Below are positions 1 to 64,000 of a stretch of DNA of 64,000 nt, piece after piece. Every line of letters begins with the position of its first letter. Positions within the stretch are counted from its first letter, which is position 1. Both the position numbers and the translations under genes were made by a program. The notes below the pieces were generated by a model. The model was not told the origin of the DNA and made no database searches. It worked only from the letters and a program-made list of their open reading frames with translations. This DNA comes from Armatimonadota bacterium (GTDB taxonomy: Bacteria; Armatimonadota; Zipacnadia; Zipacnadales; JABUFB01): contig JABUFB010000003.1 in assembly GCA_013314775.1 (NCBI GenBank), forward strand, positions 106,622 to 170,621, written 5' to 3'.

Positions 1-337
1 TTGTCGTCCACATGCATGAACCCGCCACGGGTGAGGTAGCGCCGAAGATTTGCCCGCTCCGGTTCGGTGAAACGGATCTGCCCGTGGCCGGTGACGAAAA
101 GGGCAGCGTAATCGAAGATGCGGTCGGATCCCGGCTCAACCGTGCCGGGGCTAGGCGCGATCCGGATGGTGGTGCGCTGGTTCACGGCACGAATCAGATT
201 GGGCAGGCCAGTGGGGTTCGCATACCAGTCACCGCCGCCCCCGTACTTCAAGCGGGCAACCTGAAGCTCCCCCGGCGCGGCTGCGAGGAGCGTCGTGAGC
301 GCGAGGAGGAAGATGGTTGTGAATGAGCGTGTCATGA
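1..337 (-). CDS. DUF4159-like secreted protein, N-terminal part only (C-terminus lies beyond the window start)
   Basis: Reverse-strand ATG at 335-337; translation MTRSFTTIFLLALTTLLAAAPGELQVARLKYGGGGDWYANPTGLPNLI... has a signal-peptide-like N-terminus and a KYGGGGDWYANP motif recalled from DUF4159 proteins. Not in the ORF track because the stop is outside the window. Confidence 0.45.
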
Positions 338-690
338 TGTGATCCAAGAGCGATTTCAGTCAACCTGGCACGGATCGGGTAGAGGCACCCGTTCCGGGTA
401 CCGCACGGGATCGGATGTAAATCCCCCAGTTGGTGATCGCCAACGTCGTCGGGGGCAAGCCCGCCCTGTAAGTCCGCCGGTTGTCCGTGGCGCTTGAGCA
501 TCCCCGTGCACGTGTGCCGGCTCTTTGCAGGCGACCAACAGCAGGGGAAGGCTCTGCGTCCGACGGGATTACTCTTCTCTACGGGCGGAGGGCTCCCCTG
601 CCGCACGAAGGCCGCCGGAATGCAACAGGGAGCCCGCGCCTGTCTCGGCGGAGCTCCCTGGAGATCCTTCCGCGTCTGGGGCGTTGCGGC

Positions 691-1650
691 TTACTGCATC
701 GCGCCGCCGCCGCCACAACCGCCAGCGGCACCCGCGCCACAACCCCTGGCAGCACCGGCTCCGCAGGGCTTGCCCGCGCAGCCAGGTCCGCCCTTGCAAT
801 CAGCGGCGCAACCGACGCCGGCCTTGCCAGGGCACTTGCAGGCGCCACCCTCAGCACAGCACGGGCACTTGCAGTCGGGGCCGCAGGTGCACTCGCCGCC
901 CACACAGCACTTGCAGCCCTTGGCGGCACACTCCGGGCATGTGCAAGACGCGCCCGCCATCGCCGCGACGCCGGCCTTGCCAGGGCACTTGCAGGCGCCA
1001 CCCTCAGCGCAGCACGGGCACTTGCAGTCGGGGCCGCAGGTGCACTCGCCGCCCACACAGCACTTGCAGCCCTCGGCACACTCCGGGCATGTGCAAGACG
1101 CGCCCGCCATCGCCGGGCAACCGGGACAGGCTGATGCCGCAGCCTCCGAGATGAACTTCGACAGCGCCTGGTGCTTGGCGATCATGTCCTGATTGAGCGT
1201 CCACAGCTCTTTCTGCTTGGCCTGCACGGCTGCGGCATCGACTTTGTCGGCGCCCAGGAGCCGGAACATATCCCACATCGCCCGGTGACGCTTGACCTGC
1301 AGTCGCTCCAGGTCCTTCCACAACTTCTGCGACTCGGGATTGACCTGGACCGGGCCGGCAACCATCATGCCCATTCCCATGCCCCGGCCACGTCCCTGAC
1401 CCATGCCCTTGCCACCCATGGGGCAGCCCTGCGTGGCGGCCATGCCACAGCCGGCACCCGCGCCCGCCCCCTGGGCCATCATGCCACACCCGGCTCCCTG
1501 CTGGCCGTGGGGGCCTTTGCCATCCTTGAGCATCTTCGGCTTGCCGTCACACGAGCCGCAATCGGCCGTGGCTGCCGTCTGTGCCAGAACCAGCGCCAGA
1601 ACGACAGTGATGAGTCCCAGCACGAACACGTACCTCTTCATACCACGCAC
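691..1650 (-). CDS. secreted Cys-rich metal-binding protein: signal peptide, Met/Gly-rich segment, CpxP/Spy/ZraP-like (LTXXQ-type) helical domain, two tandem metallothionein-like Cys repeats
   Basis: ORF track 691..1650 (-). N-terminus MKRYVFVLGLITVVLALVLAQTAATA; GMGQGRGRGMGMGMM tract; ELWTLNQ motif; two ~50-aa repeats CTCPECAEGCKCCVGGECTCGPDCKCPCCAEGGACKCPGKAG. Overlapping plus-strand ORFs are Pro/Arg-rich antisense shadows. Confidence 0.7.
   Translation of the reverse strand: MRGMKRYVFVLGLITVVLALVLAQTAATADCGSCDGKPKMLKDGKGPHGQQGAGCGMMAQGAGAGAGCGMAATQGCPMGGKGMGQGRGRGMGMGMMVAGPVQVNPESQKLWKDLERLQVKRHRAMWDMFRLLGADKVDAAAVQAKQKELWTLNQDMIAKHQALSKFISEAAASACPGCPAMAGASCTCPECAEGCKCCVGGECTCGPDCKCPCCAEGGACKCPGKAGVAAMAGASCTCPECAAKGCKCCVGGECTCGPDCKCPCCAEGGACKCPGKAGVGCAADCKGGPGCAGKPCGAGAARGCGAGAAGGCGGGGAMQ
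813..1114. repeat. two tandem copies of a ~153-bp unit inside the Cys-rich gene
   Basis: Near-identical DNA blocks starting at 813 and 966 (cgacgccggccttgccagggcacttgcagg...), encoding the duplicated Cys-rich module. Confidence 0.8.
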
Positions 1651-1745
1651 CTCCGGTGTTTGTTGAGCGCGAGCTCTATTTCCTATCTAACATGTAGACA
1701 GTTGCACATGTTCCCGGCACCTGCTAACAGGTGACCCGAAAGTGC

Positions 1746-1773
1746 GGCGCCCCGTGACAGACCACGGGGCGCC
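1746..1773 (-). terminator. putative stem-loop terminator downstream of the aldo/keto reductase gene
   Basis: Perfect 11-bp inverted repeat ggcgccccgtg / cacggggcgcc with a 6-nt loop, about 20 nt past the stop at 1796; no strong U-tract, so it may instead be an operator or processing site. Confidence 0.4.
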
Positions 1774-1795
1774 GTCACTACACCGCATAACCCAT

Positions 1796-2965
1796 TTATT
1801 CTTCGCCAAGTTCCGCTTTGTACGCATTTGACATTTCCACGAGCTTCTCCATACGCTCGGGGATAGGCAGGTTCTGCGGGCACTTCTCGACACAGACGCC
1901 ACAGGCGATGCACTTCGAGGGGTCCATGCGTTCGCTGCCCACCATCTTCGCCACCATCTTGCGGGCGCTGGGGACCTCGAACACAGCCGCAAGCTGGTAC
2001 ATGGGCATCATCATCCATACAGGCAAGTGCTCGGGGCAAGCGCCGGCGCAGTACCGGCAGCCGGTGCAGAGCGGCTCGCCTTTGGTGAAATCGCGGAAGG
2101 CCTGAATGAAGCGCTCGCGTTGCGCGGGGGTCATCGGGTCTTCGAGACTCGCCACGCGGGCGTTCTGGTCCATGTGCTCGATCTCATTCATGCCGGAGAT
2201 GAGCGTGGTGACGCCGGGGTTGCCCAGGAGGAAACGGATGGCGATCTCCTGCACAGGAAGGCCGGCGAATTCGGGCAGAGCGCGCTCGAATGCCGGAGAC
2301 TCACCCACAAGCAGCCCGCCGCGCAACGGGCCCATGATGCAGACGCCCACTCCGTGCTCATGGGCGTAATCGATGACCTTCTCGGGTGCGGTGTCGGTGA
2401 AGTTGTAATAGACGGTGATGAACTTGAAGTCGGGCACCTGGGCGAGCCACTCGATGACTTGATCACCGATGGGGTTGTGGGTGGTGAAGCCCAGGTGCTT
2501 CACGAGGCCCTGTTCTTTGGCTTCGCGCATGGCGGCCAGAGGGGTGTCCGCGCCGATGCAGGCAGTCTCGAAATGATCCGGCGCGCTCATGTCCCAGAGC
2601 TGGTAGAAGTCGAAGTATTCCACCCCCGCGCGCTTGAGAGAGTTTTCGATGCACTGCCACATCTGGTCCCGAGTGCTGATTCCCAGGCTACGCTCCACCT
2701 TGGGCTCGCCTGCCCGGGGCTGGGCCTTGCTGGAGAGCACCATAGTCTCGCGGGGCACTCCGGCGATGGCTTTGCCCACCCAGGACTCCGCATTGTCGTC
2801 GAATTCCTTGTACGAGTACGCCGGGCCGATGTCGAAGTAGTTCATGCCCAGGGACAGGCCGTGGTGGATCATCTCCGCCGCGTTTTCGGGACCCTTGTAG
2901 CGCATGGTCCCATGTCCGAGTGTTGAGATCATGATGCCCGTGTCGCCGACTTCACGGTACTGCAA
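1796..2965 (-). CDS. aldo/keto reductase fused to a C-terminal 2x[4Fe-4S] ferredoxin-like domain
   Basis: ORF track 1796..2965 (-). N-terminal AKR-type sequence MQYREVGDTGIMISTLGHGTMRY...; C-terminus has two Cys clusters CTGCRYCAGACP and CIACGVCVEKCP. Confidence 0.85.
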   Translation of the reverse strand: MQYREVGDTGIMISTLGHGTMRYKGPENAAEMIHHGLSLGMNYFDIGPAYSYKEFDDNAESWVGKAIAGVPRETMVLSSKAQPRAGEPKVERSLGISTRDQMWQCIENSLKRAGVEYFDFYQLWDMSAPDHFETACIGADTPLAAMREAKEQGLVKHLGFTTHNPIGDQVIEWLAQVPDFKFITVYYNFTDTAPEKVIDYAHEHGVGVCIMGPLRGGLLVGESPAFERALPEFAGLPVQEIAIRFLLGNPGVTTLISGMNEIEHMDQNARVASLEDPMTPAQRERFIQAFRDFTKGEPLCTGCRYCAGACPEHLPVWMMMPMYQLAAVFEVPSARKMVAKMVGSERMDPSKCIACGVCVEKCPQNLPIPERMEKLVEMSNAYKAELGEE

Positions 2966-3079
2966 GATGAACGCCTCCAGTCGAAGAGTGAGCCCGCCTC
3001 CAGAGCGTACGCCCGGACAGCGGGCCCGCCGGATCTGCCAAGCGGCTCACCGCCGCGGACGGGCCGGGATGACCCGGTA

Positions 3080-3108
3080 AGCTTAGGCCAACACGAAGGC
3101 GGCGTCAA
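3080..3108 (-). promoter_or_regulatory. sigma70-like promoter (TTGACG-17-TAAGCT) inside conserved element copy C, directed at the reductase gene
   Basis: Reverse strand reads ttgacg ccgccttcgtgttggcc taagct; -35 at 3103-3108, -10 at 3080-3085. The -10 is weak. Confidence 0.35.
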
Positions 3109-3304
3109 CCACGAGGAAGTTGGGGGGGCGTTCACCGAAAGCAAGTCGGTTCAGTCGAGCCGGGCCTGATGTCCTTCCTCGGGTGCACCGGTCAACGAAA
3201 AGAGACGCCGTCGTTACCTCAAAGCGCGCGAAGCAGGCCGCACAACCGCCCGGCTTCCTCATCCTTTCTGTCGCGGCCTTCGCGAGGTGTGAGGCAAAAG
3301 GCCC
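3080..3304 (-). repeat. conserved promoter-proximal element, copy C
   Basis: Reverse strand carries gggccttttgcctcacacctcgcgaaggccgcgacagaaaggATGAGGAAGCCGGGCGGTTGTG..., matching the cores of copies A (9995-10310) and B (48262-48562). Confidence 0.6.
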
Positions 3305-3654
3305 GTTAGCGAGTCTCCAGCACGTTCGGGCCGGCGATAGATGAGGCGCGGATGCCTGCCAAAGCGAAAGACCCCAGGTTGGAGGTGTCACAAATCGGTG
3401 GGTCGGTTCTGGGCTCAGGGCCCTGAAAGGGAGGATGCACGATGTGAATAAACTTGTTACAGATTTTTCAATGGAGAGGGAACCTTCCCACAGGATTCCA
3501 CGTCTATATTGATAGTACGAGAGGCGGGGCTCACCCCGATAAGGGGCTACACGCCACAACAAAGGAAGGCCACTCCCTCCCTCCTTCCCGAGCCGATGAC
3601 GCTGAGCCCCGCCTGTCCTAATGACCCTGACGCCAGAGCAAGAGGAAGGGGACT

Positions 3655-3972
3655 GTGATGATCAGGCTTCTACTGCTCTTTGCAATCTTGGCGATCTTTT
3701 CAGCCGCCGTGCCGGCATTTGCTCAGGCCGGAACCATGCGCAGTTATGTGGTCATCCCGATGAACCACATCAGTCCCGCGCTTATTGCCCAGATCATGGG
3801 TGGCGAGGTTATCTACGACCTCGGTCCTGGCGGCGGTGGCGGCAACATGGGCGGCTACGGTGGAATTGGCCCCGGCATGTACGGCGGATACGGCTATGGT
3901 GCAGGTTATGGGGGTTACCGTCCGGGGCAAGATGCAGGTTTCGGAACGCCGCCTGGCAGACGCAACTGGTAA
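3655..3972 (+). CDS. small secreted Gly/Tyr-rich protein
   Basis: ORF track 3655..3972. Signal peptide MMIRLLLLFAILAIFSAAVPAFA; C-terminal GGYGGIGPGMYGGYGYGAGYGGY tract; RBS-like GGAAGGGG upstream; AT-richer region 3430-3560 upstream. Confidence 0.5.
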   Translation: MMIRLLLLFAILAIFSAAVPAFAQAGTMRSYVVIPMNHISPALIAQIMGGEVIYDLGPGGGGGNMGGYGGIGPGMYGGYGYGAGYGGYRPGQDAGFGTPPGRRNW

Positions 3973-4039
3973 AACCTTCTCATGGCTACCCTCCCTCCCT
4001 AAGTCGCAGCCATGTGACACAGCAGCACAGCTGGGCGAG

Positions 4040-4080
4040 CCCGCCCGGTCCCTGCCCAAGGACCGGGCGGGTCCGCTTCT
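4040..4080 (+). terminator. putative intrinsic terminator after the small secreted protein gene
   Basis: 12-bp perfect stem cccgcccggtcc / ggaccgggcggg with 8-nt loop, followed by tccgcttct. Confidence 0.45.
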
Positions 4081-4154
4081 GCATGCAGGTAGATTGGGCT
4101 GTCTGGAGGAAAAGGATCAGGTCGTTCCAACAGCCGGGCAGGAGGCGCACCGAC

Positions 4155-5195
4155 ATGGCCATGACTGTGGGCGTCTGGGGCGTTGACCACCCCCATGGGG
4201 GCGGACACCTGAAGGCCCTCGAAAGCACCCCCGCCGTGGAGCGCCTGCTGTTCTTCGATGCCGACGACGCCAAAGCCCGGGCAGCCTGCGCGAACAGCGC
4301 GAAGGGTTTCATGGTGGACTCGCCTGACGCGCTGCTTGAACCCGGCGCGGTGGATGCGCTGGTGGTGCTCCTGACCGACCGCGAGGCCGGGCCGGCCACC
4401 TTGCGGGCGGTGGAGGCGGGCGTCTATGTCTATGGGGACAAGCCCGGAGCGCGCACTGCGGCGGAAATGGCCCGGATCGTCGAAGCCTGCAACCGCACTG
4501 GCGCCGCCTACTGCCCCTGCTACCCCTACCGCGTAGACCCAGTGGTGGTCGAGATCGGGCGGCTGATCGACGGGGGCGTGCTGGGCGATATCTGGTCTTT
4601 CGGCGCGCTGTGGCTCACGTCGCAAGTTGCATTGCGCGGGCCATCGTCCTGGCTTTTCCATCGGGAAACCGCAGCCGCGGGCATCCTGTCGTGGCTTGGT
4701 TGCCACTGGATCGACCTGATCTTCCACCTGCTTGGCCCTGGGCGCTCCGTCATGGCGCGCATCGCGACCCTCTCCGGCGAAAAGATCGATGTGGAAGACA
4801 CGGCGGTTGTAACCCTCGAGCTGCAGTCTGGGGCAATCGGCTGCCTGCGTGCGGGGTACGCGCACAAGCCTTTCCTGGGCTACGACGACAGTGACCTGTC
4901 AGTGAGTTTTGAGGGCAGTCTCGGGTCGCTCTACTGGCCGGTGAAGGGCGAGAACGGCTACCGGCTGCGCACCGGGCACCCGGACTACGACGGCCTTGCG
5001 CGGCGTTGGGTGCGGTTCGAGCGCACCAGCGACCCGCAGAGCCCCGGGTATTCTTACGCCTTCCTCAACGCGTTCCTCGAAGCCGCGTGCAAGCGCACCG
5101 CGCCGCCTGCTACCGCCCTGGATGCCCTGCGGGTACTGCAGGTGGTGGAGGCAGCCCGGCGGTCGTCGGACGAGGGCGTGCGGGTGGAACTCTGA
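4155..5195 (+). CDS. Gfo/Idh/MocA-family NAD(P)-dependent oxidoreductase
   Basis: Same frame as ORF 3621..5195 but start moved to ATG 4155 (RBS AGGAGG at 4138-4143); the upstream 178 codons are Arg/Trp-rich junk. MAMTVGVWGVDHPHGG... and GVYVYGDKPGA (EKP-type motif). Confidence 0.8.
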   Translation: MAMTVGVWGVDHPHGGGHLKALESTPAVERLLFFDADDAKARAACANSAKGFMVDSPDALLEPGAVDALVVLLTDREAGPATLRAVEAGVYVYGDKPGARTAAEMARIVEACNRTGAAYCPCYPYRVDPVVVEIGRLIDGGVLGDIWSFGALWLTSQVALRGPSSWLFHRETAAAGILSWLGCHWIDLIFHLLGPGRSVMARIATLSGEKIDVEDTAVVTLELQSGAIGCLRAGYAHKPFLGYDDSDLSVSFEGSLGSLYWPVKGENGYRLRTGHPDYDGLARRWVRFERTSDPQSPGYSYAFLNAFLEAACKRTAPPATALDALRVLQVVEAARRSSDEGVRVEL

Positions 5196-5459
5196 GCGGG
5201 CCAGGGCAGACGCGGAAAGGCCTCCATTCATGGTCGTCGGGTTCCCGGACCCGTTTGGCGTGCTTTACGGCCAGCTATGGTGCAACCTCGCCAGAAACCA
5301 CAGAACACGGCAATGCACTCGGCCGCAGTCAAGACACCTGCGCCACGCGCTTCAGCCCAGGGGCCGGCGCATACTCCCCCTTTGCCCTTGCGATTGGCCT
5401 GCCCCACTGGTATCATGGGCCGGTAAGATTGACACTCTCTGACAGGGAGCATCAGGATT

Positions 5460-6302
5460 GTGGCTGACAGACCACGGGTTGCGCTGATCCAGTTCCCCGG
5501 CTCAAACTGCGAGTGGGAAACCGTGCGGGCGGCCGAAGCCGGCGGCCTCGCTTGCGATGTATTCCGCTGGAATCGGGATGCCGCCTTGCTTGCCGAGTAT
5601 GACGGCTACATCATCGGCGGCGGGTTCTCTTATCAGGACCGGGTCCGCAGCGGCGCCATTGCCGCGAAGGAACCCATTGTCAATCGGGTTTTCCTCGAGG
5701 TCATGGATAAGGGCAAGCCCTGCCTGGGCATCTGTAATGGCGCGCAGGTGCTGGTGGAAGCGGGGATGATCCCCGGCATCACGCCGGGGGATGTGGAGAT
5801 GGCGCTGGCGCCGAACTTCCACGATCCGTCGGGCCGGATCGCTGGATTCTGCTGCCGGTGGGTATACCTGCGGCATTCCAGCGGTACGTGCAAGCTGACA
5901 TCCCGGATGCCCAGGGGGCAGGTCTGGCCGGTGCCCATTGCCCACGGTGAGGGGCGGTTCACCACGCGCATCGAGGGTCTGCTGGAGAAGCTGCGGGAGA
6001 ACGATCAGATCGTCTTCCAGTATTGCGATGCTGAAGGGGCACTGGATGAGAGCCGCGCTGTGAACCCCAACGGTGCGCTAGCCAATATCGCCGGCCTGTG
6101 CAACCCTGAGGGCAACGTCCTCGCGCTCATGCCTCACCCCGAGCGCGCCAGCTTCTTGCGACAGGTGCCGGGCGAATTGGGAGGGGAATGGGCCGCGGCG
6201 AAGAACCGGGCCTGGGGTAATGCGGCGGCGGCGGAAGCACCGGGCCCGGGTCTTGCAGTGTTCGAATCCATGCGCGACCTGCTTGCGGCGGTTCCTGCCT
6301 GA
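5460..6302 (+). CDS. purQ: phosphoribosylformylglycinamidine synthase glutaminase subunit PurQ, with ~50-aa C-terminal extension
   Basis: ORF track 5460..6302 (GTG start). Motifs LIQFPGSNCE, GGFSYQD, GICNGAQ, HGEGRF, MPHPER. Confidence 0.85.
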   Translation: MADRPRVALIQFPGSNCEWETVRAAEAGGLACDVFRWNRDAALLAEYDGYIIGGGFSYQDRVRSGAIAAKEPIVNRVFLEVMDKGKPCLGICNGAQVLVEAGMIPGITPGDVEMALAPNFHDPSGRIAGFCCRWVYLRHSSGTCKLTSRMPRGQVWPVPIAHGEGRFTTRIEGLLEKLRENDQIVFQYCDAEGALDESRAVNPNGALANIAGLCNPEGNVLALMPHPERASFLRQVPGELGGEWAAAKNRAWGNAAAAEAPGPGLAVFESMRDLLAAVPA

Positions 6303-6339
6303 CGCGGCGCGTTCACACCCAAGACGAGGTTTTCCCACC

Positions 6340-6864
6340 ATGGAGCATGTGGAGTTGCTGGTCAGGCTGAAGATCCCGGATGTCACTGCGCTCACGGCTG
6401 CCGGCGCATTACGACGGCGCATGGGCTACGGGGAGACGCTCAAGAGTTTGAAGCGCGCGGACTACTACAGGTTCGAAGTGGATGCGCCGGATGCCCAGTC
6501 GGCCATCGCGCTGGTGTCGGAAATCGCCGAGAAGACCAACCTGTTTGTGAACCCGAACAAGCATGTGTTCGAAGTGCGCGCGGGCGAACATGAGGCGGGG
6601 CAGTCCGCGGGCGCACAAGTGGCGCACGTGCTTGTGACCGACCCCGGTGACGGTTCGGCGGAGGGGGCGCTCGCGGCGCTGTCGGGACGGCTCGGATATG
6701 GCGACCGGGTGCGCGGGCTGCTCAAAGGGGTTCTGTGGACCCTGGAACTGGACGCGCCAGATGCCCAGGCAGCGCGAAAGATGGCGGAGGAGATTGCGAT
6801 TACCCGTCGCCGCGACCGGGGCCTTCTGATGAACCCGCATTTTCAGGAGTGCGAGGTCTGGTAG
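6340..6864 (+). CDS. purS: PurS-like protein with two tandem PurS domains
   Basis: In frame with ORF 6220..6864; start set at ATG 6340. Two ~80-aa halves (MEHVELLVRLKIPDVTALTAAGALRRRMGYGE... and AHVLVTDPGDGSAEGALAALSGRLGYGDRV...) each resemble PurS. Confidence 0.65.
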   Translation: MEHVELLVRLKIPDVTALTAAGALRRRMGYGETLKSLKRADYYRFEVDAPDAQSAIALVSEIAEKTNLFVNPNKHVFEVRAGEHEAGQSAGAQVAHVLVTDPGDGSAEGALAALSGRLGYGDRVRGLLKGVLWTLELDAPDAQAARKMAEEIAITRRRDRGLLMNPHFQECEVW

Positions 6865-7043
6865 CTAGGGAGACGGGCAGAGCTGTTGAGGGCGCAGCCC
6901 TGCTGATAGTGGGGCTGCGCCTGTCGCTTTCTGGGAGGAGTGACGGCGGCCTAACCCCCCTCGGTCTCCATCTCCTTCGCGGCGACGGCAGCCGGTCCCG
7001 GGCGTGACACCCGCGTACGCCTTTGCGTCCACAGGACGCGTGG

Positions 7044-7290
7044 CCGAAGGCCCCCAGCCCCGTGCTTCAGCGCGGGGCCAAAGGGCCAGCGCGACACCCG
7101 CGCTGTTTTCTCGTCCGAAGGCCCCCAGCCCCGTGCTTCAGCGCGGGGCCAAAGGGCCAGCGCGACACCCGCGCTGTTTTCTCGTCCGAAGGCCCCCAGC
7201 CCCGTGTTCAGCGCGGGGCCAAGGGGCCAGCGCGACACCCGCGCTCATTTCTCGTCCGAAGGCCCCCAGCCCCGTGCTTCAGCGCGGGAC
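7044..7290. repeat. tandem array of ~3.5 copies of a 71-bp hairpin-forming unit
   Basis: Unit ccgaaggcccccagccccgtgcttcagcgcggggccaaagggccagcgcgacacccgcgctgttttctcgt starts at 7044, 7115, 7186, 7256. Contains hairpin ccccgtgc-ttca-gcgcgggg. Confidence 0.85.
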
Positions 7291-7389
7291 GGCAAAGCTA
7301 TCAGCACGGGAGCCGAAGTTCCTCAAGCACTCCGTGCGTCATCCCGAAGTAACAGACACGGAAACCTTCCGAGAAGGTGGAGGCGCAAC

Positions 7390-9966
7390 GTGTCCCGGTT
7401 CTTCATTCTCCGCACCTCGTGGCCGCTAGTTATCTTTCTCCTCGCGACGGTCGAGCCGTCGGATGCCGCCGTGTCGTGCCTCATCACCACTCAACGGCCT
7501 GCACGCACCTTCTACGTGGGCGAACGACCGGTGCTCAATGTCCATGCGGATTGCGAATCCAGGGAAGTGCCGTACGAGGTGCGCGACTATGACGGCAGTG
7601 TTGTGGCGCGCGGCACCATGAGTCTCTCAGCGGACCGGCCGGAAGTGCTCGAACTGCGGCCCATGCAATGCGGGCTGTACTCGCTCGCGCTCCAATTCGG
7701 CGATGAGACGGTGACCGATGCCTTCTGCGTGATCCCGCGGCCCGGTCTCGCGAAAGGCGATCCGGGTCTTTGGGGTTTCCAGAACTCGCCCATGGAGGAG
7801 GAGCGGTACAGGCTCATCGCCCAGATGGGCGGCCGCTACCTGCGCTTCGACATCAGCTGGCCCGACTATGAGCGCAAGAAGGGTGTGTTTGTACGCACCC
7901 GCCCTGACTGGTTCGCCGCAGCGGGCCGCAAGTTCGGCCTGCAGATGATCCCGACCCTGGGCTACACCACAAGCTGGGCTTGCCTTCCCCCGGACGACAT
8001 GAGCCCGGTGCGCACCCACACCTTCGCCCCGAAAGAACTGGATCATTGGCGCATTTACGTGGAGGCGATGCGTGACATCCTCGCGCCTCAGACGGTGAAC
8101 TGGCCCTCGCCGGAGGTGGATCAGGGGGGCGTTGAGACCCTTCCCCTGGTGCGTAGTTGGGAGATCTGGAACGAGGCCGACCAGAATTACTACTATGGGC
8201 CGTGGGCGCGTTATGTGGACCTGTTGCGCATTGCTGCCTGCGCGCTGAAGCAGAAGAATCACCACGAGAAGGTTATCTACGGCGGTTCCTGCGCGCACTG
8301 GACGGAGATGGGCCGGACATACGCCATGAACGGGCAGTATTACTTCGACCAGATCGCGTGGCATTCGAACTTCGACATACAGACCCAGACCCTCGGCTAT
8401 TACTATGGCGTGCCACAGCTTGGGTACCGGCACTGGCTGCCGTGCCGGACGGTCCAGACGGAGTGTTACCCGTCGATACCCACCGGAGTGCCTCCCGGCG
8501 AGTACGTGTTGCGTCTGTATGCGACCCTGAAAGCCTGGCGCGAGGAGGGCTACTGCTACTCGCTGATCGGGCTGCCGCTTATCGGCAAGGAAGCGCCAAC
8601 TATCCCGGCTTTCACCTATCGCAACGCGACCGGGCAAATTGTCCCGAAGGCGATGTATGTGGGCTACGCGGCGACGGTGAACTTGCTGTCCGAAGCCGCC
8701 TACATCGGACCGTTGGAACTGGGCGAGGGCGTCACCGCTTACCTGTTCGCGAGCCGGGGCCGGCCTTTCGTCGTCATGTGGTCGCCCGATGGCACGCGCA
8801 CGGCCACGGTGGATCTGGAGCCCGGTGCGGTGCGCCTGGACGGACTAGGCAGGAGTTTCAAAGCCCGTGGACGCAGTGTGACCCTCAATGTGACGGGGAA
8901 ACCGGTGGTGTTCATGGGGGTCTCGGATGAATACGTCGCCCAGGCGATCCGCGCCCGCTTCGAGCTTTACCTGACCACCGAATACGGGTATGTCTACAAC
9001 GTGGATTCGCCCTACGTGCGCGCCCTTGCCACAGACATCAAGGTGGGCACGGAGGATCAGGCGGCGCGGATGCGGGCCACGCTGGCCGCGGCGCTGGAGC
9101 GGATGGGCACCAACTTCAGGCGGGACACCGCGGCCCTGGAGCCGGTGGCGCTGGACATCCGCGCATCCATGGTGAATCTCGCGAACGCGGCGGTCATGCG
9201 GGGCTCCCCCCAGGCCAATCACTGCACCGGGCTGTACCGCCTGCAACTCATGTCCGAATGGTTTGCCGATGTCATGGATGCCCTGTGCGCTCCCGTGGAA
9301 AACGCGACACGGGTGGCCGATCCGGACCCATGGGACTCTCTTGAGCAGGCGCGGGCACAGCTGGTCAGTGACCAGTTGGGCACGATGAAAGGACTGTCCG
9401 AGGCCATCGTCGACCGCGGTTTCCGCATGGCGGAGGCTTTCCGGAGACACGGCGGGCATGGGGCCTGGCTGGCGGCCATGACGGCCCGCGAAGCTGCGCT
9501 GACCTTTGCCCCGGTCGACCCGGCGAAGGTTGTGGACGTGTTCGTGATCGCCTACTTCCCCCAGGCGCGCATGATGACCAAGGCCACACTTCTACCCGCA
9601 GGAACGACGCATACCGTGGAGTTTGAGGTACATAATTTCACGCCTCAAGCCGTGTCGGGCACGGTGCGCCTGACGGTGCCGGACACGTGGACCACGAAGG
9701 AGATCACCGCCGACTTCTCTGTGGAAGCCAACAGTCTGACACCACGCATCCCGGTACAGTTCGAGATCCCCGGGTCGGATGACCCCTGGCAACTCAAGTG
9801 GGCGTACCGTCCGGGACACCCATACTGCGTCTCGATACCTCCGCAGCTTGGGACCACGGTGATCGTGACCGCCGGGGGCACGCTGTCGGACGGGCGGGAG
9901 CTGTTGCCGACACTCCAGGAGGTGAATGTTGGTACGTGGGTTCGCGACGGGACGCCGCCGTCGTGA
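7390..9966 (+). CDS. secreted glycoside hydrolase, TIM-barrel clan GH-A-like, with C-terminal beta-sandwich region
   Basis: In frame with ORF 7204..9966; start set at GTG 7390 after RBS AAGGTGGAGG, giving a signal-peptide-like N-terminus. WEIWNEAD is an NE(P)-type acid/base motif. The ORF's first 62 codons lie in the tandem repeat. Confidence 0.6.
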   Translation: MSRFFILRTSWPLVIFLLATVEPSDAAVSCLITTQRPARTFYVGERPVLNVHADCESREVPYEVRDYDGSVVARGTMSLSADRPEVLELRPMQCGLYSLALQFGDETVTDAFCVIPRPGLAKGDPGLWGFQNSPMEEERYRLIAQMGGRYLRFDISWPDYERKKGVFVRTRPDWFAAAGRKFGLQMIPTLGYTTSWACLPPDDMSPVRTHTFAPKELDHWRIYVEAMRDILAPQTVNWPSPEVDQGGVETLPLVRSWEIWNEADQNYYYGPWARYVDLLRIAACALKQKNHHEKVIYGGSCAHWTEMGRTYAMNGQYYFDQIAWHSNFDIQTQTLGYYYGVPQLGYRHWLPCRTVQTECYPSIPTGVPPGEYVLRLYATLKAWREEGYCYSLIGLPLIGKEAPTIPAFTYRNATGQIVPKAMYVGYAATVNLLSEAAYIGPLELGEGVTAYLFASRGRPFVVMWSPDGTRTATVDLEPGAVRLDGLGRSFKARGRSVTLNVTGKPVVFMGVSDEYVAQAIRARFELYLTTEYGYVYNVDSPYVRALATDIKVGTEDQAARMRATLAAALERMGTNFRRDTAALEPVALDIRASMVNLANAAVMRGSPQANHCTGLYRLQLMSEWFADVMDALCAPVENATRVADPDPWDSLEQARAQLVSDQLGTMKGLSEAIVDRGFRMAEAFRRHGGHGAWLAAMTAREAALTFAPVDPAKVVDVFVIAYFPQARMMTKATLLPAGTTHTVEFEVHNFTPQAVSGTVRLTVPDTWTTKEITADFSVEANSLTPRIPVQFEIPGSDDPWQLKWAYRPGHPYCVSIPPQLGTTVIVTAGGTLSDGRELLPTLQEVNVGTWVRDGTPPS

Positions 9967-9994
9967 TAGCGCTCCCTGATCTTCTGAGCGGACG

Positions 9995-10310
9995 CTGGTC
10001 TCACAGCCCGCGAAGGGGCTGGAACCGTAGTCAGCGGCCGAATCGCGTCTCCTGAGCTGCCGAAGAGGGCAACAGTGATGATGAGAACACCGGGCGGTTG
10101 TGCTGCCCTTCCAGGGGCTCCCGGGTGATTATCAAGCGCCGGCGTCCGAGGGCTTCCCGCCCCCGGCTACAGGGTGTGGGCGACGACCGAGGGCAAAGGG
10201 CACGCTGATCGCGCATTCGGCCTCAGCCGGCACGTATCTCACAGGAGCGAGGGTCCTGGGGCTTCGCGCCGTCCGCTTGACCTTTGCGGACGGCGCTTCG
10301 TATAATGCCA
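9995..10310 (+). repeat. conserved promoter-proximal element, copy A
   Basis: Shares tctcacagcccgcgaag and gATGATGAGAACaCCGGGCGGTTGTG cores, plus caaagggc and agccggcacg blocks, with copies B and C. Confidence 0.6.
10277..10306 (+). promoter_or_regulatory. sigma70-like promoter TTGACC-18-TATAAT, with a palindrome across the -35 box
   Basis: -35 at 10277-10282, -10 at 10301-10306; inverted repeat ccgtccgc / gcggacgg flanks the -35. Confidence 0.5.
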
Positions 10311-10407
10311 GCGCATTCCGGCCGCAACTTGCGGCGGCGCTCGATGTCGGATTACTTGGGCTGATGGGCCCGAACCGCAGATCAGTCGTCAAAGGAGCCT
10401 CCACGCG

Positions 10408-11376
10408 ATGACGGTTGCGAGGATGGCGGCTCTGGGGCTTGCCGCGTGCACCCTGGCGCTGCTTATTGGCTGCAGCAGCAGCGATGACAATTTTCTGTAC
10501 CTGAACATCAGCGAACGCGCCGCCTGGAGCAGCGGGAACCTGCTTTGCTACGCGTCCTTCGGGGCCGATGGGCAGCGTTATCTGTACCGCAGCAACAGCG
10601 AGGGCGGCAATAAGTTCCTGCTCACCCGGTCGGCGAACAAGCCGGACAGCTTCATCGACGAAGGTGGCTGGCATCCGGCCTTCAGCCCGGACGGGGGGAC
10701 AATCGTGTTCTCCGGCCGCCGCAACAAGGGCAGTGTGTCGCTGATGCTCATGAACACTATCCAAGGCGACCGTGCGGCGATCACGAACCTCACCGACGCC
10801 ACGGTGACCGGTACCGACCAACAGCCGTCTTACAGGCCGGACGGCGCAAAGATCATCTTCTCGACCACGAAGGTGATTGGCGGGCAGGGCACCGGCGGCC
10901 CGGATATCGCGACGATCAACCCAGACGGAACCGGGCTTGAATATGTCGTGGCCACCCCCGAGATCGAGCAGTGGCCCGTGTACAGCCCGGACGGCAGCAA
11001 GATCGCCTTCCAGCGCGGCCCGGCGAGCGGACCGACGGATATCATCGTCCGCGACATGGCCACTGGCGTGGAGACCAATATCACCGCGGCGCTGCGCCGG
11101 GGCGCGGGGGATGTCTCACGCTTCGAGGCTCCCTGCTGGGCCACCGTGGGCGGGGCAGAGTATATCTACCTGCACTCCAACCGCGACACATTCTTTGAGA
11201 TCTACCGGGTGGGCGTTGACGGCAGCAATCTGGAGCGCATCACGAACACGAGCAACTCCGAGGGGTTCCCGGTCATGAAACCCGACGGAACCCGCCTGCT
11301 GTTCACTCGGGATCGCGAACTCTGGAGCAGCGCGCCCAACGGCGGAACCGAAAAGCGCGTAACCCGCCGGTACTGA
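10408..11376 (+). CDS. TolB-like (PD40 beta-propeller) lipoprotein
   Basis: ORF track. Lipobox LLIGCSS after a signal peptide; repeated SPDG motifs (FSPDGGTIVF, YRPDGAKIIF, YSPDGSKIAF, MKPDGTRLLF). Confidence 0.75.
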   Translation: MTVARMAALGLAACTLALLIGCSSSDDNFLYLNISERAAWSSGNLLCYASFGADGQRYLYRSNSEGGNKFLLTRSANKPDSFIDEGGWHPAFSPDGGTIVFSGRRNKGSVSLMLMNTIQGDRAAITNLTDATVTGTDQQPSYRPDGAKIIFSTTKVIGGQGTGGPDIATINPDGTGLEYVVATPEIEQWPVYSPDGSKIAFQRGPASGPTDIIVRDMATGVETNITAALRRGAGDVSRFEAPCWATVGGAEYIYLHSNRDTFFEIYRVGVDGSNLERITNTSNSEGFPVMKPDGTRLLFTRDRELWSSAPNGGTEKRVTRRY

Positions 11377-11536
11377 TTTTCGCGCAACTTCATTGCTCCC
11401 CCGCGAGCCCGGGGAGCTGAGTATCCTGCGGCTCCGCTCGAACTCGGGCGGAGCCGCGTTGTATTTCGAGAAGCCTGCCCGAGCTTGTGCATCCGCAATC
11501 GCCGGCCGAATCCGCCAAACATTTCCAGGGTGACGC

Positions 11537-13201
11537 ATGAGTTCATCGTCCGAACAGCCGACTAGAGGGGCCGAGAAGCCGGTTCCCGCCGGGCAAGGCC
11601 TGGCCTCCGCCGCGATCCTGATGGTGGTGCTGACTTTCGCCGCACGCATCGCCGGAATGGTGCGGATGATGGTGGTGGGCAGCGCTTTTGGCGCGGGCGG
11701 AGACATCAACTCCTTCTTCGCCGCTTTCACCATTCCCGACCTGATCTACTTCCTCATCGCCGGCGGGGCGGCGCGCACCGCCTTTGTGCCTGTGTTCACC
11801 GAATACCTGGCTCACGGACGCCGGCGCGAAGCGTGGCGGATCTTCAGCACTATCTTCTGGCTCCTGTTGATCGTGGGGGGCCTGGTGGTCATCGGCGGCT
11901 CACTCTTCGCGCCCCAGGTTGCGCGCCTGTCAGCGCTGGGTTGGCTGGGTTCGGCGCCCGAACGTGTGGATGTGTGCGCCCGTATCATGCGTATCATTTT
12001 CCCGGCCCAGCTGTTCCTGGTGCTCGGCAGCCTCCTCATGGGTACGCTCAATGCCCACAAGCACTTCCTTTGGCCGGCGCTGGGGCCGCTGGTCTATGAC
12101 GTGGTGTTCATCATCGGCGCGGTGATCGGCGGCACACTCCCGGAGAGCGAAGGGCTTGTGGTGATGGCCTGGGGATCGGTGGTAGGGGCACTACTGGGCA
12201 GTGTGGTTATCCAGATTCCGCCCCTGGCAGCACGCGGTGCGAGACTGCTGCCCGTGTTCGATCTGAAGGACGAGGGGGTGCGCAGGACGATCCGTCTTGC
12301 CCTCCCGGTGATCCTGGGCCTCGCGGTGGCTGAGATCAACTGGGTCGTGGTGCGGGTCCTGGCCACCATGTGCCAGGAGAACGCCCCGGCGGTGCTGGAG
12401 TATGCGAACCGGCTCTGGAAGTTGCCGTCGGGGGTATTCGCGGCGGGTATCGCCATTGCTGTTTTCCCCTCTCTCTCGGAGCACTACGCGCGGGGCGATC
12501 TCAAGTCCTACCGCCGCGATTTCTCCTTCGCCATGCGCAATACGCTGTTCCTGGTGCTGCCGGTGACGGTGGTCTTCGCCACGCTCTCCACCCCCATCGT
12601 CCGCATGCTCTTCCAACGTGGGAGCTTCGATCCGTCCACTTCGCCGCTTGTGGGAACCGTGGTCTTGTGGTTGAGCCCCGGGATGATCTCCCTGGGCATA
12701 TCGTACATCGCTGCTCGTGCCTTCTACGCGCGCCAGAACACAGTCACTCCCGTGGTCTGTGGGATCATCTCGATCGTGGTCTGCCTCGGCCTTGGGTATT
12801 GGGCGACCCAGACCAACGGCGTGATTGGCCTGGCCATGGCCACCTCGGCCACGGCAGTACTCAACGCGGTGCTCCTGATCTTGTTGCTGAAACGCGAAGT
12901 CGGGCAGCTTGATGGGGGCAGGATCGCGCGGTCGCTGCTGCGTATACTGCCTGGAACCGTGGGGCTCGGGCTCATCTGCTGGACGGGATCGGCGTGGCTG
13001 ACTGGGAGACTTGGTACCGAGAGCGAACTGGCGAAGCTCCTCACGGTGATGGTGCCCGTCACCGTGAGCGCGGCCTTCTATGTGGTGAGTTGCGCGCTGC
13101 TGCATGCCGAGGAACTCAAGAGCGCGTGGCGGATTATTGCGCGGAAGCGGCCGGAGGGTCTGGCGAATGAAGGGGCCGGGCAAGCCCTGGACGACCAATA
13201 G
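11537..13201 (+). CDS. murJ: lipid II flippase MurJ (MviN family)
   Basis: ORF track; 554-aa polytopic membrane protein, N-terminal region AARIAGMVRMMVVGSAFGAGGDINSFFAAFTIPDLIYFLIAGGA typical of MurJ. Confidence 0.85.
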   Translation: MSSSSEQPTRGAEKPVPAGQGLASAAILMVVLTFAARIAGMVRMMVVGSAFGAGGDINSFFAAFTIPDLIYFLIAGGAARTAFVPVFTEYLAHGRRREAWRIFSTIFWLLLIVGGLVVIGGSLFAPQVARLSALGWLGSAPERVDVCARIMRIIFPAQLFLVLGSLLMGTLNAHKHFLWPALGPLVYDVVFIIGAVIGGTLPESEGLVVMAWGSVVGALLGSVVIQIPPLAARGARLLPVFDLKDEGVRRTIRLALPVILGLAVAEINWVVVRVLATMCQENAPAVLEYANRLWKLPSGVFAAGIAIAVFPSLSEHYARGDLKSYRRDFSFAMRNTLFLVLPVTVVFATLSTPIVRMLFQRGSFDPSTSPLVGTVVLWLSPGMISLGISYIAARAFYARQNTVTPVVCGIISIVVCLGLGYWATQTNGVIGLAMATSATAVLNAVLLILLLKREVGQLDGGRIARSLLRILPGTVGLGLICWTGSAWLTGRLGTESELAKLLTVMVPVTVSAAFYVVSCALLHAEELKSAWRIIARKRPEGLANEGAGQALDDQ

Positions 13202-13280
13202 AAACAAAATCGAGGCCTGCACGCGATTGCCGGCCCCGATCCGTCCTGCTTCAGTCACCCCTGATGACGCCGCACTGCCT

Positions 13281-14192
13281 CTACCCGATCTGAATCATCC
13301 GCTCCACCGACTGCCTGGCCTTGCGCGCCACCTCCGGATCGATGGTGATCTCCTCCGTGCGGGTAACCAGCGCGCGCTTCACACTCTCCAGCGTGGTCAG
13401 CTTCATGTTCGGGCATAGCGCCGAAGAGATCTGGTGGAAGACCTTGTCCGGGTTCTCCTTCTGCAGCGGGTGCACGATCCCGAACTCGGTGACCACGATG
13501 AACTCCTGTGCTTCGCTCTTGCGGGCGTAGTTGAGCATGCCGCCGGTGGAGAGCACCACGTCTGCCAGCGCGAGGGTCTCCTCGGGGCATTCGGGGTGGG
13601 CCATGACGACCGCCTGGGGGTGGTGGCGTTTTGCGTCGGCCACCATGTCCGGCGTGATGCTTTGGTGCACAGGGCAGAAGCCCCCGTAAAGGATGATCCG
13701 CTTCTCCGGGACATGCTTCGCAACCCAGCGTCCGAGATGCTGATCAGGGACGAAGAGGATGGTCTCGGCCTCCAACGAGCGCACGACGTCCACGGCATTG
13801 GAGGACGTGCAGCAGATGTCCGATTCTGCCTTCACCTCGGCTGTGGTATTCACGTAAGCCACCACCGGCGCGCCGGGGTGTTCTGCTTTGAACTCGCGCA
13901 GGGCCACGGGGTCGATCATATCCGCCATCGGGCACCCTGCCGCTTTCTCCGGCAGCAGCACGGTCTTGTCGGGGCTGAGCAGCTTGGCTGTCTGGGCCAT
14001 GAAATGCACGCCGCAGAAGACAATGACCTGCGCGTCTGTCTTCGCCGCCTCACGGCTGAGCCCGAGAGAATCGCCGGTGAAGTCGGCGACGTCCTGCACC
14101 TCGGCCCGTTGGTAATTGTGGGCGAGGATAACGGCATGCTTCTGGGTGCAAAGCTCCCGGATTTCCCTGGAGAGCTTCTCGTAGTCGCTCAC
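13281..14192 (-). CDS. nadA: quinolinate synthase NadA
   Basis: In frame with ORF 13281..14258; start moved to GTG 14190-14192 (RBS AGGAGGGG) to avoid overlap with the upstream gene. Core AVILAHNYQ and FCGVHFMAQTAK. Confidence 0.85.
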   Translation of the reverse strand: MSDYEKLSREIRELCTQKHAVILAHNYQRAEVQDVADFTGDSLGLSREAAKTDAQVIVFCGVHFMAQTAKLLSPDKTVLLPEKAAGCPMADMIDPVALREFKAEHPGAPVVAYVNTTAEVKAESDICCTSSNAVDVVRSLEAETILFVPDQHLGRWVAKHVPEKRIILYGGFCPVHQSITPDMVADAKRHHPQAVVMAHPECPEETLALADVVLSTGGMLNYARKSEAQEFIVVTEFGIVHPLQKENPDKVFHQISSALCPNMKLTTLESVKRALVTRTEEITIDPEVARKARQSVERMIQIG

Positions 14193-14224
14193 GGTGTTTC
14201 CCCTCCTGGCTGCCGCTGGACCGG

Positions 14225-15400
14225 CTACACGAGGCCCTTGCGCTTCGCATCCGCCCACATCGGCGACATCTCCCGCAGGCGCTCCACGAATCCCGGTAAC
14301 GCGTTCAGAAGTATGTCCACCTCGGCCCGGGTGTTGTTCCGCCCCAGGCTGATGCGAAGCGAGCCGTGGGCGACCTCGTGGACGCAGCCCGTGGCCAGCA
14401 GCACATGGGACGGGTCCAGGGAGCCCGAGGTGCAGGCCGAACCGCTGGACGCGCAGATGCCGTACAGGTCCAACGACAGCAGCATCCCCTCGCCCTCAAT
14501 GTAGTTGACAACGAAACTGGCGATGTTGGGCAGGCGCTTCTCGGGGTGCCCGGTGAGCTGGCACATGGGCACCCTCTCCAGCACGCCATCGATCACTCGC
14601 CGGCAGAGTTCGGCGATGCGGGCATTGTCGCTTTCCGCGCGGCTTGCCAGGAGCTCCACGGCTTTGCCCATACCCACGATCCCCGCCACGTTCTCGGTAC
14701 CCGCGCGCCGGCCCAGTTCCTGCCCCCCGCCGTCGATAAGTTTCACGAGTCTGGTTCCCCTGCGGATGTACAGGGCCCCCACACCTTTGGGACCGTAGAT
14801 CTTGTGGGCGGACATGGCCATGAGGTCCACGTTCAGCTCGTTCACATCCAGCGGAACCTTGCCCAGTGACTGCACGGCGTCGGTGTGAAACAGGACGCCG
14901 CGGCTTTTGCAAAGTGCGCCGATCTCCGCGATGGGCTGGATCGTGCCCACCTCGTTGTTGGAGTGCATGATACTGACGAGAATCGTGTCCTCTCGTATGG
15001 CTTCCGCGACCTGTTCCGTCGCGATGAGCCCATACTTGTCGGGATTGAGCACGGTGACCTCAAATCCGTCACGCTGCAGTGCGAGGCAGGCGTCCAGCAC
15101 GGCGTGGTGCTCGATTCCGGAGGTGATAATGTGCCGGCCTTTGTCCGCATTGGCCCAAGCCGCGCCCTTGATGGCGTAGTTGTCGGATTCTGAGCCGCAG
15201 CCGGTGAAAATGACCTCGCGCGGCGTAGCGCCGATGTAACCGGCCACAGTCTCGCGCGCCTTCTCAAGCGCCACGCGCGACCGCGCTGCCAACTGGTAGA
15301 CGCTGCTGGGATTGCCGAACTCGTCCTGCAGGAACGGGAGCATGGCCCCGAGGACTTCGGGGTCGATTCTCGTGGTTGCTGCATTATCGAAATAGATCAA
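14225..15400 (-). CDS. cysteine desulfurase (NifS/IscS class, PLP-dependent)
   Basis: In frame with ORF 14225..15439; likely TTG start at 15400 after RBS GGTGAGGAG. IYFDNAATT, SAHKIYGPKGVGALY (PLP lysine), active-site SSGSACTSG. Confidence 0.85.
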   Translation of the reverse strand: MIYFDNAATTRIDPEVLGAMLPFLQDEFGNPSSVYQLAARSRVALEKARETVAGYIGATPREVIFTGCGSESDNYAIKGAAWANADKGRHIITSGIEHHAVLDACLALQRDGFEVTVLNPDKYGLIATEQVAEAIREDTILVSIMHSNNEVGTIQPIAEIGALCKSRGVLFHTDAVQSLGKVPLDVNELNVDLMAMSAHKIYGPKGVGALYIRRGTRLVKLIDGGGQELGRRAGTENVAGIVGMGKAVELLASRAESDNARIAELCRRVIDGVLERVPMCQLTGHPEKRLPNIASFVVNYIEGEGMLLSLDLYGICASSGSACTSGSLDPSHVLLATGCVHEVAHGSLRISLGRNNTRAEVDILLNALPGFVERLREMSPMWADAKRKGLV

Positions 15401-15629
15401 TCTGGTCGACTCCTCACCATCGCGCAGGTGCTGGCGCACAGACTCGGGGGCAGAACGACGCCTGCCCTTGGATAAGAAGGTTATCCTTCCTCTCTATGAG
15501 AGTCAAGCATGGCAGCGCAGGTCGCAGGTGCATGGGTAGCTGCTCGGAAGGCGGCAAGTGGCCGACCACTCTGCGGCGCCGTGGGCGGTTGCAGCGATCA
15601 AAAATGCGCAACAAAGGTTTCACAAAGTC

Positions 15630-15658
15630 TTGACCTTGATTCAATCTTGCGCTAATAT
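15630..15658 (+). promoter_or_regulatory. sigma70-like promoter TTGACC-17-TAATAT upstream of the Flp pilin gene
   Basis: -35 at 15630-15635, -10 at 15653-15658, in an AT-richer stretch. Confidence 0.45.
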
Positions 15659-15718
15659 TGAGTAGTGGGTACAGACAATGTAGGGGCAACACGAACCACT
15701 CGCTAGGGGGCGAGAAAG

Positions 15719-15925
15719 GTGCTCGGCGAATTCTGGCGTACCATCGCAGTGTTCTTCGCCGACGAGGACGGGGTGACGACCCTCGAGTATGCCATCATGG
15801 TTGCCTTGGTCGCGCTGGGTTCCGTTGGCGCATGGACCCGGTTGATCGACCTCTCCGACACCATGGGCAAAGTGGCCGACGATACAGCCGACGCTTTCCA
15901 GCGGATGGCAAATCGCTCGCCGTGA
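15719..15925 (+). CDS. Flp-family type IVb pilin precursor
   Basis: ORF track (GTG start, RBS GAGAAAGG). 68 aa; Flp-type motif DEDGVTTLEYAIMVALVALGSVGAW. Confidence 0.6.
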   Translation: MLGEFWRTIAVFFADEDGVTTLEYAIMVALVALGSVGAWTRLIDLSDTMGKVADDTADAFQRMANRSP

Positions 15926-16045
15926 CCCGGCCACTGAGCGAGAGGCAGGTCTGGCCTTCAAAGGTTCCGCGAGGGCGTGACTGTCTTCATTGGCTCTCTC
16001 GTGGCGGTTGTTTTCATGCACGACCGCGGTTCGAGGATGGCCAGG

Positions 16046-16330
16046 CTACCCGCAGTCGCAGGGCGTCTTCCCGCATTTCGGGCATCCGCCACCGTAACGC
16101 TGTGCTGATGCCTGCTCCAAGTCTATCCCCTTCACGTTCGCCAGGGTCGTGAGCCACGCAAGCACATCGGCGAACTCTTCCGCCTGCTGTTCAGGAGTGC
16201 CTCTGCGCAGGGCTCTGGAAAGCTCTCCCACTTCCTCGACCAACCACATGAAGTTGCCGTCGATCCCACGGGCGCTGTCCTTCTCGAAGTAGATGTCCCG
16301 GATCAGGCTCTGGTAATGGCGTATGGTCAT
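16046..16330 (-). CDS. small MazG-like nucleotide pyrophosphohydrolase with C-terminal Cys cluster
   Basis: In frame with ORF 16046..16636; start set at ATG 16328-16330. 94 aa; EEVGELSRAL-type motif; ends GGGCPKCGKTPCDCG. Confidence 0.5.
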   Translation of the reverse strand: MTIRHYQSLIRDIYFEKDSARGIDGNFMWLVEEVGELSRALRRGTPEQQAEEFADVLAWLTTLANVKGIDLEQASAQRYGGGCPKCGKTPCDCG

Positions 16331-16580
16331 CAGTCTATCTCCACAATGACGGGCTGATTGGCGCTCATCGGATGAAGAGTACCACGTCTTTTCGGCTCGA
16401 GCCAGTCCCCCGGGGTTTCGCGGAAGCCGGGCTTGGATTGGACGGGCGAAAGGCTGGGCGACCTCGCGGGTGCTGGGATACCAGGCACTCGCGGTCCTCA
16501 GGTCCTCGGCATACCGGGAGTGCGGGAGCTTGTCGATTTCCCGCCTTCGCAAGTGGCTCTCCGCTGTCTCTGCATTGGCT

Positions 16581-16609
16581 TTGTCAGACGAGATGCAGCA
16601 TGGTATAAT
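16581..16609 (+). promoter_or_regulatory. near-consensus sigma70 promoter TTGTCA-17-TATAAT for the thi4 leader
   Basis: -35 at 16581-16586, -10 at 16604-16609, ~10 nt upstream of the riboswitch aptamer. Confidence 0.6.
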
Positions 16610-16617
16610 CGTCCAAG

Positions 16618-16710
16618 CGTCGCTAGGGGAGCCCACCCGGGCTGAGATAGCGGAGACCCCGCTGACCCTGGGAACCTGATCCGGTTAGTACCGGCGTAGG
16701 GAAGCGACAG
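16618..16710 (+). promoter_or_regulatory. TPP (THI-box) riboswitch
   Basis: Conserved THI-element blocks in order: GGGGAGCCC...GCTGAGA...ACCC...TGACCCTGGGAACCTGATCCGGTTAGTACCGGCGTAGGGAAG; followed by a GC-rich hairpin (ggcggccc / gggccgcc) and RBS AAAGGAG before thi4. Confidence 0.85.
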
Positions 16711-16803
16711 ACGAGCGCCTGATATGGGTCGCCGGCTGCATGCTTCCTCAAGATGCCGGCGGCCCTTTATTTTGGGGCCGCCGCACCGAAAGGAGCGGTC
16801 TCG

Positions 16804-17601
16804 ATGAGTCAGATCAAGGAAACACTGATTACCCGCCTCATCGTCGATGCCTTCGCGGAGGACTTTCGCGAATCTCTGGAACTGGATGTGGCCATCGCGG
16901 GAGCGGGGCCGTCCGGAATCCACGCCGCGAAACTCCTCGCTCGACGGGGATACAAGGTGGGCGTGTTCGAGCGCAACCTTCACGTCGGCGGCGGCATGTG
17001 GGGCGGCGGCATGCTCTTCCCGCGCATCGTTGTCCAGGAGGATGCTCGGGCCATCCTGGAGGAGGTGGGTGTGCGTCTGAATGAGCGCGAGACCGGCCTG
17101 TACACCGCCGATTCCGTAGAGACAGTGAGCAAGTGCGCGGCGGCAGCAATCGACGCGGGGGCGCGGATCTGGGTGGGCGTGTCGGTGGAGGATGTCATCA
17201 TCCGCGAGGCCGACCGGGTCTCGGGCATTGTCATCAACTGGGGTGCGGTGGAGATGGCCGGCCTGCACGTGGACCCGCTGGCGTTGGAGGCGAAGGTGGT
17301 CATCGACGCCACCGGGCATCCAGCTGAGGTTGCCCGGCGGGTGCTGGCGAAGATCCCCGGCGCGTGCCTGTGCGACGGCGCCACCTGCGTTCCCGGCGAG
17401 AAGCCGATGTGGGCCGAAGTGGGGGAAGGGTCGCTGGTGCCCAATACCCGCGAGATATACCCCGGTCTGATCGCCTGCGGGATGGCGGCCAACGCGGTGT
17501 TCGCAGGCCCCCGCATGGGTGCTATCTTCGGAGGGATGTTCCTGTCCGGGGAGAGAGCAGCGGAGATAGCGGTGGAGATGATGGGACACAGGGTATTATA
17601 A
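16804..17601 (+). CDS. thi4: thiazole synthase Thi4 family
   Basis: In frame with ORF 16753..17601; start set at ATG 16804. FAD motif AIAGAGPSGIHAA, GGGMWGGGMLF, DATGHPAEV. Confidence 0.8.
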   Translation: MSQIKETLITRLIVDAFAEDFRESLELDVAIAGAGPSGIHAAKLLARRGYKVGVFERNLHVGGGMWGGGMLFPRIVVQEDARAILEEVGVRLNERETGLYTADSVETVSKCAAAAIDAGARIWVGVSVEDVIIREADRVSGIVINWGAVEMAGLHVDPLALEAKVVIDATGHPAEVARRVLAKIPGACLCDGATCVPGEKPMWAEVGEGSLVPNTREIYPGLIACGMAANAVFAGPRMGAIFGGMFLSGERAAEIAVEMMGHRVL

Positions 17602-17674
17602 GGAGGAATCGGCCACTCGGGACGCGAAGTTGCCTCAATCATAGAGACGACTGGTCGGGGGAGGGGCATCGCCT

Positions 17675-18148
17675 TTGCGACCGTTGACGGAAGGCCCTTC
17701 GGCAAGGGACGCGGACGCACTGGTCGCCTTGCCGAAGTTCATCACGCGTGTGCCGCCGGTGAGAGAACGGGCGGGATCCCGACGCATCATCGCGACCAGC
17801 GTCTACGACTCGTCTGGGCGTCTGACGGGGCTCAAGGTGGACGCACACGTGTCTCTACCCAGACGAGGAAGGCATGGCGAGACGCCGCAGGTGGCCCTGG
17901 TATGGCGTGGCGTCTGTGTGAGGCGCATTGACTGGGAGGTCTGTCATGTGTTCGCAGACGGTCTCACAGTCCCAGGTTGGCATGAGCACCTGTGGGACGA
18001 CGTCCATGGCAGCGAGTGCGGCCGGACGTTCGAGCCCCCACTGGGCGTAGAGACAGACCTTCGAGAGATGTTCATCTGCGCCTGTCACCACTGGAACATC
18101 ACGGTGCGCACAAGGCAGGACCAGCACTTGAGAGAGGAGGACAGGTAA
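17675..18148 (+). CDS. hypothetical protein (His/Cys/Trp-containing C-terminal half)
   Basis: ORF track (TTG start); 157 aa; 1-nt gap to the next ORF. No family recognised. Confidence 0.4.
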   Translation: MRPLTEGPSARDADALVALPKFITRVPPVRERAGSRRIIATSVYDSSGRLTGLKVDAHVSLPRRGRHGETPQVALVWRGVCVRRIDWEVCHVFADGLTVPGWHEHLWDDVHGSECGRTFEPPLGVETDLREMFICACHHWNITVRTRQDQHLREEDR

Positions 18149-18149
18149 C

Positions 18150-18947
18150 GTGCTCACCAGCGCATCCGATTTGATCCAGCCGTATCTTCAGGCATTGGGG
18201 AGCGGTTTCCGCCTCGGCAAGGCACCCGATGGCACCACGGTCGTGAGTACTCCCTTCAGGTTCGCGACTGGCGATCCGCTTGAGATCGCGGTATGGGAAG
18301 AAGCTGACGGTCTTGTCCTGAGCGACCGCGGAGGGCTCATCCGCTCGCTTCTGGTAGCCGGAATTGATGCGTTCAAGCCCGGTAGAGCCCGGTCCCGCGT
18401 AGCGAGCACGCTGGCACCGCGCCGGGCCGAACTTGATGGGGCCACCGTTATCAGCCCGGTCGGGGAGGCGGGTGCTGGCAGGGCGGTACAGAACCTGGTT
18501 CAGTCACTCCTGGACGCGCAGGTTGCGGCCGAGTCAGTGATGAGGCCACATGGTCCGGCGATGGAGACCGAGACGTACTCGGTCATCCGCGAGGTATTGG
18601 ATGACGCGGACGCACGCTACCGGGAAGGCATGCGTATTGCCGGAGCCACCACTCGGCGTTACCAGGTGGACTTCCAGTTGGCCTTTGCCACGAGCGGGAT
18701 CATTCGCGCTGTTCTTGTCGTCGCCAGACATCAGCCTCTGGCATTCGCCGAGAGGTGGAACTTCCGGTTCCGCGACATCCGTGCTGCCCGCCCGCGCCTC
18801 CACCGCATAGTGGCGGTTGACGCAGCGACCAAATGGACTTCCGCTGCCCAGAAGACACTGGAATCGGAATGCGAAATGCTGGTCTCGCCCGGCGAGCCCG
18901 AGCAGCTATCGGAATACCTTCGAAATGCCGCTCCAATTGCGGCGTAG
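18150..18947 (+). CDS. hypothetical protein, possibly DUF1828/DUF1829-like
   Basis: ORF track; RBS GAGGAGGACAGG. 265 aa; the DUF assignment is from memory and uncertain. Confidence 0.5.
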   Translation: MLTSASDLIQPYLQALGSGFRLGKAPDGTTVVSTPFRFATGDPLEIAVWEEADGLVLSDRGGLIRSLLVAGIDAFKPGRARSRVASTLAPRRAELDGATVISPVGEAGAGRAVQNLVQSLLDAQVAAESVMRPHGPAMETETYSVIREVLDDADARYREGMRIAGATTRRYQVDFQLAFATSGIIRAVLVVARHQPLAFAERWNFRFRDIRAARPRLHRIVAVDAATKWTSAAQKTLESECEMLVSPGEPEQLSEYLRNAAPIAA

Positions 18948-18988
18948 GCATCAGAAACTGCCCAGTTCCCAACAGGAGAGGTACACAC

Positions 18989-20020
18989 ATGCCCACCGTC
19001 GTCACCTTCGGCGAAATCATGATGCGGCTCAAGCCCATGGAGTTCCTGCGCTTCACCCAGGCCGACACCTTTGAAGTCACCTACGGCGGCGGTGAAGCCA
19101 ATGTCGCCGTTTCGCTGGCCTGCTTCGGCATCGACGCCCGGTATGTCACGGCTCTGCCCGACAATGACATCGGCCAGGCATGTCTCAACTACGTCAGGCG
19201 TTTCGGCGTGGACACCAGCCACATCGTGCGCCAGGGCAAGCGCCTGGGCATCTACTTCCTGGAAGCCGGCGCGGTGCAGCGCCCGTCCAAGGTCATCTAC
19301 GATCGCGCGGGCGCATCCATCGCCGAGGTCAAGCGAGGCGACATCGACTGGTCTGCGGCTTTCGCAGGCGCTGACTGGTTCCACTGGACCGGCATCACCC
19401 CGGCCATCAGCGAGGGCGCGGCGGATGTGTGCCTCGAGGGCATCGAGGCCGCAAAGGCTGCCGGGCTCACCGTCTCGTGTGACCTGAACTTCCGGAAGAA
19501 CCTGTGGAAGTGGGGTAAGAGCGCCACCGAAGTCATGCCCGAACTGGTGAAGCACTGCGACCTTGCCATCGGCAATGAGGAGGATGCCGAGAAGGTGTTC
19601 GGCATCACCGCCGAAGGCATCGATGTGGACGCTGGGCAGGTGGATGCAGCGCTGTATGAGAGTGTCGCCGCACAGCTTATGGAGCGCTTCCCGAACCTGA
19701 GAAAGGTGTCGATCACCCTGCGCGAGAGCATCTCCGCCTCGAACAACGGCTGGAGCGCCGTGCTGTATGACGGCACCACGCTCTGCGTCGGTCCGCACTA
19801 TGAGATCGTGCCAATTGTGGACCGCGTGGGCGGGGGCGACAGCTTCGCGGCAGGCCTGATCTACTCCTTGCTGTCCGGCAAGAGCGATCAGGAGGCCCTC
19901 AATTTCGCCGTAACCGCCAGCGCCCTCAAGCACACCATCACCGGGGACTTCAACCTGGTGACGGTGGCCGAAGTGGAGGGCGTGCTCAAATCCGGTGGCG
20001 GCGGCCGGGTGCAGAGGTAG
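18989..20020 (+). CDS. PfkB-family sugar kinase, 2-dehydro-3-deoxygluconokinase-like
   Basis: In frame with ORF 18833..20020; start set at ATG 18989 (RBS AGGAGAG). MPTVVTFGEIMMRL; PfkB C-terminal signature DRVGGGDSFAAG. Confidence 0.8.
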   Translation: MPTVVTFGEIMMRLKPMEFLRFTQADTFEVTYGGGEANVAVSLACFGIDARYVTALPDNDIGQACLNYVRRFGVDTSHIVRQGKRLGIYFLEAGAVQRPSKVIYDRAGASIAEVKRGDIDWSAAFAGADWFHWTGITPAISEGAADVCLEGIEAAKAAGLTVSCDLNFRKNLWKWGKSATEVMPELVKHCDLAIGNEEDAEKVFGITAEGIDVDAGQVDAALYESVAAQLMERFPNLRKVSITLRESISASNNGWSAVLYDGTTLCVGPHYEIVPIVDRVGGGDSFAAGLIYSLLSGKSDQEALNFAVTASALKHTITGDFNLVTVAEVEGVLKSGGGGRVQR

Positions 20021-20049
20021 GATCGACCTACGCCAATACGAAAGGTTGG

Positions 20050-21003
20050 ATGAACGCCATGCAGTACCGCGAACTGGGCACCACCGGCGTGCAGGTTTCC
20101 GAGATCATCCTGGGGGCCTGGCAGTTCGGCGTCGCGAACTGGACCGACGTCGAAGACGATATGTCGATCAAGACCATACACGCGGCACTGGATGCGGGGA
20201 TCAACTGCATCGACACCGCGGTGGGGTACGGGTCCGGGCATTCCGAGGAGATCGTGGGCAAGGCCGTCCAGGGCCGGCGGGATGAGGTCATTCTGGCCAG
20301 CAAGATCGGCGCCAATCCCGACGGCATCCGCAAGGGCATCGACGCCTGTCTCGAGCGCATGGGCATCGACTTCATCGACCTGTACCAGGTGCATTACCCC
20401 AGCCCACAGATTCCCATTGCCGACACTATCGGTGCGATGGATGAGATCCGGCAGGCGGGCAAGGTGCGTCTCGTCGGCGTCTCCAACTTCTCTCTCGAAC
20501 AGATGCAGCAGGCCGTGGCCACCGCGAGGATCGATACCTGCCAGCCGCCTTTCAACGTGCTCTGGAGGCAGATCGATGCAGACGTGCTGCCTTTCTGCGT
20601 CGAAAACGGGATCGCCGTGATCCCGTACAGCCCGTTGGCACAGGGCCTGCTCACTGGCAAGTTCCGCAGCCGCGAGGACATTCCCGGCGACATCCGCGCC
20701 GCGAACAAGCTCTTCGCCGAGGGCATCTTCGAACAGTGCCTGGAAGTCGTGGATCTCATGCAGGGCATCGCCGATGCCCACGGCAAGACGCTGATTGAGA
20801 CCACCATCGCCTGGACACTGCAGTACCCGGGCATCACCGCGCCGATCTGCGGCGCGCGTAATCCCCGGCAGGTGGAGGGCATGCTGGGCGGCGTGGGTTG
20901 GCGGCTCTCGGAGGAGGAGTTCGAAGCGATCAGCCGGGCCGGCGCGAAAGTCAGCGAGCAGCTGGACTTCAGCAGCAACATGTGGGGCTACGCGCCCAAG
21001 TAG
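20050..21003 (+). CDS. aldo/keto reductase
   Basis: ORF track. MQYRELGTTGVQVSEIILGAWQFG, IDTAVGYGSGHSEEIVGKA, LYQVHYP. Confidence 0.85.
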   Translation: MNAMQYRELGTTGVQVSEIILGAWQFGVANWTDVEDDMSIKTIHAALDAGINCIDTAVGYGSGHSEEIVGKAVQGRRDEVILASKIGANPDGIRKGIDACLERMGIDFIDLYQVHYPSPQIPIADTIGAMDEIRQAGKVRLVGVSNFSLEQMQQAVATARIDTCQPPFNVLWRQIDADVLPFCVENGIAVIPYSPLAQGLLTGKFRSREDIPGDIRAANKLFAEGIFEQCLEVVDLMQGIADAHGKTLIETTIAWTLQYPGITAPICGARNPRQVEGMLGGVGWRLSEEEFEAISRAGAKVSEQLDFSSNMWGYAPK

Positions 21004-21171
21004 ACAACGCAAGAGCGGCCGGGCGGGACCCGTGTCAGGGTGCCGCCCGGTCTGTTCGCATTGCAGTCCCGGCCCGCGGCCGTTCCGCACGCCTCGCCTG
21101 TGTGCCTTGAGCCCTGGTGCGCGGTGTGGTACATTCCCCCCACCATAGCCTATCGACAGGAGCCGCTTGAC

Positions 21172-22134
21172 TTGCCGAAGATACGCCTGTTTCGTCCCCA
21201 GATTCGCCGGGCCATCAGGGGGGCCATTGGCCCGGCCGCCATCGGTTTTCTCGAGAACCTTGTGGCCCGGAAGTCCTGGCACGAGACCCAGGAACTCGGG
21301 CGCCGCATCGGCCGTCTCGGGTATCGCCACCACCGCCGCTACCGGTCGAAGTGTGAGGAGAATCTGCGCATCGCATATGGTGACGAACTCACCGGCGACC
21401 AGATCGACGACATCGTGTGCAGGTACTTCGAGCACGCGGTGATGATGTTTCTGGAGCTTCTGCGCTTGCCGTCGATGGACCACCAGGAACTCGCAGGGCT
21501 GTCCACGCTTCACGGGCTGGAGCACTACGAGAACGCCATTGCGCAGGGCAATGGTGTGGTGATACTCGCGGGCCACCTGGGAAATTGGGAAGTGGGCGCC
21601 CTGCACATGCTGCAGGAGGGCCTGCCTATTATCCCGCTATCTCGCACGCCCAAGAGTCCGCGGCTCGCCCGGTCCATTCTCCGGCTGCGGGAGAAGATGG
21701 GCTTCCCGATCATCCCCATCAGCGAGGGCGTGCGGGGGATCATGCGGGCACTGAAGAAGAATCAGTGTGTGCCGATCCTGCCTGACCAGTTCGCTTGGGG
21801 GAACGGGCTGACAGTGCCGTACTTCGGGCAGCCCACCCATGTCTGGCATACCCCGGCTCTCATGGCGCAGCGCACAGGTTGCCAGATCCTGCCGGTGCTC
21901 CCGATCCGCCAGGAGGACGGCACCATCTCCACGACGCTCTTGCCGCCGGTGGAGCAGATCGATACCGGCGACCGGGACTTCGACCTGTGGGTGAACACCG
22001 CGCGATGCATGGCGGCCATTGAGGCCTGCGTGCGCCAGTACCCCAGCCAGTATTTCTGGCATTACCACTTCTGGCGGCCGGGACACGAGTTCCCGCCGCC
22101 GTATCCCTTCGAGCGGCTTGAGGGTCTCTTGTGA
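21172..22134 (+). CDS. LpxL/HtrB-family lipid A (lysophospholipid) acyltransferase
   Basis: In frame with ORF 21040..22134; start set at TTG 21172 after RBS ACAGGAG. Catalytic HLGNWE motif. Confidence 0.75.
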   Translation: MPKIRLFRPQIRRAIRGAIGPAAIGFLENLVARKSWHETQELGRRIGRLGYRHHRRYRSKCEENLRIAYGDELTGDQIDDIVCRYFEHAVMMFLELLRLPSMDHQELAGLSTLHGLEHYENAIAQGNGVVILAGHLGNWEVGALHMLQEGLPIIPLSRTPKSPRLARSILRLREKMGFPIIPISEGVRGIMRALKKNQCVPILPDQFAWGNGLTVPYFGQPTHVWHTPALMAQRTGCQILPVLPIRQEDGTISTTLLPPVEQIDTGDRDFDLWVNTARCMAAIEACVRQYPSQYFWHYHFWRPGHEFPPPYPFERLEGLL

Positions 22135-22187
22135 ACGTGACTGCGGGCGCCCGGCCAACAGTGCCGTCTCCACGAGGAGTTGGGTAA

Positions 22188-23198
22188 GTGGCAACTGAGG
22201 GATACCTGGCGATTGTCCAGGTTGTGTTCGCGCTTGTCGGAGGCATCGCTCTCCTGGTGTGGAGCGCGACGCGTCTCATTGAGGGCGCGGCCGCCGCTGC
22301 CTGGCACCTGCGGGTGCCGGCTCTCCTGGTCGGTATGGTCATTATCGGCTTCGGAACATCCCTGCCCGAATTCGCTGTCTCGCTGCTGTCGGGCCTTCAA
22401 GGCGCGCCATCCCTTGCGCTCGGCAATGCCTACGGCTCGAATATCGCCAACATCGGCCTCGTTCTGGGTATGTCCGCGTTGGTGCGGCCAGTCCTGGTGC
22501 ATTCCCGGGTTCTGCGCGTGGAACTGCCGATCCTGTGCATGGTCACCGCCGTGAGCGTGGCCCTCATGTGGGACGGGAAGTTGTCCGTGCTGGACGGCGC
22601 GTCTCTGCTGGTGGTCTTCGGAATACTGGCGGCCTGGAGCGTGATCCAGGGGCGCCAGGATGGAGATGATGCGCTGGGCGCGGAGATGCAGCAGGAACTC
22701 AATGCCCACCCCATGACGCTGCAGCGGGCACTGATCTGGGTGGCAGTGGGTCTTGTGCTCCTATTGGTCAGTTCCCGGGCGCTGGTGTGGGGCGCGGTTG
22801 AGGCCGCAACGCTCCTTGGGGTGAGCGACCTGCTCATCGGGCTGACCGTGGTGGCGGTGGGGACCTCGCTGCCCGAACTGGCCGCCGCGCTGGCCGCCGT
22901 GCGCAAGGACGAGCCCGATCTGGCTCTGGGCAATGTGCTGGGCTCCAACCTGTTCAACACGCTGGGCGTGGTCGGTGCCGCCGTGGTCGCGGGACGCGGA
23001 ATGGATGTCCCTCCCGACCTGCTGCCCCGGGACATGGTGGCGGTGGGCATCCTCACGGTATCCCTGTACGTCCTGGGTTACCGGTTCCGCAAACCTCGCG
23101 GGCGCATCAACCGGCACGAGGGCGCCGCGTTGCTGCTTGTCTACATGGCATACACTGCCGTGCTCATCGTCACGGCCCGAGGCGGCCCGGCGAACTGA
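22188..23198 (+). CDS. Ca2+/cation antiporter (CaCA family)
   Basis: ORF track. Two alpha-repeat motifs GNAYGSNIANIGLVLG and GNVLGSNLFNTLGVVG in a polytopic membrane protein. Confidence 0.8.
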   Translation: MATEGYLAIVQVVFALVGGIALLVWSATRLIEGAAAAAWHLRVPALLVGMVIIGFGTSLPEFAVSLLSGLQGAPSLALGNAYGSNIANIGLVLGMSALVRPVLVHSRVLRVELPILCMVTAVSVALMWDGKLSVLDGASLLVVFGILAAWSVIQGRQDGDDALGAEMQQELNAHPMTLQRALIWVAVGLVLLLVSSRALVWGAVEAATLLGVSDLLIGLTVVAVGTSLPELAAALAAVRKDEPDLALGNVLGSNLFNTLGVVGAAVVAGRGMDVPPDLLPRDMVAVGILTVSLYVLGYRFRKPRGRINRHEGAALLLVYMAYTAVLIVTARGGPAN

Positions 23199-23216
23199 CC
23201 GCCCCGGCCCTCACCC

Positions 23217-23966
23217 TTACTCCAGCTTGTACGTCGCCGTGATCATCACCGACATCGACGCCTCGCCCACGGTCGGCTTGGAGCTGAACATCTGCATGAT
23301 CGTGGCCATGGTGCCCAGGGACTGATCGATGACTGATACGCTCACCAACGGCCCCAGTTTCTTGCCGGCGTTGGCGGCTGCGGATGCCGCGGCTGCCTGC
23401 GCGTTCTTCAGGGCGTCCGCCATCGCCTGGTCGCGCAGTGCGGTCGAGTCGTTCACTCCGAATTCGAACAGGTTGTCGGCCACCATCGCCTGGACCATGG
23501 CATTGCTTCCCTGAGGGTTGACCTTGGCCACGCCGGCCACCAGGTCCACGATACGCCCTGCGTCCTCATACATTGTTCCCGGGTCGAGTCTGGTCATTCT
23601 GACCGTGATGGTGCTGTTGGCGAACCACTGGCGCTCCGCGTCCTGCCGCGCCATGGCATAAACCCCGCCACCGGACAGGGAGGGTGGCGAGGACGTGATG
23701 CTCTCCTCGGCGATACCTGAGGCAACAAGCTTGTCGTAGGCCCGCTGGTCATCGTCGCGGTTCATGGTCAACGCCGTCTCCGCCGAAGGCGCTGAAGACT
23801 GGATGAAAATGTGGACGTCCAACCAGTCGGCAGGCTGTTTTGCCGAGCCCCCTGCCATTACGGAGATGCAGTTGTCCGCCACCGGTGGGGTCAAGAACTG
23901 GGCCTGAGCGCCTGCGCAAAGCGCGAGCATCAGCCCGAGGCACATCACGACGGCGTACGCTTTCAT
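23217..23966 (-). CDS. secreted SIMPL-domain (DUF541-like) protein
   Basis: ORF track; signal peptide MKAYAVVMCLGLMLALCAGAQA; overall resemblance to SIMPL proteins, from memory. Confidence 0.5.
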   Translation of the reverse strand: MKAYAVVMCLGLMLALCAGAQAQFLTPPVADNCISVMAGGSAKQPADWLDVHIFIQSSAPSAETALTMNRDDDQRAYDKLVASGIAEESITSSPPSLSGGGVYAMARQDAERQWFANSTITVRMTRLDPGTMYEDAGRIVDLVAGVAKVNPQGSNAMVQAMVADNLFEFGVNDSTALRDQAMADALKNAQAAAASAAANAGKKLGPLVSVSVIDQSLGTMATIMQMFSSKPTVGEASMSVMITATYKLE

Positions 23967-24117
23967 TGTTCAACATCTCCTTTGGGGTCTCTTCCCGCCG
24001 AGGCGGGCCTTGCGGCTCGGCTCACCATACCTTCGCTATGCGGCGTCCAGTCCCCTGCAAAGGGTTGCGGGGCATCGGCAGGGAATGAGCTATGAACTCG
24101 TGGTGGAGGTACCACTC

Positions 24118-27100
24118 ATGACATTGCGCTCCATTCTTCTCCTCACTTTATGTGCGGCATGTCTGGCCGACGGCGACCTGCGCACCTACGGGCTGCCCAA
24201 TGTCGCCGCTGGCGCGCAAATCACCGCCAGCGGCTCGGCCGGCGCTCCAGGCCGGAAGTACTCCGCTGAAACCGCCGTAGACGGCGACCTCAACACCTGG
24301 TGGGCATCCAGCACCTTTCCGAAGTACCCGGTGGAACTGACGCTGGACTTCCCGAAGTCTATCCGGCTGGATACCCTCGCTGTGGTCCAGGCGGACAACC
24401 CTCAGCTGTACAGCCCCTGGAAGCGGTTGCGCATCGAGTTCTCGGATGGCTCCAGTGTGGAAGAGCAATGGCCGGATGATACACTCCCCCGGGTGGTGCG
24501 CTTTGATGCCAGGGACGCGGACTGGGTGAAGGTGCTGGTGTTGGAGGCGCATCACCCGGAGCGGCATTACGTGACGGCGCGCGAGATCATGGCTTTTCTC
24601 GACCCCGAGCGCAAGGTGAAGCCGAACATGCCCCCGACTCACGACTGGAAACAGAAGGACCTCACGCCGCAGGGAATGCCGGTGCACCCGTGTGTGTACC
24701 TGACGCCGGAAGACGTCACCCGAGCGCGTGAGACGCTGAAGAACTCGCCCTGGGCGCAGGAGTGGTTCCAGGCGGTCAAGAGCCAGGCCGACCAGTGGCT
24801 GGACAAGAGCGAAGAGTGGCTGGTTTCGGTGATTCCAGAGGAAGGCGCGTGTTTCGCATACGGATTCAGCGGCTGTCCCATCTGCAGCGCAAGCTGGGGC
24901 ACCTGGGGAGGGGCACGGTGCAGTTGGGACAAGCCCGGCAAGGTGACCTGCGCCAACGGCCACGTGCTGCCGGATGAGGATCACCCGGACCCGGGAACCG
25001 GTTACGTTGGCCCCGACGGCCGTATCCACTACTTCGTGGGTTCGTACAATGCCTGGGTAGTTGAGACACTCGAGGCCAAGGCAGTCGCCAATCTGGCTCT
25101 CGCCTACACCCTCACCGGGGAGGACAAGTACGCCGACCGCGCGGGCTTTATCCTGGATCTGCTGGCCGACATATATCCATCCTGCGACGCAGGTTCGTGG
25201 GACTACCCCAGCTCCCCTCCCAGCGGCCGGTTCTGCAGGCCCTGGTACCAGGTGGCACGGGTGCTGGTGCGCTACGTGGACGAGTACGACCAGATCTTCC
25301 CCAGCGCCTCGCTGAACAAGCCCTCAATCCGCGAGGGCCTGACCCGGCGCGAGAACATCGAACTGAACCTCCTGCGCAATGGCGCGGAATACTGCTACGA
25401 ACAGTCCCTCAAGGGCCGCCTGCATAACGGCGAAGCGGACTATGTCCGTGGCGCACTGGCGGTGGGCTGCTGCCTGGGAATCCCGTGGTACATCGACTGG
25501 GCCTACGACGGCCCCTATGGAATACTCAGCTTCGTGCGCAACAACGTGGACCGCGACGGCCGGTACTTCGAAACTTCCGCCATGTACGCCGATCACACGC
25601 GGAACCTGTACCTCACCTTTGCTGAACCCCTGTTCAACTACCGCAGCGAGAAGTATCCCTCGGGCATCAATCTGTACGATGATCGCCAGTTTCAGAGCTT
25701 CTACGTCCTGCCGCAACTGAGTTTCAACTGCATCGGCAAGACCCCGCGTTTCGGCGATTCCGGCCCGGACACGGCGCAGTCATACCTGCCGAAGCGCCCC
25801 ACCAACCAGTTCGACTACAGGCTCGCGGAGCGGCTGTACGCCCGGGTCTCGGACCCGGCTGACCGGGCAAAGTTCGGAAGGCTGCTCAACTGGCTGTCGG
25901 CCGGCGACCCGGATGCGATGCGTGACTCCGACGGCGAGATGCCCTGGCTGCTGTTCCACGGCAGAGCGCTGGCGCCCGATCCCGACGCCCAAATCGACCC
26001 TCAACTCGATCGGAAGATCAGTCGGTGCGAATTGTTCGGGCAGAAAGGCTTCGCATTCCTGCGCGACGGCGATGGCCCGTCCGCTCAGGCACTGCTCCTG
26101 CGCTACGGTCCGAGCCTCAACCACGGGCACCTGGACGACCTGAACATCAACTACTACGCACGGGGGTTCGAGGTCACCTATGATCTCGGCTACGGTCTGG
26201 GCAGCACTCACACCCAGGTGGGGTGGGGCAAGCAGACCGCGAGCCACAATCTGGTGCTTGTGGACGAAAAGCCCCAGCGTTCCGAGGGTAGCGGCACCGG
26301 CGGCAGCCTGCACCAGTTCGCGGACGTGCCGGGCCTGAAGCTCGTGGAAGCTTCCAGCGAAAACAGCTACGTGAACCAGGGCGTGAGCGTGTACCGTCGC
26401 CTGCTTGCCATGGCGGGCGAGGGAGACCGCAGGTACCTGGTTGATCTGTTTCGGGTCAAAGGCGGCAGGCAGCACGATTACCTTCTGCACTCATTCGGAG
26501 AGCAGGCAACCTTCGAGGGCGTTGAGCTGCCAGAGCCGGCCGACGGCTCTCTGGCCGGACCGGACATTCGCTGGGGAGACTTGCAGCTCAATGACGGTGA
26601 TATGAAGGGCTTCCCCGGTAAGCCATACTGGAATCCGCCGCCGGGCAACGGGCTGGGCTTCCTGATGGCCCCGCAGGCGGCGGAATGTGAGGAGAACTGG
26701 TCGGCGACATGGTCCCTGCCGGGCGAACAGGACTTCCTGAAAGCTACGATCCTGGGCCAGCCCGGAACGGAAGTCATCACCGCGCGGGCTCCTGGAATCT
26801 ATCCGAACCTTCCGAAGACCCGCTACGCAATCGCCCGCCGCAAGTCGGACAGCGACCTGTCCAGCGACTTCGTTGCGGTACTGGAACCTTACGGCGTGCG
26901 TCACCCGGGGGAGACCATTGATGCGGCCGAACTCGCCCAGTCCGCGCAGGTCTCGGCGGGGACCAGCAAGATGATCACCGCCATCGGCGTGCTCTTGTTC
27001 CAGGCGGAGAAGAGTGGGGACGAGATGACGGTGCCGTTTTCGGTTGAGCGATCAGGCCAGTATGTGATCACCCTCGGGCACTACAAGTCGCCTTCGTATG

Positions 27101-28185
27101 GATCGGTGCAAGTGCTGGTGGATGGGCAGCCGCTGGGTGAGCCGGTGACTGGAACCGCGGGATCGGTGGGTCCGGCTGCGCCCGCAAGGCTCGGAGAAGT
27201 GGCCCTTGACGCCGGGGAACACGCCCTGGCCCTGCGGCTGACGAAGGACGATAACGCCGGACATTTCTGGTTCGGGCTGACCAGCGTCACACTCACGCCC
27301 TCGGGTCAGGAAGAGCCCACGGAGCCGCGGCCCTTCATCAAGTCGGTGCGGCGGCTGCCCGTGGATTCGTCGGGCGACAAGATCACGCCCGTGGGTATTC
27401 TGGTGGAACTGGAGGACGGCGCGACCGACGTGTTCCTCTCGGCAGGCGATGCGGACAAAGCCCGGGAGTTCGGCGGACTTGACACATCCCTGCGATTCCA
27501 GGGCTGCTTCGCCTATCTGCGAGTCCGTGGCGGACGGGTGGAGCAGGCGGCCCTGTCCGGAGCGCGTGAGCTGCGGTTCGGCGACCTGACCATCGCCTGC
27601 GCGCAGGATCAGTACTCGGGCAAGGTGACTGCGGTGGACGAGGCGGCGTCGGTCGTGGATGTGGACGCACAACTGCCTGCCGATGGCCGTCTGAACGGGC
27701 AGGTGATCCTGTTCGATAACCCACTGTACAGCCGCAATACGGCACACCGGATCGTCCGGGTCGAGAACATCCCCACAGGCTCGCGGATTCACCTGGAGAG
27801 CGCGACTCTGGTGCTGGGGACCGGGATTCTCGAGGATGATCCAGCGAATGCGCAAGAGTTCGTGAGCCTCCTCGCCCACGAATACGCCACTTGCGACAGC
27901 CCCGACGGCACGCAGTTCATGAGCGGTAAGCTGCTCAAGGCGAGAGACGCTCAGACCCGGGTGATCCGTACCAGACTGGGGCAACTCATGCGCTACACTG
28001 TAGAGAGCACCGAGGGGTTCCGCGCGGGAACGGAGTTCGCTATCTGCGACGTCCAGATGGACGACAGCTTCTCGATACCCGCGGTCGCTCACGTGACGGC
28101 CGGCGCGCGCAGTGGCTATCGTGCCACCGGGAACGTTGCGGTGACGGTCTCAGGGGCTGGAAGGCCTGAGGCGCTGGCCCCTTGA
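24118..28185 (+). CDS. giant secreted protein: N-terminal F5/8 type C (discoidin) domain plus heparinase II/III-like polysaccharide lyase region and C-terminal beta-sandwich domains
   Basis: In frame with ORF 24010..28185; start set at ATG 24118 (RBS GGTGGAGGT). YGPSLNHGHLDDLNINYYARGFE matches the heparinase II/III signature; discoidin-like AETAVDGDLNTWWASS. Confidence 0.65.
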   Translation: MTLRSILLLTLCAACLADGDLRTYGLPNVAAGAQITASGSAGAPGRKYSAETAVDGDLNTWWASSTFPKYPVELTLDFPKSIRLDTLAVVQADNPQLYSPWKRLRIEFSDGSSVEEQWPDDTLPRVVRFDARDADWVKVLVLEAHHPERHYVTAREIMAFLDPERKVKPNMPPTHDWKQKDLTPQGMPVHPCVYLTPEDVTRARETLKNSPWAQEWFQAVKSQADQWLDKSEEWLVSVIPEEGACFAYGFSGCPICSASWGTWGGARCSWDKPGKVTCANGHVLPDEDHPDPGTGYVGPDGRIHYFVGSYNAWVVETLEAKAVANLALAYTLTGEDKYADRAGFILDLLADIYPSCDAGSWDYPSSPPSGRFCRPWYQVARVLVRYVDEYDQIFPSASLNKPSIREGLTRRENIELNLLRNGAEYCYEQSLKGRLHNGEADYVRGALAVGCCLGIPWYIDWAYDGPYGILSFVRNNVDRDGRYFETSAMYADHTRNLYLTFAEPLFNYRSEKYPSGINLYDDRQFQSFYVLPQLSFNCIGKTPRFGDSGPDTAQSYLPKRPTNQFDYRLAERLYARVSDPADRAKFGRLLNWLSAGDPDAMRDSDGEMPWLLFHGRALAPDPDAQIDPQLDRKISRCELFGQKGFAFLRDGDGPSAQALLLRYGPSLNHGHLDDLNINYYARGFEVTYDLGYGLGSTHTQVGWGKQTASHNLVLVDEKPQRSEGSGTGGSLHQFADVPGLKLVEASSENSYVNQGVSVYRRLLAMAGEGDRRYLVDLFRVKGGRQHDYLLHSFGEQATFEGVELPEPADGSLAGPDIRWGDLQLNDGDMKGFPGKPYWNPPPGNGLGFLMAPQAAECEENWSATWSLPGEQDFLKATILGQPGTEVITARAPGIYPNLPKTRYAIARRKSDSDLSSDFVAVLEPYGVRHPGETIDAAELAQSAQVSAGTSKMITAIGVLLFQAEKSGDEMTVPFSVERSGQYVITLGHYKSPSYGSVQVLVDGQPLGEPVTGTAGSVGPAAPARLGEVALDAGEHALALRLTKDDNAGHFWFGLTSVTLTPSGQEEPTEPRPFIKSVRRLPVDSSGDKITPVGILVELEDGATDVFLSAGDADKAREFGGLDTSLRFQGCFAYLRVRGGRVEQAALSGARELRFGDLTIACAQDQYSGKVTAVDEAASVVDVDAQLPADGRLNGQVILFDNPLYSRNTAHRIVRVENIPTGSRIHLESATLVLGTGILEDDPANAQEFVSLLAHEYATCDSPDGTQFMSGKLLKARDAQTRVIRTRLGQLMRYTVESTEGFRAGTEFAICDVQMDDSFSIPAVAHVTAGARSGYRATGNVAVTVSGAGRPEALAP

Positions 28186-28272
28186 CATCTGCGCGGGTGG
28201 CAGAGCTGGAGATGCAACGAGAGCCGGGCGGATGCCCGGCTCTCGTTCATTGTTGGAGTATGATGGCTTGGG

Positions 28273-28701
28273 CTAGACTGCGGAGCGATGGGAGAGAAGT
28301 ACGCTCTCGATCAGAGATTGCAGGCCACGGGGTTCGAAAGGCTTTGTCAGGAAAGCCAGCCCGTCGCCGGGAAGATCATCGATCGTCTCTTCGGTGGTCA
28401 GGACGACCATCGGGATCTCGCACGTCGCCTGATCTGTTCTCAACTGGTCCAGAAGACTGCCCCCGCCCGGAGCCAGCATCATAGAATCAAGCACAATCAG
28501 ATCTGGATGTTCGTCCTTTGCAAGCTCGATCGCCTGCTGTCCACTGCCTGCGATATCTGTCCGAAAGCCCTTCTGCCGGATCAGCAGGTCAAGAAGCCTT
28601 GCAAGACCTGGCTGCTCCTCGGCGATAAGGATTTTCGGGCGCGTCAATACATCGCCACCTCCTTTCGCCTCGCGACTGTTACCGCTGAATTTACTGGTCA
28701 T
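28273..28701 (-). CDS. stand-alone response regulator receiver domain (CheY-like)
   Basis: In frame with ORF 28273..28743 (TTG at 28743 or ATG at 28701). PKILIAEE, phospho-acceptor region DLIVLD, conserved Lys in FLTKPF. Confidence 0.65.
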   Translation of the reverse strand: MTSKFSGNSREAKGGGDVLTRPKILIAEEQPGLARLLDLLIRQKGFRTDIAGSGQQAIELAKDEHPDLIVLDSMMLAPGGGSLLDQLRTDQATCEIPMVVLTTEETIDDLPGDGLAFLTKPFEPRGLQSLIESVLLSHRSAV

Positions 28702-28871
28702 GGGTCCCCGCCCCTTTATCTTACCCACCAGTCTGTCGAACAAACGACGCCGCTAATGATAGCACAGACTGCAAGGCAGTGCCACCAGGGAATCCGGAAG
28801 CAGAGGCCTTTCCATGGCGCCCAGCGCCGGCAGGTCATCGGCATTCGGGGTGCGAATACTGCCTGCAAGAC

Positions 28872-29726
28872 ATGACCGTAAAATCCCCCACCGGACGATT
28901 GGTTGCCTACCTGCTCCTGGTCCTCGGATCGGTCGCCTTTCTGTTCCCTCTGGTTTGGATGATCTCCACCTCCCTCAAGCCCATCGAGGAGACCATGCGG
29001 GTGCCACCGGTCTGGATCCCCTCCACGATCCAGTGGCGCAACTACGCCGACGCTGTAACCTACGGCAGCGACAAGCTCGGCTACATCCCCTTCCTGCGCT
29101 ATGCCGTGAACACCCTGTATCTCGCGGTTCTGGGGGTCATCGGCACTGTGCTTTCCAATGCCCTCGTGGCCTACGGGTTCGCGCGCATCAACTGGAAGGG
29201 CCGGGACATCGTCTTTGCCATCGCACTCGCGACCATGATGGTGCCCTTCCCTGTGACCATGGTCGCGGTCTTTGCGATCTTCCGCGAACTGGGGTGGATC
29301 GGGACATTCCGGCCGCTCTGGGTCCCCGCATTCCTGGGCAGCGCCTTCAATATCTTTCTCCTGCGCCAGTTCTTCTTGAGCATCCCTCGGGAGCTTTCCG
29401 ACGCCGCGCGCATCGACGGCTGCTCGGAACTGGGGATCTTCCGCCATGTAGTTCTGCCTTTGTCGAAACCCGCGCTGGCGGTGGTTGCGCTGTTCCACTT
29501 CCTTTATGTCTGGAACGACTTCCTGGGCCCGCTGATCTACCTGACGGACCAGAAGATGTTTACCTTGTCATTGGGCCTGCAGTTCTACCAGAGCCAGCAC
29601 GGCGGCACGGAATGGCACATGCTGATGGCCGCCTCTTCGATCGTGGTCCTGCCGCTGATTGTCCTGTTCTTTTTTACCCAGCGGCAGTTCATCCAAGGGA
29701 TCACGATGACGGGACTGAAGGGGTAG
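28872..29726 (+). CDS. carbohydrate ABC transporter permease (MalG/UgpE-like)
   Basis: In frame with ORF 28779..29726; start set at ATG 28872. EAA-loop region LSDAARIDGCSELGIFRHVVLPLSKPAL; six predicted TM segments. No ATPase or binding protein adjacent. Confidence 0.8.
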   Translation: MTVKSPTGRLVAYLLLVLGSVAFLFPLVWMISTSLKPIEETMRVPPVWIPSTIQWRNYADAVTYGSDKLGYIPFLRYAVNTLYLAVLGVIGTVLSNALVAYGFARINWKGRDIVFAIALATMMVPFPVTMVAVFAIFRELGWIGTFRPLWVPAFLGSAFNIFLLRQFFLSIPRELSDAARIDGCSELGIFRHVVLPLSKPALAVVALFHFLYVWNDFLGPLIYLTDQKMFTLSLGLQFYQSQHGGTEWHMLMAASSIVVLPLIVLFFFTQRQFIQGITMTGLKG

Positions 29727-29730
29727 AGAG

Positions 29731-30356
29731 GCTGGCGTCCCGCGCTGGCGCCCCGGGTTGACGCCCCGGGTTGAAACCCGGGGCTAGGGGCCTTCGGCCG
29801 GGCGTCCTGCGGACGGGCTTTCCTGTCCCGCGCTGGCGCCCCGCGCTGAAGCACGGGGCTGTGGGCCTTCGGCCGTGCGTCCTACGGACGGGCTTTCCCG
29901 TCCCGCGCTGACGCCCCGCGCTGAAGCACGGGGCTGTGGGCCTTCGGCCGGGCGTCCTGAGGGACGCGAAGATTGACGCCCCGGGTTGACGCCCCGGGTT
30001 GAAACCCGGGGCTAGGGGCCTTCGGCCGGGCGTCCTGAGGGACGCGAAGGCTGAGCGTCCCGCTCGACAGGCCGTTCGCCGTTGCCGTCCAGCCCCGAAG
30101 GGGCGTCAGTCTCTTGCCACCAGCGTAAGCTGGTGGAATCAGGCCCCCATCGAGATTATAAGAGCCCCCGAAGGGGGCGGCAGAAACCCGAGCTCCGCCT
30201 GCGGGGGCGTCGATGCCCCGCGCTGACGCCCCGCGCTGAAGCACGGGGCTGTGGGCCTTCGGCCGTGCGTCCTGCGGACGGGCTTTCCTGTCCCACGCTG
30301 GCGCCCCGCGCTGAAGCACGGGGCTGTGGGCCTTCGGCCGGGCGTGCTGCGGACGG
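29731..30356. repeat. GC-rich multi-hairpin repeat array, locus 2
   Basis: Shuffled modules: gccccgcgctgaagcacggggc, ggccttcggcc (UUCG loop), ccccgggttgaaacccgggg, ccaccagcgtaagctggtgg (GNRA loop), gagcccccgaagggggc. Lies between convergent gene ends. Confidence 0.8.
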
Positions 30357-30437
30357 TATGGCGGACACGAGTGCCAGATCAGGCCCACAGACATACGATC
30401 ACGGCCATTGTGCGTCTGGCTGAGCCGGTCACCCCCC

Positions 30438-31787
30438 TCACATTCCCGGGTACAGCGTGTTGTTGTAGTGCGTCGGGATTGCCAGCGGTCTCGCGTTGGC
30501 GTAGATGCACGCGCCCCGGGAGCCGAACAGAATCACCTCGTCGCGGCTGTCGCCCCACACATCGGCCCGGGTGCAGTAGAAATGGGCGCGGCGGTCTTCC
30601 TCGCTGCGGTCCGGGGTACACTGCATCGGCAGCGTGTCCATGATCTGTCCCTGGCCGTCGTAGATCGCCACGCTCTCCCCCGGCCCGCGGGCATACACCA
30701 GCACCCCGTCGGTCCCGTCGCCCATCCAGTTCACCGCGATGCAGGCCGCGTACCAGCCCCCGGCCGGCTGCTCTCGACGCCAGATCTCGGCGCCCTGCGG
30801 GTCATAGAGGTAGAGGGTGGCCGAATCACGCTGTCCATCGGCGCGGGGCTGCCCGCGGTCGATCACCGCATACTGGAGTTCGGAGTCGTGCCGGAAGCGT
30901 CCTGCCACCACATGCTGGGCTTCGGCGAGAGGGTGGCCCCACAGTTCGGACCCGTCCGGGCGCAGGCAGTGGATGCCGTGGTTGCCGAAAAGCAGGTTCC
31001 AGCTTCCATCGGCGCGCCGGACCGAATACGCGGCGTCCTGGTGAGCGCCTCGTGGGTCGTGGCTGAAGAGCACCGTCCCGTCGTGGTCGATAAGCGCGAA
31101 GCCCACGAACACCTCGTCGCGGCCATCATTGTCCGTATCGCACAGGGCCGGGAAATGCCCGGTGGACCCCGCCCATTCCCAGAGCACCTCGCCCTCGTGA
31201 GACACGCCCCACATGGTCCAATAGCGGTCTTTCACCACGAGGTCCGCGCGACGTCCGCGCCCTGTCAGGTCGGCGAAGAGGAAGCAGTCGTCCGCCGGTG
31301 CGGGCAGGTCGAAGCCGCCCTTCTCCTCGCCTGTCTGCGCGTCGAGGACCATCATGCGCGCCTTGCCCTCGTACCGCGTGGCGCGCTCCCGGGCCCAGCT
31401 TGCGTTCGTGTCCCATTCCGCGTACGTGGCCTGGCGGACATAGAGGACCTCATTGCGCCCGTCGGCGTCCCAGTCGTAGACCTGCACCGGGAGATCGGCG
31501 TAGATTTCGCCATTATCGGCGGAGTGGACGCCCTTCTGCCAGAGTATCTCGCCGGAGATCGTGGTCGCGGTGAGGCAGGTGATCTCCCGGGTGGCGCGGA
31601 TGCTCTGGACGAACAGCAGGTCCGGCGCACCGTCGCCGTTGAGATCACCCACGCGCACGGTCTCCGCGCCGAAATCCCGGACGTCGATGAGGCTGACGAG
31701 GTGGTGGGTCATGGGGTTCTTCTCCTGGGCACGGGCGAGTGTGCACGCAAGGGTGCAGGTGAGCAGGAGACAGGTTGCGCGGGTCAT
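30438..31787 (-). CDS. secreted FG-GAP/VCBS-like beta-propeller protein
   Basis: In frame with ORF 30438..31931; start set at ATG 31787 giving signal peptide MTRATCLLLTCTLACTLARA. Repeated DxDGDG-type motifs (DLNGDGAPDL, DWDADGRNEV, DTDNDGRDEV). Confidence 0.6.
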   Translation of the reverse strand: MTRATCLLLTCTLACTLARAQEKNPMTHHLVSLIDVRDFGAETVRVGDLNGDGAPDLLFVQSIRATREITCLTATTISGEILWQKGVHSADNGEIYADLPVQVYDWDADGRNEVLYVRQATYAEWDTNASWARERATRYEGKARMMVLDAQTGEEKGGFDLPAPADDCFLFADLTGRGRRADLVVKDRYWTMWGVSHEGEVLWEWAGSTGHFPALCDTDNDGRDEVFVGFALIDHDGTVLFSHDPRGAHQDAAYSVRRADGSWNLLFGNHGIHCLRPDGSELWGHPLAEAQHVVAGRFRHDSELQYAVIDRGQPRADGQRDSATLYLYDPQGAEIWRREQPAGGWYAACIAVNWMGDGTDGVLVYARGPGESVAIYDGQGQIMDTLPMQCTPDRSEEDRRAHFYCTRADVWGDSRDEVILFGSRGACIYANARPLAIPTHYNNTLYPGM

Positions 31788-31825
31788 GTTGTCTGTCCTT
31801 TCAGCGTCCTGAGAAACCTCGACCC

Positions 31826-34800
31826 TTACCTCCCCTGCAATTCGCGCCGCATCTGCACGTTCGTTGGCCTGCCCGCGGGAACCGGGCGCTGGAAGCCCTC
31901 GGGGAGCACGTACAACTCGTGTACAGACCACCAGTAGTAGCTGTCCCAGCCGGTCTGGATGATGAGCACGAAGCGCGCGTCCACGGGGGCGAACTCGCAG
32001 CGCCAGATGCCATGCCGCACGCTGCGCCGGGACGCGCCCTCTTCAGCCCGGGCCACGGTCTCCCAGGTCTCCCCATCCGGGGAAACCCGCACTTCGTAGC
32101 CGCGAGGGTAGTCCAGCTTCGACCGCGCGATGTCCAGCCAGATGCCCTGAACGCGTCGGCTCTCTCCGAGATCGACCTGAAGCCAGTCGCCGGGTCGCAT
32201 TGCACGGCCTGTAGTCCAGCGGGTCCCGGTTTCGCGGTCAATTGCGGCGGCGGTGTCGGTCTCGGATGCCTGACGATTGCCGGGCACCCCGGCTGTAAGG
32301 GTCCAGCCGTCGGGTTTGAGGCCCGGGTGGATGTCGGGTGAAGGAGCGGCGACCCATCGCACCTGTTTCGAGACGGGATACGGTGCAAGGACCCTGATGT
32401 AGCGGGAGAGGTCCAGCACCTGCCCCGCCTCGACGCGGAATTCGGAGGCAAGGCGGATCGGCCGGGTCTTGCCGTCTCGCGCGATCTGGCGGATGGTGAC
32501 GTCGCAGTCCTCGAAGGTCTTCAGGATGGACAGTGTGAGCTTGCCGGACCGAGGCGAATAGTCCACCTGTCCCCAGAATCCCGGGAGGAATACGGGGCAG
32601 TGCAGTTCGGTCTCGGCTGAGAATGTGCGGGGCGAAATGAAGAGCGTCCGGCCGGGCGCATCCAGGGAGAGGCCTGTGAGGGCATTCAGCACATGCCAGG
32701 AGGTGGGGCAGGTCATGTAGCTGCGCAGTCCGCCCTGTCTGCCGCCAGGGGCGTCGTAGACGAGGGACTGGTCCCACGGGCTCTTGTTTTGCTCCCAGGC
32801 GCAGTGGTACACCCGGCGCAGAACCTCCAGCCCGTCGTCCACATAGCCCCGGTAGATGCTCTCGCAGCCCAGGTAGGGCTCATGCTGCAGGAGGAAGCAT
32901 GCGCTGGTAGCACTTTGGCCTTCCGCGGTAACTTCCATGGGCGGCACCGGGAAGAAGGGCTTGAGATGCCGAGCGATGAGCTGGTGTACCTCGCGCTCGG
33001 CGATGCCCGGGGGAAGGGTGTCACCCAGCCCGCAGATATGCGCCAGCCAGTCCCCTGCGAGAGCAGCCACGAAGCTGTTGGGGTTCTTGGCATCGCTTCG
33101 AGCCGACCGCCACTTGATGAAGTACTCGCCATTCCACAGGCGTTCCATCACCGCCGCCTGGAGTGCAGTGAACCTGGACCGGTACTCGTCCGCGAGGGCT
33201 GGTTCGGCCTGCACGCGGGCCACCTCCTCCGCCGCCAGGAGCGCGCCCAGAGTGCAGCTTGCGGAGTAGATAAATGCCCCGCGCGGAAGTTGCTCGTAGT
33301 CGTAGGTGCTGCCGCCTTCGGGGATGAGATCACCGTCTTCATCGGCACTCTGCAGCCAGTCGATGGCTTCCCGCACGTGTGGCCACATGTGGTCCAGGAA
33401 GGTTCGGTCGCCGGTCCAGCGGTAGAGCTTGAGCACCTGCATGATCCAGGAGGCCGACAGGTCCGGCCAGTCCGTGATGCCGTAGCCCACCCGCGGGTCG
33501 CCGATGACCTCGTGGAAGTTGCCGTTGAAGTGGGTGATGCGCCCGTCTTCCTGCTGGCAGTCGGCGAACAGCCGCAGTTCGCTCTCATCCAGTTCGGGGA
33601 ACATCTGCACATAGAAGGCATGAGCGGCCATGCGCTGGTCCATGGTGCCCAGCGCGCCACCCATGTCGATGGGGCTCTCCAGGACCGCGAAGCGCCCGTC
33701 CCGGGTGAGCACCGTGGCCGAGTACATGGTGAAAGCGCAGTTGATGAGCTTCAGCTTGAGCCAGAAGGGCAGGTTGGACTCGAGCACCACGTCCTGCCAT
33801 TCCCGGGTCTGTTCCAGGAGGCGCTCGCGCCGCGCCACCGCGTAGTTCACCAGGGAATCGATCTCCGGGAACTGCTCCAGGAAGTAGTGGCCGACGTCGG
33901 TCTTGCGCACCAGCTCCCGCGCCTCCTGCAGGCGCGCGGATGAGGAAGCGCGGGAGAGGTCCACCTTGCCGCCGGGGGTGTGCACCGTCAGCTCGTGGAT
34001 GGACCAAAACCAGAACTCCTGGCTTTCGAGGTTGGTAATGCGGATATACCGCGCCGGCGTAGGCTCGAAGGCGATGTCCAGGATCGCCTTGACCTGCTGC
34101 TTCCCGGCTTCCGCGCAGGTGGCCTCGGCCGCAATCGCCCACTGCTCCGGGGTCTCGGCCAGTTCGACGCGGTAGCCCAGGGGATAGTCGGAAGGGGATG
34201 GGCTCGAGTCCAGGGTCAGGCCGGACACGGTCTCCACGCGCCCAAGGTCCACGGTGAACTGGTCGCCCGCGCGCTTCTCGCGACCGGTAGACCAGCGTGA
34301 AGATAAGTCGCGGTCGAAGGCCGCGCGTCCCGCGTCTTTCGCAGGGGCGAGTTCGCCCGAGTATTCCCGCACCCTGTGCTCCATGCGGAAGGTGGGCATG
34401 TGCCAGGCAATCAGGAAATGCAGTCGCCGCGCCTCACCGGGCTCAAGGGTGACTGAGGCCGAGACCACCGCGGCAGAACTGTGGACCCGAGACCTTTGGG
34501 GCTCGCATTCCGGCCTGCCCGTCTCCACGAAACTGTCCCACCAGGGGATAGATGACCTATCGGCATCCCACTCGCTGCAGGTGGCCACGGTCACACCCTC
34601 GCCCAGTTGTACGCCTGCGAAGTGGGTGCCGATGGTATTCTGGCGCATGTCGTCGAAGCTCTCGGTGCTGGTGAACAGGATGCCCGCGCAATCGTCCCCC
34701 GTCCAAGGCGTCTGCTCGCGGCCGGAAGCGAAATCCCAGGGGACGTCCTTGCGCCCGCCGAAACCCACGAGGTTTTCCCATGAGAGCGCGAGGGACACTT

Positions 34801-35305
34801 GGGCAACCTGGGCACCGGGATTGGTCACAGTGAAGTCCAGGAAGGCCACGGGGAGTGAGGAGTCCCGCACATTGCGAGGGATCAGGGGAGAGTGGGCGTG
34901 GAGGCTTACGGTTACCGGGAGACCATCGTCTTGGAAGGCCAGTTCGGCGCGGGGGTACAGGCCGAGATAGCGGGTGTGGGCGATGTTGGTGACCGTTTCG
35001 TACTCGCGGTCCCAGGTGCCCCGCAGGATTCTCGCAGCTTTCATGCCGTTGGTCTCGCAGCGCACCGCGGCGAAGCTGCCACGGAGGACCCCGGTGGGCC
35101 GGTCCCAGTTGTGGTTCGTGGTCGCGTTGCCGAAAGCGCCGTCGGTGAGGAGTTCGATTGCGCCGCAGCCGATTCCCCCCAGTGGCACGCCGGACCGCCA
35201 CCGCGCATCGCGGATCTGGCCGGTTGAGGAGTCGAACTCCGCCTGGGCCTGCAGTATGACGGTCAACGCGAGGGCAAGGGCAAGGGCTGCACTGAGCCTG
35301 TTCAT
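31826..35305 (-). CDS. GH116-like six-hairpin glycoside hydrolase with two F5/8 type C (discoidin) domains
   Basis: In frame with ORF 31826..36544, trimmed to ATG 35305 (signal peptide MNRLSAALALALALTVILQA); upstream codons are antisense to the beta-helix gene. PLGGIGCGAIEL resembles the GH116 N-terminal motif. Confidence 0.65.
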   Translation of the reverse strand: MNRLSAALALALALTVILQAQAEFDSSTGQIRDARWRSGVPLGGIGCGAIELLTDGAFGNATTNHNWDRPTGVLRGSFAAVRCETNGMKAARILRGTWDREYETVTNIAHTRYLGLYPRAELAFQDDGLPVTVSLHAHSPLIPRNVRDSSLPVAFLDFTVTNPGAQVAQVSLALSWENLVGFGGRKDVPWDFASGREQTPWTGDDCAGILFTSTESFDDMRQNTIGTHFAGVQLGEGVTVATCSEWDADRSSIPWWDSFVETGRPECEPQRSRVHSSAAVVSASVTLEPGEARRLHFLIAWHMPTFRMEHRVREYSGELAPAKDAGRAAFDRDLSSRWSTGREKRAGDQFTVDLGRVETVSGLTLDSSPSPSDYPLGYRVELAETPEQWAIAAEATCAEAGKQQVKAILDIAFEPTPARYIRITNLESQEFWFWSIHELTVHTPGGKVDLSRASSSARLQEARELVRKTDVGHYFLEQFPEIDSLVNYAVARRERLLEQTREWQDVVLESNLPFWLKLKLINCAFTMYSATVLTRDGRFAVLESPIDMGGALGTMDQRMAAHAFYVQMFPELDESELRLFADCQQEDGRITHFNGNFHEVIGDPRVGYGITDWPDLSASWIMQVLKLYRWTGDRTFLDHMWPHVREAIDWLQSADEDGDLIPEGGSTYDYEQLPRGAFIYSASCTLGALLAAEEVARVQAEPALADEYRSRFTALQAAVMERLWNGEYFIKWRSARSDAKNPNSFVAALAGDWLAHICGLGDTLPPGIAEREVHQLIARHLKPFFPVPPMEVTAEGQSATSACFLLQHEPYLGCESIYRGYVDDGLEVLRRVYHCAWEQNKSPWDQSLVYDAPGGRQGGLRSYMTCPTSWHVLNALTGLSLDAPGRTLFISPRTFSAETELHCPVFLPGFWGQVDYSPRSGKLTLSILKTFEDCDVTIRQIARDGKTRPIRLASEFRVEAGQVLDLSRYIRVLAPYPVSKQVRWVAAPSPDIHPGLKPDGWTLTAGVPGNRQASETDTAAAIDRETGTRWTTGRAMRPGDWLQVDLGESRRVQGIWLDIARSKLDYPRGYEVRVSPDGETWETVARAEEGASRRSVRHGIWRCEFAPVDARFVLIIQTGWDSYYWWSVHELYVLPEGFQRPVPAGRPTNVQMRRELQGR

Positions 35306-35494
35306 CGCGGACCCCCTGGACCCGAAATCGCGCACGAGCGGCTCGGCGCCCTCACTGCCTTCGGGAGGTGCCGGGCCGGCAGTCGCGGCATATTCTCCAC
35401 AGGAATGCGGTTCGCAGTTGCAGGGCAGAGTTCCTTCCCTGCGGCTCACGCTGGAGACCTGACGGATGCCGTTCCGATGCAGGGGAGCCCTTTG

Positions 35495-37354
35495 ATGATC
35501 ACGCCACCAATGGCCGGGCTGTGCATAGTGCTGGCCCTGACTACTATTGCGGCCGTGGCCGATCCAGCCGCGGAGGACACCGCCGTGCGCCGATTCCACG
35601 CGCGTGACTACGGAGCCTTGCCGGGTGCTTATGCCGATGCGGGACCAGGGATCGGCGCCGCTATCGCGGCTGCGATTGACTGCGGGCAGCCCGCCGAAGT
35701 CGTGCTCGAAGCGGGCACATATCGCCTGGGGAGGCCCCCTGCCGGCGACCATGCCGTCAGGATTGCGAACGCCCGGGACCTCACCATCCGGGGCAGCGAT
35801 CCGGGCACTGAACTCATCATCACGGACCCGGAGACTGGCGGCTTCAGCCTGTCCGGCTGCCTGCGCACGACAGTGCGAAACCTCACCCTCGACTATGACC
35901 CGCCGCCTTTCGCCCAGGGGACGATCACGGCGGTTGACCTGGACGCGCAGACCTACGACCTGCAGGTGGACGAAGGTTTCATCGAGCCTGACCACGCGGC
36001 TTTCCAGAATGCGAAGGCGGTCTGGGGGCTGGTGGTGCGGCCCTTGGAGGGCACCGGCGATACGCGCTTCGGGCCCACGGCGATCCCGGCGGTCATCGAC
36101 AGCAAGATCGGGCCGCGGCACTGGCGCATGAAGATCGGCGGCCCTCCCACCGGATACCCTGAACCCCTGCGCAATTCGGGCATGAAGCCCGGAGACCGCT
36201 TCGTCCACGCCGCGCGGAACTACACGGCAGCTTTCGGGGCCAGCCATTGCGATGACCTGATCTTCGAGAACCTGACACTCCACAGTTCGCCCGGACTGGC
36301 ATTCCTGCCATACCTTTGCGGCAAGGTGACCATCCGCAATTGCCACGTCCTGCGTCGCGAGGGCTCCGGGAGGATGCTGTCCACCAATGCTGACGGGGTC
36401 CACTGCCGGGGTTGCCGGAAGGGCATCACCATTGACGGCTGCAGCTTCGAGGGCATGGCCGACGACGGCATCAACATCCACAGTTCCGCGATCCCGGTGC
36501 TGGAGGTCATTTCGCCCGCGGAACTGGTGCTGCAGCGGTCTCATTACACGCTGCTCGTGGGGGACCTTCTGGAGGGCATGGACGTGGATACCGCCAGCGT
36601 GCTGGGGCAGGCAAGGGTGCTTTCGGTTGCGGAGTTACCCGACCGCTGGGCTTACCGTGTTGCTCTCGACGCCCCGATTGATGGCCTGCGCGCGGGAGCG
36701 AGTGTGGAGGATGCCGATTGCCTGTACAATCTGTCTGAAAGCGGCACAGGTTCGGTCATCACCGACTGCCATTTCCGCTGCTTCCGGGGGAGAGGGATAC
36801 TGCTCAGCGCCACCGGGGTGAGGGTCTCCGGGAACCTGTTCGAGGTGATGGAGGGCTGGGGCATCTCGCTCAACCACGAGAGCACCCGCTGGGCCGAAGG
36901 CCCCCTGGCGCGGGATATTGAGATCATCGGGAACACCTTCAACGGCAAAGGTGGCTACATGCCCGCGATCTTCCTGTACTCGCAGCAGCGCGACGGGAAG
37001 CTCTCCAGCGCCCGCGCGATCCACAACCTGCTCATCCAGGGCAATCTTTTCCGGGACCTGGGCACTCCGGCCATTGAGCTGCGAGCCTGCCGTGGAGTGC
37101 GGATCATCGACAACCGCATCGAGACTGGCGAGGACACGCGGCGGCCCCGGGCGAAATATGATTCCATTCTCGTGGACAATTGCGCAGAGGTGGCGATACG
37201 GGGGCTGAAGGTGCGTGACCTCGACCCGCGCCATCTTTCGGCGATCGCGATAACCGCAGCCACGGACCCGGGCGATGCGGGCGTGGTGATAGAGGGCCTG
37301 GACACCGAGATCGCGCTGTCATCGACCCCGGTTAGGGACCAGCGCGGCGAGTGA
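35495..37354 (+). CDS. secreted right-handed parallel beta-helix protein (pectin-lyase fold; hydrolase or lyase)
   Basis: In frame with ORF 35405..37354; start set at ATG 35495 before the hydrophobic segment. Periodic beta-helix rungs (ITIDGCSFEG, VITDCHFRCF, LIQGNLFRDL, RIIDNRIETG). Confidence 0.65.
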   Translation: MITPPMAGLCIVLALTTIAAVADPAAEDTAVRRFHARDYGALPGAYADAGPGIGAAIAAAIDCGQPAEVVLEAGTYRLGRPPAGDHAVRIANARDLTIRGSDPGTELIITDPETGGFSLSGCLRTTVRNLTLDYDPPPFAQGTITAVDLDAQTYDLQVDEGFIEPDHAAFQNAKAVWGLVVRPLEGTGDTRFGPTAIPAVIDSKIGPRHWRMKIGGPPTGYPEPLRNSGMKPGDRFVHAARNYTAAFGASHCDDLIFENLTLHSSPGLAFLPYLCGKVTIRNCHVLRREGSGRMLSTNADGVHCRGCRKGITIDGCSFEGMADDGINIHSSAIPVLEVISPAELVLQRSHYTLLVGDLLEGMDVDTASVLGQARVLSVAELPDRWAYRVALDAPIDGLRAGASVEDADCLYNLSESGTGSVITDCHFRCFRGRGILLSATGVRVSGNLFEVMEGWGISLNHESTRWAEGPLARDIEIIGNTFNGKGGYMPAIFLYSQQRDGKLSSARAIHNLLIQGNLFRDLGTPAIELRACRGVRIIDNRIETGEDTRRPRAKYDSILVDNCAEVAIRGLKVRDLDPRHLSAIAITAATDPGDAGVVIEGLDTEIALSSTPVRDQRGE

Positions 37355-37381
37355 CAGCCCCGCGCAACCAGGAGGTTCGCC

Positions 37382-38194
37382 GTGTTCGAGTCATTCAGCG
37401 AGTGGCATCCGGTTGTACAGGCGCTCCTCGCGGGGCTGCTTACCTGGGGCCTTACCGCCTTTGGCGCCTCCGGAGTCTTCCTGGCGAAGCAGCCGAGTCG
37501 CAAGCTGCTGGACGGCATGCTGGCTTTCGCGGCGGGGGTGATGATTGCGGCAAGCTACTGGTCGCTGCTGTCGCCTGCCATCGAGATGGCCGCGGCCGGG
37601 CCACTGCCCTCGTGGCTTCCGCCTGCCGTCGGCTTCCTGCTTGGAGGCGCTGTACTGTACGGTGTAGACAAGCTCCTGCCCCACGTGCACCCAGGGCTCG
37701 CGACACAGGACGCTGAGGGCATACACACGACCTGGCGGCGCACGACGCTGCTCATCCTCGCCATCACCCTGCATAACATTCCCGAAGGCCTCGCAGTCGG
37801 CGTTGCCTTCGGAGCAGCGGCGGCAGGGCTTCCCGAAGCCAGCCTCACCGGCGCTACGGCTCTTGCTCTCGGTATCGGCATCCAGAACTGCCCCGAGGGC
37901 CTTGCGGTGTCCATGCCGCTGCGTCGCGAGGGCATCTCACGCCGACTCAGTTTCTTCTATGGACAGCTCTCCGCGGTTGTGGAGCCGGTCTCAGCGGTCA
38001 TCGGTGCGGCCATCGTGCTTGTGGCCCAGGCGATCCTGCCCTACGCACTGGCCTTCGCGGCCGGGGCGATGATCTTCGTGGTCGTGGAGGAGCTGATCCC
38101 GGAGTCCCAGAACGGTGGGTATCGAGACGTGGCCACCGGCGGCGTGATGATCGGATTCGTGGTGATGATGATCCTGGACGTGGCGCTGGGGTAG
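37382..38194 (+). CDS. zupT: ZIP-family zinc transporter ZupT
   Basis: ORF track (GTG start, RBS AGGAGG). [10 protein letters not shown] and [10 protein letters not shown] metal-binding motifs. Confidence 0.85.
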
Positions 38195-38230
38195 GGAAGG
38201 CAAACTCCGGGGGACGGGAGAGAGTGAGCC

Positions 38231-39319
38231 ATGAGGATTCAGCGGATCGAGACCTATACAAGCGGAGCCATCAGCGTGGTCCGCGTGGTTACGGAGGACG
38301 GCTCTGAAGGCTTCGGGCAAATGGCGCCCTTCAACGCGGACATATCTGCACTGGTGTTCCACCGGCAGGTCGCTCCCGTCGCGCTGGGAGCGAATGCCCT
38401 CGAGATCGACGCCCTTGCAGCGCGGGTCATGGAGGCGAACTACAAGTTCCCGGGCAGCTACGTGCGCCGCTCCTTCTCGGGCCTGGACACGGCCCTGTGG
38501 GACCTGCGTGGAAAGCTGGAAGACAAGCCTGTCTGCGAGCTGCTCGGGGGAACTCCCGGGCCGGTGCCCGTGTACGGGTCCAGCATGCGCCGGGATATTT
38601 CGCCGGAACACGAAGCCGCGCGCATGGCGCGGTTACGCGACGACCAGGGCTTCCGCGCCTTCAAGCTGCGCATCGGCAAGGTCAATGGGCACAATCAGGA
38701 CGAGTGGCCGGGCCGGACCGAAGCCCTGGTTCCCACCGTGCGCAGGGTCGTTGGCGACCGCGTTGCGCTGCTCGTGGACGCCAATGGCTGCTACACCGCG
38801 CAGAGAGCCATCGAAGTCGGGTACATGCTGGAGGCGAACGGGGTCGTGCACTTCGAGGAGCCTTGCCCTTACTGGGAGTACGAGTGGACGGCACAGGTCG
38901 CCGAGTCCCTGCAGGTTCCCGTGGCGGGTGGCGAGCAAGACTGTTTCCTGCACCAGTGGCGGCGGATGATCGCCATGCGCGCGGTGGACATCGCCCAGCC
39001 GGACGTGTGCTATGTGGGCGGCGTCGCGCGGCTCATGCAGGTGGCGCGTATGGCGGCTGACGCCGGGCTGGTGTGCGTGCCCCATGCGGCGAACCGTTCC
39101 ATGCTGCAGGTCTTCACCATGCACTGCTTGCGGGCGATGCCCAATGCCGGCCCATTTATGGAATACTCCATCGAGCCGCAGGACTCGATGACGGGCATCT
39201 ATGACCCCATGCCCCGGGCGTACGGCGGCGAAGCAGAGTTCCCGGAGGGACCGGGCTGGGGCATCACGGTTCGGCCGGAATGGCTGGAGGCGGCTGACCG
39301 GCAGGTGTCGGAGGCGTGA
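38231..39319 (+). CDS. enolase-superfamily enzyme (mandelate racemase / muconate lactonizing family; sugar-acid dehydratase-like)
   Basis: ORF track. N-terminal capping domain then barrel with FKLRIGK, LLVDANGCY, FEEPC, AGGEQD. Confidence 0.8.
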   Translation: MRIQRIETYTSGAISVVRVVTEDGSEGFGQMAPFNADISALVFHRQVAPVALGANALEIDALAARVMEANYKFPGSYVRRSFSGLDTALWDLRGKLEDKPVCELLGGTPGPVPVYGSSMRRDISPEHEAARMARLRDDQGFRAFKLRIGKVNGHNQDEWPGRTEALVPTVRRVVGDRVALLVDANGCYTAQRAIEVGYMLEANGVVHFEEPCPYWEYEWTAQVAESLQVPVAGGEQDCFLHQWRRMIAMRAVDIAQPDVCYVGGVARLMQVARMAADAGLVCVPHAANRSMLQVFTMHCLRAMPNAGPFMEYSIEPQDSMTGIYDPMPRAYGGEAEFPEGPGWGITVRPEWLEAADRQVSEA

Positions 39320-39334
39320 CCGCCACCCTCCCGC

Positions 39335-40082
39335 GGCGGGCTCGCGTAAGCCGACCGTCCCGGTCGGCGGGTGTCATTGGAGTCGAGCGGGACGCTCGAC
39401 CTTCGCGTCCCTAAGGACGCCTGGCCGAAGGCCCCTAGCCCCGTGCTTCAGCGCGGGGCATCAATTCGGGGCACCGACTCAACCCGGGGCATCAACCCGG
39501 GGCGTCTGCCGCCCCCTTCGGGGGCTCTTATGATCTCGAAGGAGGGGCCTGATTCCACCAGCTTACGCTGGTGGCAAGAGGCTGACGCCCCTGCGGGGCT
39601 GGACGGCGAACGGCGAACGGCCTGTCGAGCGGGACGCTCGACCTTCGCGTCCCTCAGGACGCCTGGCCGCAGGCCCCTAGCCCCGGGTTTCAGCGCGGGG
39701 CGTCGATCCGGGGCATCGACGTCGCGTCCGGCAGGACGCCCGGCCGAAGGCCCCTAGCCCCGTGCTTCAGCGCGGGGCGTCGATCCGGGGCGCCTGCCGC
39801 CTCCTTCGGGGGCTCTTATGATCTCGAAGGAGGGGCCTGATTCCACCAGCTCACGCTGGTGGCAAAGGGCTTCCGCCCCTTCGGGGCTGGACGGCGAACG
39901 GCGAACGGCCTGTCGAGCGGGACGCTCCGCCTTCGCGTCCCTCAGGACGCCTGGCCGCAGGCCCCTAGCCCCGGGTTTCAACCCGGGGCGTCAACCCGGG
40001 GCATCGACGTCGCGTCCGGCAGGACGCCCGGCCGCAGGCCCCTAGCCCCGGGTTTCAGCCCGGGGGCATCCCGGTCGGCGGC
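39335..40082. repeat. GC-rich multi-hairpin repeat array, locus 3 (inverted relative to locus 2)
   Basis: Same modules as locus 2 in reverse-complement orientation, e.g. ctgccgcccccttcgggggctcttatgatctcgaaggaggggcctgattccaccagcttacgctggtggcaagag; a ~230-bp block is internally duplicated. Confidence 0.8.
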
Positions 40083-40086
40083 TGCG

Positions 40087-43000
40087 CTACGGCACCAACC
40101 GCACCGTTCCGTGCAGCCGGCCCTGAAGGTCCAGGCTCACCACCGGGCCGTCCACGGTCGCCGAGTTGGTCTCCCGCGACTGCTCCAGCAGGTTGCACGA
40201 CTCCGCCCGGCTGAAGGGCAGGTTGCAGGTGATCCGCGCCGTTCCTCCCACCCCTGCCGAGTTGTAGACTCGCGCGATGAACCCGTTCCCGTCTTCAGCG
40301 AGCTTGAAGGCTGACAGGATCATCTCCGCCGGCTCCACCCGGACGAAGGAGTAGGCAGACGGGAGCGTCCCGGGATGGGAGTCCACCACCCGCGCGATGG
40401 GCGGCTGGTTGAACTCCAGGGCGCGCCGGGGGACTTCCCCGTGACGCCAGTCGCCCTGGTGGGGCATGATCGCGAAGCGGATGCGATGGGTCCCCAGGTC
40501 AGGCATGGGGTCCGGGTCATACGAGGCGCGCAAAAGGGACATGCGCATGACATTGCCCTTGACGTCGAACCCATACTTGCAGTCATTGAGCAGCGCCAGG
40601 CCCCAGTTGGTCTCGTAAGTCACGCTCTCGGTGAAGGCGAAGCCGAAAAGGTGGAGGTTTGGCTCTTTGGGCAGGACAATGCCCTTGACCGGTCTTGAGG
40701 GGTCCAAAGGAATGCGCTGGAGCCAGATGTGAACGGGGGGTTCGGCCCTGCGACCGTCCGCGTAGCGGTGGTCGAGCCGGAAGGCCGTGGTCTCCCGTGA
40801 GCCGGGCCCGAAGCACCAGTCGCTGAACTCCAGCACTGCCGGCGCGCGGGTCCCGTCCTCGTACAGGAGCGTTGCCGGGCCACCGTGCCGGCCGTTGGAG
40901 CTTGCCCCGAACACTCCCAGCGCGGGCGCGGATTCCGCGGGCCACTCGATAGTCTGCCCCTCTGCGCGGATGGAGTTGAGCGCGCCCTTCTCAACCGGCG
41001 GCACAATCAATGGGACGCCGTCCGCCCGGGCATCTCCGGTGGGGAGGATCTCCGCCGGGTATGAGCGGTTCCCGTTGTCGAAGTCCCCGTCATTGGTGTC
41101 ATCGGTCCCGGCGAACACGTCCTCATTGAAGAACCGGGACACATCGATGGCCTTTGCGTCGCGCCCGCCTTCGGGGACCACGCGCCTTGCCTGCGCGAGG
41201 TCGATCCACTTCTGTGCGGGGACCTCGTGGCCGTCTGCGGCGCGCTCGATGCTGCCCCAGGGGATTTCGAAAGTTGCCCGGGGACTGTCCACGCTGGTCT
41301 TGAAGGCGGCTTTCAGGAAGGGTCCGCCATCCCGGGCATTGCCAAGTTCCCGCCAGTCCGCAAGCATGTCGAACTCCACGCGCTGCAGAGATTCGTACAT
41401 CGAGACCTGCACGTCGAAGGTGGACTGACCGTAGGCGTAGGATGCGACGAAGCGAGTGCACACATCCCCCTTTGACTCCAGCCGCACGTCCTTGAGCTCC
41501 AGCGTCTCAGTCTTCGTGATCGGCCCTATATTCCACGCCGACATACCGTGCGGGGCCTCATGGAGCATCTCCAGGAGGAATCGGGCGCTGATGTCGGGGC
41601 TGTGTCGGTGCTCCCAATTCATGGGGATTCCCTGAGCCTTCATGCTCGCCACTTGCTCGTCCGTGATGCTTTGTGTGCTCGGGTCGCTCCAGGGCTCCCG
41701 GACAGGCCCGGACGTGATGTGGAACACCGCGTAGCCCAGCGCCGGCAGGTCGGCGATGAACTCTACGGTGGTCGCGAAAGCCTCGCCGTCGGGTTTGGAG
41801 TTGATCACCTGCGCCGGAAGCGCCTTGCCTTCGGTGTCCGTCACGATGGCGCCGGGCCAGGGGCCCGGCGTGCGAAGCACCACCGCCACCCGGTCCTTGC
41901 GATCCCAGGCCACCGGGTTCCAGACCACCACCGCCTGCCCCTCTCCCCGGGTGTCGATCTGCGCGCAGAGGGCTTCCAGCGACTGGTCAATGGCGCTGTC
42001 CGCGACTTCACGCGTCTGCTCATACAGCTCTTTCGAATACTCATAGGACCCGTGTATAGCGCTGCCGGGGAGGATGTCGTGGAACTGGTTGAAGCACGTG
42101 TTGCGCCAGGCCCGGGTGAGACCCTCCCGCGGGTACTCCGGGCCCCATTTGGCGGCAATCGCTGACAGGGCTTCGGCAATGGGCAAAATGTTCTCGCTAT
42201 CCCGGTTCCAGCGCTTCACGTCCGAGTGGGTGGTGTAACAGCCCTCGAAGGTGAAGTTCAGTTCGTCCTTCACAATGGGCAAGTCACCCTTTGAGTGTTC
42301 CAGGGCCGCGGTGAAGTAGTCCTCGGTGGCCGCGAACTGGATGTTGGGAAAGAGCGGGTCCGCTTGCAGAGCCTTGGCGGCCTCAATGTCCTGGCGCGTG
42401 GGGCCGCCGCCGTGGTCGCCCACGCCGTAGACAATCATGCAGGCCGGGATGCCGACGCGGTCCTCAATCTCCAGGGGCACCACGCCCCGGTCGCGCCGGA
42501 ACTCCTCGTTGTACCAGCGGTGGTTGTATGCCAGGAGCCTGCCGCCGTCGGGGCCTTCCCACCAGAAGGTGGGCAGGCCCTTGCCCGCGCGGCAGAAGTA
42601 GAAGTGCTCATAGCCCGCGTCCGAGAAGATGCTGGGGACGGTCCAGGCGTGGCCGAAGTTGTCGGGCAGCCAAACCAGTCTGCTCTGCTGGCCGAAGCGG
42701 GATGTGTAGTAATGGTGAACGAGAAGACACTGACGCGCCAGGGCCTCCCCGGACGCCATGTTGGTGTCGCCCTCCACCCAGCTTGCCCCGGCGGGTTCCC
42801 ACTGCCCCCGCGCCACCGCCTCCTGGATGCGCGCGAAAAGCTCGGGGCATTCCTCCTCGATGGCAATGTATGCGCCCGGCTGGCTCTGTGTGAAACGGAA
42901 CTCGGGGTATTCGTCCATGAACTTCAGCGCCTGATCCCAGGTCAGACGGCAGACCGTCTTGGTCTCGGGCCACAGCCAGAGCCAGTTCATGTCGATGTGC

Positions 43001-43758
43001 GCGTGGCCCACGAGGAAAATGGTGTACTGCTTTGCCAGCTGCGAGAACGGCGTCAGTGCGGCGAGGCATTTGTCCAGGGACGCCTCGAAGGCCTTCGGAT
43101 CGCGCCGTGAGATGGCGTCGAAGTCGATCATGCCCGCAGCGGCGTCAAGGGTTCGCAGGTACTCGGCGCGCTTGTCGACCATGCGTTTGGAGTCGAGAAG
43201 GCGCTTGCAGAACTGAAGCCGCGCCGCCCACTCTCCGGCAGGTTCGCGGAAACTCTCCAGGGCCTCGTAGTCCAGCCGCGCCCAAAGGAGCCTGCCCGGA
43301 CCGCCCTGGTTGATGGCCCGGATCGCTACCACGATCTCCTGACCGGGCTGGGCGTCTTCCGTGAGCACCGCCCTGCCCTGGTCCCAGTGAAATCGACCCA
43401 CGTTCCTGCCGTTGACATAAAGGTCCATGTCGTCATCCACGGCGCAGGTGAGGACCAGTCGGGACCCCTCAACCGACACGCCGCCCACGGTCTGTGGGAT
43501 TACGACGCGCTTGCGGTACCAGGCGGACGTGTTCGGGAACTCCCACCCGTGCTCGGGGCGCACGACCTGCCAGGCGCTGTCGTCGAGATCGGGCGCTTCG
43601 CCGCCGGGCTGTGCGGGATGCGCGAATCGCCAGTCTCCTGCGTCGGTGACGCTGATGGCCTGCAAATTGGCCAGTACGCGATCCACGGACTGCTGCGCGA
43701 TACAGAGCGAAGCCGGCAAGGCGAAGCAGACAGCGAGCAGGGCGGCCAGGCGATGCAT
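40087..43758 (-). CDS. GH38 alpha-mannosidase
   Basis: In frame with ORF 40087..45051, trimmed to ATG 43758 (RBS GGAGGAG; signal peptide MHRLAALLAVCFALPASLCIA). GH38 motifs HAHIDMNWLW, LPDNFGH, NQFHDILPGS. Confidence 0.85.
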   Translation of the reverse strand: MHRLAALLAVCFALPASLCIAQQSVDRVLANLQAISVTDAGDWRFAHPAQPGGEAPDLDDSAWQVVRPEHGWEFPNTSAWYRKRVVIPQTVGGVSVEGSRLVLTCAVDDDMDLYVNGRNVGRFHWDQGRAVLTEDAQPGQEIVVAIRAINQGGPGRLLWARLDYEALESFREPAGEWAARLQFCKRLLDSKRMVDKRAEYLRTLDAAAGMIDFDAISRRDPKAFEASLDKCLAALTPFSQLAKQYTIFLVGHAHIDMNWLWLWPETKTVCRLTWDQALKFMDEYPEFRFTQSQPGAYIAIEEECPELFARIQEAVARGQWEPAGASWVEGDTNMASGEALARQCLLVHHYYTSRFGQQSRLVWLPDNFGHAWTVPSIFSDAGYEHFYFCRAGKGLPTFWWEGPDGGRLLAYNHRWYNEEFRRDRGVVPLEIEDRVGIPACMIVYGVGDHGGGPTRQDIEAAKALQADPLFPNIQFAATEDYFTAALEHSKGDLPIVKDELNFTFEGCYTTHSDVKRWNRDSENILPIAEALSAIAAKWGPEYPREGLTRAWRNTCFNQFHDILPGSAIHGSYEYSKELYEQTREVADSAIDQSLEALCAQIDTRGEGQAVVVWNPVAWDRKDRVAVVLRTPGPWPGAIVTDTEGKALPAQVINSKPDGEAFATTVEFIADLPALGYAVFHITSGPVREPWSDPSTQSITDEQVASMKAQGIPMNWEHRHSPDISARFLLEMLHEAPHGMSAWNIGPITKTETLELKDVRLESKGDVCTRFVASYAYGQSTFDVQVSMYESLQRVEFDMLADWRELGNARDGGPFLKAAFKTSVDSPRATFEIPWGSIERAADGHEVPAQKWIDLAQARRVVPEGGRDAKAIDVSRFFNEDVFAGTDDTNDGDFDNGNRSYPAEILPTGDARADGVPLIVPPVEKGALNSIRAEGQTIEWPAESAPALGVFGASSNGRHGGPATLLYEDGTRAPAVLEFSDWCFGPGSRETTAFRLDHRYADGRRAEPPVHIWLQRIPLDPSRPVKGIVLPKEPNLHLFGFAFTESVTYETNWGLALLNDCKYGFDVKGNVMRMSLLRASYDPDPMPDLGTHRIRFAIMPHQGDWRHGEVPRRALEFNQPPIARVVDSHPGTLPSAYSFVRVEPAEMILSAFKLAEDGNGFIARVYNSAGVGGTARITCNLPFSRAESCNLLEQSRETNSATVDGPVVSLDLQGRLHGTVRLVP

Positions 43759-44008
43759 GGGAGCTCCTCCGGGTTGCGCGGGTTCAATGGCGCACAGAGT
43801 TGGATTCGGCACCCATCGCGGCTTTCCTGCGTGGTGGATCTTTGTGGCTCGGGCCGATCTTGCGCACATGCTGTGGGAATCGTTCCGTCGATGGGGTATG
43901 ATGGCCGGGTGACGATGGGTGGCGGTGCCGGCACCACGGCACACCAGGCGGAGTTTGGTGTGGCACCCACCCGTTGGCCAGCCAGGAGCATAGCAGGAGG
44001 CCCGTGCC

Positions 44009-44647
44009 TTGACCACTGACAGCCAGAACCGTTTCGACCGTGCCGCCGCAACCTGGGACCTCAATCCGCAACGTATCCAGCTTGCGATGACCACTGCGGA
44101 CGCCATCCGCGAGGCCGTGCCCGTCGGGCCGCATATGACCGCGCTTGAGATCGGCTGCGGTACCGGACTGGTGACGTATCCCCTCAGTGCGCATCTGAAG
44201 TCGATCCTCGCTGTGGACACGTCCGAGGAGATGCTGAAGATTCTCGGGGAGAAGATGGCCCAGCTGGGCGTCAGGAATGTGACGCCTCTCAAGGCGGATC
44301 TGACCCGAGACGACCTGCCCGACAGCGACTTCGACCTGATCTTCAGCGCCATGGCAATGCACCACATCCCGGACCCGGCCGGGATGATCCGGCGCGTAGC
44401 GGGACTGCTGAGACCTGGCGGCGCCCTTTGCATTGTGGACCTGGACTCCGAGGACGGAACCTTCCACGGGGACTCGGAGGCGGTGTACCACCATGGCTTC
44501 GGCGCTGAGGAGATGCAGGGGTTCTTCGCACAGGCGGGGCTGGTGGAGTTGAGGTCAGAGACGGTGCATGTCTTCGAACGCCCGGGCGCAGACGGTGTGT
44601 TACGGGAATACGGTGTGTTGATGACTGTGGGGAGAAAGGCGGGGTAG
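44009..44647 (+). CDS. class I SAM-dependent methyltransferase
   Basis: ORF track (TTG start, RBS AGGAGG). Motif I LEIGCGTGL; ALCIVDLD. Confidence 0.75.
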   Translation: MTTDSQNRFDRAAATWDLNPQRIQLAMTTADAIREAVPVGPHMTALEIGCGTGLVTYPLSAHLKSILAVDTSEEMLKILGEKMAQLGVRNVTPLKADLTRDDLPDSDFDLIFSAMAMHHIPDPAGMIRRVAGLLRPGGALCIVDLDSEDGTFHGDSEAVYHHGFGAEEMQGFFAQAGLVELRSETVHVFERPGADGVLREYGVLMTVGRKAG

Positions 44648-44794
44648 AGGAGCAATTGCAGGCAACGCCTGCGGATCCCGCCCGGAGCTTGGCCTTCGCC
44701 AAGACCGGTGGCGCCCCGGCCCCTGGAAGGTCTCGCGACCTGTGCCCGGAATATCCTGCCACCTGCACCTCGCCGTCCCCCGGAGGAAACTGCC

Positions 44795-46246
44795 TTGCGC
44801 GAAAAGTGGTGCATCATCCTCGTGCTCGCCTGTTTGACCTGCTCACGGGCCGCTGCTCCGGTGTATTTCGTGGATGCGGTCTCCGGCGATGACTCCAACT
44901 CCGGGCGTTCGCCGGCGGGGGCCTGGAAGACTCTCGCCCCGGTGAACGCGCTGCAACTGGAACCCGGCAGCCGGATACTCCTGCGCGCAGGCGGCGAATA
45001 CGAGGGCCCGCTGAACCTGACGGGTTCTGGCGCACTCGGCAGCCCGAACACCGTGGGGAGCTATGGCGAGGGACCGAAGCCCCATATCCTGCGGGGGCCG
45101 GGATCAGGGCCGGTGGTCTCGCTCTACAATGGCTCGCACTGGGAGATCGCCGACCTGGAGATCAGTGGCGGAACCATCGGCGTGTTCGCGTACATGAAGG
45201 AGTTCGGCATCGCCAGAAGCCTACACTTCCGGCGGCTGGACATCCACGACGTGCGCGGGAGCCTCACCGGTGATGACGGCGGGTTCCTGCTGAAGCGCGA
45301 GGGCGAGGAGACGTGGTTCGACGACCTGCTCATCGAGAACTGCACCATCGAACGCGTCGACAGAAACGGGATTCTGCTCACCGACTACCCCACCGCGAAG
45401 GATACCCATCACAGCACGGGGGTTGTGATCCGGGGCAATCACCTGCGGGACATCGGCGGCGACGGCATATTCATACTCGGCTGCGACGGCGCGGTGATCG
45501 AGCACAATGTGCTGCGCTACGCCCACCAGAGAGTTGGGCGCAGGCCGGGCGAGCGTGCCTGCGCAGGGATCTGGCCCCACCGCTGCAATGACACGCTGAT
45601 CCAGTTCAACGAGGTCAGCCACACTGCGGTCGGTGGCGTGACGGTCTGGGATAGCGAGGCCTTCGACGACGATGTGAGCTGTCGCGGCACGGTCTTTCAG
45701 TACAATTACAGCCACCACAACGCCGGGGGGTTCCTGCTCATGTGCGCGGGCTCCAGGGGCACCATTGTGCGTTACAATGTGAGCGAGAACGATGCGGTGG
45801 CCACCTTCACACTGGAGAGCGACGGGACCGGCGGGGCCACCATCCATAACAATACCATCTACGTGGGCCCGGAACTGTCGGTGACCCTCTTCCGCAACAC
45901 CTCCGGCGCCCCGGATACCCTGCGGTTTGTGAACAATATCGTCCACGCAGACGGCCAGATGGTGCACAGTCCGCGGGGCATCACCGGGATTACCTGCAGC
46001 AACAATGCGTGGTTCGGGAACATACGGAACCGGCCAGAGGACCCCGCGGCGATCCTGTCCGAGCCAGGGCTGATCGCGCCGGGCACAGGCGGCGAGGGTT
46101 TTGGGACCATCGGCGGGTACCGGCTTGTCCCGGACTCTCCTTGCCGGGGAGCAGGCACTGCTGTGCCGGGTGATCCGGGCATTGACCTGTTTGGCAATGC
46201 CCGACCCGACGGCGGAGGGCCTTGGGTCGGCGCATGTCACGGCTGA
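44795..46246 (+). CDS. secreted right-handed beta-helix repeat protein
   Basis: In frame with ORF 44708..46246; start set at TTG 44795 after RBS GGAGG. Repeated rungs (IENCTIERVD, VIRGNHLRDIGGDGIF, IEHNVLRYA, IHNNTIYVG). Confidence 0.65.
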   Translation: MREKWCIILVLACLTCSRAAAPVYFVDAVSGDDSNSGRSPAGAWKTLAPVNALQLEPGSRILLRAGGEYEGPLNLTGSGALGSPNTVGSYGEGPKPHILRGPGSGPVVSLYNGSHWEIADLEISGGTIGVFAYMKEFGIARSLHFRRLDIHDVRGSLTGDDGGFLLKREGEETWFDDLLIENCTIERVDRNGILLTDYPTAKDTHHSTGVVIRGNHLRDIGGDGIFILGCDGAVIEHNVLRYAHQRVGRRPGERACAGIWPHRCNDTLIQFNEVSHTAVGGVTVWDSEAFDDDVSCRGTVFQYNYSHHNAGGFLLMCAGSRGTIVRYNVSENDAVATFTLESDGTGGATIHNNTIYVGPELSVTLFRNTSGAPDTLRFVNNIVHADGQMVHSPRGITGITCSNNAWFGNIRNRPEDPAAILSEPGLIAPGTGGEGFGTIGGYRLVPDSPCRGAGTAVPGDPGIDLFGNARPDGGGPWVGACHG

Positions 46247-46284
46247 GGCTCCATCGACAATAGCGGCAAAGGGCGCGCCCGGGC

Positions 46285-47127
46285 ATGGAACCGAGAATTG
46301 CAGACAAGGAAGCCTTCTCGGTCATGGGCGTCGGGGTGCGTGGGAATCCGATGCAGCTTGACTACCAGGACATCTGGGGGCGGCAGTTCGCTCGGGTCGC
46401 GCCTGCACTGGAAGCCCTGAGCACGGAACCGGGGTACCATGGGGTGTACTTCGGCACGGACGGAGAGGGTACCGTCGATGTAATCGCGGGAGCTGCGGTG
46501 GCGGCCGATGCGCAACCGGTTGAGGGCGCAATAAAGCGCCGGGTCCCGGCGTCGACGTACGCGGTGTTCGAGTGCACCCTGGCGACAGTCGGGCAGACGC
46601 GGGGATACATCGAGGGCCAGTGGAAGCATGAGGCGGGGTACGAGGGCAATCCAGGCTGCGGGTGCGTCGAGCACTTCGCGCCAGGCTGCCAGGGCCCGGA
46701 TGCCCCTGTGGTCATCTTACACGGCAGTGCGGAAGAACGGTTGAGAGAAAAGCGCGACGGCCGTACAGGGAGACGCAGCAGATGGGATACCAGCTTACGC
46801 CGCACCCGATGGCGATTGGTGTCGATGACCTCTGTGTCCTGGAATCGCCCCGGAACACTCCGGTTCGCCTCCAGGCCGATGTGCTGGTCTGTGGCGCCGG
46901 GCCTGCCGGGGTCTCGGCCGCAATCGCCGCCGCGCGCGAGGGTGCCCGCACGGTGCTGCTGGAACGCTACGGCATGGCCGGCGGCATGTGGACCGCTGGT
47001 CTCGTCAACCCGTTTTTCGAAGCCACCCGCAATGGTTGGCTGGTGCGCGAGCTCATCCAGCGACTGGAAGCTGCGGGGGCTTGGAAGCGCTGGAAGTTCG
47101 CCCACACCTTCTGCCCGGAGACGATGA
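46285..47127 (+). CDS. GyrI-like small-molecule-binding domain protein (3' end uncertain)
   Basis: ORF track. First ~160 aa look GyrI-like; the remaining ~115 codons are Arg/Ser/Pro-rich and overlap the next gene in another frame. Confidence 0.4.
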   Translation: MEPRIADKEAFSVMGVGVRGNPMQLDYQDIWGRQFARVAPALEALSTEPGYHGVYFGTDGEGTVDVIAGAAVAADAQPVEGAIKRRVPASTYAVFECTLATVGQTRGYIEGQWKHEAGYEGNPGCGCVEHFAPGCQGPDAPVVILHGSAEERLREKRDGRTGRRSRWDTSLRRTRWRLVSMTSVSWNRPGTLRFASRPMCWSVAPGLPGSRPQSPPRARVPARCCWNATAWPAACGPLVSSTRFSKPPAMVGWCASSSSDWKLRGLGSAGSSPTPSARRR

Positions 47128-48107
47128 AACTCGAACTGGAACGGATGCTGGCCGAGGCCGGCGTGGAACTGCTATACCATACATACTGTGTGGACAGCAT
47201 CGTGCAGGACGGACGGCTGAGGGGGGTAATCACCGAAAGCAAGGCCGGGCGAGAGGCTGTCCTGGCGAAAGTGACCGTGGACTGCACGGGAGATGGGGAC
47301 ATCGCGGCGCGGGCCGGTTGCGAGTATGAGATGGGCAGGGATGCCGATGGCGTCGTGCAGCCGATGACCCTCATGTTCGAAGTCCGTGGTATCGGGAGCT
47401 TTGACTGCGACTCGGCTCTCGAATTGTTCGACCTCATGTCGGATGCGCTGGAGCGCGCCGGTCTGCCGCACCGCCTGCCTTTCGAGCGGGTAAACTACGC
47501 CCCGTGGCTCATCACTCTGCCGGCTGCGGGTGAGGCGGCGATCCAGGCCACGCATGTGTACCGACTGAACCCGCTGGACCCGGCGGACCTGACAAAGGGC
47601 ACGGTGGATGCCCGGCGGCAGGCTCACGAGATGGTGGAGGTCCTGCGTCATGTGCCGGGGCTCGAGGGCGTGCGGCTGGCGGCTACCGCACCGCAGATGG
47701 GGATCCGTGAAACCCGGCGCGTGACAGGCCTGTACAGGCTGACGCTGGCTGACCTGACGGCCCCGCGGGCGTTCGAGGACGGGATCGCGTCCTGCGGTTT
47801 CGGTGTAGATATCCACGATCCGGACCCGGATTCGGGCGTTGACAGCGGACACGGGGTGAAGACGGGGGTGTACGACATCCCCTACCGCTGCCTGGTTCCC
47901 GCGGGTGTGGGCGGCCTCCTGGTCGCCGGACGGTGCATCTCGGGGAGCCACGAGGCCCACGCATCGTACCGAGTGACCGGGACGTGCATGGCGATGGGGC
48001 AGGCGGCGGGCCTCGCGGCGGCGTGGTGTGTCAGGGACGGGATGGAGCCGGCGGAAGTGGACGGAGGAGAACTGCGAAGGGTGATTGCGTCTCGCAAGGG
48101 AGAGTAG
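46782..48107 (+). CDS. FAD-dependent oxidoreductase
   Basis: In frame with ORF 46662..48107; start set at ATG 46782. Dinucleotide motif VLVCGAGPAGVSAAIAAAREGA; TVDCTGDGDIAARAG. Confidence 0.75.
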   Translation: MGYQLTPHPMAIGVDDLCVLESPRNTPVRLQADVLVCGAGPAGVSAAIAAAREGARTVLLERYGMAGGMWTAGLVNPFFEATRNGWLVRELIQRLEAAGAWKRWKFAHTFCPETMKLELERMLAEAGVELLYHTYCVDSIVQDGRLRGVITESKAGREAVLAKVTVDCTGDGDIAARAGCEYEMGRDADGVVQPMTLMFEVRGIGSFDCDSALELFDLMSDALERAGLPHRLPFERVNYAPWLITLPAAGEAAIQATHVYRLNPLDPADLTKGTVDARRQAHEMVEVLRHVPGLEGVRLAATAPQMGIRETRRVTGLYRLTLADLTAPRAFEDGIASCGFGVDIHDPDPDSGVDSGHGVKTGVYDIPYRCLVPAGVGGLLVAGRCISGSHEAHASYRVTGTCMAMGQAAGLAAAWCVRDGMEPAEVDGGELRRVIASRKGE

Positions 48108-48261
48108 GCTGACAGCGGAAAGACTGAGAGCATCTTGGCTTACAGGCATCAGCGCGTTATCTTAGCAGCGGCCAGAGCGTGCCTGGACCTATCGAAGTCA
48201 GACGCTCTCTCTGTCCGGAATGAGTTCCGCCGGCCCTGGAGAGTTGGCATCTCGTTGGTGG

Positions 48262-48562
48262 GCCCTTTGCCTCACAGCCCGCGAAGCGGGCGACAGCTCA
48301 TAGCCGCGGGTGGAGTGGAGCGAAGCGGAACGGAGCCCGTGGAATCGGGGCACTTCAGGTCGCTTGAGCCCCCGGGGGGGGCGACAGAAATGATGAGAAC
48401 GCCGGGCGGTTGTGACGCCGGCTTCGCGGGCTGTTGTGGAAAGGCTCAAGGCAAAGGGCTGGCTGAACGCGGATTTGGGATTAGCCGGCACGCATCCAGG
48501 AGGACCGATGCTCTTTCGACGGCCTGTGAGTCTTGACACGCCCTGCACCTTGGCAATATACT
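48262..48562 (+). repeat. conserved promoter-proximal element, copy B
   Basis: cctcacagcccgcgaagcgggcgacag ... aATGATGAGAACgCCGGGCGGTTGTG ... caaagggc ... agccggcacg, as in copies A and C. Confidence 0.6.
48533..48562 (+). promoter_or_regulatory. sigma70-like promoter TTGACA-18-TATACT upstream of yceD
   Basis: -35 at 48533-48538, -10 at 48557-48562, ~60 nt before yceD. Confidence 0.5.
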
Positions 48563-48620
48563 CGCCTTCTGCAAATAGGCTCACAGGCCACCTATCGCGG
48601 CGAAAGCCGCGTTCTGCATT

Positions 48621-49130
48621 ATGCAATACCGGATTCTCGCGACGCTATCCAAGCCGCAGGGGCGAGTCCGGTGCGAAATTGACGCACCGGCACCCTATGG
48701 CGCGGGCGGGGAGTTCGTGGGTCCGGTGATCGGATATGTGGAACTTGAGAATGCCGATTCCCTCGTGACCGCGCGGGGCCGGTTGCATGCGACTGCGGTC
48801 TTGCCGTGCAGCCGTTGCCTTGCCGATCACGTCGTGGAGCTGGACGCTGAGGTCTATGAGCAGTGCTCGTTGACCCAGATTGACGAGCCTTCGATGTGGG
48901 AAGCCGGCACGGAGGAGCCTATCCCGCTTCTGAGTGGCGACCTGGTGGACCTGAGTGAACTGGTCCGGCAGGTGTTGGTCCTCAATGTGCCGTCGCGTTC
49001 CTTATGCCGGCCCGACTGTGCGGGCTTGTGCCCCCGATGTGGCAGGAACCTGAGCGACGGACCATGCGGCTGCGGCGAGGACGACGTGGATCCGCGCTGG
49101 GCCGGGCTTCGCGATCTCATCGACGACTGA
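48621..49130 (+). CDS. yceD: YceD/DUF177 family protein
   Basis: ORF track. C-terminal Cys motifs CSRCL and CAGLCPRCGRNLSDGPCGC; followed by rpmF. Confidence 0.8.
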   Translation: MQYRILATLSKPQGRVRCEIDAPAPYGAGGEFVGPVIGYVELENADSLVTARGRLHATAVLPCSRCLADHVVELDAEVYEQCSLTQIDEPSMWEAGTEEPIPLLSGDLVDLSELVRQVLVLNVPSRSLCRPDCAGLCPRCGRNLSDGPCGCGEDDVDPRWAGLRDLIDD

Positions 49131-49278
49131 CGGCATGCCGCTGGGCAGGCAGCGCTGCCTGAACCTGAGCGACAAGCCGGCTTGTTGAGTACTGACAGTC
49201 GGCCATTGGGGCCCGCATCGGGGTTGGCCGTGTTCAGACCTGTGTGCGGACGGCTGACAATGAACGGGAGACAGGAAA

Positions 49279-49488
49279 ATGGCGCTGCCGAAGAGGAAAC
49301 ATTCGAACACCCGGACAAGGAAGCGGCGGACGCATCAGAAGATCGCCCTTCCGAACCTCACCCAGTGCAGGAACTGCAAGACCATGATTCTTCCGCACAA
49401 TGCGTGCTACAAGTGCGGCTACTACAAGGGCCGGAAGGTCGACCACACGGTCGCGGAGGACGACAAGCGCAAGGAAGAGAAGAAGTAG
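49279..49488 (+). CDS. rpmF: 50S ribosomal protein L32
   Basis: ORF track. MALPKRKHSNTRTRKRRTHQKI...CRNCKTMILPHNACYKCGYYKGRKV. Confidence 0.9.
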   Translation: MALPKRKHSNTRTRKRRTHQKIALPNLTQCRNCKTMILPHNACYKCGYYKGRKVDHTVAEDDKRKEEKK

Positions 49489-49559
49489 GCTCTTTGCGCG
49501 GTCGATCGCCCGGACCTGAAGGCACTGGCTAGCGTCCGGGTATACCACAGGAGCCCCGA

Positions 49560-50573
49560 ATGCTCATAGCTCTGGATGCCATGGGCGGGGACTTGGCCCC
49601 CGACGAGGTTGTGCGCGGCGCCTTGCTGGCTGCGGACTGCCTTGAATCACAGGTGGCGCTCTGCGGCCAGGAAGACAGGATTCGCGCGCTTATCGCCGGT
49701 CACGCGGGAGCCGATCGGATGATCATCCGCCCGGCCACCGAGATCGTCGAGATGGAAGACAGCCCGCGCGTCGCTCTGCGCGGCAAGCCGGATTCCTCGG
49801 TTGCCCGCACCGTTGAGATGGTTCTCTCCGGTGAAGCCCAGGCGTGCGTCTCCGCCGGCAACAGCGGCGGGTTCATGGCCCTGTGCCACACGCGGTTGAA
49901 AACGATCCCTGGCATTGCCCGGCCGGCCATCGCGCTTTTCCTGCCCACGAAGCACGGCCCGCGGATCTTGCTGGATGCCGGCGCCAATGCGGACTGCAAA
50001 CCGGAATACCTGGTGCAGTTTGGCCTCATGGGCAGCATCTACGCCGAGTTCGCGCTGGGCATGAAGGCGCCGCGGGTGGGTTTGCTGAGCATCGGCACCG
50101 AGGCGCACAAGGGCAACGAACTGACCCAGGCCGCCATGCCGCTCATGGAGAAGGCCCCGATCAACTTCATCGGGAATGTAGAGGGCGACCAGGTTTTCGC
50201 AGACGATGACGTGGATGTCATCGTCTGCGACGGTTTCGTTGGCAATGTGGTACTGAAGGTTGCTGAGGGTGTCGCGGGTACGCTGGTTGACGTCCTTCGC
50301 ACCGGCATCAAACGCAGCGCGTGGGCGAGGATGGGCATGCTGTTCATGCGCGGCCCGTTCAAGGCGCTGCGAGATCTCTTCGACTATGGCACGTACGGCG
50401 GGGCGCTCTTACTGGGTGTCAACGGCATCTGCGTCGTCAGCCACGGTAAGTCTGACGCCTTCGCCATCAAGAACGCCTTGCTTGTTGCGGAGCGCGCGGT
50501 GAAGGGCCGGGTGGTGGAGCACGTCCGCGATACCTGCCGGGAGCTGTTCCCCGAGGCGTCTGTCCCTGCCTGA
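49560..50573 (+). CDS. plsX: phosphate acyltransferase PlsX
   Basis: ORF track. MLIALDAMGGD..., SAGNSGGFMA, ILLDAGANADCKPE. Confidence 0.9.
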   Translation: MLIALDAMGGDLAPDEVVRGALLAADCLESQVALCGQEDRIRALIAGHAGADRMIIRPATEIVEMEDSPRVALRGKPDSSVARTVEMVLSGEAQACVSAGNSGGFMALCHTRLKTIPGIARPAIALFLPTKHGPRILLDAGANADCKPEYLVQFGLMGSIYAEFALGMKAPRVGLLSIGTEAHKGNELTQAAMPLMEKAPINFIGNVEGDQVFADDDVDVIVCDGFVGNVVLKVAEGVAGTLVDVLRTGIKRSAWARMGMLFMRGPFKALRDLFDYGTYGGALLLGVNGICVVSHGKSDAFAIKNALLVAERAVKGRVVEHVRDTCRELFPEASVPA

Positions 50574-50725
50574 AGGCAGTACGCGCACGCCCCCAGATCC
50601 GCGGGATCTTTCGTGCCCATGCGAGGGCGGCGTTCAGGGACAATGGCCCGGCACCTGCGGGGCACCCGATCACATTGGCCGCTGCGCGCGAACTTGCCCG
50701 CCGCGGCGGCGAGGGACTCAAGACC

Positions 50726-51715
50726 ATGGAAGTTCGAGGCGCTTGTATCAAAGGTCTTGGCGCGTACGTGCCTGAGCGCGTGCTCACAAACCAGGACCTG
50801 TGCGACATCGTTGACACCAGCGACGAGTGGATCGTCGAGCATACGGGCATCCGTGAGAGGCGCATCCTCGCCGATGATCAAGCCAGTTCCGACCTGGCCT
50901 TCGAGGCAGCCCGCAAGGCCCTGGAGAACGCGGGCATCAGCGTCGATGATCTGGACATGATCATCGTTGCAACGATCACTCCGGACATGCCTTTCCCCGC
51001 AACTGCCAGCATCGTCCAGGACATGCTGGGCGCCAAAGGTGTCGGCACCTTCGACGTTGTGACCGGCTGCACCGGTTGGGTGCAGGCGCTGGTGACCGGC
51101 TCGCAGTATATCCAGACCGGGGCGGCTGATCACGTCCTGGTGATCGCTGCCGAATCCCTGACGCGCATCACCAACTGGACCGATCGCTCGACCTGCGTGC
51201 TCTTCGGTGATGGGGCCTGTGCCGCTGTTCTCGGGCCATGTGCGCCCGGGCAGGGGCTCTTGGCCTTCGCCATGGACACCCAGGGCGACTCTGCCGAACT
51301 CCTGATGATCCCCGCGGGCGGCAGCCGCACCCGCCTCACCCCCGAAGCTCTCGCGGACTACCAGCACCTGCTGCAGATGGACGGCCACGAAGTCTTCAAG
51401 CTCGCAGTGCGCGGCGTGCCGGAGATCGCGCGGCGCTGCATGGAGAAGGCCGGCCTGGAGATGTCGCAGGTTGACGTCTGCGTTCTGCATCAGGCGAATC
51501 TGCGGATCATCGATGCCGCGGCGAAGCGGCTGGACATCCCGTACGAGCGCATGGTCATCAACCTGGATAAGTACGGGAACACATCGGCGGCTTCAGTGGG
51601 TATCGCGCTGGATGAGTACGCGCGGGAGACAGGTCTCAAGCCCGGGGACGTCGTCCTGCTGGTTGCCTTCGGGGCCGGCTTCAGCCTCGCTTCCGCTGTC
51701 TTCCGGTGGACTTGA
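50726..51715 (+). CDS. fabH: beta-ketoacyl-ACP synthase III FabH
   Basis: In frame with ORF 50675..51715; start set at ATG 50726. Active-site region VVTGCTGWVQAL, HQANLRII, YGNTSAAS. Confidence 0.9.
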   Translation: MEVRGACIKGLGAYVPERVLTNQDLCDIVDTSDEWIVEHTGIRERRILADDQASSDLAFEAARKALENAGISVDDLDMIIVATITPDMPFPATASIVQDMLGAKGVGTFDVVTGCTGWVQALVTGSQYIQTGAADHVLVIAAESLTRITNWTDRSTCVLFGDGACAAVLGPCAPGQGLLAFAMDTQGDSAELLMIPAGGSRTRLTPEALADYQHLLQMDGHEVFKLAVRGVPEIARRCMEKAGLEMSQVDVCVLHQANLRIIDAAAKRLDIPYERMVINLDKYGNTSAASVGIALDEYARETGLKPGDVVLLVAFGAGFSLASAVFRWT

Positions 51716-51864
51716 TCGCGACGATCATCAGCTGTATCGACCGCCCGGGCCAGCATTACATGCGCCGGCCCCGGCGTTGAGAAAACCCTGCGCTTTGGCG
51801 TCTCGCGCCGCGCAGCCCAATCCCCGGCCCAGGGTCGGTTCACAGTTCCAGGGAGGTCCGCACA

Positions 51865-53013
51865 ATGGATTTCAGCTTCACCGAGGAACAGCAGGAGATC
51901 TTCGACGCCGTTGACGAGATCTGCGCCGACTTCAAGGCGACCGCTTGTGAGGTCGATGAGGCTGGCGAGTACCCTTGGGACAACATCAAGGTCATGGCCG
52001 AGTGTGACCTGTTCGGTGTGCCGGTTCCCGAGGAATGGGGCGGCATGGGCATGGGCTTCCTGGAATGGGGAGTCATCGGCGAGAAGCTGAGCGCTGCCTG
52101 CACCACCACCGGGGCCGTCTACGCTGCCCACATGCTGTGCATGTACCCGATCATGGCCTTCGGCACTGACGAGCAGAAGGACAAGTATCTGCGCGACCTG
52201 GCCAGCGGCAAGAAGATCGGCGCCATGGGTCTCACTGAGCCCAACGTGGGTTCCGATGCCGGCTCCGTCCAGACGCGTGCCGAAAAGCGCGGCGACAAGT
52301 ACATTCTCAACGGCACAAAGATTTTCATCACCAATGGCGGGGACGCGGAGACCTACGTGGTCGTAGCCAACAGCGCGCCTGATCGCGGGACCCGTGGTCT
52401 GACGGCTTTCATCCTCGAGAAGGGCATGCCCGGTTTCTCCTTCGGCAAGGATGAGAAGAAGATGGCGTACAACTCTCTGTCCAACCGCGAACTGATCTTC
52501 GAGGACTGCGAAGTTCCCGCGGAGAACGTGCTGTACAAGGAAGGCCGGGGCTTCCGCGTGGCCATGGATCTGCTGGACATCGGCCGCATCGGTATGGCTG
52601 TGGGCGCGGTTGGTCTTGCCCAGGCGGCGTACGATTGCGCCGTGCAGTATTCGCTGGTGCGCGAGCAGTTCGGGAAGAAGATCAGCGAATTCCAGGCCAT
52701 CCAGTTCCACCTCGCGGACATGGCCACCGACATCGAATGTGCCCGGTTGCTCGCCTACCAGGCCGCATGGATGAAGGATCAGGGCCTCCCCTTCAGCAAG
52801 CAGGCCGCGATGGCCAAGCTGTACGGTTCCGAAGCGGTCTCTCGCGTGTGCTCCAAGGCTGTACAGATTCACGGCGGACACGGCTACACCTGCGAATACC
52901 CGGTGGAGCGGTACATGCGCGAAGCCAAGCTGTTTGAGATCGTGGAGGGCACGTCCGAGATCCAGCGCGGCGTCATCGCCCTCGCCCTTCTGCGCGAAGC
53001 CATCAGCAAGTAA
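51865..53013 (+). CDS. acyl-CoA dehydrogenase (short-chain / butyryl-CoA dehydrogenase-like)
   Basis: ORF track. [16 protein letters not shown]..., [48 protein letters not shown]. Confidence 0.9.
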
Positions 53014-53087
53014 ATGCCGAACAACAGCGGGTCAGGCGTCGGGGGAGACGATCTCACGGCGCCGGGTCCTTGACGAGGGCTTACAGC

Positions 53088-53870
53088 ATGAAGATCATCG
53101 TCTCGATCAAGCAGGTGCCGGACACCACCGAAGTGCGCATCAACCCGGAAACGGGCACCCTCATGCGCGACGGCGTCCCCAGCATCATCAACCCCTTCGA
53201 CGAGAATGCCATCGAGGCCGCGCTCCAGCTCAAGGAGGAGCATGGCGGTGAGGTAACCGTCATCACCATGGGGCCGCCGCAGGCCGAGGAAGCCCTGCGT
53301 CAGGCAATCGCGATGGGCGCCGACAACGCGCTGCTCTTGTGCGACCGCGCCTTCGCTGGAAGCGACACCCTCGCCACCGGCTATGCCCTCTCCCAGGCCG
53401 TACGCAAGATCGGGGATTTCGATTTGATTCTCTGCGGCAAGCAAGCTTTCGACGGAGACACCGCGCAGGTACCGCCCGGCCTTGCCGAACAGCTTGGCAT
53501 CCCTCAGGTCACCTACGCCATCGAAATCAAGGTGGACGGTAAGAAGGTCCGGGTCAAGCGGCTGCTGGACGACCGGTTCGAGGTGGTGGAGGCGCCGATG
53601 CCCTGTTTGATCACGGTGGTCAAGCAGATCAACGAGCCGCGCCATGCGGGGCTCAAGGGTGTCATGAAAGCACGCAAGGTCGAGATCCCGTGTCTCACAG
53701 CGGAAGACGTCGGTGCGGACCTTGAGCGCTGCGGTCTGTCGGGTTCGCCCACAAACGTCATGCGGGTGTTCGCCCCCAGCCACGACCACAAGGCCGAGAG
53801 GCTGGAGGGCGATGTGCCCGACGTGGCGCGCCAACTGGTGAGCCGGCTGCGGGATGCCAAGGTTCTCTGA
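53088..53870 (+). CDS. etfB: electron transfer flavoprotein beta subunit
   Basis: In frame with ORF 53070..53870; start set at ATG 53088. MKIIVSIKQVPDTTEV..., NPFDENAIEAAL, LILCGKQAFDGDTAQV. Confidence 0.85.
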   Translation: MKIIVSIKQVPDTTEVRINPETGTLMRDGVPSIINPFDENAIEAALQLKEEHGGEVTVITMGPPQAEEALRQAIAMGADNALLLCDRAFAGSDTLATGYALSQAVRKIGDFDLILCGKQAFDGDTAQVPPGLAEQLGIPQVTYAIEIKVDGKKVRVKRLLDDRFEVVEAPMPCLITVVKQINEPRHAGLKGVMKARKVEIPCLTAEDVGADLERCGLSGSPTNVMRVFAPSHDHKAERLEGDVPDVARQLVSRLRDAKVL

Positions 53871-53931
53871 ACAGGGAGCCGCAAGCCGGCCCCGACCCGT
53901 GGGGCGGCAAATCCACGCTACAGGGATCACA

Positions 53932-55128
53932 ATGTCTATACACATCGATGTCGATAAGTGCGTCGGCTGCAAGGTCTGCATCAGCGCCTGCCCGTACGGG
54001 GCGATCGTGGTTGAGGACGGCAAGGCTCGCTTCACCGAAGATTGCACGGGTTGCGGCGCCTGCGCATCCTCCTGCAAGTTCGGCGCAATCATCCTCGAAG
54101 TACCGAAGATGGCCGACGTGGACACCAGCGCCTACAAGGGCATTTGGGTCATCGCCGAACTGCATGACGGCAAGCTGGCCGACGTGTCGCTGGAACTCCT
54201 GGGCGAGGCATCCCGCCTTGCAGCAGACCTGGGTACGGATGTGTCTGTCGCGATCGTGGGCGAGTCCGTGGAGGCTCTCGTTCCCACGGCCGCTGCCCAT
54301 GGAGCCGACCGGGCGTACATCGTGGAGCACGAGGTGCTCTCGCAGTACCGCACCGGGCCCTTCAGCGACGTGCTCACCGGGCTGATCAACACCCACAAGC
54401 CCGAAATTGTCCTGTTCGGCGCAACGCCCATGGGCCGGGACCTTGCCAGCCGTATCGCCGCGCGCATCGGAGCGGGCCTCACCGCGGACTGCACCGGGCT
54501 GGATATCGACCCGGAGACCAAACTCCTGCGCCAGACCCGCCCGGCGTTCGGCGGCAATATCATGGCGACGATCCTGTGCAAGCAGGCTCGCCCACAGATG
54601 TCCACTGTGCGCCCACGCGTCATGAAGAAGATCCCGCCGCGCGAGAACGCCCAATGTGAGATCGTGCGCACCCAAGTGAATCTCAACGAGAAGGCAGTCC
54701 TCACCAAGATCATCGAGGTCATTCAGGAAGAGGGCGGCTCGAAGGTGAACCTGCAGGACGCCGAGATCATCGTCTCCGGCGGCCGCGGGATCAAGAAGGC
54801 TGAGAACTTCGCGCTGATTCGCGAGCTGGCCGATGCCCTGGGCGGCGTTGTGGGCGCGTCCCGCGCAACGGTGGATGCCGGCTGGATCCCCGCTTATCAC
54901 CAGGTCGGTCAGACCGGAAAGACCGTCCAGCCCAAGCTCTACGTGGCCTGCGGCATCTCCGGCGCAGTCCAGCACCTCGCGGGCATGTCCTCCTCCGACA
55001 CCATCGTGGCCATCAACACCGACCCGGACGCGCCGATCTTCAAGGTGGCGCATTACGGGATCGTTGGCGACCTGTTCGAGGTCATTCCGGAACTCGTGAA
55101 GGCGCTCAAGGAGGAATTCGGCAACTAG
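53932..55128 (+). CDS. etfA: electron transfer flavoprotein alpha subunit with N-terminal 2x[4Fe-4S] ferredoxin domain
   Basis: In frame with ORF 53854..55128; start set at ATG 53932. [12 protein letters not shown] and [12 protein letters not shown], then a standard EtfA body ([21 protein letters not shown]). Confidence 0.85.
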
Positions 55129-55155
55129 CCCGCGGGCGGTGCGCCGAGCACTCGC

Positions 55156-56082
55156 ATGATCGCTTACGTCTTCCCCGGCCAGGGCTCGCAGTTCGCGGGC
55201 ATGGGCAAGCAGATCGCGGGCGAATCCGCCATCGCGGAGGAAGTGTTGCGCGTGGTGGATGACGCCCTGGGCTTCTCCCTCACCGAGATCATGTTCGGCG
55301 AGGACGCCGACGCGCTCACACCCACCGAGATCCAGCAGCCCGCTATTTTCGCACACAGCGTGGCAACCTTCGCGGCGCTGCGCAAACGGCACGCGGAGGG
55401 GCCCGCGCTGGTGGCCGGCCACAGCCTGGGAGAGTACTCGGCAGTGGTCGCGGCAGGGTGTCTGGAGCTTGAGGAGGCAGCGCGCCTGGTGCGTAAGCGG
55501 GGCGAGCTGATGGCCGCCGCCGCAAGCCAGGTAGGCGGGGCAATGGCCGCGATCCTGAAGATGGAAACCGCGGACGTCGAGCAACTCGTTCAGGATGCGG
55601 CCGGCGAGGGCGTCCTGAGTGTTGCGAATTTCAACAGCCCGGGTCAGGTGGTTATCTCCGGCGAAAAGGCCGCGGTAGACGCCGCCTGTGCGCTGGCCAA
55701 GGAGCGCGGGGGACGGAGCATCCCGCTCAAGGTCAGCGGCGCCTTTCACTCCCCGCTCATGGCCCCTGCCGCAGAGATGCTCAGGCCGGAGCTCGAGGCC
55801 GTGCACCTGTCCGACGCGACAGTCCCGATAGTCTCCAACGTGGACGCCACGGCGCGCACTGAGGCAGACGGGATTCGCCAGGCGCTGATCCATCAGGTGA
55901 CGGGGAGCGTGCGGTGGGAGGACTCAGTCCGGACGATGATTGCTCAGGGTGTGGACTGCTTTGTAGAAGTCGGGCCGGGTAATGTGCTGGCGAAGCTGAT
56001 CGAGCGCATCGACAGCAACGTGCGCGTGGCCAGTGTCGGCACGCTGGCGGAGATCAATGCGTTCGTGGAATCACTGGGCTAA
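55156..56082 (+). CDS. fabD: malonyl-CoA:ACP transacylase FabD
   Basis: ORF track. MIAYVFPGQGSQFAGMG, active-site GHSLGEYSA. Confidence 0.9.
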   Translation: MIAYVFPGQGSQFAGMGKQIAGESAIAEEVLRVVDDALGFSLTEIMFGEDADALTPTEIQQPAIFAHSVATFAALRKRHAEGPALVAGHSLGEYSAVVAAGCLELEEAARLVRKRGELMAAAASQVGGAMAAILKMETADVEQLVQDAAGEGVLSVANFNSPGQVVISGEKAAVDAACALAKERGGRSIPLKVSGAFHSPLMAPAAEMLRPELEAVHLSDATVPIVSNVDATARTEADGIRQALIHQVTGSVRWEDSVRTMIAQGVDCFVEVGPGNVLAKLIERIDSNVRVASVGTLAEINAFVESLG

Positions 56083-56120
56083 ACAGGGCGCAGTTGCCCG
56101 TTGACACCGGAGGTCGCAGC

Positions 56121-56861
56121 ATGGATCTTGACGGAAAAATCGCAGTCGTAACCGGAGCCGGCGGACTGATCGGCCGCGCAATTGCCCTGACGCTCGCGGG
56201 CGATGGAGCGGATATTGTGGTGAATGATCTGGTGGAGGAGACCGCGAAGGAAACCGCCGCGATGGTGGAAAACCTGGGGCGCAAAGCACTGGTCACCGTT
56301 GGCAGCGCTGCGAAGGTGGAAGACGTTGAGAGCATGGTGGAGCAGACGCTGGACCGGTTTGGCCGGCTTGACATCATGATCAACAATGCGGGGATTACCC
56401 GCGACGGCCTGCTGGTGCGCATGAAGGATGAGCAGTGGGACCTGGTGCTCGACGTCAACCTCAAGAGCGCATTCCTGTGTACCCGTGCGGTTGCCCGGCC
56501 GATGATGAAGCAAAAGAGCGGGCGCATCGTGAACATCGCGTCGGTCGTGGGTGTTATCGGGAACGCGGGGCAGGCCAACTACTCCGCTTCGAAGGGCGGC
56601 TTGATCGCCTTGACGAAGACCACCGCGAAGGAGCTTGCCAGCCGCAACATCCTGTGTAATGCGGTGGCGCCCGGCTTTATCGAGACCCCGATGACCCACC
56701 AGCTCAGTGAGGAGGCCCGCAGCGAATGGCTGAAGGGGATTCCGCTGGGCCGGCCGGGAACGGCCCAGGATGTGGCCGACGTGGTGGCCTTCCTGTGCGG
56801 CCCCAGGTCGTCCTACCTGACCGGGCAGGTAATCAGCATCTGCGGTGGAATGGTTATGTAG
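56121..56861 (+). CDS. fabG: 3-oxoacyl-ACP reductase FabG
   Basis: In frame with ORF 56094..56861; start set at ATG 56121 (RBS GGAGGT). VTGAGGLIGRA, NNAGI, YSASKGG. Confidence 0.9.
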   Translation: MDLDGKIAVVTGAGGLIGRAIALTLAGDGADIVVNDLVEETAKETAAMVENLGRKALVTVGSAAKVEDVESMVEQTLDRFGRLDIMINNAGITRDGLLVRMKDEQWDLVLDVNLKSAFLCTRAVARPMMKQKSGRIVNIASVVGVIGNAGQANYSASKGGLIALTKTTAKELASRNILCNAVAPGFIETPMTHQLSEEARSEWLKGIPLGRPGTAQDVADVVAFLCGPRSSYLTGQVISICGGMVM

Positions 56862-56961
56862 TTGTGCGCCGCCGGCCTGTACGCTGAGGATTCTTTTTGA
56901 CCTGCACCAAGGGAGCGCAGTGCTCCCAACTTATGCATACCCTTGAAGGGAGAACCGCAAA

Positions 56962-57204
56962 ATGGCACTGTTCGAGAAGGTCAAGGAAGTCATCGTGCGC
57001 GAGCTTTCCGTGCCCGAAAGCAAGGTCACCGAGAACGCCTCGTTTGATGGCGACCTGAGCGCCGACTCGCTGGACGTTGTTGAGCTCGTCATGGCTCTCG
57101 AGGACGAGTTCGACGTGGAGATTCCGGAAGAAGACGCCGAGAAGATTCAGACCGTGGGCGACGCCGTGCGCTATCTCGAGGCCAAACTTGGCGGCGAGGC
57201 ATAG
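56962..57204 (+). CDS. acpP: acyl carrier protein
   Basis: ORF track. 80 aa; phosphopantetheine site [20 protein letters not shown]. Confidence 0.95.
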
Positions 57205-57332
57205 TATCGACAGGTATGCGGTCCATAGGGGGATTCGGGCCACGGTAAGCGAGCCGCTAGAGGCTGCCGGACGGCCGGGGTCCCCCTGCTTCGTTACGTG
57301 CGAACGGATCGGCGGCGAGAGGGGGCGGTCCT

Positions 57333-58145
57333 GTGAAGGGCCCCTGTCAGGTCTGTGGCTCGACCGACATCCGTGACTACGTGAAGCATGAGGAGGGTCA
57401 CTACCTGCGCTGCGCCGGCTGCGGGCTGGTCGTAAACGCAGATGCTGACGAGTTGGCGGCCCGGTCCGTCGAGCACTACGACGACGAGGCCTACTTCCAG
57501 AACTATCAGCTCCGCACGGCCAGGAAAACCCGCTCCGCGGCTCGTCGGATCAGGATCATCCGCAGGTACGTGCCGTCAGGGCGTCTGCTGGATATCGGCT
57601 GTGGTGTCGGAGAGACACTGATCGCCGCCCGCGATGCGGGCTTTGAGCCCGTGGGCCTCGACGTCGGCAAGTACCCGGTCGAGCACTGTCGGGGCCTGGG
57701 GTTCGAAGTTCACCGGGCTTCAATCACCCGGACCGGCCTGCCCGACGATAGCTTCGACGTAGTGACCATGTGGGATGTGATCGAGCATATCCCGCGCACC
57801 AGCGAGGGGCTGCGGGAAGTTCGGCGGATACTCAAGCCGGGCGGTCTTGCCGCCATCATCACTCCATCGTGCGAGTATCTGCGCGCCCACCTCTGGCGTC
57901 AGACGTATCGGGGTTACCGCGGGAACTGGGCAAAGACTCATCTTGTGTACCATCACTCCCGCACGCTGGACCGGGTCCTGCGGGAGTGTGGTCTTGTGCC
58001 GGTGCCAGGGGCTGCGCTCTATGCGACTACCCTTCCGGGCTTCCTTTTCGAAAGCGCGCGGTCGGCATTGCGGCTGACCAAGAATCTGTTTGTGTTGGCC
58101 CGAAAGGAAGCCGGGCCGGCGGGACGCGAAAACGTTGAGGAATAG
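57333..58145 (+). CDS. class I SAM-dependent methyltransferase with N-terminal CxxC...CxxC zinc ribbon
   Basis: ORF track (GTG start). CQVCGS...CAGCG; motif I LDIGCGVGE; LKPGG. Confidence 0.7.
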   Translation: MKGPCQVCGSTDIRDYVKHEEGHYLRCAGCGLVVNADADELAARSVEHYDDEAYFQNYQLRTARKTRSAARRIRIIRRYVPSGRLLDIGCGVGETLIAARDAGFEPVGLDVGKYPVEHCRGLGFEVHRASITRTGLPDDSFDVVTMWDVIEHIPRTSEGLREVRRILKPGGLAAIITPSCEYLRAHLWRQTYRGYRGNWAKTHLVYHHSRTLDRVLRECGLVPVPGAALYATTLPGFLFESARSALRLTKNLFVLARKEAGPAGRENVEE

Positions 58146-58155
58146 GAGAGTAAGC

Positions 58156-59397
58156 ATGTCCCACCGAGTCGTCGTGACAGGTATCGGTTGTGTGTCGTCG
58201 GTTGGGCATTCTCTGGAGGATGCCTGGTCCGCGGCCCTTGAGGGACGCACAGGCATCAAGACCATCTCCATCTTCGACACTACCGACTACGACGTGCACA
58301 TCGGCGCGGACATTCCAGACTGGGACCCCACCCAGTACATGGATGGCAAGGAAGCCAAGCGCTGCGACCGCTTCACGCAGTTCGCCATTGTGGCTGCCGA
58401 CCAGGCGATAGCCCAGGCCGGGCTCAAGATCACCCCCGAGAACCAGTATGACGTGGGCGTCATTTGCGGTTGCGGAATCGGCGGCATGTGGACCTGGGAG
58501 GAGCAGTACACGAAGCTCATCACCAAAGGTCCGGGCCGAGTATCGCCCTTCCTGGTCCCGGTGATGATCGTGGACATGGCTGCCGGGATGATCTCCATGC
58601 GCACGGGCGCCAAGGGCCCGAACTACGCGACTGTGAGCGCCTGCGCCAGTGCAACCCATGCCATTGGGAACGCATTCGAGACCATTAAGCACGGGACTGC
58701 GAGAGCCATCATCACCGGCGGCACTGAAGGCGCGATCTCTCCCACCGGACTCGGCGGATTCTGCGCTGCGAAGGCCCTGTCCACCCGCAATGACGAGCCT
58801 GCCACAGCGTGCCGTCCCTTCGACAAGACCCGGGACGGTTTCGTCATGGGCGAGGGCGCCTGCATCATCATTCTGGAGGAACTGGAGTTCGCCCGTGCAC
58901 GGGGAGCCAATATCCTCGCGGAGATCGTTGGCTACGGGATGACCGCGGACGCATACAATATGGTGGCCCCGGATCCATGCGGGGAAGCCGCCGCCAGGGC
59001 GATGCTGACCGCCATCGATGAGGCCGGACTGTCCGTCACCGACATCGACTACGTGAACGCCCACGCCCCGGGAACGCCGGGCGGAGATGATATGGAGGCC
59101 CGAGCCCTGCAGTTGCTGTATGAGGGCAAGAACTACTCCCCCATGGTCAGCTCGACCAAATCCGTCCATGGGCACATGCTGGGCGCGACGGGTGCGATGG
59201 AGCTGGCACTGTCCATCAAGATGATGCAAGAGGGCATTGTGCCCTTGACCCTCAACTGCCACGAGCCGGATGATGACATCTGGATTGATGTTGTCCGGGA
59301 GGAGCACCGCTCAGCCCGGATCGACACCCTCATGAGCAATTCCTTCGGCTTCGGTGGGCACAACGCGGTCGTCGTCGCGCGGCGTTACGAGGAATAG
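58156..59397 (+). CDS. fabF: beta-ketoacyl-ACP synthase II FabF
   Basis: In frame with ORF 58090..59397; start set at ATG 58156 (RBS AGGAGAG). Catalytic Cys in ATVSACAS; His motifs NAHAPGT and HGHMLGATG. Confidence 0.9.
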   Translation: MSHRVVVTGIGCVSSVGHSLEDAWSAALEGRTGIKTISIFDTTDYDVHIGADIPDWDPTQYMDGKEAKRCDRFTQFAIVAADQAIAQAGLKITPENQYDVGVICGCGIGGMWTWEEQYTKLITKGPGRVSPFLVPVMIVDMAAGMISMRTGAKGPNYATVSACASATHAIGNAFETIKHGTARAIITGGTEGAISPTGLGGFCAAKALSTRNDEPATACRPFDKTRDGFVMGEGACIIILEELEFARARGANILAEIVGYGMTADAYNMVAPDPCGEAAARAMLTAIDEAGLSVTDIDYVNAHAPGTPGGDDMEARALQLLYEGKNYSPMVSSTKSVHGHMLGATGAMELALSIKMMQEGIVPLTLNCHEPDDDIWIDVVREEHRSARIDTLMSNSFGFGGHNAVVVARRYEE

Positions 59398-59431
59398 CGC
59401 CGCGCACGGAGGCCCCTGCGAGGTCTACTTC

Positions 59432-60196
59432 TTGGCTTCAGACCGGCCGGACCAAGGGCAGCGGGCCGACCCGCTGCACGATGAAGCGCGCTGGCAGGCG
59501 GTGCGAGAGAAACTCGGCCTGCCCGAAACCGTTTCGCTGCAGACCCTCGCGGCCGCCTTCACGCACACCTCCTTCGCCCGCGAAGCAGGCTTGGGGCCCT
59601 GGGTGGCCAACCAGCGCCTGGAGTTCCTGGGTGACGCCGTTCTTGATCTGATCCTGGTCGAACACCTCTACCGCGCCTACCCCACTGCTCCCGAGGGCAA
59701 TCTCACGAAGATGAAAGCGTACGCGGTTCGCGCCAGCACGCTGGCCCGGGTCGCGCGTCAGCTGGGGCTGGGTGACTACATGCTCCTGGGCAAGGGTGAG
59801 GAGGATACCGGCGGCCGCGGCAAGACATCACTTCTGGAGGACTGCATGGAGGCCGTGGTGGGTGCGGTCTATCTGTCCACTGACCTTGAGACTACCCGCA
59901 GATTCGTGATGACCGTGTTCGAGCCTGTGCTCGAGGCGATGACCAGCAGCGAGCTGGTCTACGACCACAAGACAGAACTCCAGGAGCTTCTGCAAGAGCG
60001 GACGAAGCAGACGCCTTCTTACGTGACCGTGGACACCATCGGGCCGGCCCATGAACGGACCTTCGTGGTGGAGGTTCGCTTCCGTGGAATGACCATTGGA
60101 TCCGGTGAAGGGCCAAGCAAACAAGCCGCCCAGCAACAGGCGGCCCGGGAGGCTCTCGATAACCGCGACTGCTGGCTGCCCGAGCTTCCGACCTGA
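59432..60196 (+). CDS. rnc: ribonuclease III
   Basis: In frame with ORF 59354..60196; probable TTG start at 59432. Signature ERLEFLGDAVL; C-terminal dsRBD. Confidence 0.85.
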   Translation: MASDRPDQGQRADPLHDEARWQAVREKLGLPETVSLQTLAAAFTHTSFAREAGLGPWVANQRLEFLGDAVLDLILVEHLYRAYPTAPEGNLTKMKAYAVRASTLARVARQLGLGDYMLLGKGEEDTGGRGKTSLLEDCMEAVVGAVYLSTDLETTRRFVMTVFEPVLEAMTSSELVYDHKTELQELLQERTKQTPSYVTVDTIGPAHERTFVVEVRFRGMTIGSGEGPSKQAAQQQAAREALDNRDCWLPELPT

Positions 60197-60217
60197 CCCT
60201 TCAACAGCGAGCCCGCC

Positions 60218-61687
60218 TCAGTCAGGGCGAGCTCCCATCCGCGCGGTTGGCAGCATACCATCCAGGTCCACCAACACCAGCCTCACTGCGCCTGCCACCC
60301 TCCGCGCCAGATAGACACTCCCGCTTGGTCTCGCGCTCAGTGATACAGCGCCCAGGTCCGGCACGTCCACGGAGACCCCTTGCGTCGGGCCGTCAGCAGC
60401 CCACGCCACCAGGAGCCACTCCGGCCGCTCCCTGTGCTTCCGCGCAAGCACCCGCACCTGATTCGAGCCCGTGGGCAGCTCGTACGCCGGCAGGTCCTTT
60501 GACCACACGTGCCGGTTAGGTCCGGGCAGGAGTTCACTCTCCCGAACGAACTGCTCCAGGTGCGAGAACAGCGCCTGCACATGCCCCAGGCACATGAGTT
60601 GCCAGATCCAGTTGTCCACCGGATCATAAGCGAAGTACCCGGCCACACCACCAATCATCCCCGCCGTGTAGTAGCATTTCAGATAGCCCATGTACCGTTC
60701 CGCATCAGACATCGGCGGGTTGGGTCTGCCGGTGTCCGGCCAGCCCGGGTTCATCCAGTTGTACGAGAGCGGCTGGCCTGCGGCGATGTGCTGGGCGGTG
60801 GCGTTGAGGGCTTGGGTGAGAGCGTCATTGTCCCCCGACCAGCCGGAGTTGAAATGCTTCCAGTAGATCGAGCTGCTGGGCAGGTCCGACACGGGCTTCA
60901 TGAAAGCATAGTCCCACGTCCACTGCCACCAGTTCGCATAGCGGTCCCGGTGGGGGCAGCCCTCGGTGGGGTAGTAGACGTACGTGAGCCGGTCGGGGAC
61001 CAGTTCGCGGATGCGCTCGGTGATGATCATCTCCTGGTGGGCCTTGCGCTCGGAGATGTATTCGAACCAGTCGCGGTCTCCCCGCGCTGCGACGACCTTC
61101 GGGTCCTTCTCCCAGTACTTCAGGTGATGCCCGACGGTGCTCAGACCGTACTCGCCGCCGTTGGTGATGACCGCGACGGGCGCCAATGCCAGCACCTGCT
61201 TGAGCATGTTCGCCTCGTAGTCGGCGATCATGTCGAAGGTACTGTCCGGCGCCTCGGGGCTGAAAATGCGCTGGCCGTCAGGAAGCCGGCCGTTCTCGTC
61301 AGTGCACCAGGTCTCGGCCGGAAGTTGATCGGTGAAGTCGCGGATCGAGAACGCTGGGGCGATGGTGACATGCAGCGGGTAGCGCTCGGGGTTCTCGGCC
61401 GCAAGCGCGCAGACCTTCGCTTCGACGCTTGCAGGATCACTCAGGCGCGCCAGCATGTCAGGGCGAATGCGCCCGAACTGGAGAGCATATCCCCAGTTCT
61501 CGCACAGCTCCCGGCGGATCTCCAGGCTGAACTCGGGTCCCCAGGTGGTGAGAGGGATGAGGGTGTGGCCTTCGCGAAAGACGGGCTTCGGGCCAACGCG
61601 AAGTTGCTCGAGCGCGGTGGCGGTGAAGGCTGCTGGAAGCCACACGAGCAAGACGAGCAGGACAATGGCAGGACGGCGCATCTTCAT
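60218..61687 (-). CDS. secreted hypothetical protein
   Basis: In frame with ORF 60218..61702; start at ATG 61687 or 61681 (RBS AAGGAG); signal peptide MKMRRPAIVLLVLLVWLPAAFTA. Trp/Tyr-rich; no family recognised. Confidence 0.5.
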   Translation of the reverse strand: MKMRRPAIVLLVLLVWLPAAFTATALEQLRVGPKPVFREGHTLIPLTTWGPEFSLEIRRELCENWGYALQFGRIRPDMLARLSDPASVEAKVCALAAENPERYPLHVTIAPAFSIRDFTDQLPAETWCTDENGRLPDGQRIFSPEAPDSTFDMIADYEANMLKQVLALAPVAVITNGGEYGLSTVGHHLKYWEKDPKVVAARGDRDWFEYISERKAHQEMIITERIRELVPDRLTYVYYPTEGCPHRDRYANWWQWTWDYAFMKPVSDLPSSSIYWKHFNSGWSGDNDALTQALNATAQHIAAGQPLSYNWMNPGWPDTGRPNPPMSDAERYMGYLKCYYTAGMIGGVAGYFAYDPVDNWIWQLMCLGHVQALFSHLEQFVRESELLPGPNRHVWSKDLPAYELPTGSNQVRVLARKHRERPEWLLVAWAADGPTQGVSVDVPDLGAVSLSARPSGSVYLARRVAGAVRLVLVDLDGMLPTARMGARPD

Positions 61688-61725
61688 CACGCTCCTTGAC
61701 ATCGAGAGTTAGATTCGCGCACCGT

Positions 61726-62583
61726 TCACGCGTCCTGGAAGGCGCCAGGGACGGCCCAGGCGGCTCGCTCGGCCTGTGTGAACGCCGGGAAGGCGTAGTA
61801 GAACCAGACCAGTGCGAACAGAGCGGTCGCGGCAGCGGTCATGGCGAGAATTGCGTTCAGGTAAGCCTCTGGATCAGTCTCCTGAAGCCCTCGGAACAAG
61901 TCCTCGATGATGAGGGTGGGGACAAGTACCCCCACCAGCGCCATGAGCGGGGGCGCGATCCGGGCCCGTGTCGCCCTCTGGATGCGGCTGCGTCCACGGT
62001 TCATGGCACCGGACAGAGCCTTGCCCTCCACTGTTACCACCTCGCCGCCATGCATGCGCACCAGGGTCTGCAGCGCCTCCAGCACGGGAGCCTTCACGGC
62101 GCGCTCTGACCATACCGCGCACGTGATCCCGTCACGGTCCTCCCACTCCAGCCAGAACCGGCGGCCATGCACCAGAAGCCGGCGCAGTTGGGCCGGCGGG
62201 ATGGTGAACGCGTCCGAGACCCCGGCGAGACTCACTCCACCCGGCCCCACCGCAATCCAGCGCAGACCCCTCGGGCCGCTGCGCGCCAGGAACGAGTCGT
62301 CGCTGGTCCCTACATGCTCGCGCGCGATGCGGCGCAGGTCGTTGGTCATGCCGGAGAGCATCAGGAAGGGAAGCAGGAAGACGACGGCCACGATCACCAA
62401 CACCGCGGCCACGACACCACCAGGGATGTCCCCGCCCCACTGTCTCTGAAGCAGCCACGCGATGAGTAAGCGCAATGAGGCGACCCAGAGGAATGCCAGG
62501 GCAACCACAACGAGGGTGATCTTGCCGGCGCGGTCGAAATGAGTGGTCAGCTTCGCCCTCAGCGGGTCAAGGGTTGCGTTCAT
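61726..62583 (-). CDS. hypothetical membrane protein
   Basis: ORF track; several hydrophobic segments; no family recognised. Confidence 0.45.
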   Translation of the reverse strand: MNATLDPLRAKLTTHFDRAGKITLVVVALAFLWVASLRLLIAWLLQRQWGGDIPGGVVAAVLVIVAVVFLLPFLMLSGMTNDLRRIAREHVGTSDDSFLARSGPRGLRWIAVGPGGVSLAGVSDAFTIPPAQLRRLLVHGRRFWLEWEDRDGITCAVWSERAVKAPVLEALQTLVRMHGGEVVTVEGKALSGAMNRGRSRIQRATRARIAPPLMALVGVLVPTLIIEDLFRGLQETDPEAYLNAILAMTAAATALFALVWFYYAFPAFTQAERAAWAVPGAFQDA

Positions 62584-62607
62584 TGGTATCGCCCCCAGTG
62601 CCTGCGA

Positions 62608-64000
62608 TCACTCCCGCACGAGCTCATACCACACAGTCCGGCAGTCGGCCCCGAGGACCAGGGCGCCGTTGGCTGCCTCGACGCGGCGGCCCCTCGTTCC
62701 CGAACCATCCAGCGCGTAGGCAACCAGGCCGCCGTCTGCGAAACGCAGCGTCGCGGGGACTGGCTCGGCAACAGTCGGCCCTTTGCCCCAGTTGCGGCCC
62801 ACGGTGCGGCGCGCTTCGTCCCACACCATGCCCTGGTTCTCCACGCGGCTCATGAGCACCAGCAGCATGCGGCCGGACTCTGCAAGCGACTTGCCGTCCA
62901 TACTGGTCAGGCCCACCGCCGCCCAGCCGTTTGATGTGTCCCCCAGGGCGATCTCCACGCCCGGCCTGAGATTGAGCGTGGTCCCGGCCACTGAGCCTAT
63001 GATTGCGCAGGTCCGTTCCGTCTCGACCCGGAAGGGAATGTCTTCCCGGGGTTCCGACGCCCAGGTGATCTCGCCGGTATCCGACTGGATGCTTGCGGTG
63101 TCCTGTGGGAGGCTCACCTTTGGGGCCGAGACCTCGCCATCGGGGACGAACTCCACGGCAAGACGATGGCGGATGGATGCGATCCTTGGCACCCCTGCTG
63201 CGTCCCAAACGGAACCCGCGCTGTTGCCGTGCTTCGCAAGCAGCGTCACGATCTGATTTTCCGGCACCCGCAGCCGGATCTCCTCGCGGGCCGCACTGAC
63301 ATCCCCGCGCCTGAAGAGATTGGCAGCGATGGGGAACCAGGCGAGCTTCGCGGGGTCGGTGACCATCTGGAAATAGCCGTTGATCCTCGCATCTTCCCAC
63401 TGGGTCGGAGTCCTGCCGTAGTCGAACTCGAAGATGCCGTCCCAGTCCTGCAGGCCCGCGAAGGCCGCGAGCATTGGCATGCATTCGGCCCGGTAGTCGC
63501 CGGGCGCCGGGTGGTTGTACTCGCTCACCGTGAAAGGCAGGCCTGCCACACGGTGCCGGGCGAGAGCGGTCAGCGTATCCCTGCCCGCCGCCGCGGCCAT
63601 GGATGTATTGCCGATGCTCCAGTTGCCCGGGTCCCAGGGCCGCCCTGGAAAGCTGGGATGCTGCCAGTAGGAGTGCGTGTCCACGTAGTCCAGGCGAGAT
63701 TCGCGCCAGACGCCACCGATGCCGCCGTAGGATGCCTGGGTATCCACCACCAGCGCCTTCAGGCCCAGTTCGTCCTTGAGCATCCGGTGAAATGGCCGGG
63801 TGTAATCCTGCTCGAGCTTGACGAAGAACGCCAGCCAGTCTTCCCAGGCTCGGGCGGTGCTGCTGCGGCTGGAGAAGGCGACGTTGCCCGCTTCAAGCGA
63901 CTGGTCCTCGCCCAGGCCCCGGATTCCACCGGGACGCAGGCTGATATCCGCCAGCCAGACACTGCCCAGGCTGTTCTGGCAGTTGAAGCTGAAGCGGCTG
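62608..64000 (-). CDS. hypothetical protein, possibly a TIM-barrel glycoside hydrolase; N-terminus lies beyond the window end
   Basis: ORF track shows 62608..63783, but the same reverse frame stays open with protein-like sequence to position 64000, so the gene is probably 5'-truncated by the window edge. Confidence 0.45.
   Translation of the reverse strand, partial: SRFSFNCQNSLGSVWLADISLRPGGIRGLGEDQSLEAGNVAFSSRSSTARAWEDWLAFFVKLEQDYTRPFHRMLKDELGLKALVVDTQASYGGIGGVWRESRLDYVDTHSYWQHPSFPGRPWDPGNWSIGNTSMAAAAGRDTLTALARHRVAGLPFTVSEYNHPAPGDYRAECMPMLAAFAGLQDWDGIFEFDYGRTPTQWEDARINGYFQMVTDPAKLAWFPIAANLFRRGDVSAAREEIRLRVPENQIVTLLAKHGNSAGSVWDAAGVPRIASIRHRLAVEFVPDGEVSAPKVSLPQDTASIQSDTGEITWASEPREDIPFRVETERTCAIIGSVAGTTLNLRPGVEIALGDTSNGWAAVGLTSMDGKSLAESGRMLLVLMSRVENQGMVWDEARRTVGRNWGKGPTVAEPVPATLRFADGGLVAYALDGSGTRGRRVEAANGALVLGADCRTVWYELVRE

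Follow-up and report, generated by a model that had tools for sequence, protein, structure and literature searches.

A 71-bp tandem array between purS and a GH39-like gene in an Armatimonadota bacterium is probably an amplified REP-like hairpin repeat

MIRU-type VNTRs are head-to-tail arrays of 50–100-bp units at several intergenic loci, between genes of the same strand, and provide natural copy-number markers; MIRUs carry small ORFs that overlap the stop and start codons of the flanking genes. MITEs, Correia/NIME, BOX and ERIC elements are non-autonomous, structured, intergenic and modular, and they can carry terminator or promoter activity. Closest to the locus described here are the REP-type repeats, represented by the BIMEs of E. 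coli and by the RAYT-mobilised REPINs of Pseudomonas. The definition of a REP includes a conserved 5′ GT[A/G]G adjoining the palindrome, and effects of REPs on transcription and on the stability of mRNA have been reported (PMC3686654). Ordered tandem REP arrays are documented in P. fluorescens SBW25 (PMC3116915). No REP elements are reported for the phylum Armatimonadota in the literature that we searched.

Here we analyse a tandem array in a window of 64,000 nucleotides, which is the whole stretch of DNA considered, from an Armatimonadota metagenome-assembled genome (MAG; locus tag HPY44). Our best reading is that a dispersed hairpin repeat family of Armatimonadota, non-coding, non-autonomous and similar to REP, BIME and REPIN elements, was amplified at this locus to give the array.

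Structure of the array

Tandem Repeats Finder (TRF) reports the array at 7044–7288, with a period of 71, 3.5 copies as represented in a single MAG assembly, 97% matches and a score of 462. The first-pass annotation had placed hairpin-containing 71-bp repeats between purS and a hydrolase gene, and this description is borne out. The hairpin HP3, CCCCGTGC-TTCA-GCGCGGGG, is found in every array copy, and its 20-mer, with up to three mismatches, occurs 11 times in the window versus 0.04 times expected from shuffles. Copies 1 (7044–7114) and 2 (7115–7185) show no differences. Copy 3 (7186–7255) differs by three substitutions and by the loss of 1 bp in the region of the hairpin loop, and copy 4 (7256–7288) is partial, consisting of the initial 33 nt. 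Both strands of the array region fold better than shuffled sequence, the + strand (z = −7.4) more so than the − strand (z = −4.1).

The 71-bp unit is made of two parts. Module A (positions 1–35, CCGAAGGCCCCCAGCCCCGTGCTTCAGCGCGGGGC) is the family core with HP3 and is 97% identical to copies at 29.75–30.36 kb (− strand) and 39.40–40.08 kb (+ strand). Module B (36 bp, CAAAGGGCCAGCGCGACACCCGCGCTGTTTTCTCGT) occurs only at this locus, except for a short GCCAGCGCG that also appears in the tails of the 29.8-kb units. The previous assignment of the array to the same family as those at 29731 and 39335 therefore holds for positions 1–35 of the unit but not for the other 36 bp, and the periods differ as well (75–77 bp in the other two arrays vs 71 here). 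The features of the array are as follows; R1 is a covariance model built from 37 copies of the family.

7002..7018, + strand: degenerate 'zeroth' module-B hairpin GCGTGACACCCGCGTAC (local alignment of 6980–7062 with the in-array junction)
7025..7077, + strand: the only complete three-hairpin module of the 7-kb locus (R1 match at 7021–7089, 66 bits, E = 3e-19)
7025–7039, + strand: HP1, GCGTCC-ACA-GGACGC, directly 5′ of copy 1
7042–7052, + strand: HP2, GGCC-GAA-GGCC
7058–7077, + strand: HP3, as given above
7044..7288, + strand: tandem array, 3.5 × 71 bp (TRF, copy listing, BLAST, RNA fold)
7087..7114, + strand: module B of copy 1, terminator-like CAGCGCG-ACACC-CGCGCTG followed by TTTTCTCGT (terminator scan, RNAfold)
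7158..7185, + strand: module B of copy 2, terminator-like hairpin and T-run the same as in copy 1 (terminator scan)
7229..7255, + strand: module B of copy 3, weaker, with a 6-bp stem and CATTTCTCGT (terminator scan)

Every in-array junction lacks the identical 15 bp, ACAGGACGCGTGGCC, which comprise HP1 and half of HP2, and copies 2–4 accordingly have no HP1 and a halved HP2. The zeroth module-B hairpin, together with HP1 and HP2 lying 5′ of copy 1, indicates that the repeated structure truly begins near 7002.

Module B has the appearance of an intrinsic terminator. A 7-bp GC stem with a 5-nt loop (−12.6 kcal/mol, RNAfold) is followed by UGUUUUCU or TGTTTTCT on the + strand, the one transcribed from purS. 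A consensus terminator scan found three + strand sites in the array (7087–7105, 7158–7176 and 7229–7245); the scanned region had four terminator-like sites in total versus 0.8 expected, and the arrays at 29.8 and 39.4 kb had no terminator-like hairpins. Like intrinsic terminators, module B matches the consensus and has a GC-rich stem-loop directly followed by a U-run on the sense strand. Unlike them, it stands in three tandem copies 3′ of an existing conserved terminator, and its T-run is short and interrupted. On the strength of the consensus match, we regard module B as a candidate terminator.

Might the array, or its copy number, be the product of a mis-assembled multi-copy repeat in a short-read MAG? 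Two Logan short-read contigs from this strain (SRR6186653) break within the first and last copies, one stopping at 7071 and the other resuming at 7269, and two identical copies could be collapsed or expanded in a de Bruijn graph. Such breaks are the expected effect of a multi-copy repeat on a k-mer graph, and because of them the array copy number depends on the MAG assembly only, in which identical copies could be collapsed. However, the repeat core stands in its expected surroundings at both contig ends, four differences are private to copy 3, the A–B junctions are locus-specific, and a multi-copy A-B-A structure is the minimum that must exist. An artefact is thus extremely unlikely.

The array can be set against the VNTR and MITE classes. 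As with MIRU-type VNTRs, one family forms head-to-tail arrays at several intergenic loci. The array differs from MIRUs in that its 71-bp period is not divisible by 3 and it reaches neither flanking gene; sequence kinship with MIRUs is not to be expected. With MITEs and mosaic repeats the array shares a non-autonomous, structured and intergenic character, and some modules are tandemly iterated, but it has no flanking terminal inverted repeats, no identifiable target-site duplication and no known parent IS. Inverted repeats of at least 12 bp are absent from 6860–7400, and we rejected classification as a MITE. Other candidates were discarded too. The whole unit, including what would be the 'spacer', is repeated at 94–100% identity across the array, module B included, and the scanned ORFs contain no cas domains, which does not fit a CRISPR. 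A coding repeat is contradicted by the period, and the ORFs over the array are unsupported. There are no tRNA or tmRNA genes.

A hairpin repeat family of Armatimonadota

The family module, anchored on GGCCGMAGGCC, consists of HP1, two bases, HP2 (GGCC-GMA-GGCC), CNNAG and HP3 (CCCC-NNNN-TTCA-NNNN-GGGG). HP2 is invariant. HP1 varies in sequence with its stem maintained (GCGTCC/GGACGC, GTGTCCGC/GCGGACAC, GTGACCGC/GCGGTCAC and GTTCCG/CGGAAC); its pair counts on the model-fitted alignment are unreliable, the 5′ arm being out of register between lineages. The inner pairs of HP3 are GTGC/GCGC, GGGT/ACCC or GGAA/TTCC around a constant TTCA loop. Three pairs are changed on both sides in the ungapped alignment and five in the model-fitted one, changes that separate few subfamilies or lineages and so represent few independent events. 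The covariation score was 0.241 versus 0.075 for shuffled alignments (0/500), and sliding the 3′ partners by 1–3 columns gave at most 0.097. The three-hairpin fold is the minimum-free-energy structure of the single-stranded DNA in both lineages, and it is also the RNA fold.

The R1 census counted 15 copies in the 64-kb window, all of them direct tandem repeats within three intergenic loci; the rest of the window gave nothing under E = 1e-3 with this model. The two loci other than the 7-kb array are the following.

29752..30361, − strand: second locus, six three-hairpin modules (period 75) and a long module, between the convergent genes for an ABC permease (+) and an RGL11-like protein (−) (TRF, R1)
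39401..40077, + strand: third locus, five three-hairpin modules (period 77, super-period 288), between the convergent genes for an MR_MLE protein (+) and a GH38 protein (−) (TRF, R1)

These two loci have further features of their own. Direct repeats of 13 nt, NTCARCSCGGGGC, reiterate the 3′ arm of HP3 directly after the hairpin in two or three copies (29749–29782, 29973–30010, 39479–39503 and 39970–40002; none in the 7044 array), and they are alternative pairing partners for the HP3 5′ arm. The long module with the 288-bp period gives near-threshold Rfam matches to Acido-Lenti-1 RNA (RF01687) at 39555–39600 and 39843–39888 on the + strand, with scores of 34.1 and 27.0 bits (E = 7e-6 and 6e-4) where the gathering score is 37, and is also present at about 30070–30200 on the − strand. 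At these loci, the described Acido-Lenti-1 'RNA motif' may be one of the modules that build up a mosaic repeat.

Searches with family patterns outside the window returned a restricted distribution. An exact search with a 36-nt degenerate pattern gave no match in 185,579 species-representative genomes and matched one contig in JGI metagenomes (L005), as a single intergenic copy. A 21-nt pattern matched 107 stretches in the same 185,579 genomes, about 80 of which are chance matches in genes of GC-rich genomes, without HP1 and HP3. Matches accompanied by HP1 and a TTCA-loop HP3 were confined to three Armatimonadota MAGs: Chthonomonadales JBBRLP01, Chthonomonadaceae CBDIDV01 and Armatimonadota Gw_SlDig_bin_68 JAGPGE01. 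JBBRLP01 has at least 22 exact-pattern copies on 19 contigs. Its element is longer and is typically found as inverted pairs, arranged head to head at a distance of 144 bp and including about 90 bp of further conserved sequence; inverted pairs spaced by 144–150 bp are common in this MAG and also occur in L065. The stop-free frames of the JBBRLP01 copies are long, as they generally are in GC-rich DNA. The element of JAGPGE01 is single. A scan of viral contigs gave three chance matches.

The family thus has much in common with REP, BIME and REPIN elements: its members are short, GC-rich, imperfect palindromes that are extragenic and present in many copies; they are found singly, as inverted doublets and in ordered tandem arrays, in mosaics with other short motifs; and the sequence is lineage-specific with the stem kept, while presence or absence varies between close relatives. 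There are also differences. The family has three consecutive hairpins, not one palindrome. The GT[A/G]G signature is inconsistent: positions before HP1 and HP3 are variable, and on the complementary strand HP2 is preceded by CTGTGG, CTAGGG, CTGGGG or CTATGG depending on the copy, with GTGG in a subset only. The inverted pairs of JBBRLP01 depart from REPINs in their spacing and extra conserved sequence. No transposase domain, RAYT or other, was found among the 46 ORFs of the window, and a regular expression for a Y-x3-NP-type motif matched nothing in about 210 kb of Armatimonadota loci containing the family. Because of the inconsistent GT[A/G]G and the absence of a RAYT from the scanned loci, we describe the family as REP/BIME-like rather than assign it to the RAYT-dependent REPs. 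With it, a phylum that has received little study gains a REP-like family of conserved structure that had not been described before.

One suggestion as to how such a family might spread is that the three-hairpin module is acted on by a putative enzyme of Armatimonadota that works on single-strand DNA (a RAYT-like HUH transposase or one of another kind) and that would itself generate the direct-repeat arrays. We consider this unlikely, if worth keeping in mind. If true, it would be a REP-type host/element system, none of which is described in the phylum, with a different architecture (no GTAG, three hairpins).

Conserved stems may also point to a structured RNA, that is, a small RNA or a cis-acting 3′-UTR element of which the array would encode several copies. 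The stem covariation and the conserved TTCA loop are consistent with such a role, as are a G-U pair in HP3 that is tolerated on the shown strand only and the better folding of the + strand. Yet in the Chthonomonadales MAG the module is found in both orientations, as inverted pairs, and the promoter scan of the array region gave no promoter-like site. HP1 and one half of HP2 are missing from array copies 2–4, and presence in some lineages with absence from others is the usual pattern of mobile repeats. Moreover, the 71-bp unit matches no Rfam family at the gathering score, and matches within 6860–7400 are sub-threshold chance ones, the best being mir-326 with 27.5 bits against a threshold of 66. 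A structured RNA is consequently a very improbable explanation. The one gathering-level match of the window is an ordinary TPP riboswitch (RF00059, 76.8 bits) at 16615–16719, directly 5′ of a Thi4-family gene (16753–17601).

Flanking genes and the conserved promoter-like block

The genes and conserved elements that flank the array are listed below.

6340..6864, + strand: purS, the upstream gene, encoding a fused double PurS of 174 aa (Pfam PurS; aligns with the 174-aa PurS of L002; exact protein match in L006)
6890..6933, + strand: purS terminator-like hairpin (6890–6922, about −30 kcal/mol) followed by TGTCGCTTTCT (RNAfold; alignment with L115, L125, L126 and L132)
7322..7353, + strand: promoter-like motif CTCAAG-N16-CCGAAGTAAC (conserved in L001, L115–L133, L002, L003 and L137)
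7354..7389, + strand: conserved leader with the hairpin CGGAA-ACC-TTCCG and the Shine–Dalgarno (SD) sequence GGAGG at 7379–7383 (alignments)
7390..9966, + strand: gene for an 858-aa secreted GH39-like (clan GH-A) glycosidase candidate (profile vs PDB, AF2, Foldseek)

The protein encoded by the downstream gene (NSW55015.1 / HPY44_03300) carries a signal peptide and has 30 homologues, all hypothetical. It had been called a glycoside hydrolase. No Pfam or NCBIfam match backs this label, but evidence from fold and remote profile comparison does. The profile of the homologues matches the GH39 structure 5jvk_A at 7e-14 and also PslG. Foldseek with the AF2 model (pLDDT 91.1) likewise returned GH39 5jvk_A as the top match (E = 5.7e-19, TM 0.70 on target), with PslG next at about 1e-12. 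Conservation extends to the WEIWNE and TE motifs, with E262 and E358 invariant and N261 nearly so. These features match the (beta/alpha)8 barrel of clan GH-A/GH39, with its N-E acid/base and E nucleophile, although the catalytic roles would be assigned by analogy. Given the profile and fold matches and the conserved motifs, it is reasonable to regard the protein as a distant GH39-like glycosidase of clan GH-A.

The start of this gene is GTG 7390, since all full-length homologues (854–858 aa) align from it; GGAGG stands just upstream. The mechanical ORF that begins at 7204 is a 62-codon in-frame extension reaching copy 3, and this start is an artefact of an open frame that continues into that copy. 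It had been suspected already that the repeat inflates the ORF call, and rightly so. The contig breaks, too, are accounted for by the array.

How do the flanks of the array compare among relatives? The spacer between purS and the hydrolase gene is 525 bp in the window and ranges from 49 to 525 bp over lineages. In the sister lineage (93% aa identity; L115, L125, L126 and L132 bridge purS and the hydrolase gene) it is 314 bp, and in L002 (70%) 211 bp; neither contains a family copy. At syntenic loci of greater divergence, the spacer measures 456 bp in L137 and 49 bp in P0010. The remaining members of the 90% protein cluster are all about 93% identical and belong to the sister lineage, and the lineage with the array is represented by one strain. 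The two ends of the spacer are conserved. The purS terminator hairpin has near-identical sequence in the sister lineage, and a hairpin of different sequence takes its place in L002. The ~80 bp that immediately precede the hydrolase start (7309–7389) are kept in relatives without the array: L001/L115 (93% aa), L002 (70%), L003 (50%, with another upstream gene) and L137 (49%). Between the purS terminator and this promoter-proximal block, the sequence is unrelated among lineages. No target-site duplication or clean empty site is definable from the lineage alignment because the whole middle of the spacer differs. The spacer thus appears to be a hot spot in which different repeat families are found per lineage between a fixed terminator and a fixed promoter-proximal block.

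The conserved block holds CTCAAG-N16-CCGAAGTA(AC) at 7322–7353, a small hairpin and the SD sequence. The motif CTCAAG-N16-CCGAAGTA has one match in the window versus 0 expected and is found in relatives at L002:1664–1693, L003:6563–6592 and L137:1434–1463. It is unlike sigma-70, and a sigma-70 promoter scan gave no hit in or 5′ of the array. The motif is conserved 5′ of the GH39-like gene over the range of 49–100% aa identity, regardless of what adjoins it further 5′, and is a candidate promoter or regulator site.

The first-pass annotation had suggested that copy-number change in the array could alter the promoter or 5′ UTR of the hydrolase gene. On this view, slippage would tune or phase-vary expression through leader hairpins or promoter spacing. 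Some observations are in line with this: the array ends 101 bp from the start codon, on the same strand as the gene, its near-identical copies are slippage-prone, and L003 also has a tandem repeat, of unrelated sequence, 5′ of the same gene. However, relatives that lack the array keep the motif and the leader (7322–7389), which in the window are situated 3′ of the array, a change in unit number leaves the 34 bp adjoining the motif unchanged, and no sigma-70-like promoter lies in or before the array. In addition, every unit contains a terminator-like hairpin on the sense strand, which would hardly fit a productive leader. We therefore find the proposal quite unlikely. The same annotation took a transcription start downstream of the array as an argument against its own idea, and the comparison of relatives suggests just such a start. 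The array, positioned 3′ of the native purS terminator and about 34 bp 5′ of the promoter-like motif, is probably outside both mature transcripts; judging by the alignments, it would not be part of the hydrolase leader and does not appear to regulate the hydrolase.

Origin and possible effect of the array

The following scenario would account for the array. A REP-like element may have landed in the dispensable middle of the purS–hydrolase spacer, where a 36-bp segment came to lie between two direct cores (A-B-A). The 35-bp cores could then have recombined unequally or slipped during replication, giving A-B-A-B-A-B-A. The junction loss of 15 bp, shared by all in-array junctions, and the identity of copies 1 and 2 suggest that the amplification is recent. 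Its most likely effect would be none, or else a stack of three back-up terminators that block read-through from purQS.

Such back-up terminators raise the question of selection. The array might be a selected insulator, whose three tandem terminators and stable 3′ hairpins would stop purQS read-through and protect the 3′ end of the purQS mRNA. The three sense sites, each a hairpin with a T-run, and the excess of such sites over expectation in the scanned region favor this idea, and T-runs are unusual at 65% GC and absent from the other arrays. Nevertheless, a strong, conserved purS terminator hairpin is already present 5′ of the array, relatives manage without the array, and its identical copies point to recent amplification rather than long retention. 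A selected insulator thus seems rather improbable. We favor the view that the array is a selfish or neutral amplified REP-like repeat, at most a redundant insulator, and assign this reading a probability of roughly 70%. The array could also serve as a copy-number marker of this uncultured Armatimonadota lineage, of use in annotation, assembly and strain typing.

Several minor observations concern the neighborhood of the array. The gene order purQ–purS–GH39-like is kept from 43% to 100% aa identity (window 5460–9966; L002, L115, L137 and P0010), linking a purine-synthesis pair with a secreted glycosidase. PurS itself is a fused tandem duplication with two PurS-like halves, in L002 as well, and a mechanical ORF from 6220 over-extends purS into purQ. 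The tandem repeat of L003 (6364–6539) is purine-rich and AACGACAGGAAG-like, with periods of 12, 36 and 60, and lies directly 5′ of the conserved motif; it is a second, independent tandem repeat at the position upstream of the hydrolase motif.

The contigs of the sister lineage contain a classical REP, GTGGGAGCGGGCTTGCCCGCGA, which is identical at 22 of 23 positions to the Pseudomonas REP class PF13 (PMC3686654). It is found at L115:1047–1126 and L115:2795–2818, as well as in L125, L132 and L126, forming a REPIN-like inverted doublet in the oxidoreductase–purQ spacer and a single copy in the purS–hydrolase spacer. There is a single match at L037:3043–3058 and no copy in the window, and many Logan contigs end exactly at this sequence. 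Finally, the spacer 3′ of the hydrolase gene (9967–10407; L001:2660–3032) is rich in GC hairpins and differs between the window and the 93% relative; some of its hairpins, such as GCCGCCCC(T)TNNNGGGGCTC-type stems, resemble the long module of the 39.5-kb array.

Follow-up and report, generated by a model that had tools for sequence, protein, structure and literature searches.

A probable modular dispersed repeat in three intergenic regions of an Armatimonadota genome

ERIC sequences (also called IRU) occur in the Enterobacteria as imperfect palindromes of about 100 nt or more. They are intergenic, have a conserved centre and come in size variants that differ by internal insertions and deletions at fixed places; they encode no protein and have no known transposase. 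BOX elements of Streptococcus pneumoniae lie near genes; their end modules are able to pair, and the module between them is present in variable number (boxA-boxB(n)-boxC). The Correia/NEMIS elements of Neisseria are MITEs; they are small, non-coding and dispersed, have long and short subfamilies, vary in presence and often lie upstream of genes. Their inverted repeats are at the very ends, they have a TA target duplication, and they carry promoter hexamers of their own. REP, BIME and REPIN sequences are GC-rich extragenic palindromes. REP units are 20-40 nt long, occur in arrays and are accompanied by a RAYT transposase; BIMEs are mosaics of motifs and REPINs are hairpin doublets. To our knowledge, no repeat family has been described from Armatimonadota; there is no such description among the papers listed by a literature search.

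The window analysed here is a 64-kb stretch of a contig from an Armatimonadota bacterium. It contains three copies of a sequence, E, in three intergenic regions (Table 1). E is probably a lineage-specific, non-coding, modular dispersed intergenic repeat of the same general kind as MITE, ERIC and BOX sequences. The material available for E is the three copies in the window and one partial orthologue in relatives, whose loci are referred to below by L numbers.

Table 1. Location and composition of repeat E, the neighbouring promoters and repeat R. Positions are those of the window unless a relative's locus is named.
Feature	Position	Strand	Composition or remark
A module			GGGCCYTTTGCC
B module			CTCACAGCCCGCGAAG
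Core, 34 nt (full)			GCGACAGAAATGATGAGAACGCCGGGCGGTTGTG
A' module			GGCAAAGGGC
Copy 1	9998-10247	+	lacks 5' A; B, B-like duplication, core, degenerate copies of B', A', D
Copy 1, B block	10000-10015	+	exact match to ctcacagcccgcgaag
Copy 1, core	10069-10102	+	GCAACAGTGATGATGAGAACACCGGGCGGTTGTG
Copy 1, 23-nt core	10080-10102	+	match to GATGAGRAMRCCGGGCGGTTGTG
Copy 1, A' and D	10192-10247	+	A' 10192-10201; D 10202-10247, ending 29 nt before the -35
Copy 2 (most complete)	48258-48502	+	A-B-(B-like duplications)-core-B'-A'-D
Copy 2, 5' arm	48260-48286	+	A = GGGCCCTTTGCC (48260-48271); B = CTCACAGCCCGCGAAG (48271-48286), exact match to ctcacagcccgcgaag
Copy 2, core	48381-48414	+	GCGACAGAAATGATGAGAACGCCGGGCGGTTGTG
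Copy 2, 23-nt core	48392-48414	+	match to GATGAGRAMRCCGGGCGGTTGTG
Copy 2, 3' arm	48420-48459	+	B' = GGCTTCGCGGGCTGT, 15-nt insertion, A' = GGCAAAGGGC
Copy 2, module D	48460-48502	+	shared with copy 1 only; 3' end CAGGAG, 30 nt ahead of the -35
Copy 3 (compact)	3208-3306	-	no internal duplication, no D
Copy 3, modules		-	A 3304-3293; B 3293-3278 (two mismatches to ctcacagcccgcgaag); core 3274-3241; B' 3234-3217; A' remnant 3218-3208
Copy 3, 23-nt core	3241-3263	-	match to GATGAGRAMRCCGGGCGGTTGTG
Promoter, PD40/TolB-like gene	10277-10306	+	TTGACC-18-TATAAT, 11/12; outside the repeat; kept in L018 and L019
Promoter, yceD-rpmF-plsX-fabH	48533-48562	+	TTGACA-18-TATACT, 11/12; outside the repeat; kept in L014, L016 and L017
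Probable promoter, aldo-keto reductase/ferredoxin gene	3080-3108	-	TTGACG-17-TAAGCT; fails the scan criteria; outside the repeat
Repeat R (relatives)	L014:78-105; L015:4-31; L018:3-30		

The degenerate 23-nt core GATGAGRAMRCCGGGCGGTTGTG has three matches in the 64-kb window against 0.01 expected; no further match is present in the window when up to three mismatches are allowed. When each of the three intergenic regions is compared in full with the window by sensitive blastn, copies 1 and 2 align in two blocks (E-values 2e-10 and 6e-9), copies 2 and 3 with E-values of 1e-11 and 2e-8, and copies 1 and 3 with an E-value of 1e-5. Neither blastn nor an nhmmer profile of the core finds a fourth copy in the window, and the arms of E occur nowhere in it beyond the three copies. 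An earlier note on this DNA had proposed a paralogous family of three intergenic copies ahead of unrelated genes, and this family is real. The note had also listed several shared blocks. The core and the block ctcacagcccgcgaag (which is the B module) are indeed common to all three copies; 'caaagggc' and 'agccggcacg' are found in copies 1 and 2 only. The copies are present where the note placed them, but the extents it gave run over into the promoters, which are non-repeated DNA.

A family of only three copies could also reflect fortuitous resemblance within GC-rich DNA or a single local duplication, and several similarities picked out by eye proved to be non-significant. However, the match count and the E-values given above speak against chance, as does the distribution of the copies, which are 7 to 45 kb apart and on both strands. 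In addition, the same arm is found in other genomes, and the contigs of at least four samples break inside it at the reductase locus. Chance or a one-off duplication is effectively refuted as an explanation.

Sequence reading and gapped local alignments show that E follows the plan A-B-(B-like duplications)-core-B'-A'-(D). An arm of ~25 nt (GGGCCYTTTGCC-TCACAGCCCGCGAAGCGGG) and its inverted copy flank the 34-nt core; B' and A' are inverted copies of B and A. Thirteen bases of the core are invariant, which is only marginally above expectation at ~75% pairwise identity; on a rough estimate, ~0.5 such runs would be expected by chance. The element occurs in a short form of ~95 nt, which has arms and core only (copy 3), and in a long form of ~250 nt, which has internal duplications of B and the extra 3' module D (copies 1 and 2). 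D extends ~45 nt past the 3' arm and is ~77% identical between copies 1 and 2; the blastn block that contains it is 64 nt long, with 75% identity and an E-value of 6e-9. The similarity between the two long copies stops at CAGGAG (10247 in copy 1 and 48502 in copy 2).

MAFFT distributes the single B of copy 3 over both B modules of the long copies, whose apparent insert is thus an internal duplication. Since copies 1 and 2 share both the derived B-like duplications and D, an element which had already been modified was itself copied again. A 9-bp direct repeat, GGGCGACAG, flanks the insert of copy 2 and could be taken for a target duplication left by a nested insertion; internal duplication of the B module accounts for it better. 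A putative 5' module 'U' common to copies 2 and 3 was dropped (57% identity over 35 nt by hand count; best BLAST E-value 0.03).

E is non-coding: across the core, the frames of the copies match for only ~9 codons before they differ. A small protein across the core was considered in both directions (forward M(M)R[TK]PGGC[AD]A, reverse QPPG[VF]LI[IL][ST]VA) and was rejected; there is no consistent start, and after some 9-16 codons the frames have either stopped or diverged.

The folding potential of E varies between copies. Copy 2 is predicted to fold into a near-perfect long hairpin (MFE -116.5 kcal/mol; z = -6.0 against shuffled sequence), while copies 1 and 3 fold no more stably than shuffled sequence (z ~ +1). 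Between the left flank and the reverse-complemented right flank, 40 of 55 positions agree in copy 2, 24 of 34 in copy 3 and 26 of 40 in copy 1. The arms of copies 1 and 3 have decayed, and pairs are lost where the copies differ in B and B'; no compensatory changes which keep B/B' pairs are seen among the three sequences, a comparison of low power.

The stable hairpin of copy 2 raises the possibility that E acts as RNA, either as a 3'-UTR hairpin (a terminator, insulator or stabiliser, as for transcribed REP and ERIC sequences) or as a family of small RNAs. Copies 1 and 2 do follow co-oriented genes, and all copies lie just before the next promoter, which would be a useful site for an insulator. 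Against this, copy 3 is located between divergent genes and has no upstream transcript, and no promoter or U-tract terminator is predicted inside E on either strand. The shuffled-like folds of copies 1 and 3 and the uncompensated pair-breaking differences in the arms also argue against a conserved RNA. A whole-window Rfam scan gives no match at gathering score at the three E sites, which bears out the statement in the earlier note that no element family could be recognised; at a permissive threshold (E < 10) there is still no match for copy 2 and nothing relevant in the loci of relatives. On these grounds an RNA function is unlikely. The note had offered a small RNA or a leader as possible readings; the former is left unsupported by the missing internal promoter and terminator, the Rfam result and the arm differences, and the latter is ruled out by the position of E upstream of the promoter. 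A reading of 'UGAUGAG' as part of a hammerhead or other ribozyme was rejected on inspection by eye, as no stem II is possible. The only Rfam match at gathering score in the window is a TPP riboswitch at 16615-16719 on the forward strand, which covers the full-length model (76.8 bits, E = 2e-13).

All three copies of E are intergenic and point toward the downstream gene. Copy 1 is located between a 920-aa ORF without a Pfam match (stop codon at 9966) and the PD40/TolB-like gene, and begins 32 nt past the stop codon. Copy 2 begins ~150 nt past the stop codon of a gene for an FAD-dependent oxidoreductase (stop at 48107) and precedes yceD-rpmF-plsX-fabH. Copy 3 separates divergent genes, with a small ORF and a GFO/IDH/MocA oxidoreductase on one side and the aldo-keto reductase/4Fe-4S gene on the other. 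According to public gene calls on the identical contig, the 524-aa ORF at 3621-5195 probably represents two genes, a 104-aa ORF (3658-3972) and the 346-aa GFO/IDH/MocA oxidoreductase (4155-5195). The sequence upstream of it, at 3505-3617, is conserved in L024.

A sigma70-like -35/-10 pair had been reported after each copy. Two of these are strong, matching the consensus at 11 of 12 positions each; the third fails the scan criteria, yet it is kept in relatives. At the reductase locus the -35 is retained in both L020 and L024, and the -10 is TAAGCT in L020 and TATGGT in L024. The promoters are conserved at orthologous loci and are alike among themselves only in the hexamers; they are thus host sequence rather than cargo of the repeat, and belong to the neighbouring genes. 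This disposes of the suggestion in the note that E is a promoter-carrying repeat, as the promoters lie outside E and are kept at orthologous loci which do not contain it.

The association of E with promoters is mostly explained by genome compactness. When E is subtracted, copies 1 and 2 each leave a gap of only ~60 nt between the stop codon and the -35; whatever inserts into so short a gap is inevitably 'promoter-proximal'. The distance from the core to the -35 is variable (~119, 133 and 175 nt).

The 5' untranslated region of yceD (48563-48620) is 92-93% identical in all relatives, including L017, and includes a hairpin that does not vary, CGCGGC-GAAA-GCCGCG. Rfam has no match to this region, and no covariation is seen among four sequences. 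The region is a candidate for a conserved leader of yceD-rpmF-plsX.

Homologues of YceD assign the window to Armatimonadota; one of them, on a 328-kb NCBI MAG contig labelled Armatimonadetes, is 99% identical. Orthologous loci from relatives were compared at all three E sites. Identity to the window at four-fold sites ranges from 0.81-0.86 in L014 through 0.65-0.73 in L016, 0.69 in L018, 0.685 in L020 and 0.56 in L017 to 0.46 in L019. The 100 nt from the -35 onward are 86-93% identical in close relatives. At yceD, this segment is still 92% identical in L017, against 56% at four-fold sites. The sequence upstream of the -35 is not conserved.

At the reductase locus, the 3' arm of E is present in at least four samples (L020-L023), and there are two further similar places. 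The contigs all begin at one and the same base with CCCGCTTCGCGGGCTGTGAGGCAACGGCAG, which corresponds to B'-A'. With assembly at k=31, such a common start inside the arm is expected if the sequence is a perfect palindrome or a repeat with many copies. The segment TTGCCTCACAGCCCGCGAAGCGGG of the 5' arm of copy 2 is the reverse complement of the L020 arm at 24 of 24 nt, although L020 has a four-fold identity of only 0.685; in contrast, the arm of copy 3 in the window has drifted. The E family may still be young, or homogenised, in sister lineages. The spacer between the E arm and the -35 at this locus is 55-68% identical, which is close to the neutral rate. In L021, the contig end at 2859-2881 is the Illumina adapter AGATCGGAAGAGCACACGTCTGA fused to genomic sequence, an assembly artefact.

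At yceD, nothing upstream of the -35 aligns between the window and L014 (z = -1.5), despite four-fold identity of 81-86%. E therefore appears to have been gained, lost or replaced at this locus between the window lineage and that of L014. Abrupt loss of homology at the -35 was considered as an exotic sign and was rejected as a general feature: upstream sequence at the reductase locus aligns at about the neutral rate, and only at yceD does a true replacement seem to have occurred. There is no trace of the core or D in the intergenic regions of L017, L019 and L024, though the promoters are kept; at this distance, neutral sequence would be unrecognisable anyway. Resemblances of module D to intergenic regions of L014, L017 and L019 had been seen by eye; they gave z < 1 in shuffle tests and were dropped.

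These comparisons bear on the idea that E, or D within it, is a cis-regulatory platform for protein binding. Such a platform would be placed at a set distance from strong promoters, perhaps delivered by a mobile element, and would co-regulate the genes that follow E (PD40, yceD-rpmF-plsX and the reductase gene). Each copy does precede a promoter, in the same direction, the core has 13 invariant bases, and the ends of D in copies 1 and 2 are at nearly the same distance from the -35; in relatives, moreover, the same two promoters are preceded by a different repeat with a dyad (see R, below). However, the core contains neither a dyad nor a direct repeat, its distance to the -35 varies, and copy 3 does not contain D. 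Core and D are missing in L017, L019 and L024 before the very promoters that are conserved, and E appears to have been replaced at yceD in a relative that retains 81-86% neutral identity. The three genes are functionally unrelated, and the fixed distance is a post hoc observation from two loci. The shared regulator-binding region proposed in the earlier note is thus unsupported, since the core has no dyad or direct repeat and is absent before orthologous promoters in relatives with 77-80% identity. A regulatory module is an improbable explanation of E; the reading as a dispersed repeat remains preferable.

In three loci of relatives, the slot just upstream of the promoter is filled by another repeat, R, with the sequence CTGTAACCCATGTATGTTACT[A/C]GCTCA[A/G]. 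R is relatively AT-rich and has the dyad TGTAAC-N8-GTTACT. It precedes yceD in L014 and L015 and the PD40 gene in L018, and the contigs of all three end inside it; it is absent from the window. The 3' terminal ...CA and the sharp boundary of R would fit the end of a DDE-type IS. R ends 19 nt before the -35 in L014 and 18 nt before it in L018; for D, the corresponding distance is 29 nt in copy 1 and 30 nt in copy 2. The spacing of D hints at non-random placement, which is not predicted by simple neutral insertion. Together with the uniform orientation of E toward the downstream gene, it counts against a mobile repeat. The short ancestral intergenic gaps and the high density of repeats make the spacing of D and R less surprising.

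One way to read the spacing is that E and the unrelated R are interchangeable mobile 'upstream modules' which, at the same host promoters, are positioned with a fixed spacing to the -35. We regard this as very unlikely. If it were true, a family of mobile elements would target or supply the DNA upstream of promoters and so rewire housekeeping operons such as yceD-rpmF-plsX lineage by lineage. The spacing of D and R is the one feature that could lift E above an ordinary repeat; were it to hold genome-wide, mobile DNA could be said, speculatively, to shape promoter-upstream regions.

The preferred reading is that of a dispersed repeat. E is small (95-250 nt), lacks a conserved reading frame and is dispersed as three copies on both strands over 45 kb, as is a MITE. 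Like ERIC and BOX, it is an intergenic imperfect palindrome with long and short forms that arise through internal duplication. Under this reading, transposition or some similar copying mechanism would have carried the copies into short gaps between genes, where they would then have decayed at a roughly neutral rate. Any effect on expression, for example a block to read-through by a strong hairpin, would be a by-product.

E is not classed here as a MITE in the strict sense. Homology between copies 1 and 2 runs ~45 nt beyond the 3' arm, and the inverted arms are therefore non-terminal in these copies; as D lies outside the arms, E is not a textbook MITE. The arms may be terminal in copy 3 and in L020. 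Inspection of the three copies, whose boundaries are uncertain by a few nt, reveals no shared or duplicated flank that could be a target-site duplication. No clean empty site is seen among the relatives; their yceD contigs carry R and extend only 32-123 nt beyond the -35 on its upstream side. The 64-kb window contains no transposase or autonomous partner with E arms.

In a scan of 185,579 GTDB species genomes, nine matches are found to the exact core when four of its positions are left free. Two of these were examined: one is a chance match in coding sequence of a member of the Bryobacteraceae, and the other is in an intergenic repeat-like region of Granulicella. The latter match, GATGAGGCACCCGGGCGGTTGTG in Granulicella sp. 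dw_53 (L007:2573-2595), has only the 19 specified bases in common with E and is probably due to chance. The remaining seven are in unrelated phyla. In JGI metagenomes the core has three matches, all inside coding sequence and attributed to chance. Viral contigs contain no match to the E arm or to R, and no match to E is found in plasmids or phages. Since repeats break assemblies, collections based on metagenome-assembled genomes (MAGs) under-represent E. E is a real repeat family of a known general kind, uncatalogued and restricted to one lineage; most likely it is an ordinary repeat that is or once was mobile, rather than a novel regulatory system. With E, a repeat family is on record from Armatimonadota.

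The window also contains other repeats. GC-rich REP/BIME-like arrays (GGCCGAAGGCCCC[C/T]AGCCCCGTGCTTCAGCGCGGGGC) are located at 7001-7290, 29740-30430 and 39380-40085, and the sequence also occurs at 36887-36912. The units are spaced 70-77 nt apart, and their orientation is opposite between arrays. Short-read contigs of the same organism end in the first of these arrays (at 7269, the start of L010, and at 7071, an end of L026). A tandem duplication at 813-1124 has a period of ~150 nt, with copies that are 92-98% identical (families D6, D12 and D17); it is apparently inside an ORF downstream of the reductase gene, and contig L026 ends within it at ~1086. E, R and the REP-like arrays break short-read assemblies at the same bases in many samples, and the contiguity of MAGs is limited as a result.

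Among the described systems, E shares with ERIC an intergenic, non-coding imperfect palindrome, a conserved central region and size variants, and neither is accompanied by a known transposase. It differs from ERIC in phylum and in the extra non-palindromic 3' module D, which is present in two of the three copies; the resemblance is one of kind and not of descent. The likeness to BOX is one of build: in both, end modules pair, an internal module is present in variable number (A/B-(B-like)n-core-B'/A' in E) and the element lies near genes. E differs in its unique 34-nt core. With the Correia elements, E has in common its small size, lack of coding capacity, dispersal, inverted repeats, apparently variable presence, long and short forms and a location upstream of genes. 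In contrast to the Correia elements, two of the three copies have their arms in an internal position, the flanks show no target duplication, and the adjacent promoters are those of the host. E resembles REP, BIME and REPIN sequences as a GC-rich extragenic palindrome; unlike the short arrayed REP units, it is a longer single unit built around a non-palindromic core.

Follow-up and report, generated by a model that had tools for sequence, protein, structure and literature searches.

Mutually inverted hairpin arrays around a carbohydrate-active gene block in an Armatimonadota bacterium: probable local amplifications of a dispersed REP/BIME-like repeat family

Two GC-rich hairpin arrays lie in opposite orientations on either side of five carbohydrate and transport genes in the genome of an uncultured Armatimonadota bacterium from a deep aquifer, which raises the question of whether they bound a mobile or invertible segment, serve the transcripts of the adjoining genes, or are repeats that settled separately at two places. 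We analysed the arrays, termed A and B, within a 64,000-nt stretch of DNA, the window, to which all positions refer. They are probably the products of local tandem amplification within a dispersed, lineage-restricted family of REP/BIME-like extragenic palindromes. A first-pass annotation made from the sequence alone had named the genes of the region, and Pfam searches returned the same identities, with the FG-GAP/RGL11, GH116, beta-helix, ZIP and enolase-superfamily genes inside the bracketed block. It was also correct in placing both arrays between convergent gene ends, as the ABC permease and GH38 genes outside the block converge on them. The features are as follows.

28872-29726, forward strand: carbohydrate ABC transporter permease, its 3' end abutting array A
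29731 to about 30356-30365, reverse strand: array A, between the permease stop (29726) and the FG-GAP stop (30438)
30438-31787, reverse strand: FG-GAP / RGL11-like protein, 449 aa, its 3' end 73 nt from array A
31826-35305, reverse strand: GH116-family glycoside hydrolase with F5/8 type C domains, 1159 aa
35495-37354, forward strand: right-handed beta-helix protein, 619 aa
37382-38194, forward strand: ZIP-family metal transporter
38231-39319, forward strand: enolase-superfamily (MR/MLE) enzyme, identical to NSW55037.1 (Armatimonadota MAG)
39371-40068, forward strand: array B, a 698-nt insert missing from three relatives
40087-45051, reverse strand: GH38 alpha-mannosidase-like protein, start codon uncertain, its 3' end abutting array B

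The arrays had been described as reverse complements of each other, and a repeat search confirmed this with more than 25 inverted pairs, among them 29975-30083 with 39897-40005 (109 nt, 96%) and 30084-30147 with 39544-39607 (64 nt, 97%). A composite of about 255-290 nt is common to both at 92-94% pairwise identity in a three-way alignment, and occurs once in array A and twice in tandem, with a 288-nt period, in array B. The shared module reported earlier (CCACCAGCGTAAGCTGGTGG ... GAGCCCCCGAAGGGGGCGGCAG, ~70 nt) is present at 30117-30186, with its reverse complement at 39506-39574 and 39794-39862 in array B. The proposed start of array B at 39335 requires adjustment: the array is real, but the first hairpins assigned to it are conserved in relatives that lack the array, and the insert proper spans 39371-40068.

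The basic unit of the arrays is 71-77 nt long and consists of three hairpins in head-to-tail order, X (GCGTCC-N4-GGACGC), G (GGCCGAAGGCC) and P (GCCCCGKGY-TTCA-RCSCGGGGC). These X-G-P units are interleaved with a further hairpin, S, and with a three-hairpin element, V-W-U, so that arrays A and B mix two repeat families and have the mosaic, REP/BIME-like character that the first reading had attributed to them. Tandem periods in the arrays are 71, 75, 77 and 288 nt, and array B is laid out as 2.1 copies of a 288-nt super-unit (39479-40070). The units and composites are placed as follows.

29758-29825, 29833-29900 and 29908-29975, reverse strand: X-G-P units 1-3 of array A
29986-30053, 30223-30290 and 30298-30365, reverse strand: X-G-P units 4-6 of array A
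about 30084-30190: single V-W-U composite of array A
39397-39464, 39639-39706 and 39716-39783: X-G-P units 1-3 of array B
39927-39994 and 40004-40072: X-G-P units 4-5 of array B
about 39506-39600 and 39794-39888: two U-W-V composites of array B

The 64-kb window has 15 copies of the 21-nt core motif, against none expected from shuffled sequence. All of the hairpins (X, G, P, S, U, W, V and the T palindrome described below) have stems of 4-9 bp and qualify as short stem-loop palindromes. Pairing in X, G and P is retained in 87.6% of cells across 17 copies, as compared with 33-51% in slid controls, and two compensatory pair changes in P set sub-families apart (UG/GC 9:6; CG/UA 9:5). For each array, both strands are predicted to fold much more stably than shuffled sequence (z = -4.6 to -5.6), with energies of about -406 to -464 kcal/mol. 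The suggestion that several loops are of the UUCG or GNRA type holds in part: UUCG-containing loops cap G, U and V on one strand and GUAA/GUGA loops, which are GNRA, cap W on the other, but the remaining loops are mostly UUCA/UGAA or 3 nt long.

The same elements recur outside the two arrays. The first reading overlooked a third array, C, which carries the three-hairpin core of A and B and brings the X-G-P core to three separate intergenic loci within 64 kb. It opens with one full X-G-P unit and continues with 3.5 copies of a variant unit of 71 nt that keeps the G-P core but has different flanking hairpins. V-W-U is likewise found as a solo element, and aligns with two loci in the window and with positions 1320-1470 of metagenome contig L013, a stretch of which is 87% identical to part of the second solo element.

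7001 to about 7290-7295, forward strand: array C, between co-directional genes, of which the purS-like gene ends at 6864 and the next starts at ~7390
9985-10135, forward strand: solo 'family 2' element with the three-hairpin architecture of the V-W-U composite of A and B
48255-48435, forward strand: second solo 'family 2' element, upstream of yceD

Arrays A and B share the long composite, which C does not have, and are each other's nearest kin in the window; this closeness is compatible with chance, gene conversion or local spread.

Beyond the window, the family is found at no fewer than five loci on metagenome contigs. A degenerate-pattern scan of metagenomes gave at least 120 matches, mostly due to chance, from which the true ones were sorted by BLAST and a covariance model. 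These methods identified units on the unrelated contigs L051 (two units in tandem), L058, L076 and L013/L092, and a diverged three-unit cluster on L109/L120. As far as reading frames can be read, all of the metagenome units are intergenic, in a co-directional setting on L076 and a convergent one on L013/L092, and no unit lies inside any Pfam-supported gene. Within each array of the window all units point the same way; the sole case of mixed orientation is the diverged L109 cluster. Viral contigs scanned for the core gave no match, and five single matches to the 21-nt core in a genome collection that does not include the source genome (Streptomyces, Leptolyngbya, Fuscovulum) were set aside as chance.

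The site of array B provides a view of the locus with and without the repeat. Three relatives (contigs L130, L131 and L132, ~87% nucleotide identity) match the window as far as 39374 and again from 40070; in each, the enolase-family gene is followed by the GH38 gene across a 65-bp convergent spacer that holds two small hairpins. The 698 nt of array B therefore represent an insertion or expansion specific to this lineage. Its edges involve a small palindrome, T, which the relatives also have, with one mismatch, at their empty site.

39350-39370, forward strand: T palindrome, GCCGACC-GTCCC-GGTCGGC(GG)
39358-39370, forward strand: last 13 nt of T, TCCCGGTCGGCGG, repeated at the far end of array B
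40069-40081, forward strand: second copy of TCCCGGTCGGCGG, a 13-nt direct duplication closing array B

Array B is thus bracketed by arms of T, and no other terminal inverted repeats can be defined. No repeats of 8 nt or longer flank array A or array C; the 13-nt duplication is seen at one of three arrays. With regard to the array A site, homologues of FG-GAP are no more than 76-78% identical and occur in non-syntenic contexts; relatives of the ABC permease (85-87%) are also non-syntenic and do not carry the repeat family.

Comparison with known repeat systems places the arrays near REP and BIME elements, with differences from each system compared. BIMEs, in the work of Gilson, Bachellier and colleagues, are reportedly strictly extragenic GC-rich palindromes found mostly 3' of genes, in mosaic clusters of variable copy number. 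In E. coli, successive palindromic units of BIMEs typically alternate in orientation. The arrays resemble the enterobacterial elements in their short, GC-rich, imperfect palindromes, their extragenic position, their mosaic arrangement with other conserved motifs and a copy number that varies between related genomes, but their units run head to tail without alternation and contain three different hairpins in 71-77 nt rather than one hairpin per unit. According to Di Nocera et al. 2013 (PMC3733652), REPs are found chiefly between ORFs that converge or run in one direction, and this is also where arrays A and B (convergent) and C (co-directional) lie. The GTAG-tagged REP superfamily (Di Nocera 2013) carries an unpaired GTAG (GYAG/GTRG) at the stem end; in the arrays, the four nucleotides that precede the P stem on its 5' side read CTAG, ACAG, CCAG, ATAG or AAAG, never GTAG, and match the tag only in their 3' AG, which follows C or T in all copies but one. 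The CGTC-tagged superfamily (Di Nocera 2013, PMC3733652) has a terminal CGTC, a CCA tail, a loop of 4-5 nt and a stem of 8-9 bp whose first two pairs are A-T. In 9 of the 15 window units GGGG-CGTC follows the P stem, which has 9 bp and a 4-nt loop, but this stem starts with G-C/C-G pairs and has no CCA tail.

Other precedents match particular features of the arrays. In Thermomicrobium roseum, GTAG-23 repeats are inserted within small GC-rich palindromes, CCGSSCC n3-4 GGSSCGG (PMC3733652), and array B adjoins a comparable small palindrome, CCGACCG-TCC-CGGTCGG, also in a GC-rich genome; the array units differ in sequence and have no GTAG tag. In Neisseria, several repeat families are interleaved in large intergenic mosaics (PMC3733652), and its dRS3 / CGTC-1 mosaics are like the arrays in this respect and in having CGTC adjoin a palindrome, but dRS3 is a phage or integrase target, and nothing comparable was found for the arrays. 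REPINs (Bertels and Rainey 2011, PMC3116915) and MITEs are likewise non-coding structured repeats, presumably mobilised in trans, and share with array B presence/absence polymorphism and a flanking direct duplication. A REPIN, however, is an inverted REP doublet; the window contains no inverted REP doublets of the RAYT-associated type, and the arrays no doublet forming one long hairpin. RAYT-associated REPs flank a linked gene for a REP-associated tyrosine transposase, and MITEs are defined by terminal inverted repeats with a target-site duplication at every copy.

Taken as amplified REP/BIME-like repeats, the arrays suggest a history in steps. Array B would have arisen in the host lineage by insertion beside the pre-existing T palindrome, with 13 nt of T duplicated distally, and would then have grown by tandem duplication of the 288-nt super-unit. 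We propose that A and B are mutually inverted because the family was seeded independently at two convergent sites in opposite orientations. Spread may have involved transposition targeted to hairpins, or template switching, with slippage or unequal exchange as a later step. A more specific version, in which the X-G-P unit is a new non-autonomous, hairpin-targeting mobile element that inserts at palindromes, makes 13-nt duplications and amplifies in tandem, appears to us unlikely. It draws on the observation that the core GGCCGMAGGCC-CNNAG is kept while the flanking stems co-vary, even on L109/L120, which share nothing else with the window. If true, it would imply a dedicated enzyme, RAYT-like or other, in the Armatimonadota class UBA5377 and relatives.

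That the arrays are primarily host-selected RNA elements, acting as bidirectional transcription barriers or 3'-end stabilisers for the convergent operons instead of selfish or neutral repeats, is improbable. Such a function would suit the position of A and B between convergent gene ends and the extremely stable predicted folding of both strands (z about -5), and REPs are reported to act in this way in other bacteria (PMC3733652). In addition, G-U wobbles in P and X fall on one strand only; at A and B this strand is sense for the operons of the block itself, and at array C and L076 for the upstream genes, although this orientation evidence comes from only two informative loci. Close relatives, however, manage with 65 bp and two small hairpins, and arrays of 600-700 nt are far beyond need; array C and the L076 unit, moreover, lie upstream of a co-directional gene. 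The arrays contain no T-run after a hairpin, and hence no U-tract, and they do not match the definition of an intrinsic (Rho-independent) terminator. Five terminator-like sites occur in 28500-41000, a count below the shuffle mean, and none is in the arrays. On the favoured reading of amplified repeats, too, a role in mRNA 3'-end protection or insulation is plausible by analogy: if the arrays are transcribed from the genes converging on them, their very stable hairpins may protect mRNA 3' ends and insulate convergent units, like enterobacterial REPs.

The first-pass annotation had allowed that the arrays, as long inverted repeats, could mediate inversion or mark a mobile islet. A single composite unit of this kind, carrying the five genes between A and B as its inverted terminal repeats, is very improbable. 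It is true that A and B are inverted and 9 kb apart with perfect stretches of tens of nucleotides, an identity sufficient for RecA-dependent exchange, and that relatives differ to the left of GH116, where L130 has an 818-aa gene in place of FG-GAP. The relatives that lack array B nevertheless keep the GH116, beta-helix, ZIP, enolase and GH38 genes in unchanged order and orientation, and therefore the right 'boundary' lies inside ancestral synteny, the block being contiguous with the GH38 gene outside it. When presence or absence of the 9-kb block was checked in the relatives, only the array itself varied within this GH116-to-GH38 order. GC content, GC skew and gene function are no different inside the block and in its flanks, with CAZymes on both sides, and Pfam searches found no transposase, RAYT, Y1 transposase or recombinase among ~30 window proteins (those outside ~51.8-64 kb). 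Flipping a block that has its own divergent promoters would also not obviously alter expression. Modules scattered between genes without structural variation of the segment, the outcome named beforehand as telling against a mobile islet, are largely what we observed in array C, the solo elements and the unrelated contigs.

Assembly history was also considered. The MAGs of the source study were merged by npScarf with nanopore reads and polished by Pilon (PMC7509429), and array copy numbers and copy identities are therefore uncertain. Independent short-read (Logan) contigs end 40-50 nt into each array, as would be seen if the arrays, or their length and internal order, were an artefact of scaffolding Illumina contigs with error-prone nanopore reads. 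The same contigs nevertheless confirm the outermost 40-50 nt of A and B at the exact junctions, and unrelated assemblies (FWPV01, JGI and MTKY01 contigs) hold the same units, including the tandem pair on L051. Random read errors, moreover, would not yield hairpins as well formed as those found throughout the arrays, so that we regard an artefact as slightly less probable still than an islet. The contig ends had been considered as a sign of high genomic copy number, a reading we rejected because Logan contigs end wherever a short k-mer is repeated, and the arrays are internally repetitive. Tandem small structured RNA genes or a degenerate CRISPR-like array, which the regular 71-77 nt period and compact three-hairpin fold of each unit might recall, can practically be dismissed, given no Rfam match in the arrays at the gathering threshold or at E<=1, no tRNA or tmRNA by ARAGORN, no promoter-like sites, the lack of array B in relatives and a departure from the CRISPR definition of identical repeats with unique spacers, there being no unique spacers because the entire 71-77-nt or 288-nt period repeats.

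As REP/BIME-like repeats the arrays are fairly ordinary and would not surprise a specialist in bacterial repeats. A literature search on REP elements in Armatimonadetes returned no paper, and the arrays extend REP/BIME-type mosaic repeats to Armatimonadota, for which none is described in the literature searched. They also account for the breaks of short-read assemblies of this lineage at these points, and caution that inverted repeat arrays need not be island boundaries. The empty site in three relatives and the 698-nt array with a 13-nt duplication at a palindrome form a clean before-and-after pair, which could help to show how such repeats seed and grow. The T palindrome has one exact copy in the window and one on L058, where the identical 17 nt again adjoin a unit.

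Our analysis of the GC-rich hairpin arrays shows a dispersed, structured and extragenic repeat family with local tandem amplification and, at a small palindrome, one insertion restricted to this lineage. Two of the arrays, A and B, lie on either side of a 9-kb block of five genes in a chromosomal stretch with a GC content of 64%. Pfam agrees with the gene calls of the first-pass annotation, and the gene map bears out the convergent gene ends that it had placed around both arrays.

28872-29726, + strand: ABC permease (Pfam)
29731-30365: array A, between the ABC permease and FG-GAP/RGL11-like genes, at convergent gene ends
30438-31787, - strand: FG-GAP/RGL11-like gene (Pfam)
31826-35305, - strand: GH116 gene (Pfam)
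35495-37354, + strand: beta-helix gene (Pfam)
37382-38194, + strand: ZIP transporter (Pfam)
38231-39319, + strand: enolase-superfamily gene (Pfam), its product identical to NSW55037.1 of an Armatimonadota MAG
39371-40068: array B, between the enolase-superfamily and GH38 genes, at convergent gene ends
40087-45051, - strand: GH38 gene (Pfam)

As had been proposed, arrays A and B are reverse complements of each other, with dozens of inverted pairs of which the best extend over 109 nt at 96% and 64 nt at 97%. Tandem Repeats Finder reported periods of 75 nt for array A and of 77 and 288 nt for array B. Reverse-complemented A and the two 288-nt super-units of B have in common a composite of ~255-290 nt with pairwise identities of 92-94%, values that are uncertain, as are the array copy numbers, because the array interiors are nanopore-bridged and Pilon-polished sequence. 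The MAGs of the borehole study were generated by merging in MinION reads with npScarf, followed by Pilon polishing (PMC7509429). Window sequences are also present in the Logan assembly of SRR6186653, an Illumina metagenome from a borehole into an aquifer 2.8 km deep in Western Siberia (PMC7509429), and the outermost 40-50 nt of both arrays are backed independently by short-read contigs. With up to 2 mismatches allowed, the window contains 15 copies of a 21-nt core (GGCCGMAGGCCCCYAGCCCCG), against 0 in 100 shuffles. In both arrays, the predicted folding of either strand beats that of shuffles by 4.6-5.6 SD, as strings of palindromes should.

The basic 71-77-nt unit, read in the + strand orientation of array B, comprises three hairpins designated X, G and P. 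The X hairpin is GCGTCC-N4-GGACGC, with a shorter form CGTCC-N3-GGACG; the G hairpin is GGCCGAAGGCC, followed by the linker CC-NNAG; and the P hairpin is GCCCCGKGY-TTCA-RCSCGGGGC, often with CGTC coming next. Downstream of P, its 13-nt 3' half is often repeated once or twice more. This half, which reads CAACCCGGGGCRT in the array B orientation, is tandemly duplicated beside several P hairpins (29749-29774, 29973-30002, 39479-39503 and 39978-40002); the duplications create alternative pairing registers and resemble a slippage footprint. Across 17 copies, standard pairs are found at 87.6% of the proposed pairs versus 33-51% with slid partners. Two P-stem pairs change jointly between sub-families (U-G/G-C, 9:6; C-G/U-A, 9:5), a covariation that represents few independent events because the copies share a common ancestry.

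A covariance model of the X-G-P unit, scanned across the window, identified units at arrays A and B and at one further site only, array C (7001-7295). This array of 71-nt tandem units is flanked by a purS-like gene and the co-directional gene that follows it, and has the G-P core in common with A and B. The model also matched at least five other metagenome loci on contigs with nothing else in common with the window, and these copies are intergenic wherever ORFs are readable.

L051: two tandem units, at the contig end
L058, L076 and L013/L092: X-G-P unit matches (covariance model)
L109/L120: three units of the same architecture with different stems and mixed orientation, in a ~800-nt intergenic region

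The last is a soil-metagenome contig on which at least three X-G-P-type units (L109:1050-1650, = L120) keep the GGCCGCAGGCCC core in both orientations, so the X-G-P architecture reaches beyond the lineage of the window. These repeats have no specific tie to the 9-kb block. Arrays A and B hold additional hairpins that are absent from array C, namely S (GTCGAGCG-GGA-CGCTCGAC), V, W (CCACCAGC-TTAC-GCTGGTGG) and U (GCCCCCTTCGGGGGC). The V-W-U portion aligns with solo elements at 9985-10135, 48255-48435 and L013:1320-1470, all in the order GC hairpin, GWCAGC..T.GCC, variable hairpin and GAGCCCCCGAAGGGGGCGRCAG; thus, arrays A and B each combine two repeat families into a mosaic. The second family is dispersed, with elements of ~130-170 nt that carry three hairpins and a terminal GAGCCCCCGNNGGGGGCGRCAG. 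Both solo copies in the window lie between co-directional genes, one copy being 5' of yceD, and the element had no match in Rfam.

The history of array B was evaluated with three contigs of relatives (L130, L131 and L132), found through clustering of the enolase protein at 90% identity and originating from three other sequencing runs, SRR30119353, SRR35316941 and SRR8440705. These align to the window at ~87% DNA identity as far as 39374 and restart at 40070, with only 65 bp between the enolase and GH38 stop codons. At the junction the relatives carry a single ...CTGACCGCCCCGGTCGGCGGCTGTGCTACGG..., while the window has GCCGACCGTCCCGGTCGGCGG, then the 698-nt array, then TCCCGGTCGGCGG-CTGCGCTACGG. 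This alignment indicates that array B adjoins a pre-existing palindrome, T (39350-39370), of which 13 nt are duplicated at the far end, and on such sequence comparison array B has inserted into a region of conserved synteny. No comparable flanking repeats were found at arrays A and C. On L058 an identical 17-nt T palindrome adjoins the unit, with a degenerate T on its other side; next to this T-bracketed unit lies a fragment resembling an IS4/Tn5-type transposase (L058:1240-1581; ...WGIEIDHRILKSGCKIEE, by eye) with an in-frame stop, which could represent insertion of an IS at the repeat. Directly 3' of the enolase stop, a hairpin CCGCC(A/G)CC-YTCCC-GCGGCGG (39320-39340) is kept in the relatives (L131:4277-4297) and is probably a native 3'-end hairpin older than array B.

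The proposal that the arrays flank a mobile or invertible block is not supported by this comparison. Relatives without array B keep the order and orientation of the GH116, beta-helix, ZIP, enolase and GH38 genes, so no inserted or inverted unit ends at the right-hand 'boundary'. The block matches its flanks in GC content and GC skew, CAZyme genes lie on both sides of it, and no recombinase or transposase genes were found among ~30 window proteins scanned. The left side is less clear-cut. On L130, DNA homology ends with the stop codon of GH116 (window 31842), and the region directly downstream (L130:1-2454) encodes an unrelated putative glycosidase of 818 aa or longer in place of the FG-GAP gene (30438-31787), whose best homologues reach only 76-78% identity and lie in other gene contexts. 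This gene-content polymorphism adjoins array A, and nothing connects the two. Physically, the ~255-nt inverted composites could recombine with each other.

The comparison with REP/BIME elements was right in kind, and the arrays are repeats of that type. The closest precedents are described by Di Nocera et al. 2013 (PMC3733652), including the large mosaic intergenic regions of Neisseria that interleave several repeat families. The window units depart from the tag and stem rules that define the GTAG and CGTC super-families, and they differ from E. coli BIMEs in their head-to-tail arrangement. Rfam has no family matching the arrays, and the literature searched described no REP family in Armatimonadetes.

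Seeding of the repeats could reflect a hairpin-directed process, either single-strand transposition by some enzyme or template switching at stalled forks. Subsequent growth would proceed by slippage or unequal exchange between the 71-77-nt and 288-nt periods, with copies accumulating where they are least harmful, downstream of converging genes. If transcribed, the array hairpins would stop 3' exonucleases and keep converging transcription units apart, a role reported for REPs (PMC3733652). G-U wobbles are confined to the B-orientation strand, which is the sense strand for the operons of the block at A and B and, at both C and L076, for the genes upstream; this bias hints at an RNA-level constraint, with two informative loci only. 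No U-tracts follow the array hairpins. The relatives have only two small hairpins at the array B site, which clearly has no need of a long array.

Elsewhere in the window, a TPP riboswitch (RF00059, 76.8 bits; 16615-16719, + strand) lies directly 5' of a Thi4-family thiazole synthase gene (16723-17601). The gene at 691-1686 (- strand) encodes a secreted protein without a Pfam match, the central helical part of which looks Spy/ZraP-like by eye. Its C-terminus is extremely cysteine-rich and metallothionein-like, in tandem duplicate (CTCPECAEGCKCCVGGECTCGPDCKCPCCAEGGACKCPGK x2), and this duplicated segment accounts for the 150-nt DNA repeats at 813-1124.

Follow-up and report, generated by a model that had tools for sequence, protein, structure and literature searches.

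INTRODUCTION

Enoyl-ACP reduction is a major antibiotic target and, of all steps in bacterial fatty acid synthesis, the one that varies most. FabI, FabL, FabV, FabK and InhA are the enzymes known to act here, and genomes without a recognisable enoyl-ACP reductase have long been known. Complexes built from a dehydrogenase of the acyl-CoA dehydrogenase (ACAD) family and Etf have been described for CoA thioesters. One of these is CarCDE of Acetobacterium woodii (6FAH), which reduces a phenylacrylyl-CoA in caffeate respiration and consists of an ACAD reductase, EtfB and an EtfA extended at its N-terminus by a 2x[4Fe-4S] ferredoxin domain. Others are the Bcd-EtfAB complexes of C. difficile (5OL2) and A. 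fermentans (4L1F/4KPU) and the acryloyl-CoA reductase AcrABC of Clostridium propionicum, a propionyl-CoA dehydrogenase-Etf complex. We found no report of an Etf-dependent enoyl-ACP reductase or an Etf-linked acyl-ACP dehydrogenase in the searchable literature, and nothing relevant in the Armatimonadota class paper.

Here we analyze a stretch of 64,000 nucleotides from an Armatimonadota bacterium (the window), in which genes for an ACAD, EtfB and EtfA (the triad) lie inside a fatty-acid-synthesis cluster. A preliminary description had proposed that the triad may be an Etf-coupled enoyl-thioester reductase, with a role in beta-oxidation as the alternative.

RESULTS

Organization of the locus

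The cluster reads yceD-rpmF-plsX-fabH-[ACAD-EtfB-Fd::EtfA]-fabD-fabG-acpP-(methyltransferase)-fabF-rnc, with all genes on the + strand and separated by short gaps. The first gene is yceD (48621..49130; Pfam PF02620), directly upstream of which our promoter scan placed the top sigma-70-like site of the region (48533-48562; 11/12 matches). It is followed by rpmF, encoding ribosomal protein L32 (49279..49488; PF01783), plsX (49560..50573; PF02504, 330 bits) and fabH, encoding beta-ketoacyl-ACP synthase III (50726..51715; NCBIfam TIGR00747, 391 bits, above cutoff). The fabH ATG at 50726 is also the start in the gene call of locus L001. The triad comprises an ACAD-family flavoenzyme (51865..53013), proposed to be the catalytic subunit of an enoyl-thioester reductase, with a GGGAGG Shine-Dalgarno sequence 5' of its ATG; EtfB, the small Etf subunit, assigned to the bifurcating group (53088..53870; PF01012 and PDB matches); and a CarE-like EtfA that carries a 2x[4Fe-4S] ferredoxin domain at its N-terminus (53932..55128; Pfam Fer4, Fer4_7, ETF and ETF_alpha). 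Downstream lie fabD, for malonyl-CoA:ACP transacylase (55156..56082; TIGR00128, 331 bits, above cutoff), fabG, for 3-oxoacyl-ACP reductase (56121..56861; TIGR01830, 319 bits, above cutoff), acpP, for acyl carrier protein (56962..57204; PF00550), a SAM-dependent methyltransferase gene (57333..58145; Methyltransf_23/11), fabF, for beta-ketoacyl-ACP synthase II (58156..59397; TIGR03150, 562 bits, above cutoff), and rnc, for RNase III, the final gene of the conserved block, whose start codon is uncertain (59354..60196; TIGR02191, 228 bits). The Pfam profile search confirmed the three triad genes at the positions previously given, matching only ACAD, ETF and Fer4 families in their products, and the Pfam and NCBIfam assignments bear out the fab neighborhood from yceD to rnc.

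The gaps around the triad measure 149 bp (fabH-ACAD), 74 bp (ACAD-EtfB), 61 bp (EtfB-EtfA) and 27 bp (EtfA-fabD). No terminator-like sites were detected in the intergenic gaps from fabH to fabF, and the promoter/terminator scan yielded no separate promoter or terminator that would isolate the triad. The methyltransferase gene, which the preliminary description had passed over, is probably outside the core system, as it is shared with the closest relatives only (L002, L125). An LpxL-type acyltransferase is also encoded in the window (Pfam scan), which indicates lipid A synthesis and hence that type II fatty acid synthesis is needed.

The ACAD subunit

The ACAD protein has the three-domain ACAD architecture, with PF02771, PF02770 and PF00441 all above cutoff. 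Its Glu361 aligns with E376, the catalytic base of MCAD (residue numbering validated against PDB 1EGE), and is invariant across the subfamily of relatives described below. The closest solved ACAD structures are Bcds partnered with bifurcating Etfs (4L1F, 402 bits; 5OL2_C, 389 bits). In C. difficile Bcd, residues F155, E198, E210, T343, D345 and Y346 contact the Etf, docking its domain II and bridging the two FADs (PMC5691135); the window ACAD has F154, E197, E209, T342, E344 and Y345 at these positions. Its signature residues are D48, W68, L205, N207, M244, G247 and F357-E358-I-V360-E361. Five of these (D48, W68, L205, N207 and G247), along with F-E-[V/I]-E in place of T-Q-Y-E, constitute a subfamily signature that is invariant across all types of genomic context.

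In LCAD, the substrate cavity is lined by residues at MCAD positions 96, 99, 262 and 375 (PMC10925408). The subfamily has smaller residues at these positions than C4-specific Bcd, and its helix E segment is of MCAD-like length, one residue shorter than that of Bcd. The subfamily cavity is predicted to be altered and enlarged relative to that of C4-specific Bcd. Of 108 Bcd-like homologues, 89 have the CoA-phosphate-binding Lys/Arg at the pocket entrance (LCAD R424); no subfamily member does. We considered this loss as proof of a non-CoA substrate but regard it as only suggestive, since C. difficile Bcd is also without the residue. Replacement of Y375, the neighbor of the catalytic Glu, by V was rejected as a marker of ACP substrates, because K-L-F-E-I-V-E-G-T is also found in a distant tandem-ACAD family belonging to a CoA-type beta-oxidation cluster (acyl-CoA synthetase, ABC transporter, SDR, enoyl-CoA hydratase and thiolase).

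The Etf subunits

To assign the Etf type, we compared whole sequences with five bifurcating Etfs in the PDB and with AMP-binding, non-bifurcating ETFs. The best solved relatives of EtfA and EtfB are CarE and CarD (6FAH; 412/270 bits), followed by the other four bifurcating Etfs (352/253, 316/224, 294/241 and 287/230 bits), while non-bifurcating ETFs score at most 179/118 bits. For EtfB, the top two PDB matches are CarD (6FAH_B, 270 bits) and 5OL2_B (253 bits). These two- to three-fold better matches place the Etf in the bifurcating group (group 2), as in Bcd-EtfAB and CarDE.

EtfA aligns with CarE from residue 1, and its match to 6FAH_A extends over residues 1-392. Two CxxCxxCxxxC motifs with 8 Cys make up its N-terminus, in line with CarE residues 1-60, and the ETF and ETF_alpha domains then follow. 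Both the ferredoxin domain and the likeness to CarE, which had been noted from the sequence earlier, are thus upheld by the Pfam Fer4 match and the 412-bit score. Most subfamily members have the ferredoxin domain on EtfA; it is absent in type B loci and some type C loci (defined below).

Recurrence of the triad beside fab genes

The ACAD subfamily was monophyletic in 30/30 NJ bootstraps. Its carriers belong to Armatimonadota, Poribacteria-like lineages, NPL-UPA2 and other uncultured lineages. They appear to be anaerobic, being known from digester and sediment MAGs, and in one (L208) a glycyl-radical enzyme and a rubrerythrin are encoded beside the triad.

The arrangement recurs across many divergent genomes, an aspect absent from the preliminary description. 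Of the 14 subfamily loci in the genome collection (ACAD identity at least 58%), 10 have the triad between fabH and fabD, with FabD identity of only ∼50% among them; three further loci (L083-L085) show the same insertion. The EtfA-to-fabD gap has a median of 24 bp and a minimum of –8 bp. Overall, there are three fab junctions, in three subclades, often with overlapping or near-touching reading frames: the triad directly follows fabH (type A) or comes after fabF or rnc (types B and C). The order fabG-acpP-fabF-ACAD-EtfBA, with gaps of –4 to 17 bp, is seen in NPL-UPA2-like lineages, and fabF-rnc-ACAD-EtfBA in Poribacteria-like lineages. A fourth candidate, L086 (fab cluster-rnc-ACAD-DUF1189-EtfB-FdEtfA), was set aside: its ACAD (52% identity) has the conventional YEG and SxT and lies outside the subfamily.

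A collinear cluster exists in the Firmicute Halonatronum saccharophilum, with the order yceD-rpmF-x-plsX-fabH-NMO(FabK)-fabD-fabG-acpP-NMO-fabF-rnc. The triad sits in the fabH-fabD slot that FabK holds there.

One caveat here is that conservation within Armatimonadota could stem partly from vertical inheritance. Moreover, 33 of the 58 assessable metagenome loci of the subfamily do not adjoin fab genes. Outside fab contexts the triad has housekeeping or variable genes as neighbors, as in one low-GC lineage with ftsH-folP-ruvC-[triad]-proS-nusA-infB-truB-ribF.

Catabolic genes and canonical enoyl-ACP reductases

We then looked for genes that would point to acyl-CoA metabolism. None of the 99 subfamily loci (875 kb) has a gene for thiolase or 3-hydroxyacyl-CoA dehydrogenase, whereas one or the other is present at 53 of 66 loci from the nearest homologues in Firmicutes. 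These data argue against the beta-oxidation alternative.

Consistent with what had been reported, no FabI, FabK, FabL or FabV was found in the window by Pfam scans of the larger ORFs (three very large and several small ones excepted) and tblastn with FabK and FabI. Over the same scope, there is no NMO/FabK and no FabV-type protein, and FabG is the sole SDR; FabZ was not found in the window either. Neither FabK nor FabI was found in any subfamily locus (∼875 kb checked). A stand-alone fabI, fabK or fabV may be present elsewhere in the genome; in E. coli, fabI also lies outside the fab cluster.

DISCUSSION

By sequence, the module is a Bcd/CarCDE-type complex. Our preferred interpretation, held with only slightly more confidence than doubt, is that the triad serves type II fatty acid synthesis as its enoyl-ACP reductase, coupled to Etf and probably reducing ferredoxin. 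We infer that the thioester carrier is ACP and not CoA, in which direction the reaction runs, that it is coupled to ferredoxin and that no other enoyl-ACP reductase is present. The proposal of an Etf-coupled enoyl reductase is strengthened by the kinship to Bcd and CarCDE, the FabK slot and the recurrent fab linkage, but it is not proven, and about half of the subfamily loci from metagenomes do not adjoin fab genes.

In this Armatimonadota bacterium, as in uncultured anaerobes related to it, the complex would replace FabK or FabI. By analogy with CarCDE and with the electron path of Bcd-EtfAB, our model for the mechanism (PMC5691135), NADH would reduce the bifurcating FAD of EtfB, from which one electron would pass to the swinging FAD of EtfA and on to the FAD of the ACAD. 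After two rounds, this FAD would pass a hydride on to trans-2-enoyl-ACP, while Glu361 would donate the proton. In each round, the second electron would reach ferredoxin by way of the two [4Fe-4S] clusters in the N-terminal domain of EtfA. Every elongation cycle would hence gain reduced ferredoxin, whereas the large drop in potential at enoyl reduction would otherwise be wasted. That this bifurcating ACAD-EtfAB reduces enoyl-ACP with NADH while making reduced ferredoxin, and so solves the enoyl-ACP reductase step in a sixth, unrelated way, is a prospect we rate somewhat short of even.

The triad might instead be an ordinary bifurcating dehydrogenase/Etf of energy metabolism, acting on butyryl-CoA or a longer acyl-CoA either in crotonyl-CoA reduction during fermentation or in syntrophic acyl-CoA oxidation, with its fab position an accident kept by vertical inheritance. 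Such a role would suit the apparently anaerobic carriers, the many metagenome loci without fab linkage and the CoA substrates of the top family-level matches, Bcd and AcrC. Relatives are labelled butyryl-CoA dehydrogenase in databases, and Arg177 and Arg231, which are retained, could serve to bind CoA phosphates even so. We nevertheless consider this explanation unlikely, given three different fab junctions in three subclades with tightly packed frames, the absence of thiolase and 3-hydroxyacyl-CoA dehydrogenase from the subfamily loci, NCBIfam scores below the AcrA, AcrB and AcrC cutoffs, and a predicted cavity unlike that of C4-specific Bcd. The cavity also speaks against the idea that the triad supplies FabH with short acyl-CoA primers such as butyryl-CoA. 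This would account for its place directly 3' of fabH in type A, but in types B and C the triad lies away from fabH, and no genes for forming crotonyl-CoA are nearby; we regard the idea as very improbable.

Linkage to fab genes would suit any ACP-dependent role, including that of an oxidative acyl-ACP dehydrogenase that backtracks to trans-2-enoyl-ACP for anaerobic unsaturated fatty acid synthesis, or of a reductase or dehydrogenase for a special lipid. There is precedent in H. pylori FabX, a flavoenzyme that dehydrogenates acyl-ACP in type II fatty acid synthesis (PMC8626469), and in the carrier-protein ACADs MbtN, PigA/RedW and AnaB. Matches to the latter are weak here, however: the scores fall well below the cutoffs for MbtN (59 versus 700 bits), PigA (245 versus 500) and RedW (250 versus 650), and the MbtN score contrasts with 431 bits for AcrC. 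Furthermore, the Etf belongs to the bifurcating type that uses NADH, and it carries a ferredoxin domain; with potentials of ∼–10 mV for enoyl/acyl, –320 mV for NAD and ∼–400 mV for ferredoxin (PMC5691135), neither NAD nor ferredoxin can be reduced at the expense of acyl-thioester oxidation. No Etf:quinone oxidoreductase or CCG-type Fe-S oxidoreductase, of which Bacillus sonorensis (L048) has one, is encoded nearby, and there is no adjacent isomerase gene. An oxidative or special-lipid role thus seems improbable.

If the triad is an enoyl-ACP reductase, the final step of each fatty-acid elongation cycle may here be carried out by an enzyme that is undescribed and possibly energy-conserving. In that case, ACAD-Etf would be a new enzyme class for this reaction and would account for the completion of fatty acid synthesis in several candidate phyla. 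It would also bring flavin-based electron bifurcation, for the first time, into an anabolic housekeeping pathway: the ∼300 mV drop of enoyl reduction would be used to make reduced ferredoxin, and several phyla of uncultured anaerobes (Armatimonadota, Poribacteria-like, NPL-UPA2 and others) would recover energy in every elongation cycle. Fatty acid synthesis in the carriers would then be insensitive to inhibitors directed at FabI or FabK. The invariant signature makes it possible to annotate the subfamily now.

Comparison with known systems

In subunit composition, down to the ferredoxin domain on EtfA, the triad resembles CarCDE. Yet CarC is merely the 14th-best match of the window ACAD (301 bits), and CarCDE serves caffeate respiration, whereas the triad lies in or beside fatty-acid-synthesis clusters. 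Bcd-EtfAB provides the nearest ACAD structures, with docking residues and catalytic Glu retained, but ACAD identity is only ∼52%. Compared to Bcd, the subfamily has F-E-[V/I]-E for T-Q-Y-E, LxN for SxT and Gly for Gln at MCAD position 262; moreover, relatives of the window triad are without thl and hbd as neighbors, and most members add the ferredoxin domain. AcrABC is the top NCBIfam match for the ACAD and EtfA, while EtfB matches EftB best (333 bits) and AcrB second. Scores against the equivalogs NF042972 (AcrC, 431 versus a cutoff of 640 bits), NF042971 (AcrB, 264 versus 475) and NF042970 (AcrA, 381 versus 600) are all below the family cutoffs, and the triad proteins are therefore not members of AcrABC.

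The enzymes known to act on ACP thioesters differ more fundamentally. FabX, the decanoyl-ACP dehydrogenase/isomerase of H. pylori, is likewise a flavin and [4Fe-4S] enzyme at the enoyl/acyl-ACP step (PMC8626469), but it has the NMO/FabK fold, works oxidatively for unsaturated fatty acids and is not an ACAD-Etf system. FabK, the FMN-dependent, NMO-family enoyl-ACP reductase II, shares with the triad the fabH-fabD position (in H. saccharophilum) and the proposed function. The two are unrelated in sequence and fold, FabK being a single TIM-barrel protein rather than an ACAD with a two-subunit Etf, and FabK uses NADH directly, with no link to ferredoxin. Pfam matches of the triad proteins are confined to ACAD, ETF and Fer4, with no homology to SDR (FabI, FabL, FabV) or NMO (FabK) enzymes. 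As an enoyl-ACP reductase, the triad would be an analogue, not a member, of the known FabI, FabL, FabV and FabK families.

Organization of the fab cluster

The window comes from an uncultured member of the Armatimonadota. Gene and domain assignment placed the following genes on its + strand: yceD (48621–49130), rpmF (49279–49488), plsX (49560–50573), fabH (50726–51715), a gene for an acyl-CoA dehydrogenase (ACAD)-family protein (51865–53013), EtfB (53088–53870), EtfA with an N-terminal 2x[4Fe-4S] ferredoxin domain (53932–55128), fabD (55156–56082), fabG (56121–56861), acpP (56962–57204), a SAM-dependent methyltransferase gene (57333–58145), fabF (58156–59397) and rnc (ending at 60196). The ACAD, EtfB and EtfA genes (hereafter, the triad) thus lie between fabH and fabD on the same strand, as the preliminary description had it; the methyltransferase gene between acpP and fabF is an addition to that description. 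From fabH through the triad to fabD, the successive intergenic gaps are 149, 74, 61 and 27 bp, and a ribosome-binding site, GGGAGG, precedes the ACAD start. The sole strong promoter-like site (11/12 matches) is upstream of yceD, and no terminator-like site was seen in the fabH-to-fabF intergenic gaps, with the proviso that total counts of promoter- and terminator-like sites did not exceed those in shuffled sequence. An inverted repeat with a 15-bp stem (50197–50230, + strand) scored as terminator-like; it lies within the plsX coding region and is probably a structure of the coding sequence rather than a terminator.

The methyltransferase gene (57333–58145, + strand) has its stop codon 10 bp ahead of the fabF start and is confined to the closest relatives (loci L002 and L125; 83% identity). 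Its product matches DVU_1556-family and BioC-type methyltransferases weakly and might modify lipids or act on malonyl-ACP.

It had also been claimed that the window lacks FabI, FabK, FabL and FabV. This held: the other larger ORFs in the 64-kb window (all but three very large and several small ones), when scanned against Pfam, revealed no NMO-family (FabK) protein, no FabV-type protein and no SDR besides FabG, and tblastn gave no match in the window for FabK, FabI or FabZ. The three very large ORFs, with coding-like GC3, span 24010–28185 (+), 31826–36544 (–) and 40087–45051 (–) and encode 1391, 1572 and 1654 residues. ORFs 691–1650, 7204–9966, 60218–61702, 61726–62583 and 62608–63783 had no Pfam match. 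An LpxL-type acyltransferase is encoded at 21040–22134, which suggests that the host makes lipid A and hence depends on type II fatty acid synthesis. The gene at 1796–2965 (–) encodes an aldo/keto reductase that ends in a fused 2x[4Fe-4S] ferredoxin-like domain at its C terminus, predicted to be another ferredoxin-linked oxidoreductase of the same organism.

Relationship of the triad to bifurcating complexes

Among solved structures, the bifurcating caffeyl-CoA reductase (6FAH) gives the best matches: its CarE subunit for EtfA (412 bits) and its CarD subunit for EtfB (270 bits). The alignment with CarE begins at residue 1 of EtfA and so covers the ferredoxin domain, in line with the earlier suggestion that this EtfA carries an extra, CarE-like domain. 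Other bifurcating Etfs rank next, namely those of C. difficile Bcd-EtfAB, Thermotoga EtfABCX, Acidaminococcus and the lactate dehydrogenase complex of A. woodii, whereas non-bifurcating ETFs reach less than half the score. The ACAD is nearest to two butyryl-CoA dehydrogenases (Bcd), from A. fermentans (402 bits) and C. difficile (389 bits), with ∼52% identity; it retains the catalytic Glu and the residues that in C. difficile Bcd touch Etf domain II and bridge the flavins. Among NCBIfam models AcrABC comes closest to the three proteins, yet all scores fall under the family cutoff. These matches make the triad a Bcd/CarCDE-type complex outside any described equivalog.

A distinct ACAD subfamily

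In the genome collection, relatives of the ACAD with 64–97% identity come only from metagenome-assembled genomes (MAGs) labelled Armatimonadota, Zipacnadia, Hebobacteria, WS1 or uncultured bacterium, followed by one NPL-UPA2 MAG at 58% and then by Firmicutes at 54% or less. Database labels for the subfamily proteins are generic (acyl-CoA or butyryl-CoA dehydrogenase). When the subfamily was set against five solved ACADs and 108 Bcd-like sequences from Firmicutes, a signature of invariant residues emerged: D48 (Gly elsewhere), W68 (Tyr elsewhere), L205 and N207 where S-x-T is otherwise universal, M244 and G247 for Ile and Gln, and F357-E358-I-V360 for T-Q-I-Y, immediately N-terminal to the catalytic Glu. 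The helix E segment is also one residue shorter than in the Bcd-like proteins. A search of metagenome contigs for a DNA pattern encoding the F357-E358-I-V360 motif gave 120 loci, and across the 36 full-length sequences inspected the signature positions outside the pattern varied little or not at all. The subfamily was monophyletic in 30 of 30 bootstraps of a neighbour-joining tree. It is both distinct and widespread.

Recurrent linkage of the triad to fab genes

Subfamily triads are joined to fab clusters in three distinct arrangements. Type A, plsX-fabH-[triad]-fabD-fabG-acpP-fabF-rnc, occurs in high-GC Armatimonadota (10 of the 14 subfamily genome loci, 12 metagenome loci and L083–L085). Type B, fabG-acpP-fabF-[triad], is found in low-GC, NPL-UPA2-like genomes with a fabF-to-ACAD gap of –4 to 17 bp. 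Type C, yceD-(rpmF)-plsX-fabH-fabD-fabG-acpP-fabF-rnc-[triad], is Poribacteria-like (nine metagenome loci and L208), with an rnc-to-ACAD gap as small as 18 bp; a type C query retrieved proteins that NCBI labels Candidatus Poribacteria, plus one labelled Nitrospirae. The EtfA-to-fabD gap of type A has a median of 24 bp, with several overlapping reading frames, and FabD identity among these genomes is just ∼50%. Because the genes outside the type A block vary from genome to genome, the fab-triad block is the conserved unit. In a collinear cluster of Halonatronum saccharophilum, an NMO-family FabK lies between fabH and fabD, which places the triad in the enoyl-reductase slot.

Among the 58 assessable metagenome loci, 25 were fab-linked and 33 unlinked. 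Unlinked high-GC (Hebobacteria-like) loci have variable neighbours, and one low-GC lineage has a housekeeping setting, ftsH-folP-ruvC-[triad]-proS-nusA-infB-DUF503-truB-ribF. Linked and unlinked members are intermixed in the tree, type B grouping with low-GC unlinked members (28/30 bootstraps) and type A with high-GC ones (23/30).

Several loci show variations. The H. saccharophilum locus has a second NMO-family gene (L082, 9203–10171), 33% identical to the first, between acpP and fabF, the position of the window methyltransferase. Some type A loci (L005, L006 and L007) carry two tandem acpP genes (e.g. L005 9261–9491 and 9599–9823), one copy ∼85% and the other ∼60% identical to the window ACP. 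Unrelated genes (UvrD helicase, TaqI_C-domain protein, ParE-like toxin pair, DUF1189, GNAT acetyltransferase) lie within or beside otherwise intact triads at L207 11517–13298, L208 11280–12134 and 12883–13507, L086 12400–13170 and L085 6554–6970. In the NPL-UPA2 locus L015, an SCP2 sterol/lipid-carrier-domain gene (11153–11524) directly follows fabF-ACAD-EtfB-EtfA. The low-GC genome GCA_030615855.1 (L086 11237–14936), in which the fabH-fabD slot is empty, has a conventional Bcd-like ACAD (YEG motif) with DUF1189, EtfB and ferredoxin-domain EtfA directly after fabF-rnc; this may reflect independent recruitment or coincidence. In Niallia oryzisoli, a conventional ACAD-EtfB-EtfA set is preceded, ∼3 kb upstream, by a gene for a FabI-like protein (L061 4241–5014) that shares 40% identity with FabI of E. 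coli.

The substrate pocket

The LCAD-to-MCAD numbering offset of 36 was based on LCAD Glu291, the known equivalent of MCAD Thr255, and agrees with the correspondence of LCAD Tyr411 to MCAD Tyr375. MCAD numbering was checked against PDB 1EGE. Several signature positions coincide with I295, V298 and Y411, which are among the residues lining the acyl cavity of LCAD (PMC10925408). Subfamily residues at MCAD positions 96, 99, 262 and 375 are A/S, G/A, G and V/I, versus V, S, Q and Y in Bcd-like proteins, and the helix E segment of the subfamily is MCAD-like, not Bcd-like, in length. These smaller lining residues, together with the helix length, suggest a cavity larger than that of C4-specific Bcd; an enzyme handling C4 to C16–18 would need one.

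At the pocket entrance, 89 of 108 Bcd-like proteins but no subfamily member have the CoA-phosphate-binding Lys/Arg (LCAD R424), and most subfamily members (12/16 in the genome set) have Arg instead of Glu at the nearby MCAD position 243. No sequence feature seen here is proof of ACP specificity: C. difficile Bcd likewise lacks the entrance Arg, and a distant ACAD family within a clear CoA β-oxidation cluster shares the Y375-to-V motif (14 protein letters not shown). That family (L175 633–11930; also L109, L118, L122, L123, L147 and others), at 37–39% identity, has tandem ACAD pairs clustered with acyl-CoA synthetase, ABC transporter, SDR, enoyl-CoA hydratase and thiolase genes, and may be a heteromeric, CoA-dependent enzyme that dehydrogenates a bulky acid.

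Function of the triad

All evidence for triad function is comparative. The best-supported reading, and on balance a somewhat probable one, is that the triad performs enoyl-ACP reduction in type II fatty acid synthesis as an Etf-coupled enzyme. No FabK or FabI was found in any subfamily locus. A catabolic or fermentative Bcd, the role suggested by some database labels, seems improbable to us. Neither thiolase nor 3-hydroxyacyl-CoA dehydrogenase was found in the 99 subfamily loci, which span 875 kb; in the control, 66 Firmicute loci of the closest homologues outside the subfamily, at least one of the two is encoded next to the homologue in 53 and both are in 41.

Supply of primers for FabH, which adjoins the triad in type A, is at odds with types B and C. 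An oxidative, FabX-like role is disfavoured, as an acyl thioester at approximately –10 mV cannot pass electrons to a bifurcating NADH- and ferredoxin-linked Etf under normal conditions, and no quinone-linked partner was seen near the triad.

Neither an ACAD-Etf enoyl-ACP reductase nor such a gene arrangement is described in the literature searched, and the paper on Zipacnadia and Hebobacteria makes no mention of fatty acids, ACADs or Etf. Should enoyl-ACP reduction be confirmed, the triad would represent a new class of enoyl-ACP reductase. Bcd-EtfAB and CarCDE bifurcate NADH electrons to CoA substrates and ferredoxin (PMC5691135). By analogy, the triad would probably bifurcate them to enoyl-ACP and to ferredoxin, and we regard it as a candidate case in which fatty acid synthesis has recruited machinery of the Bcd/CarCDE type.
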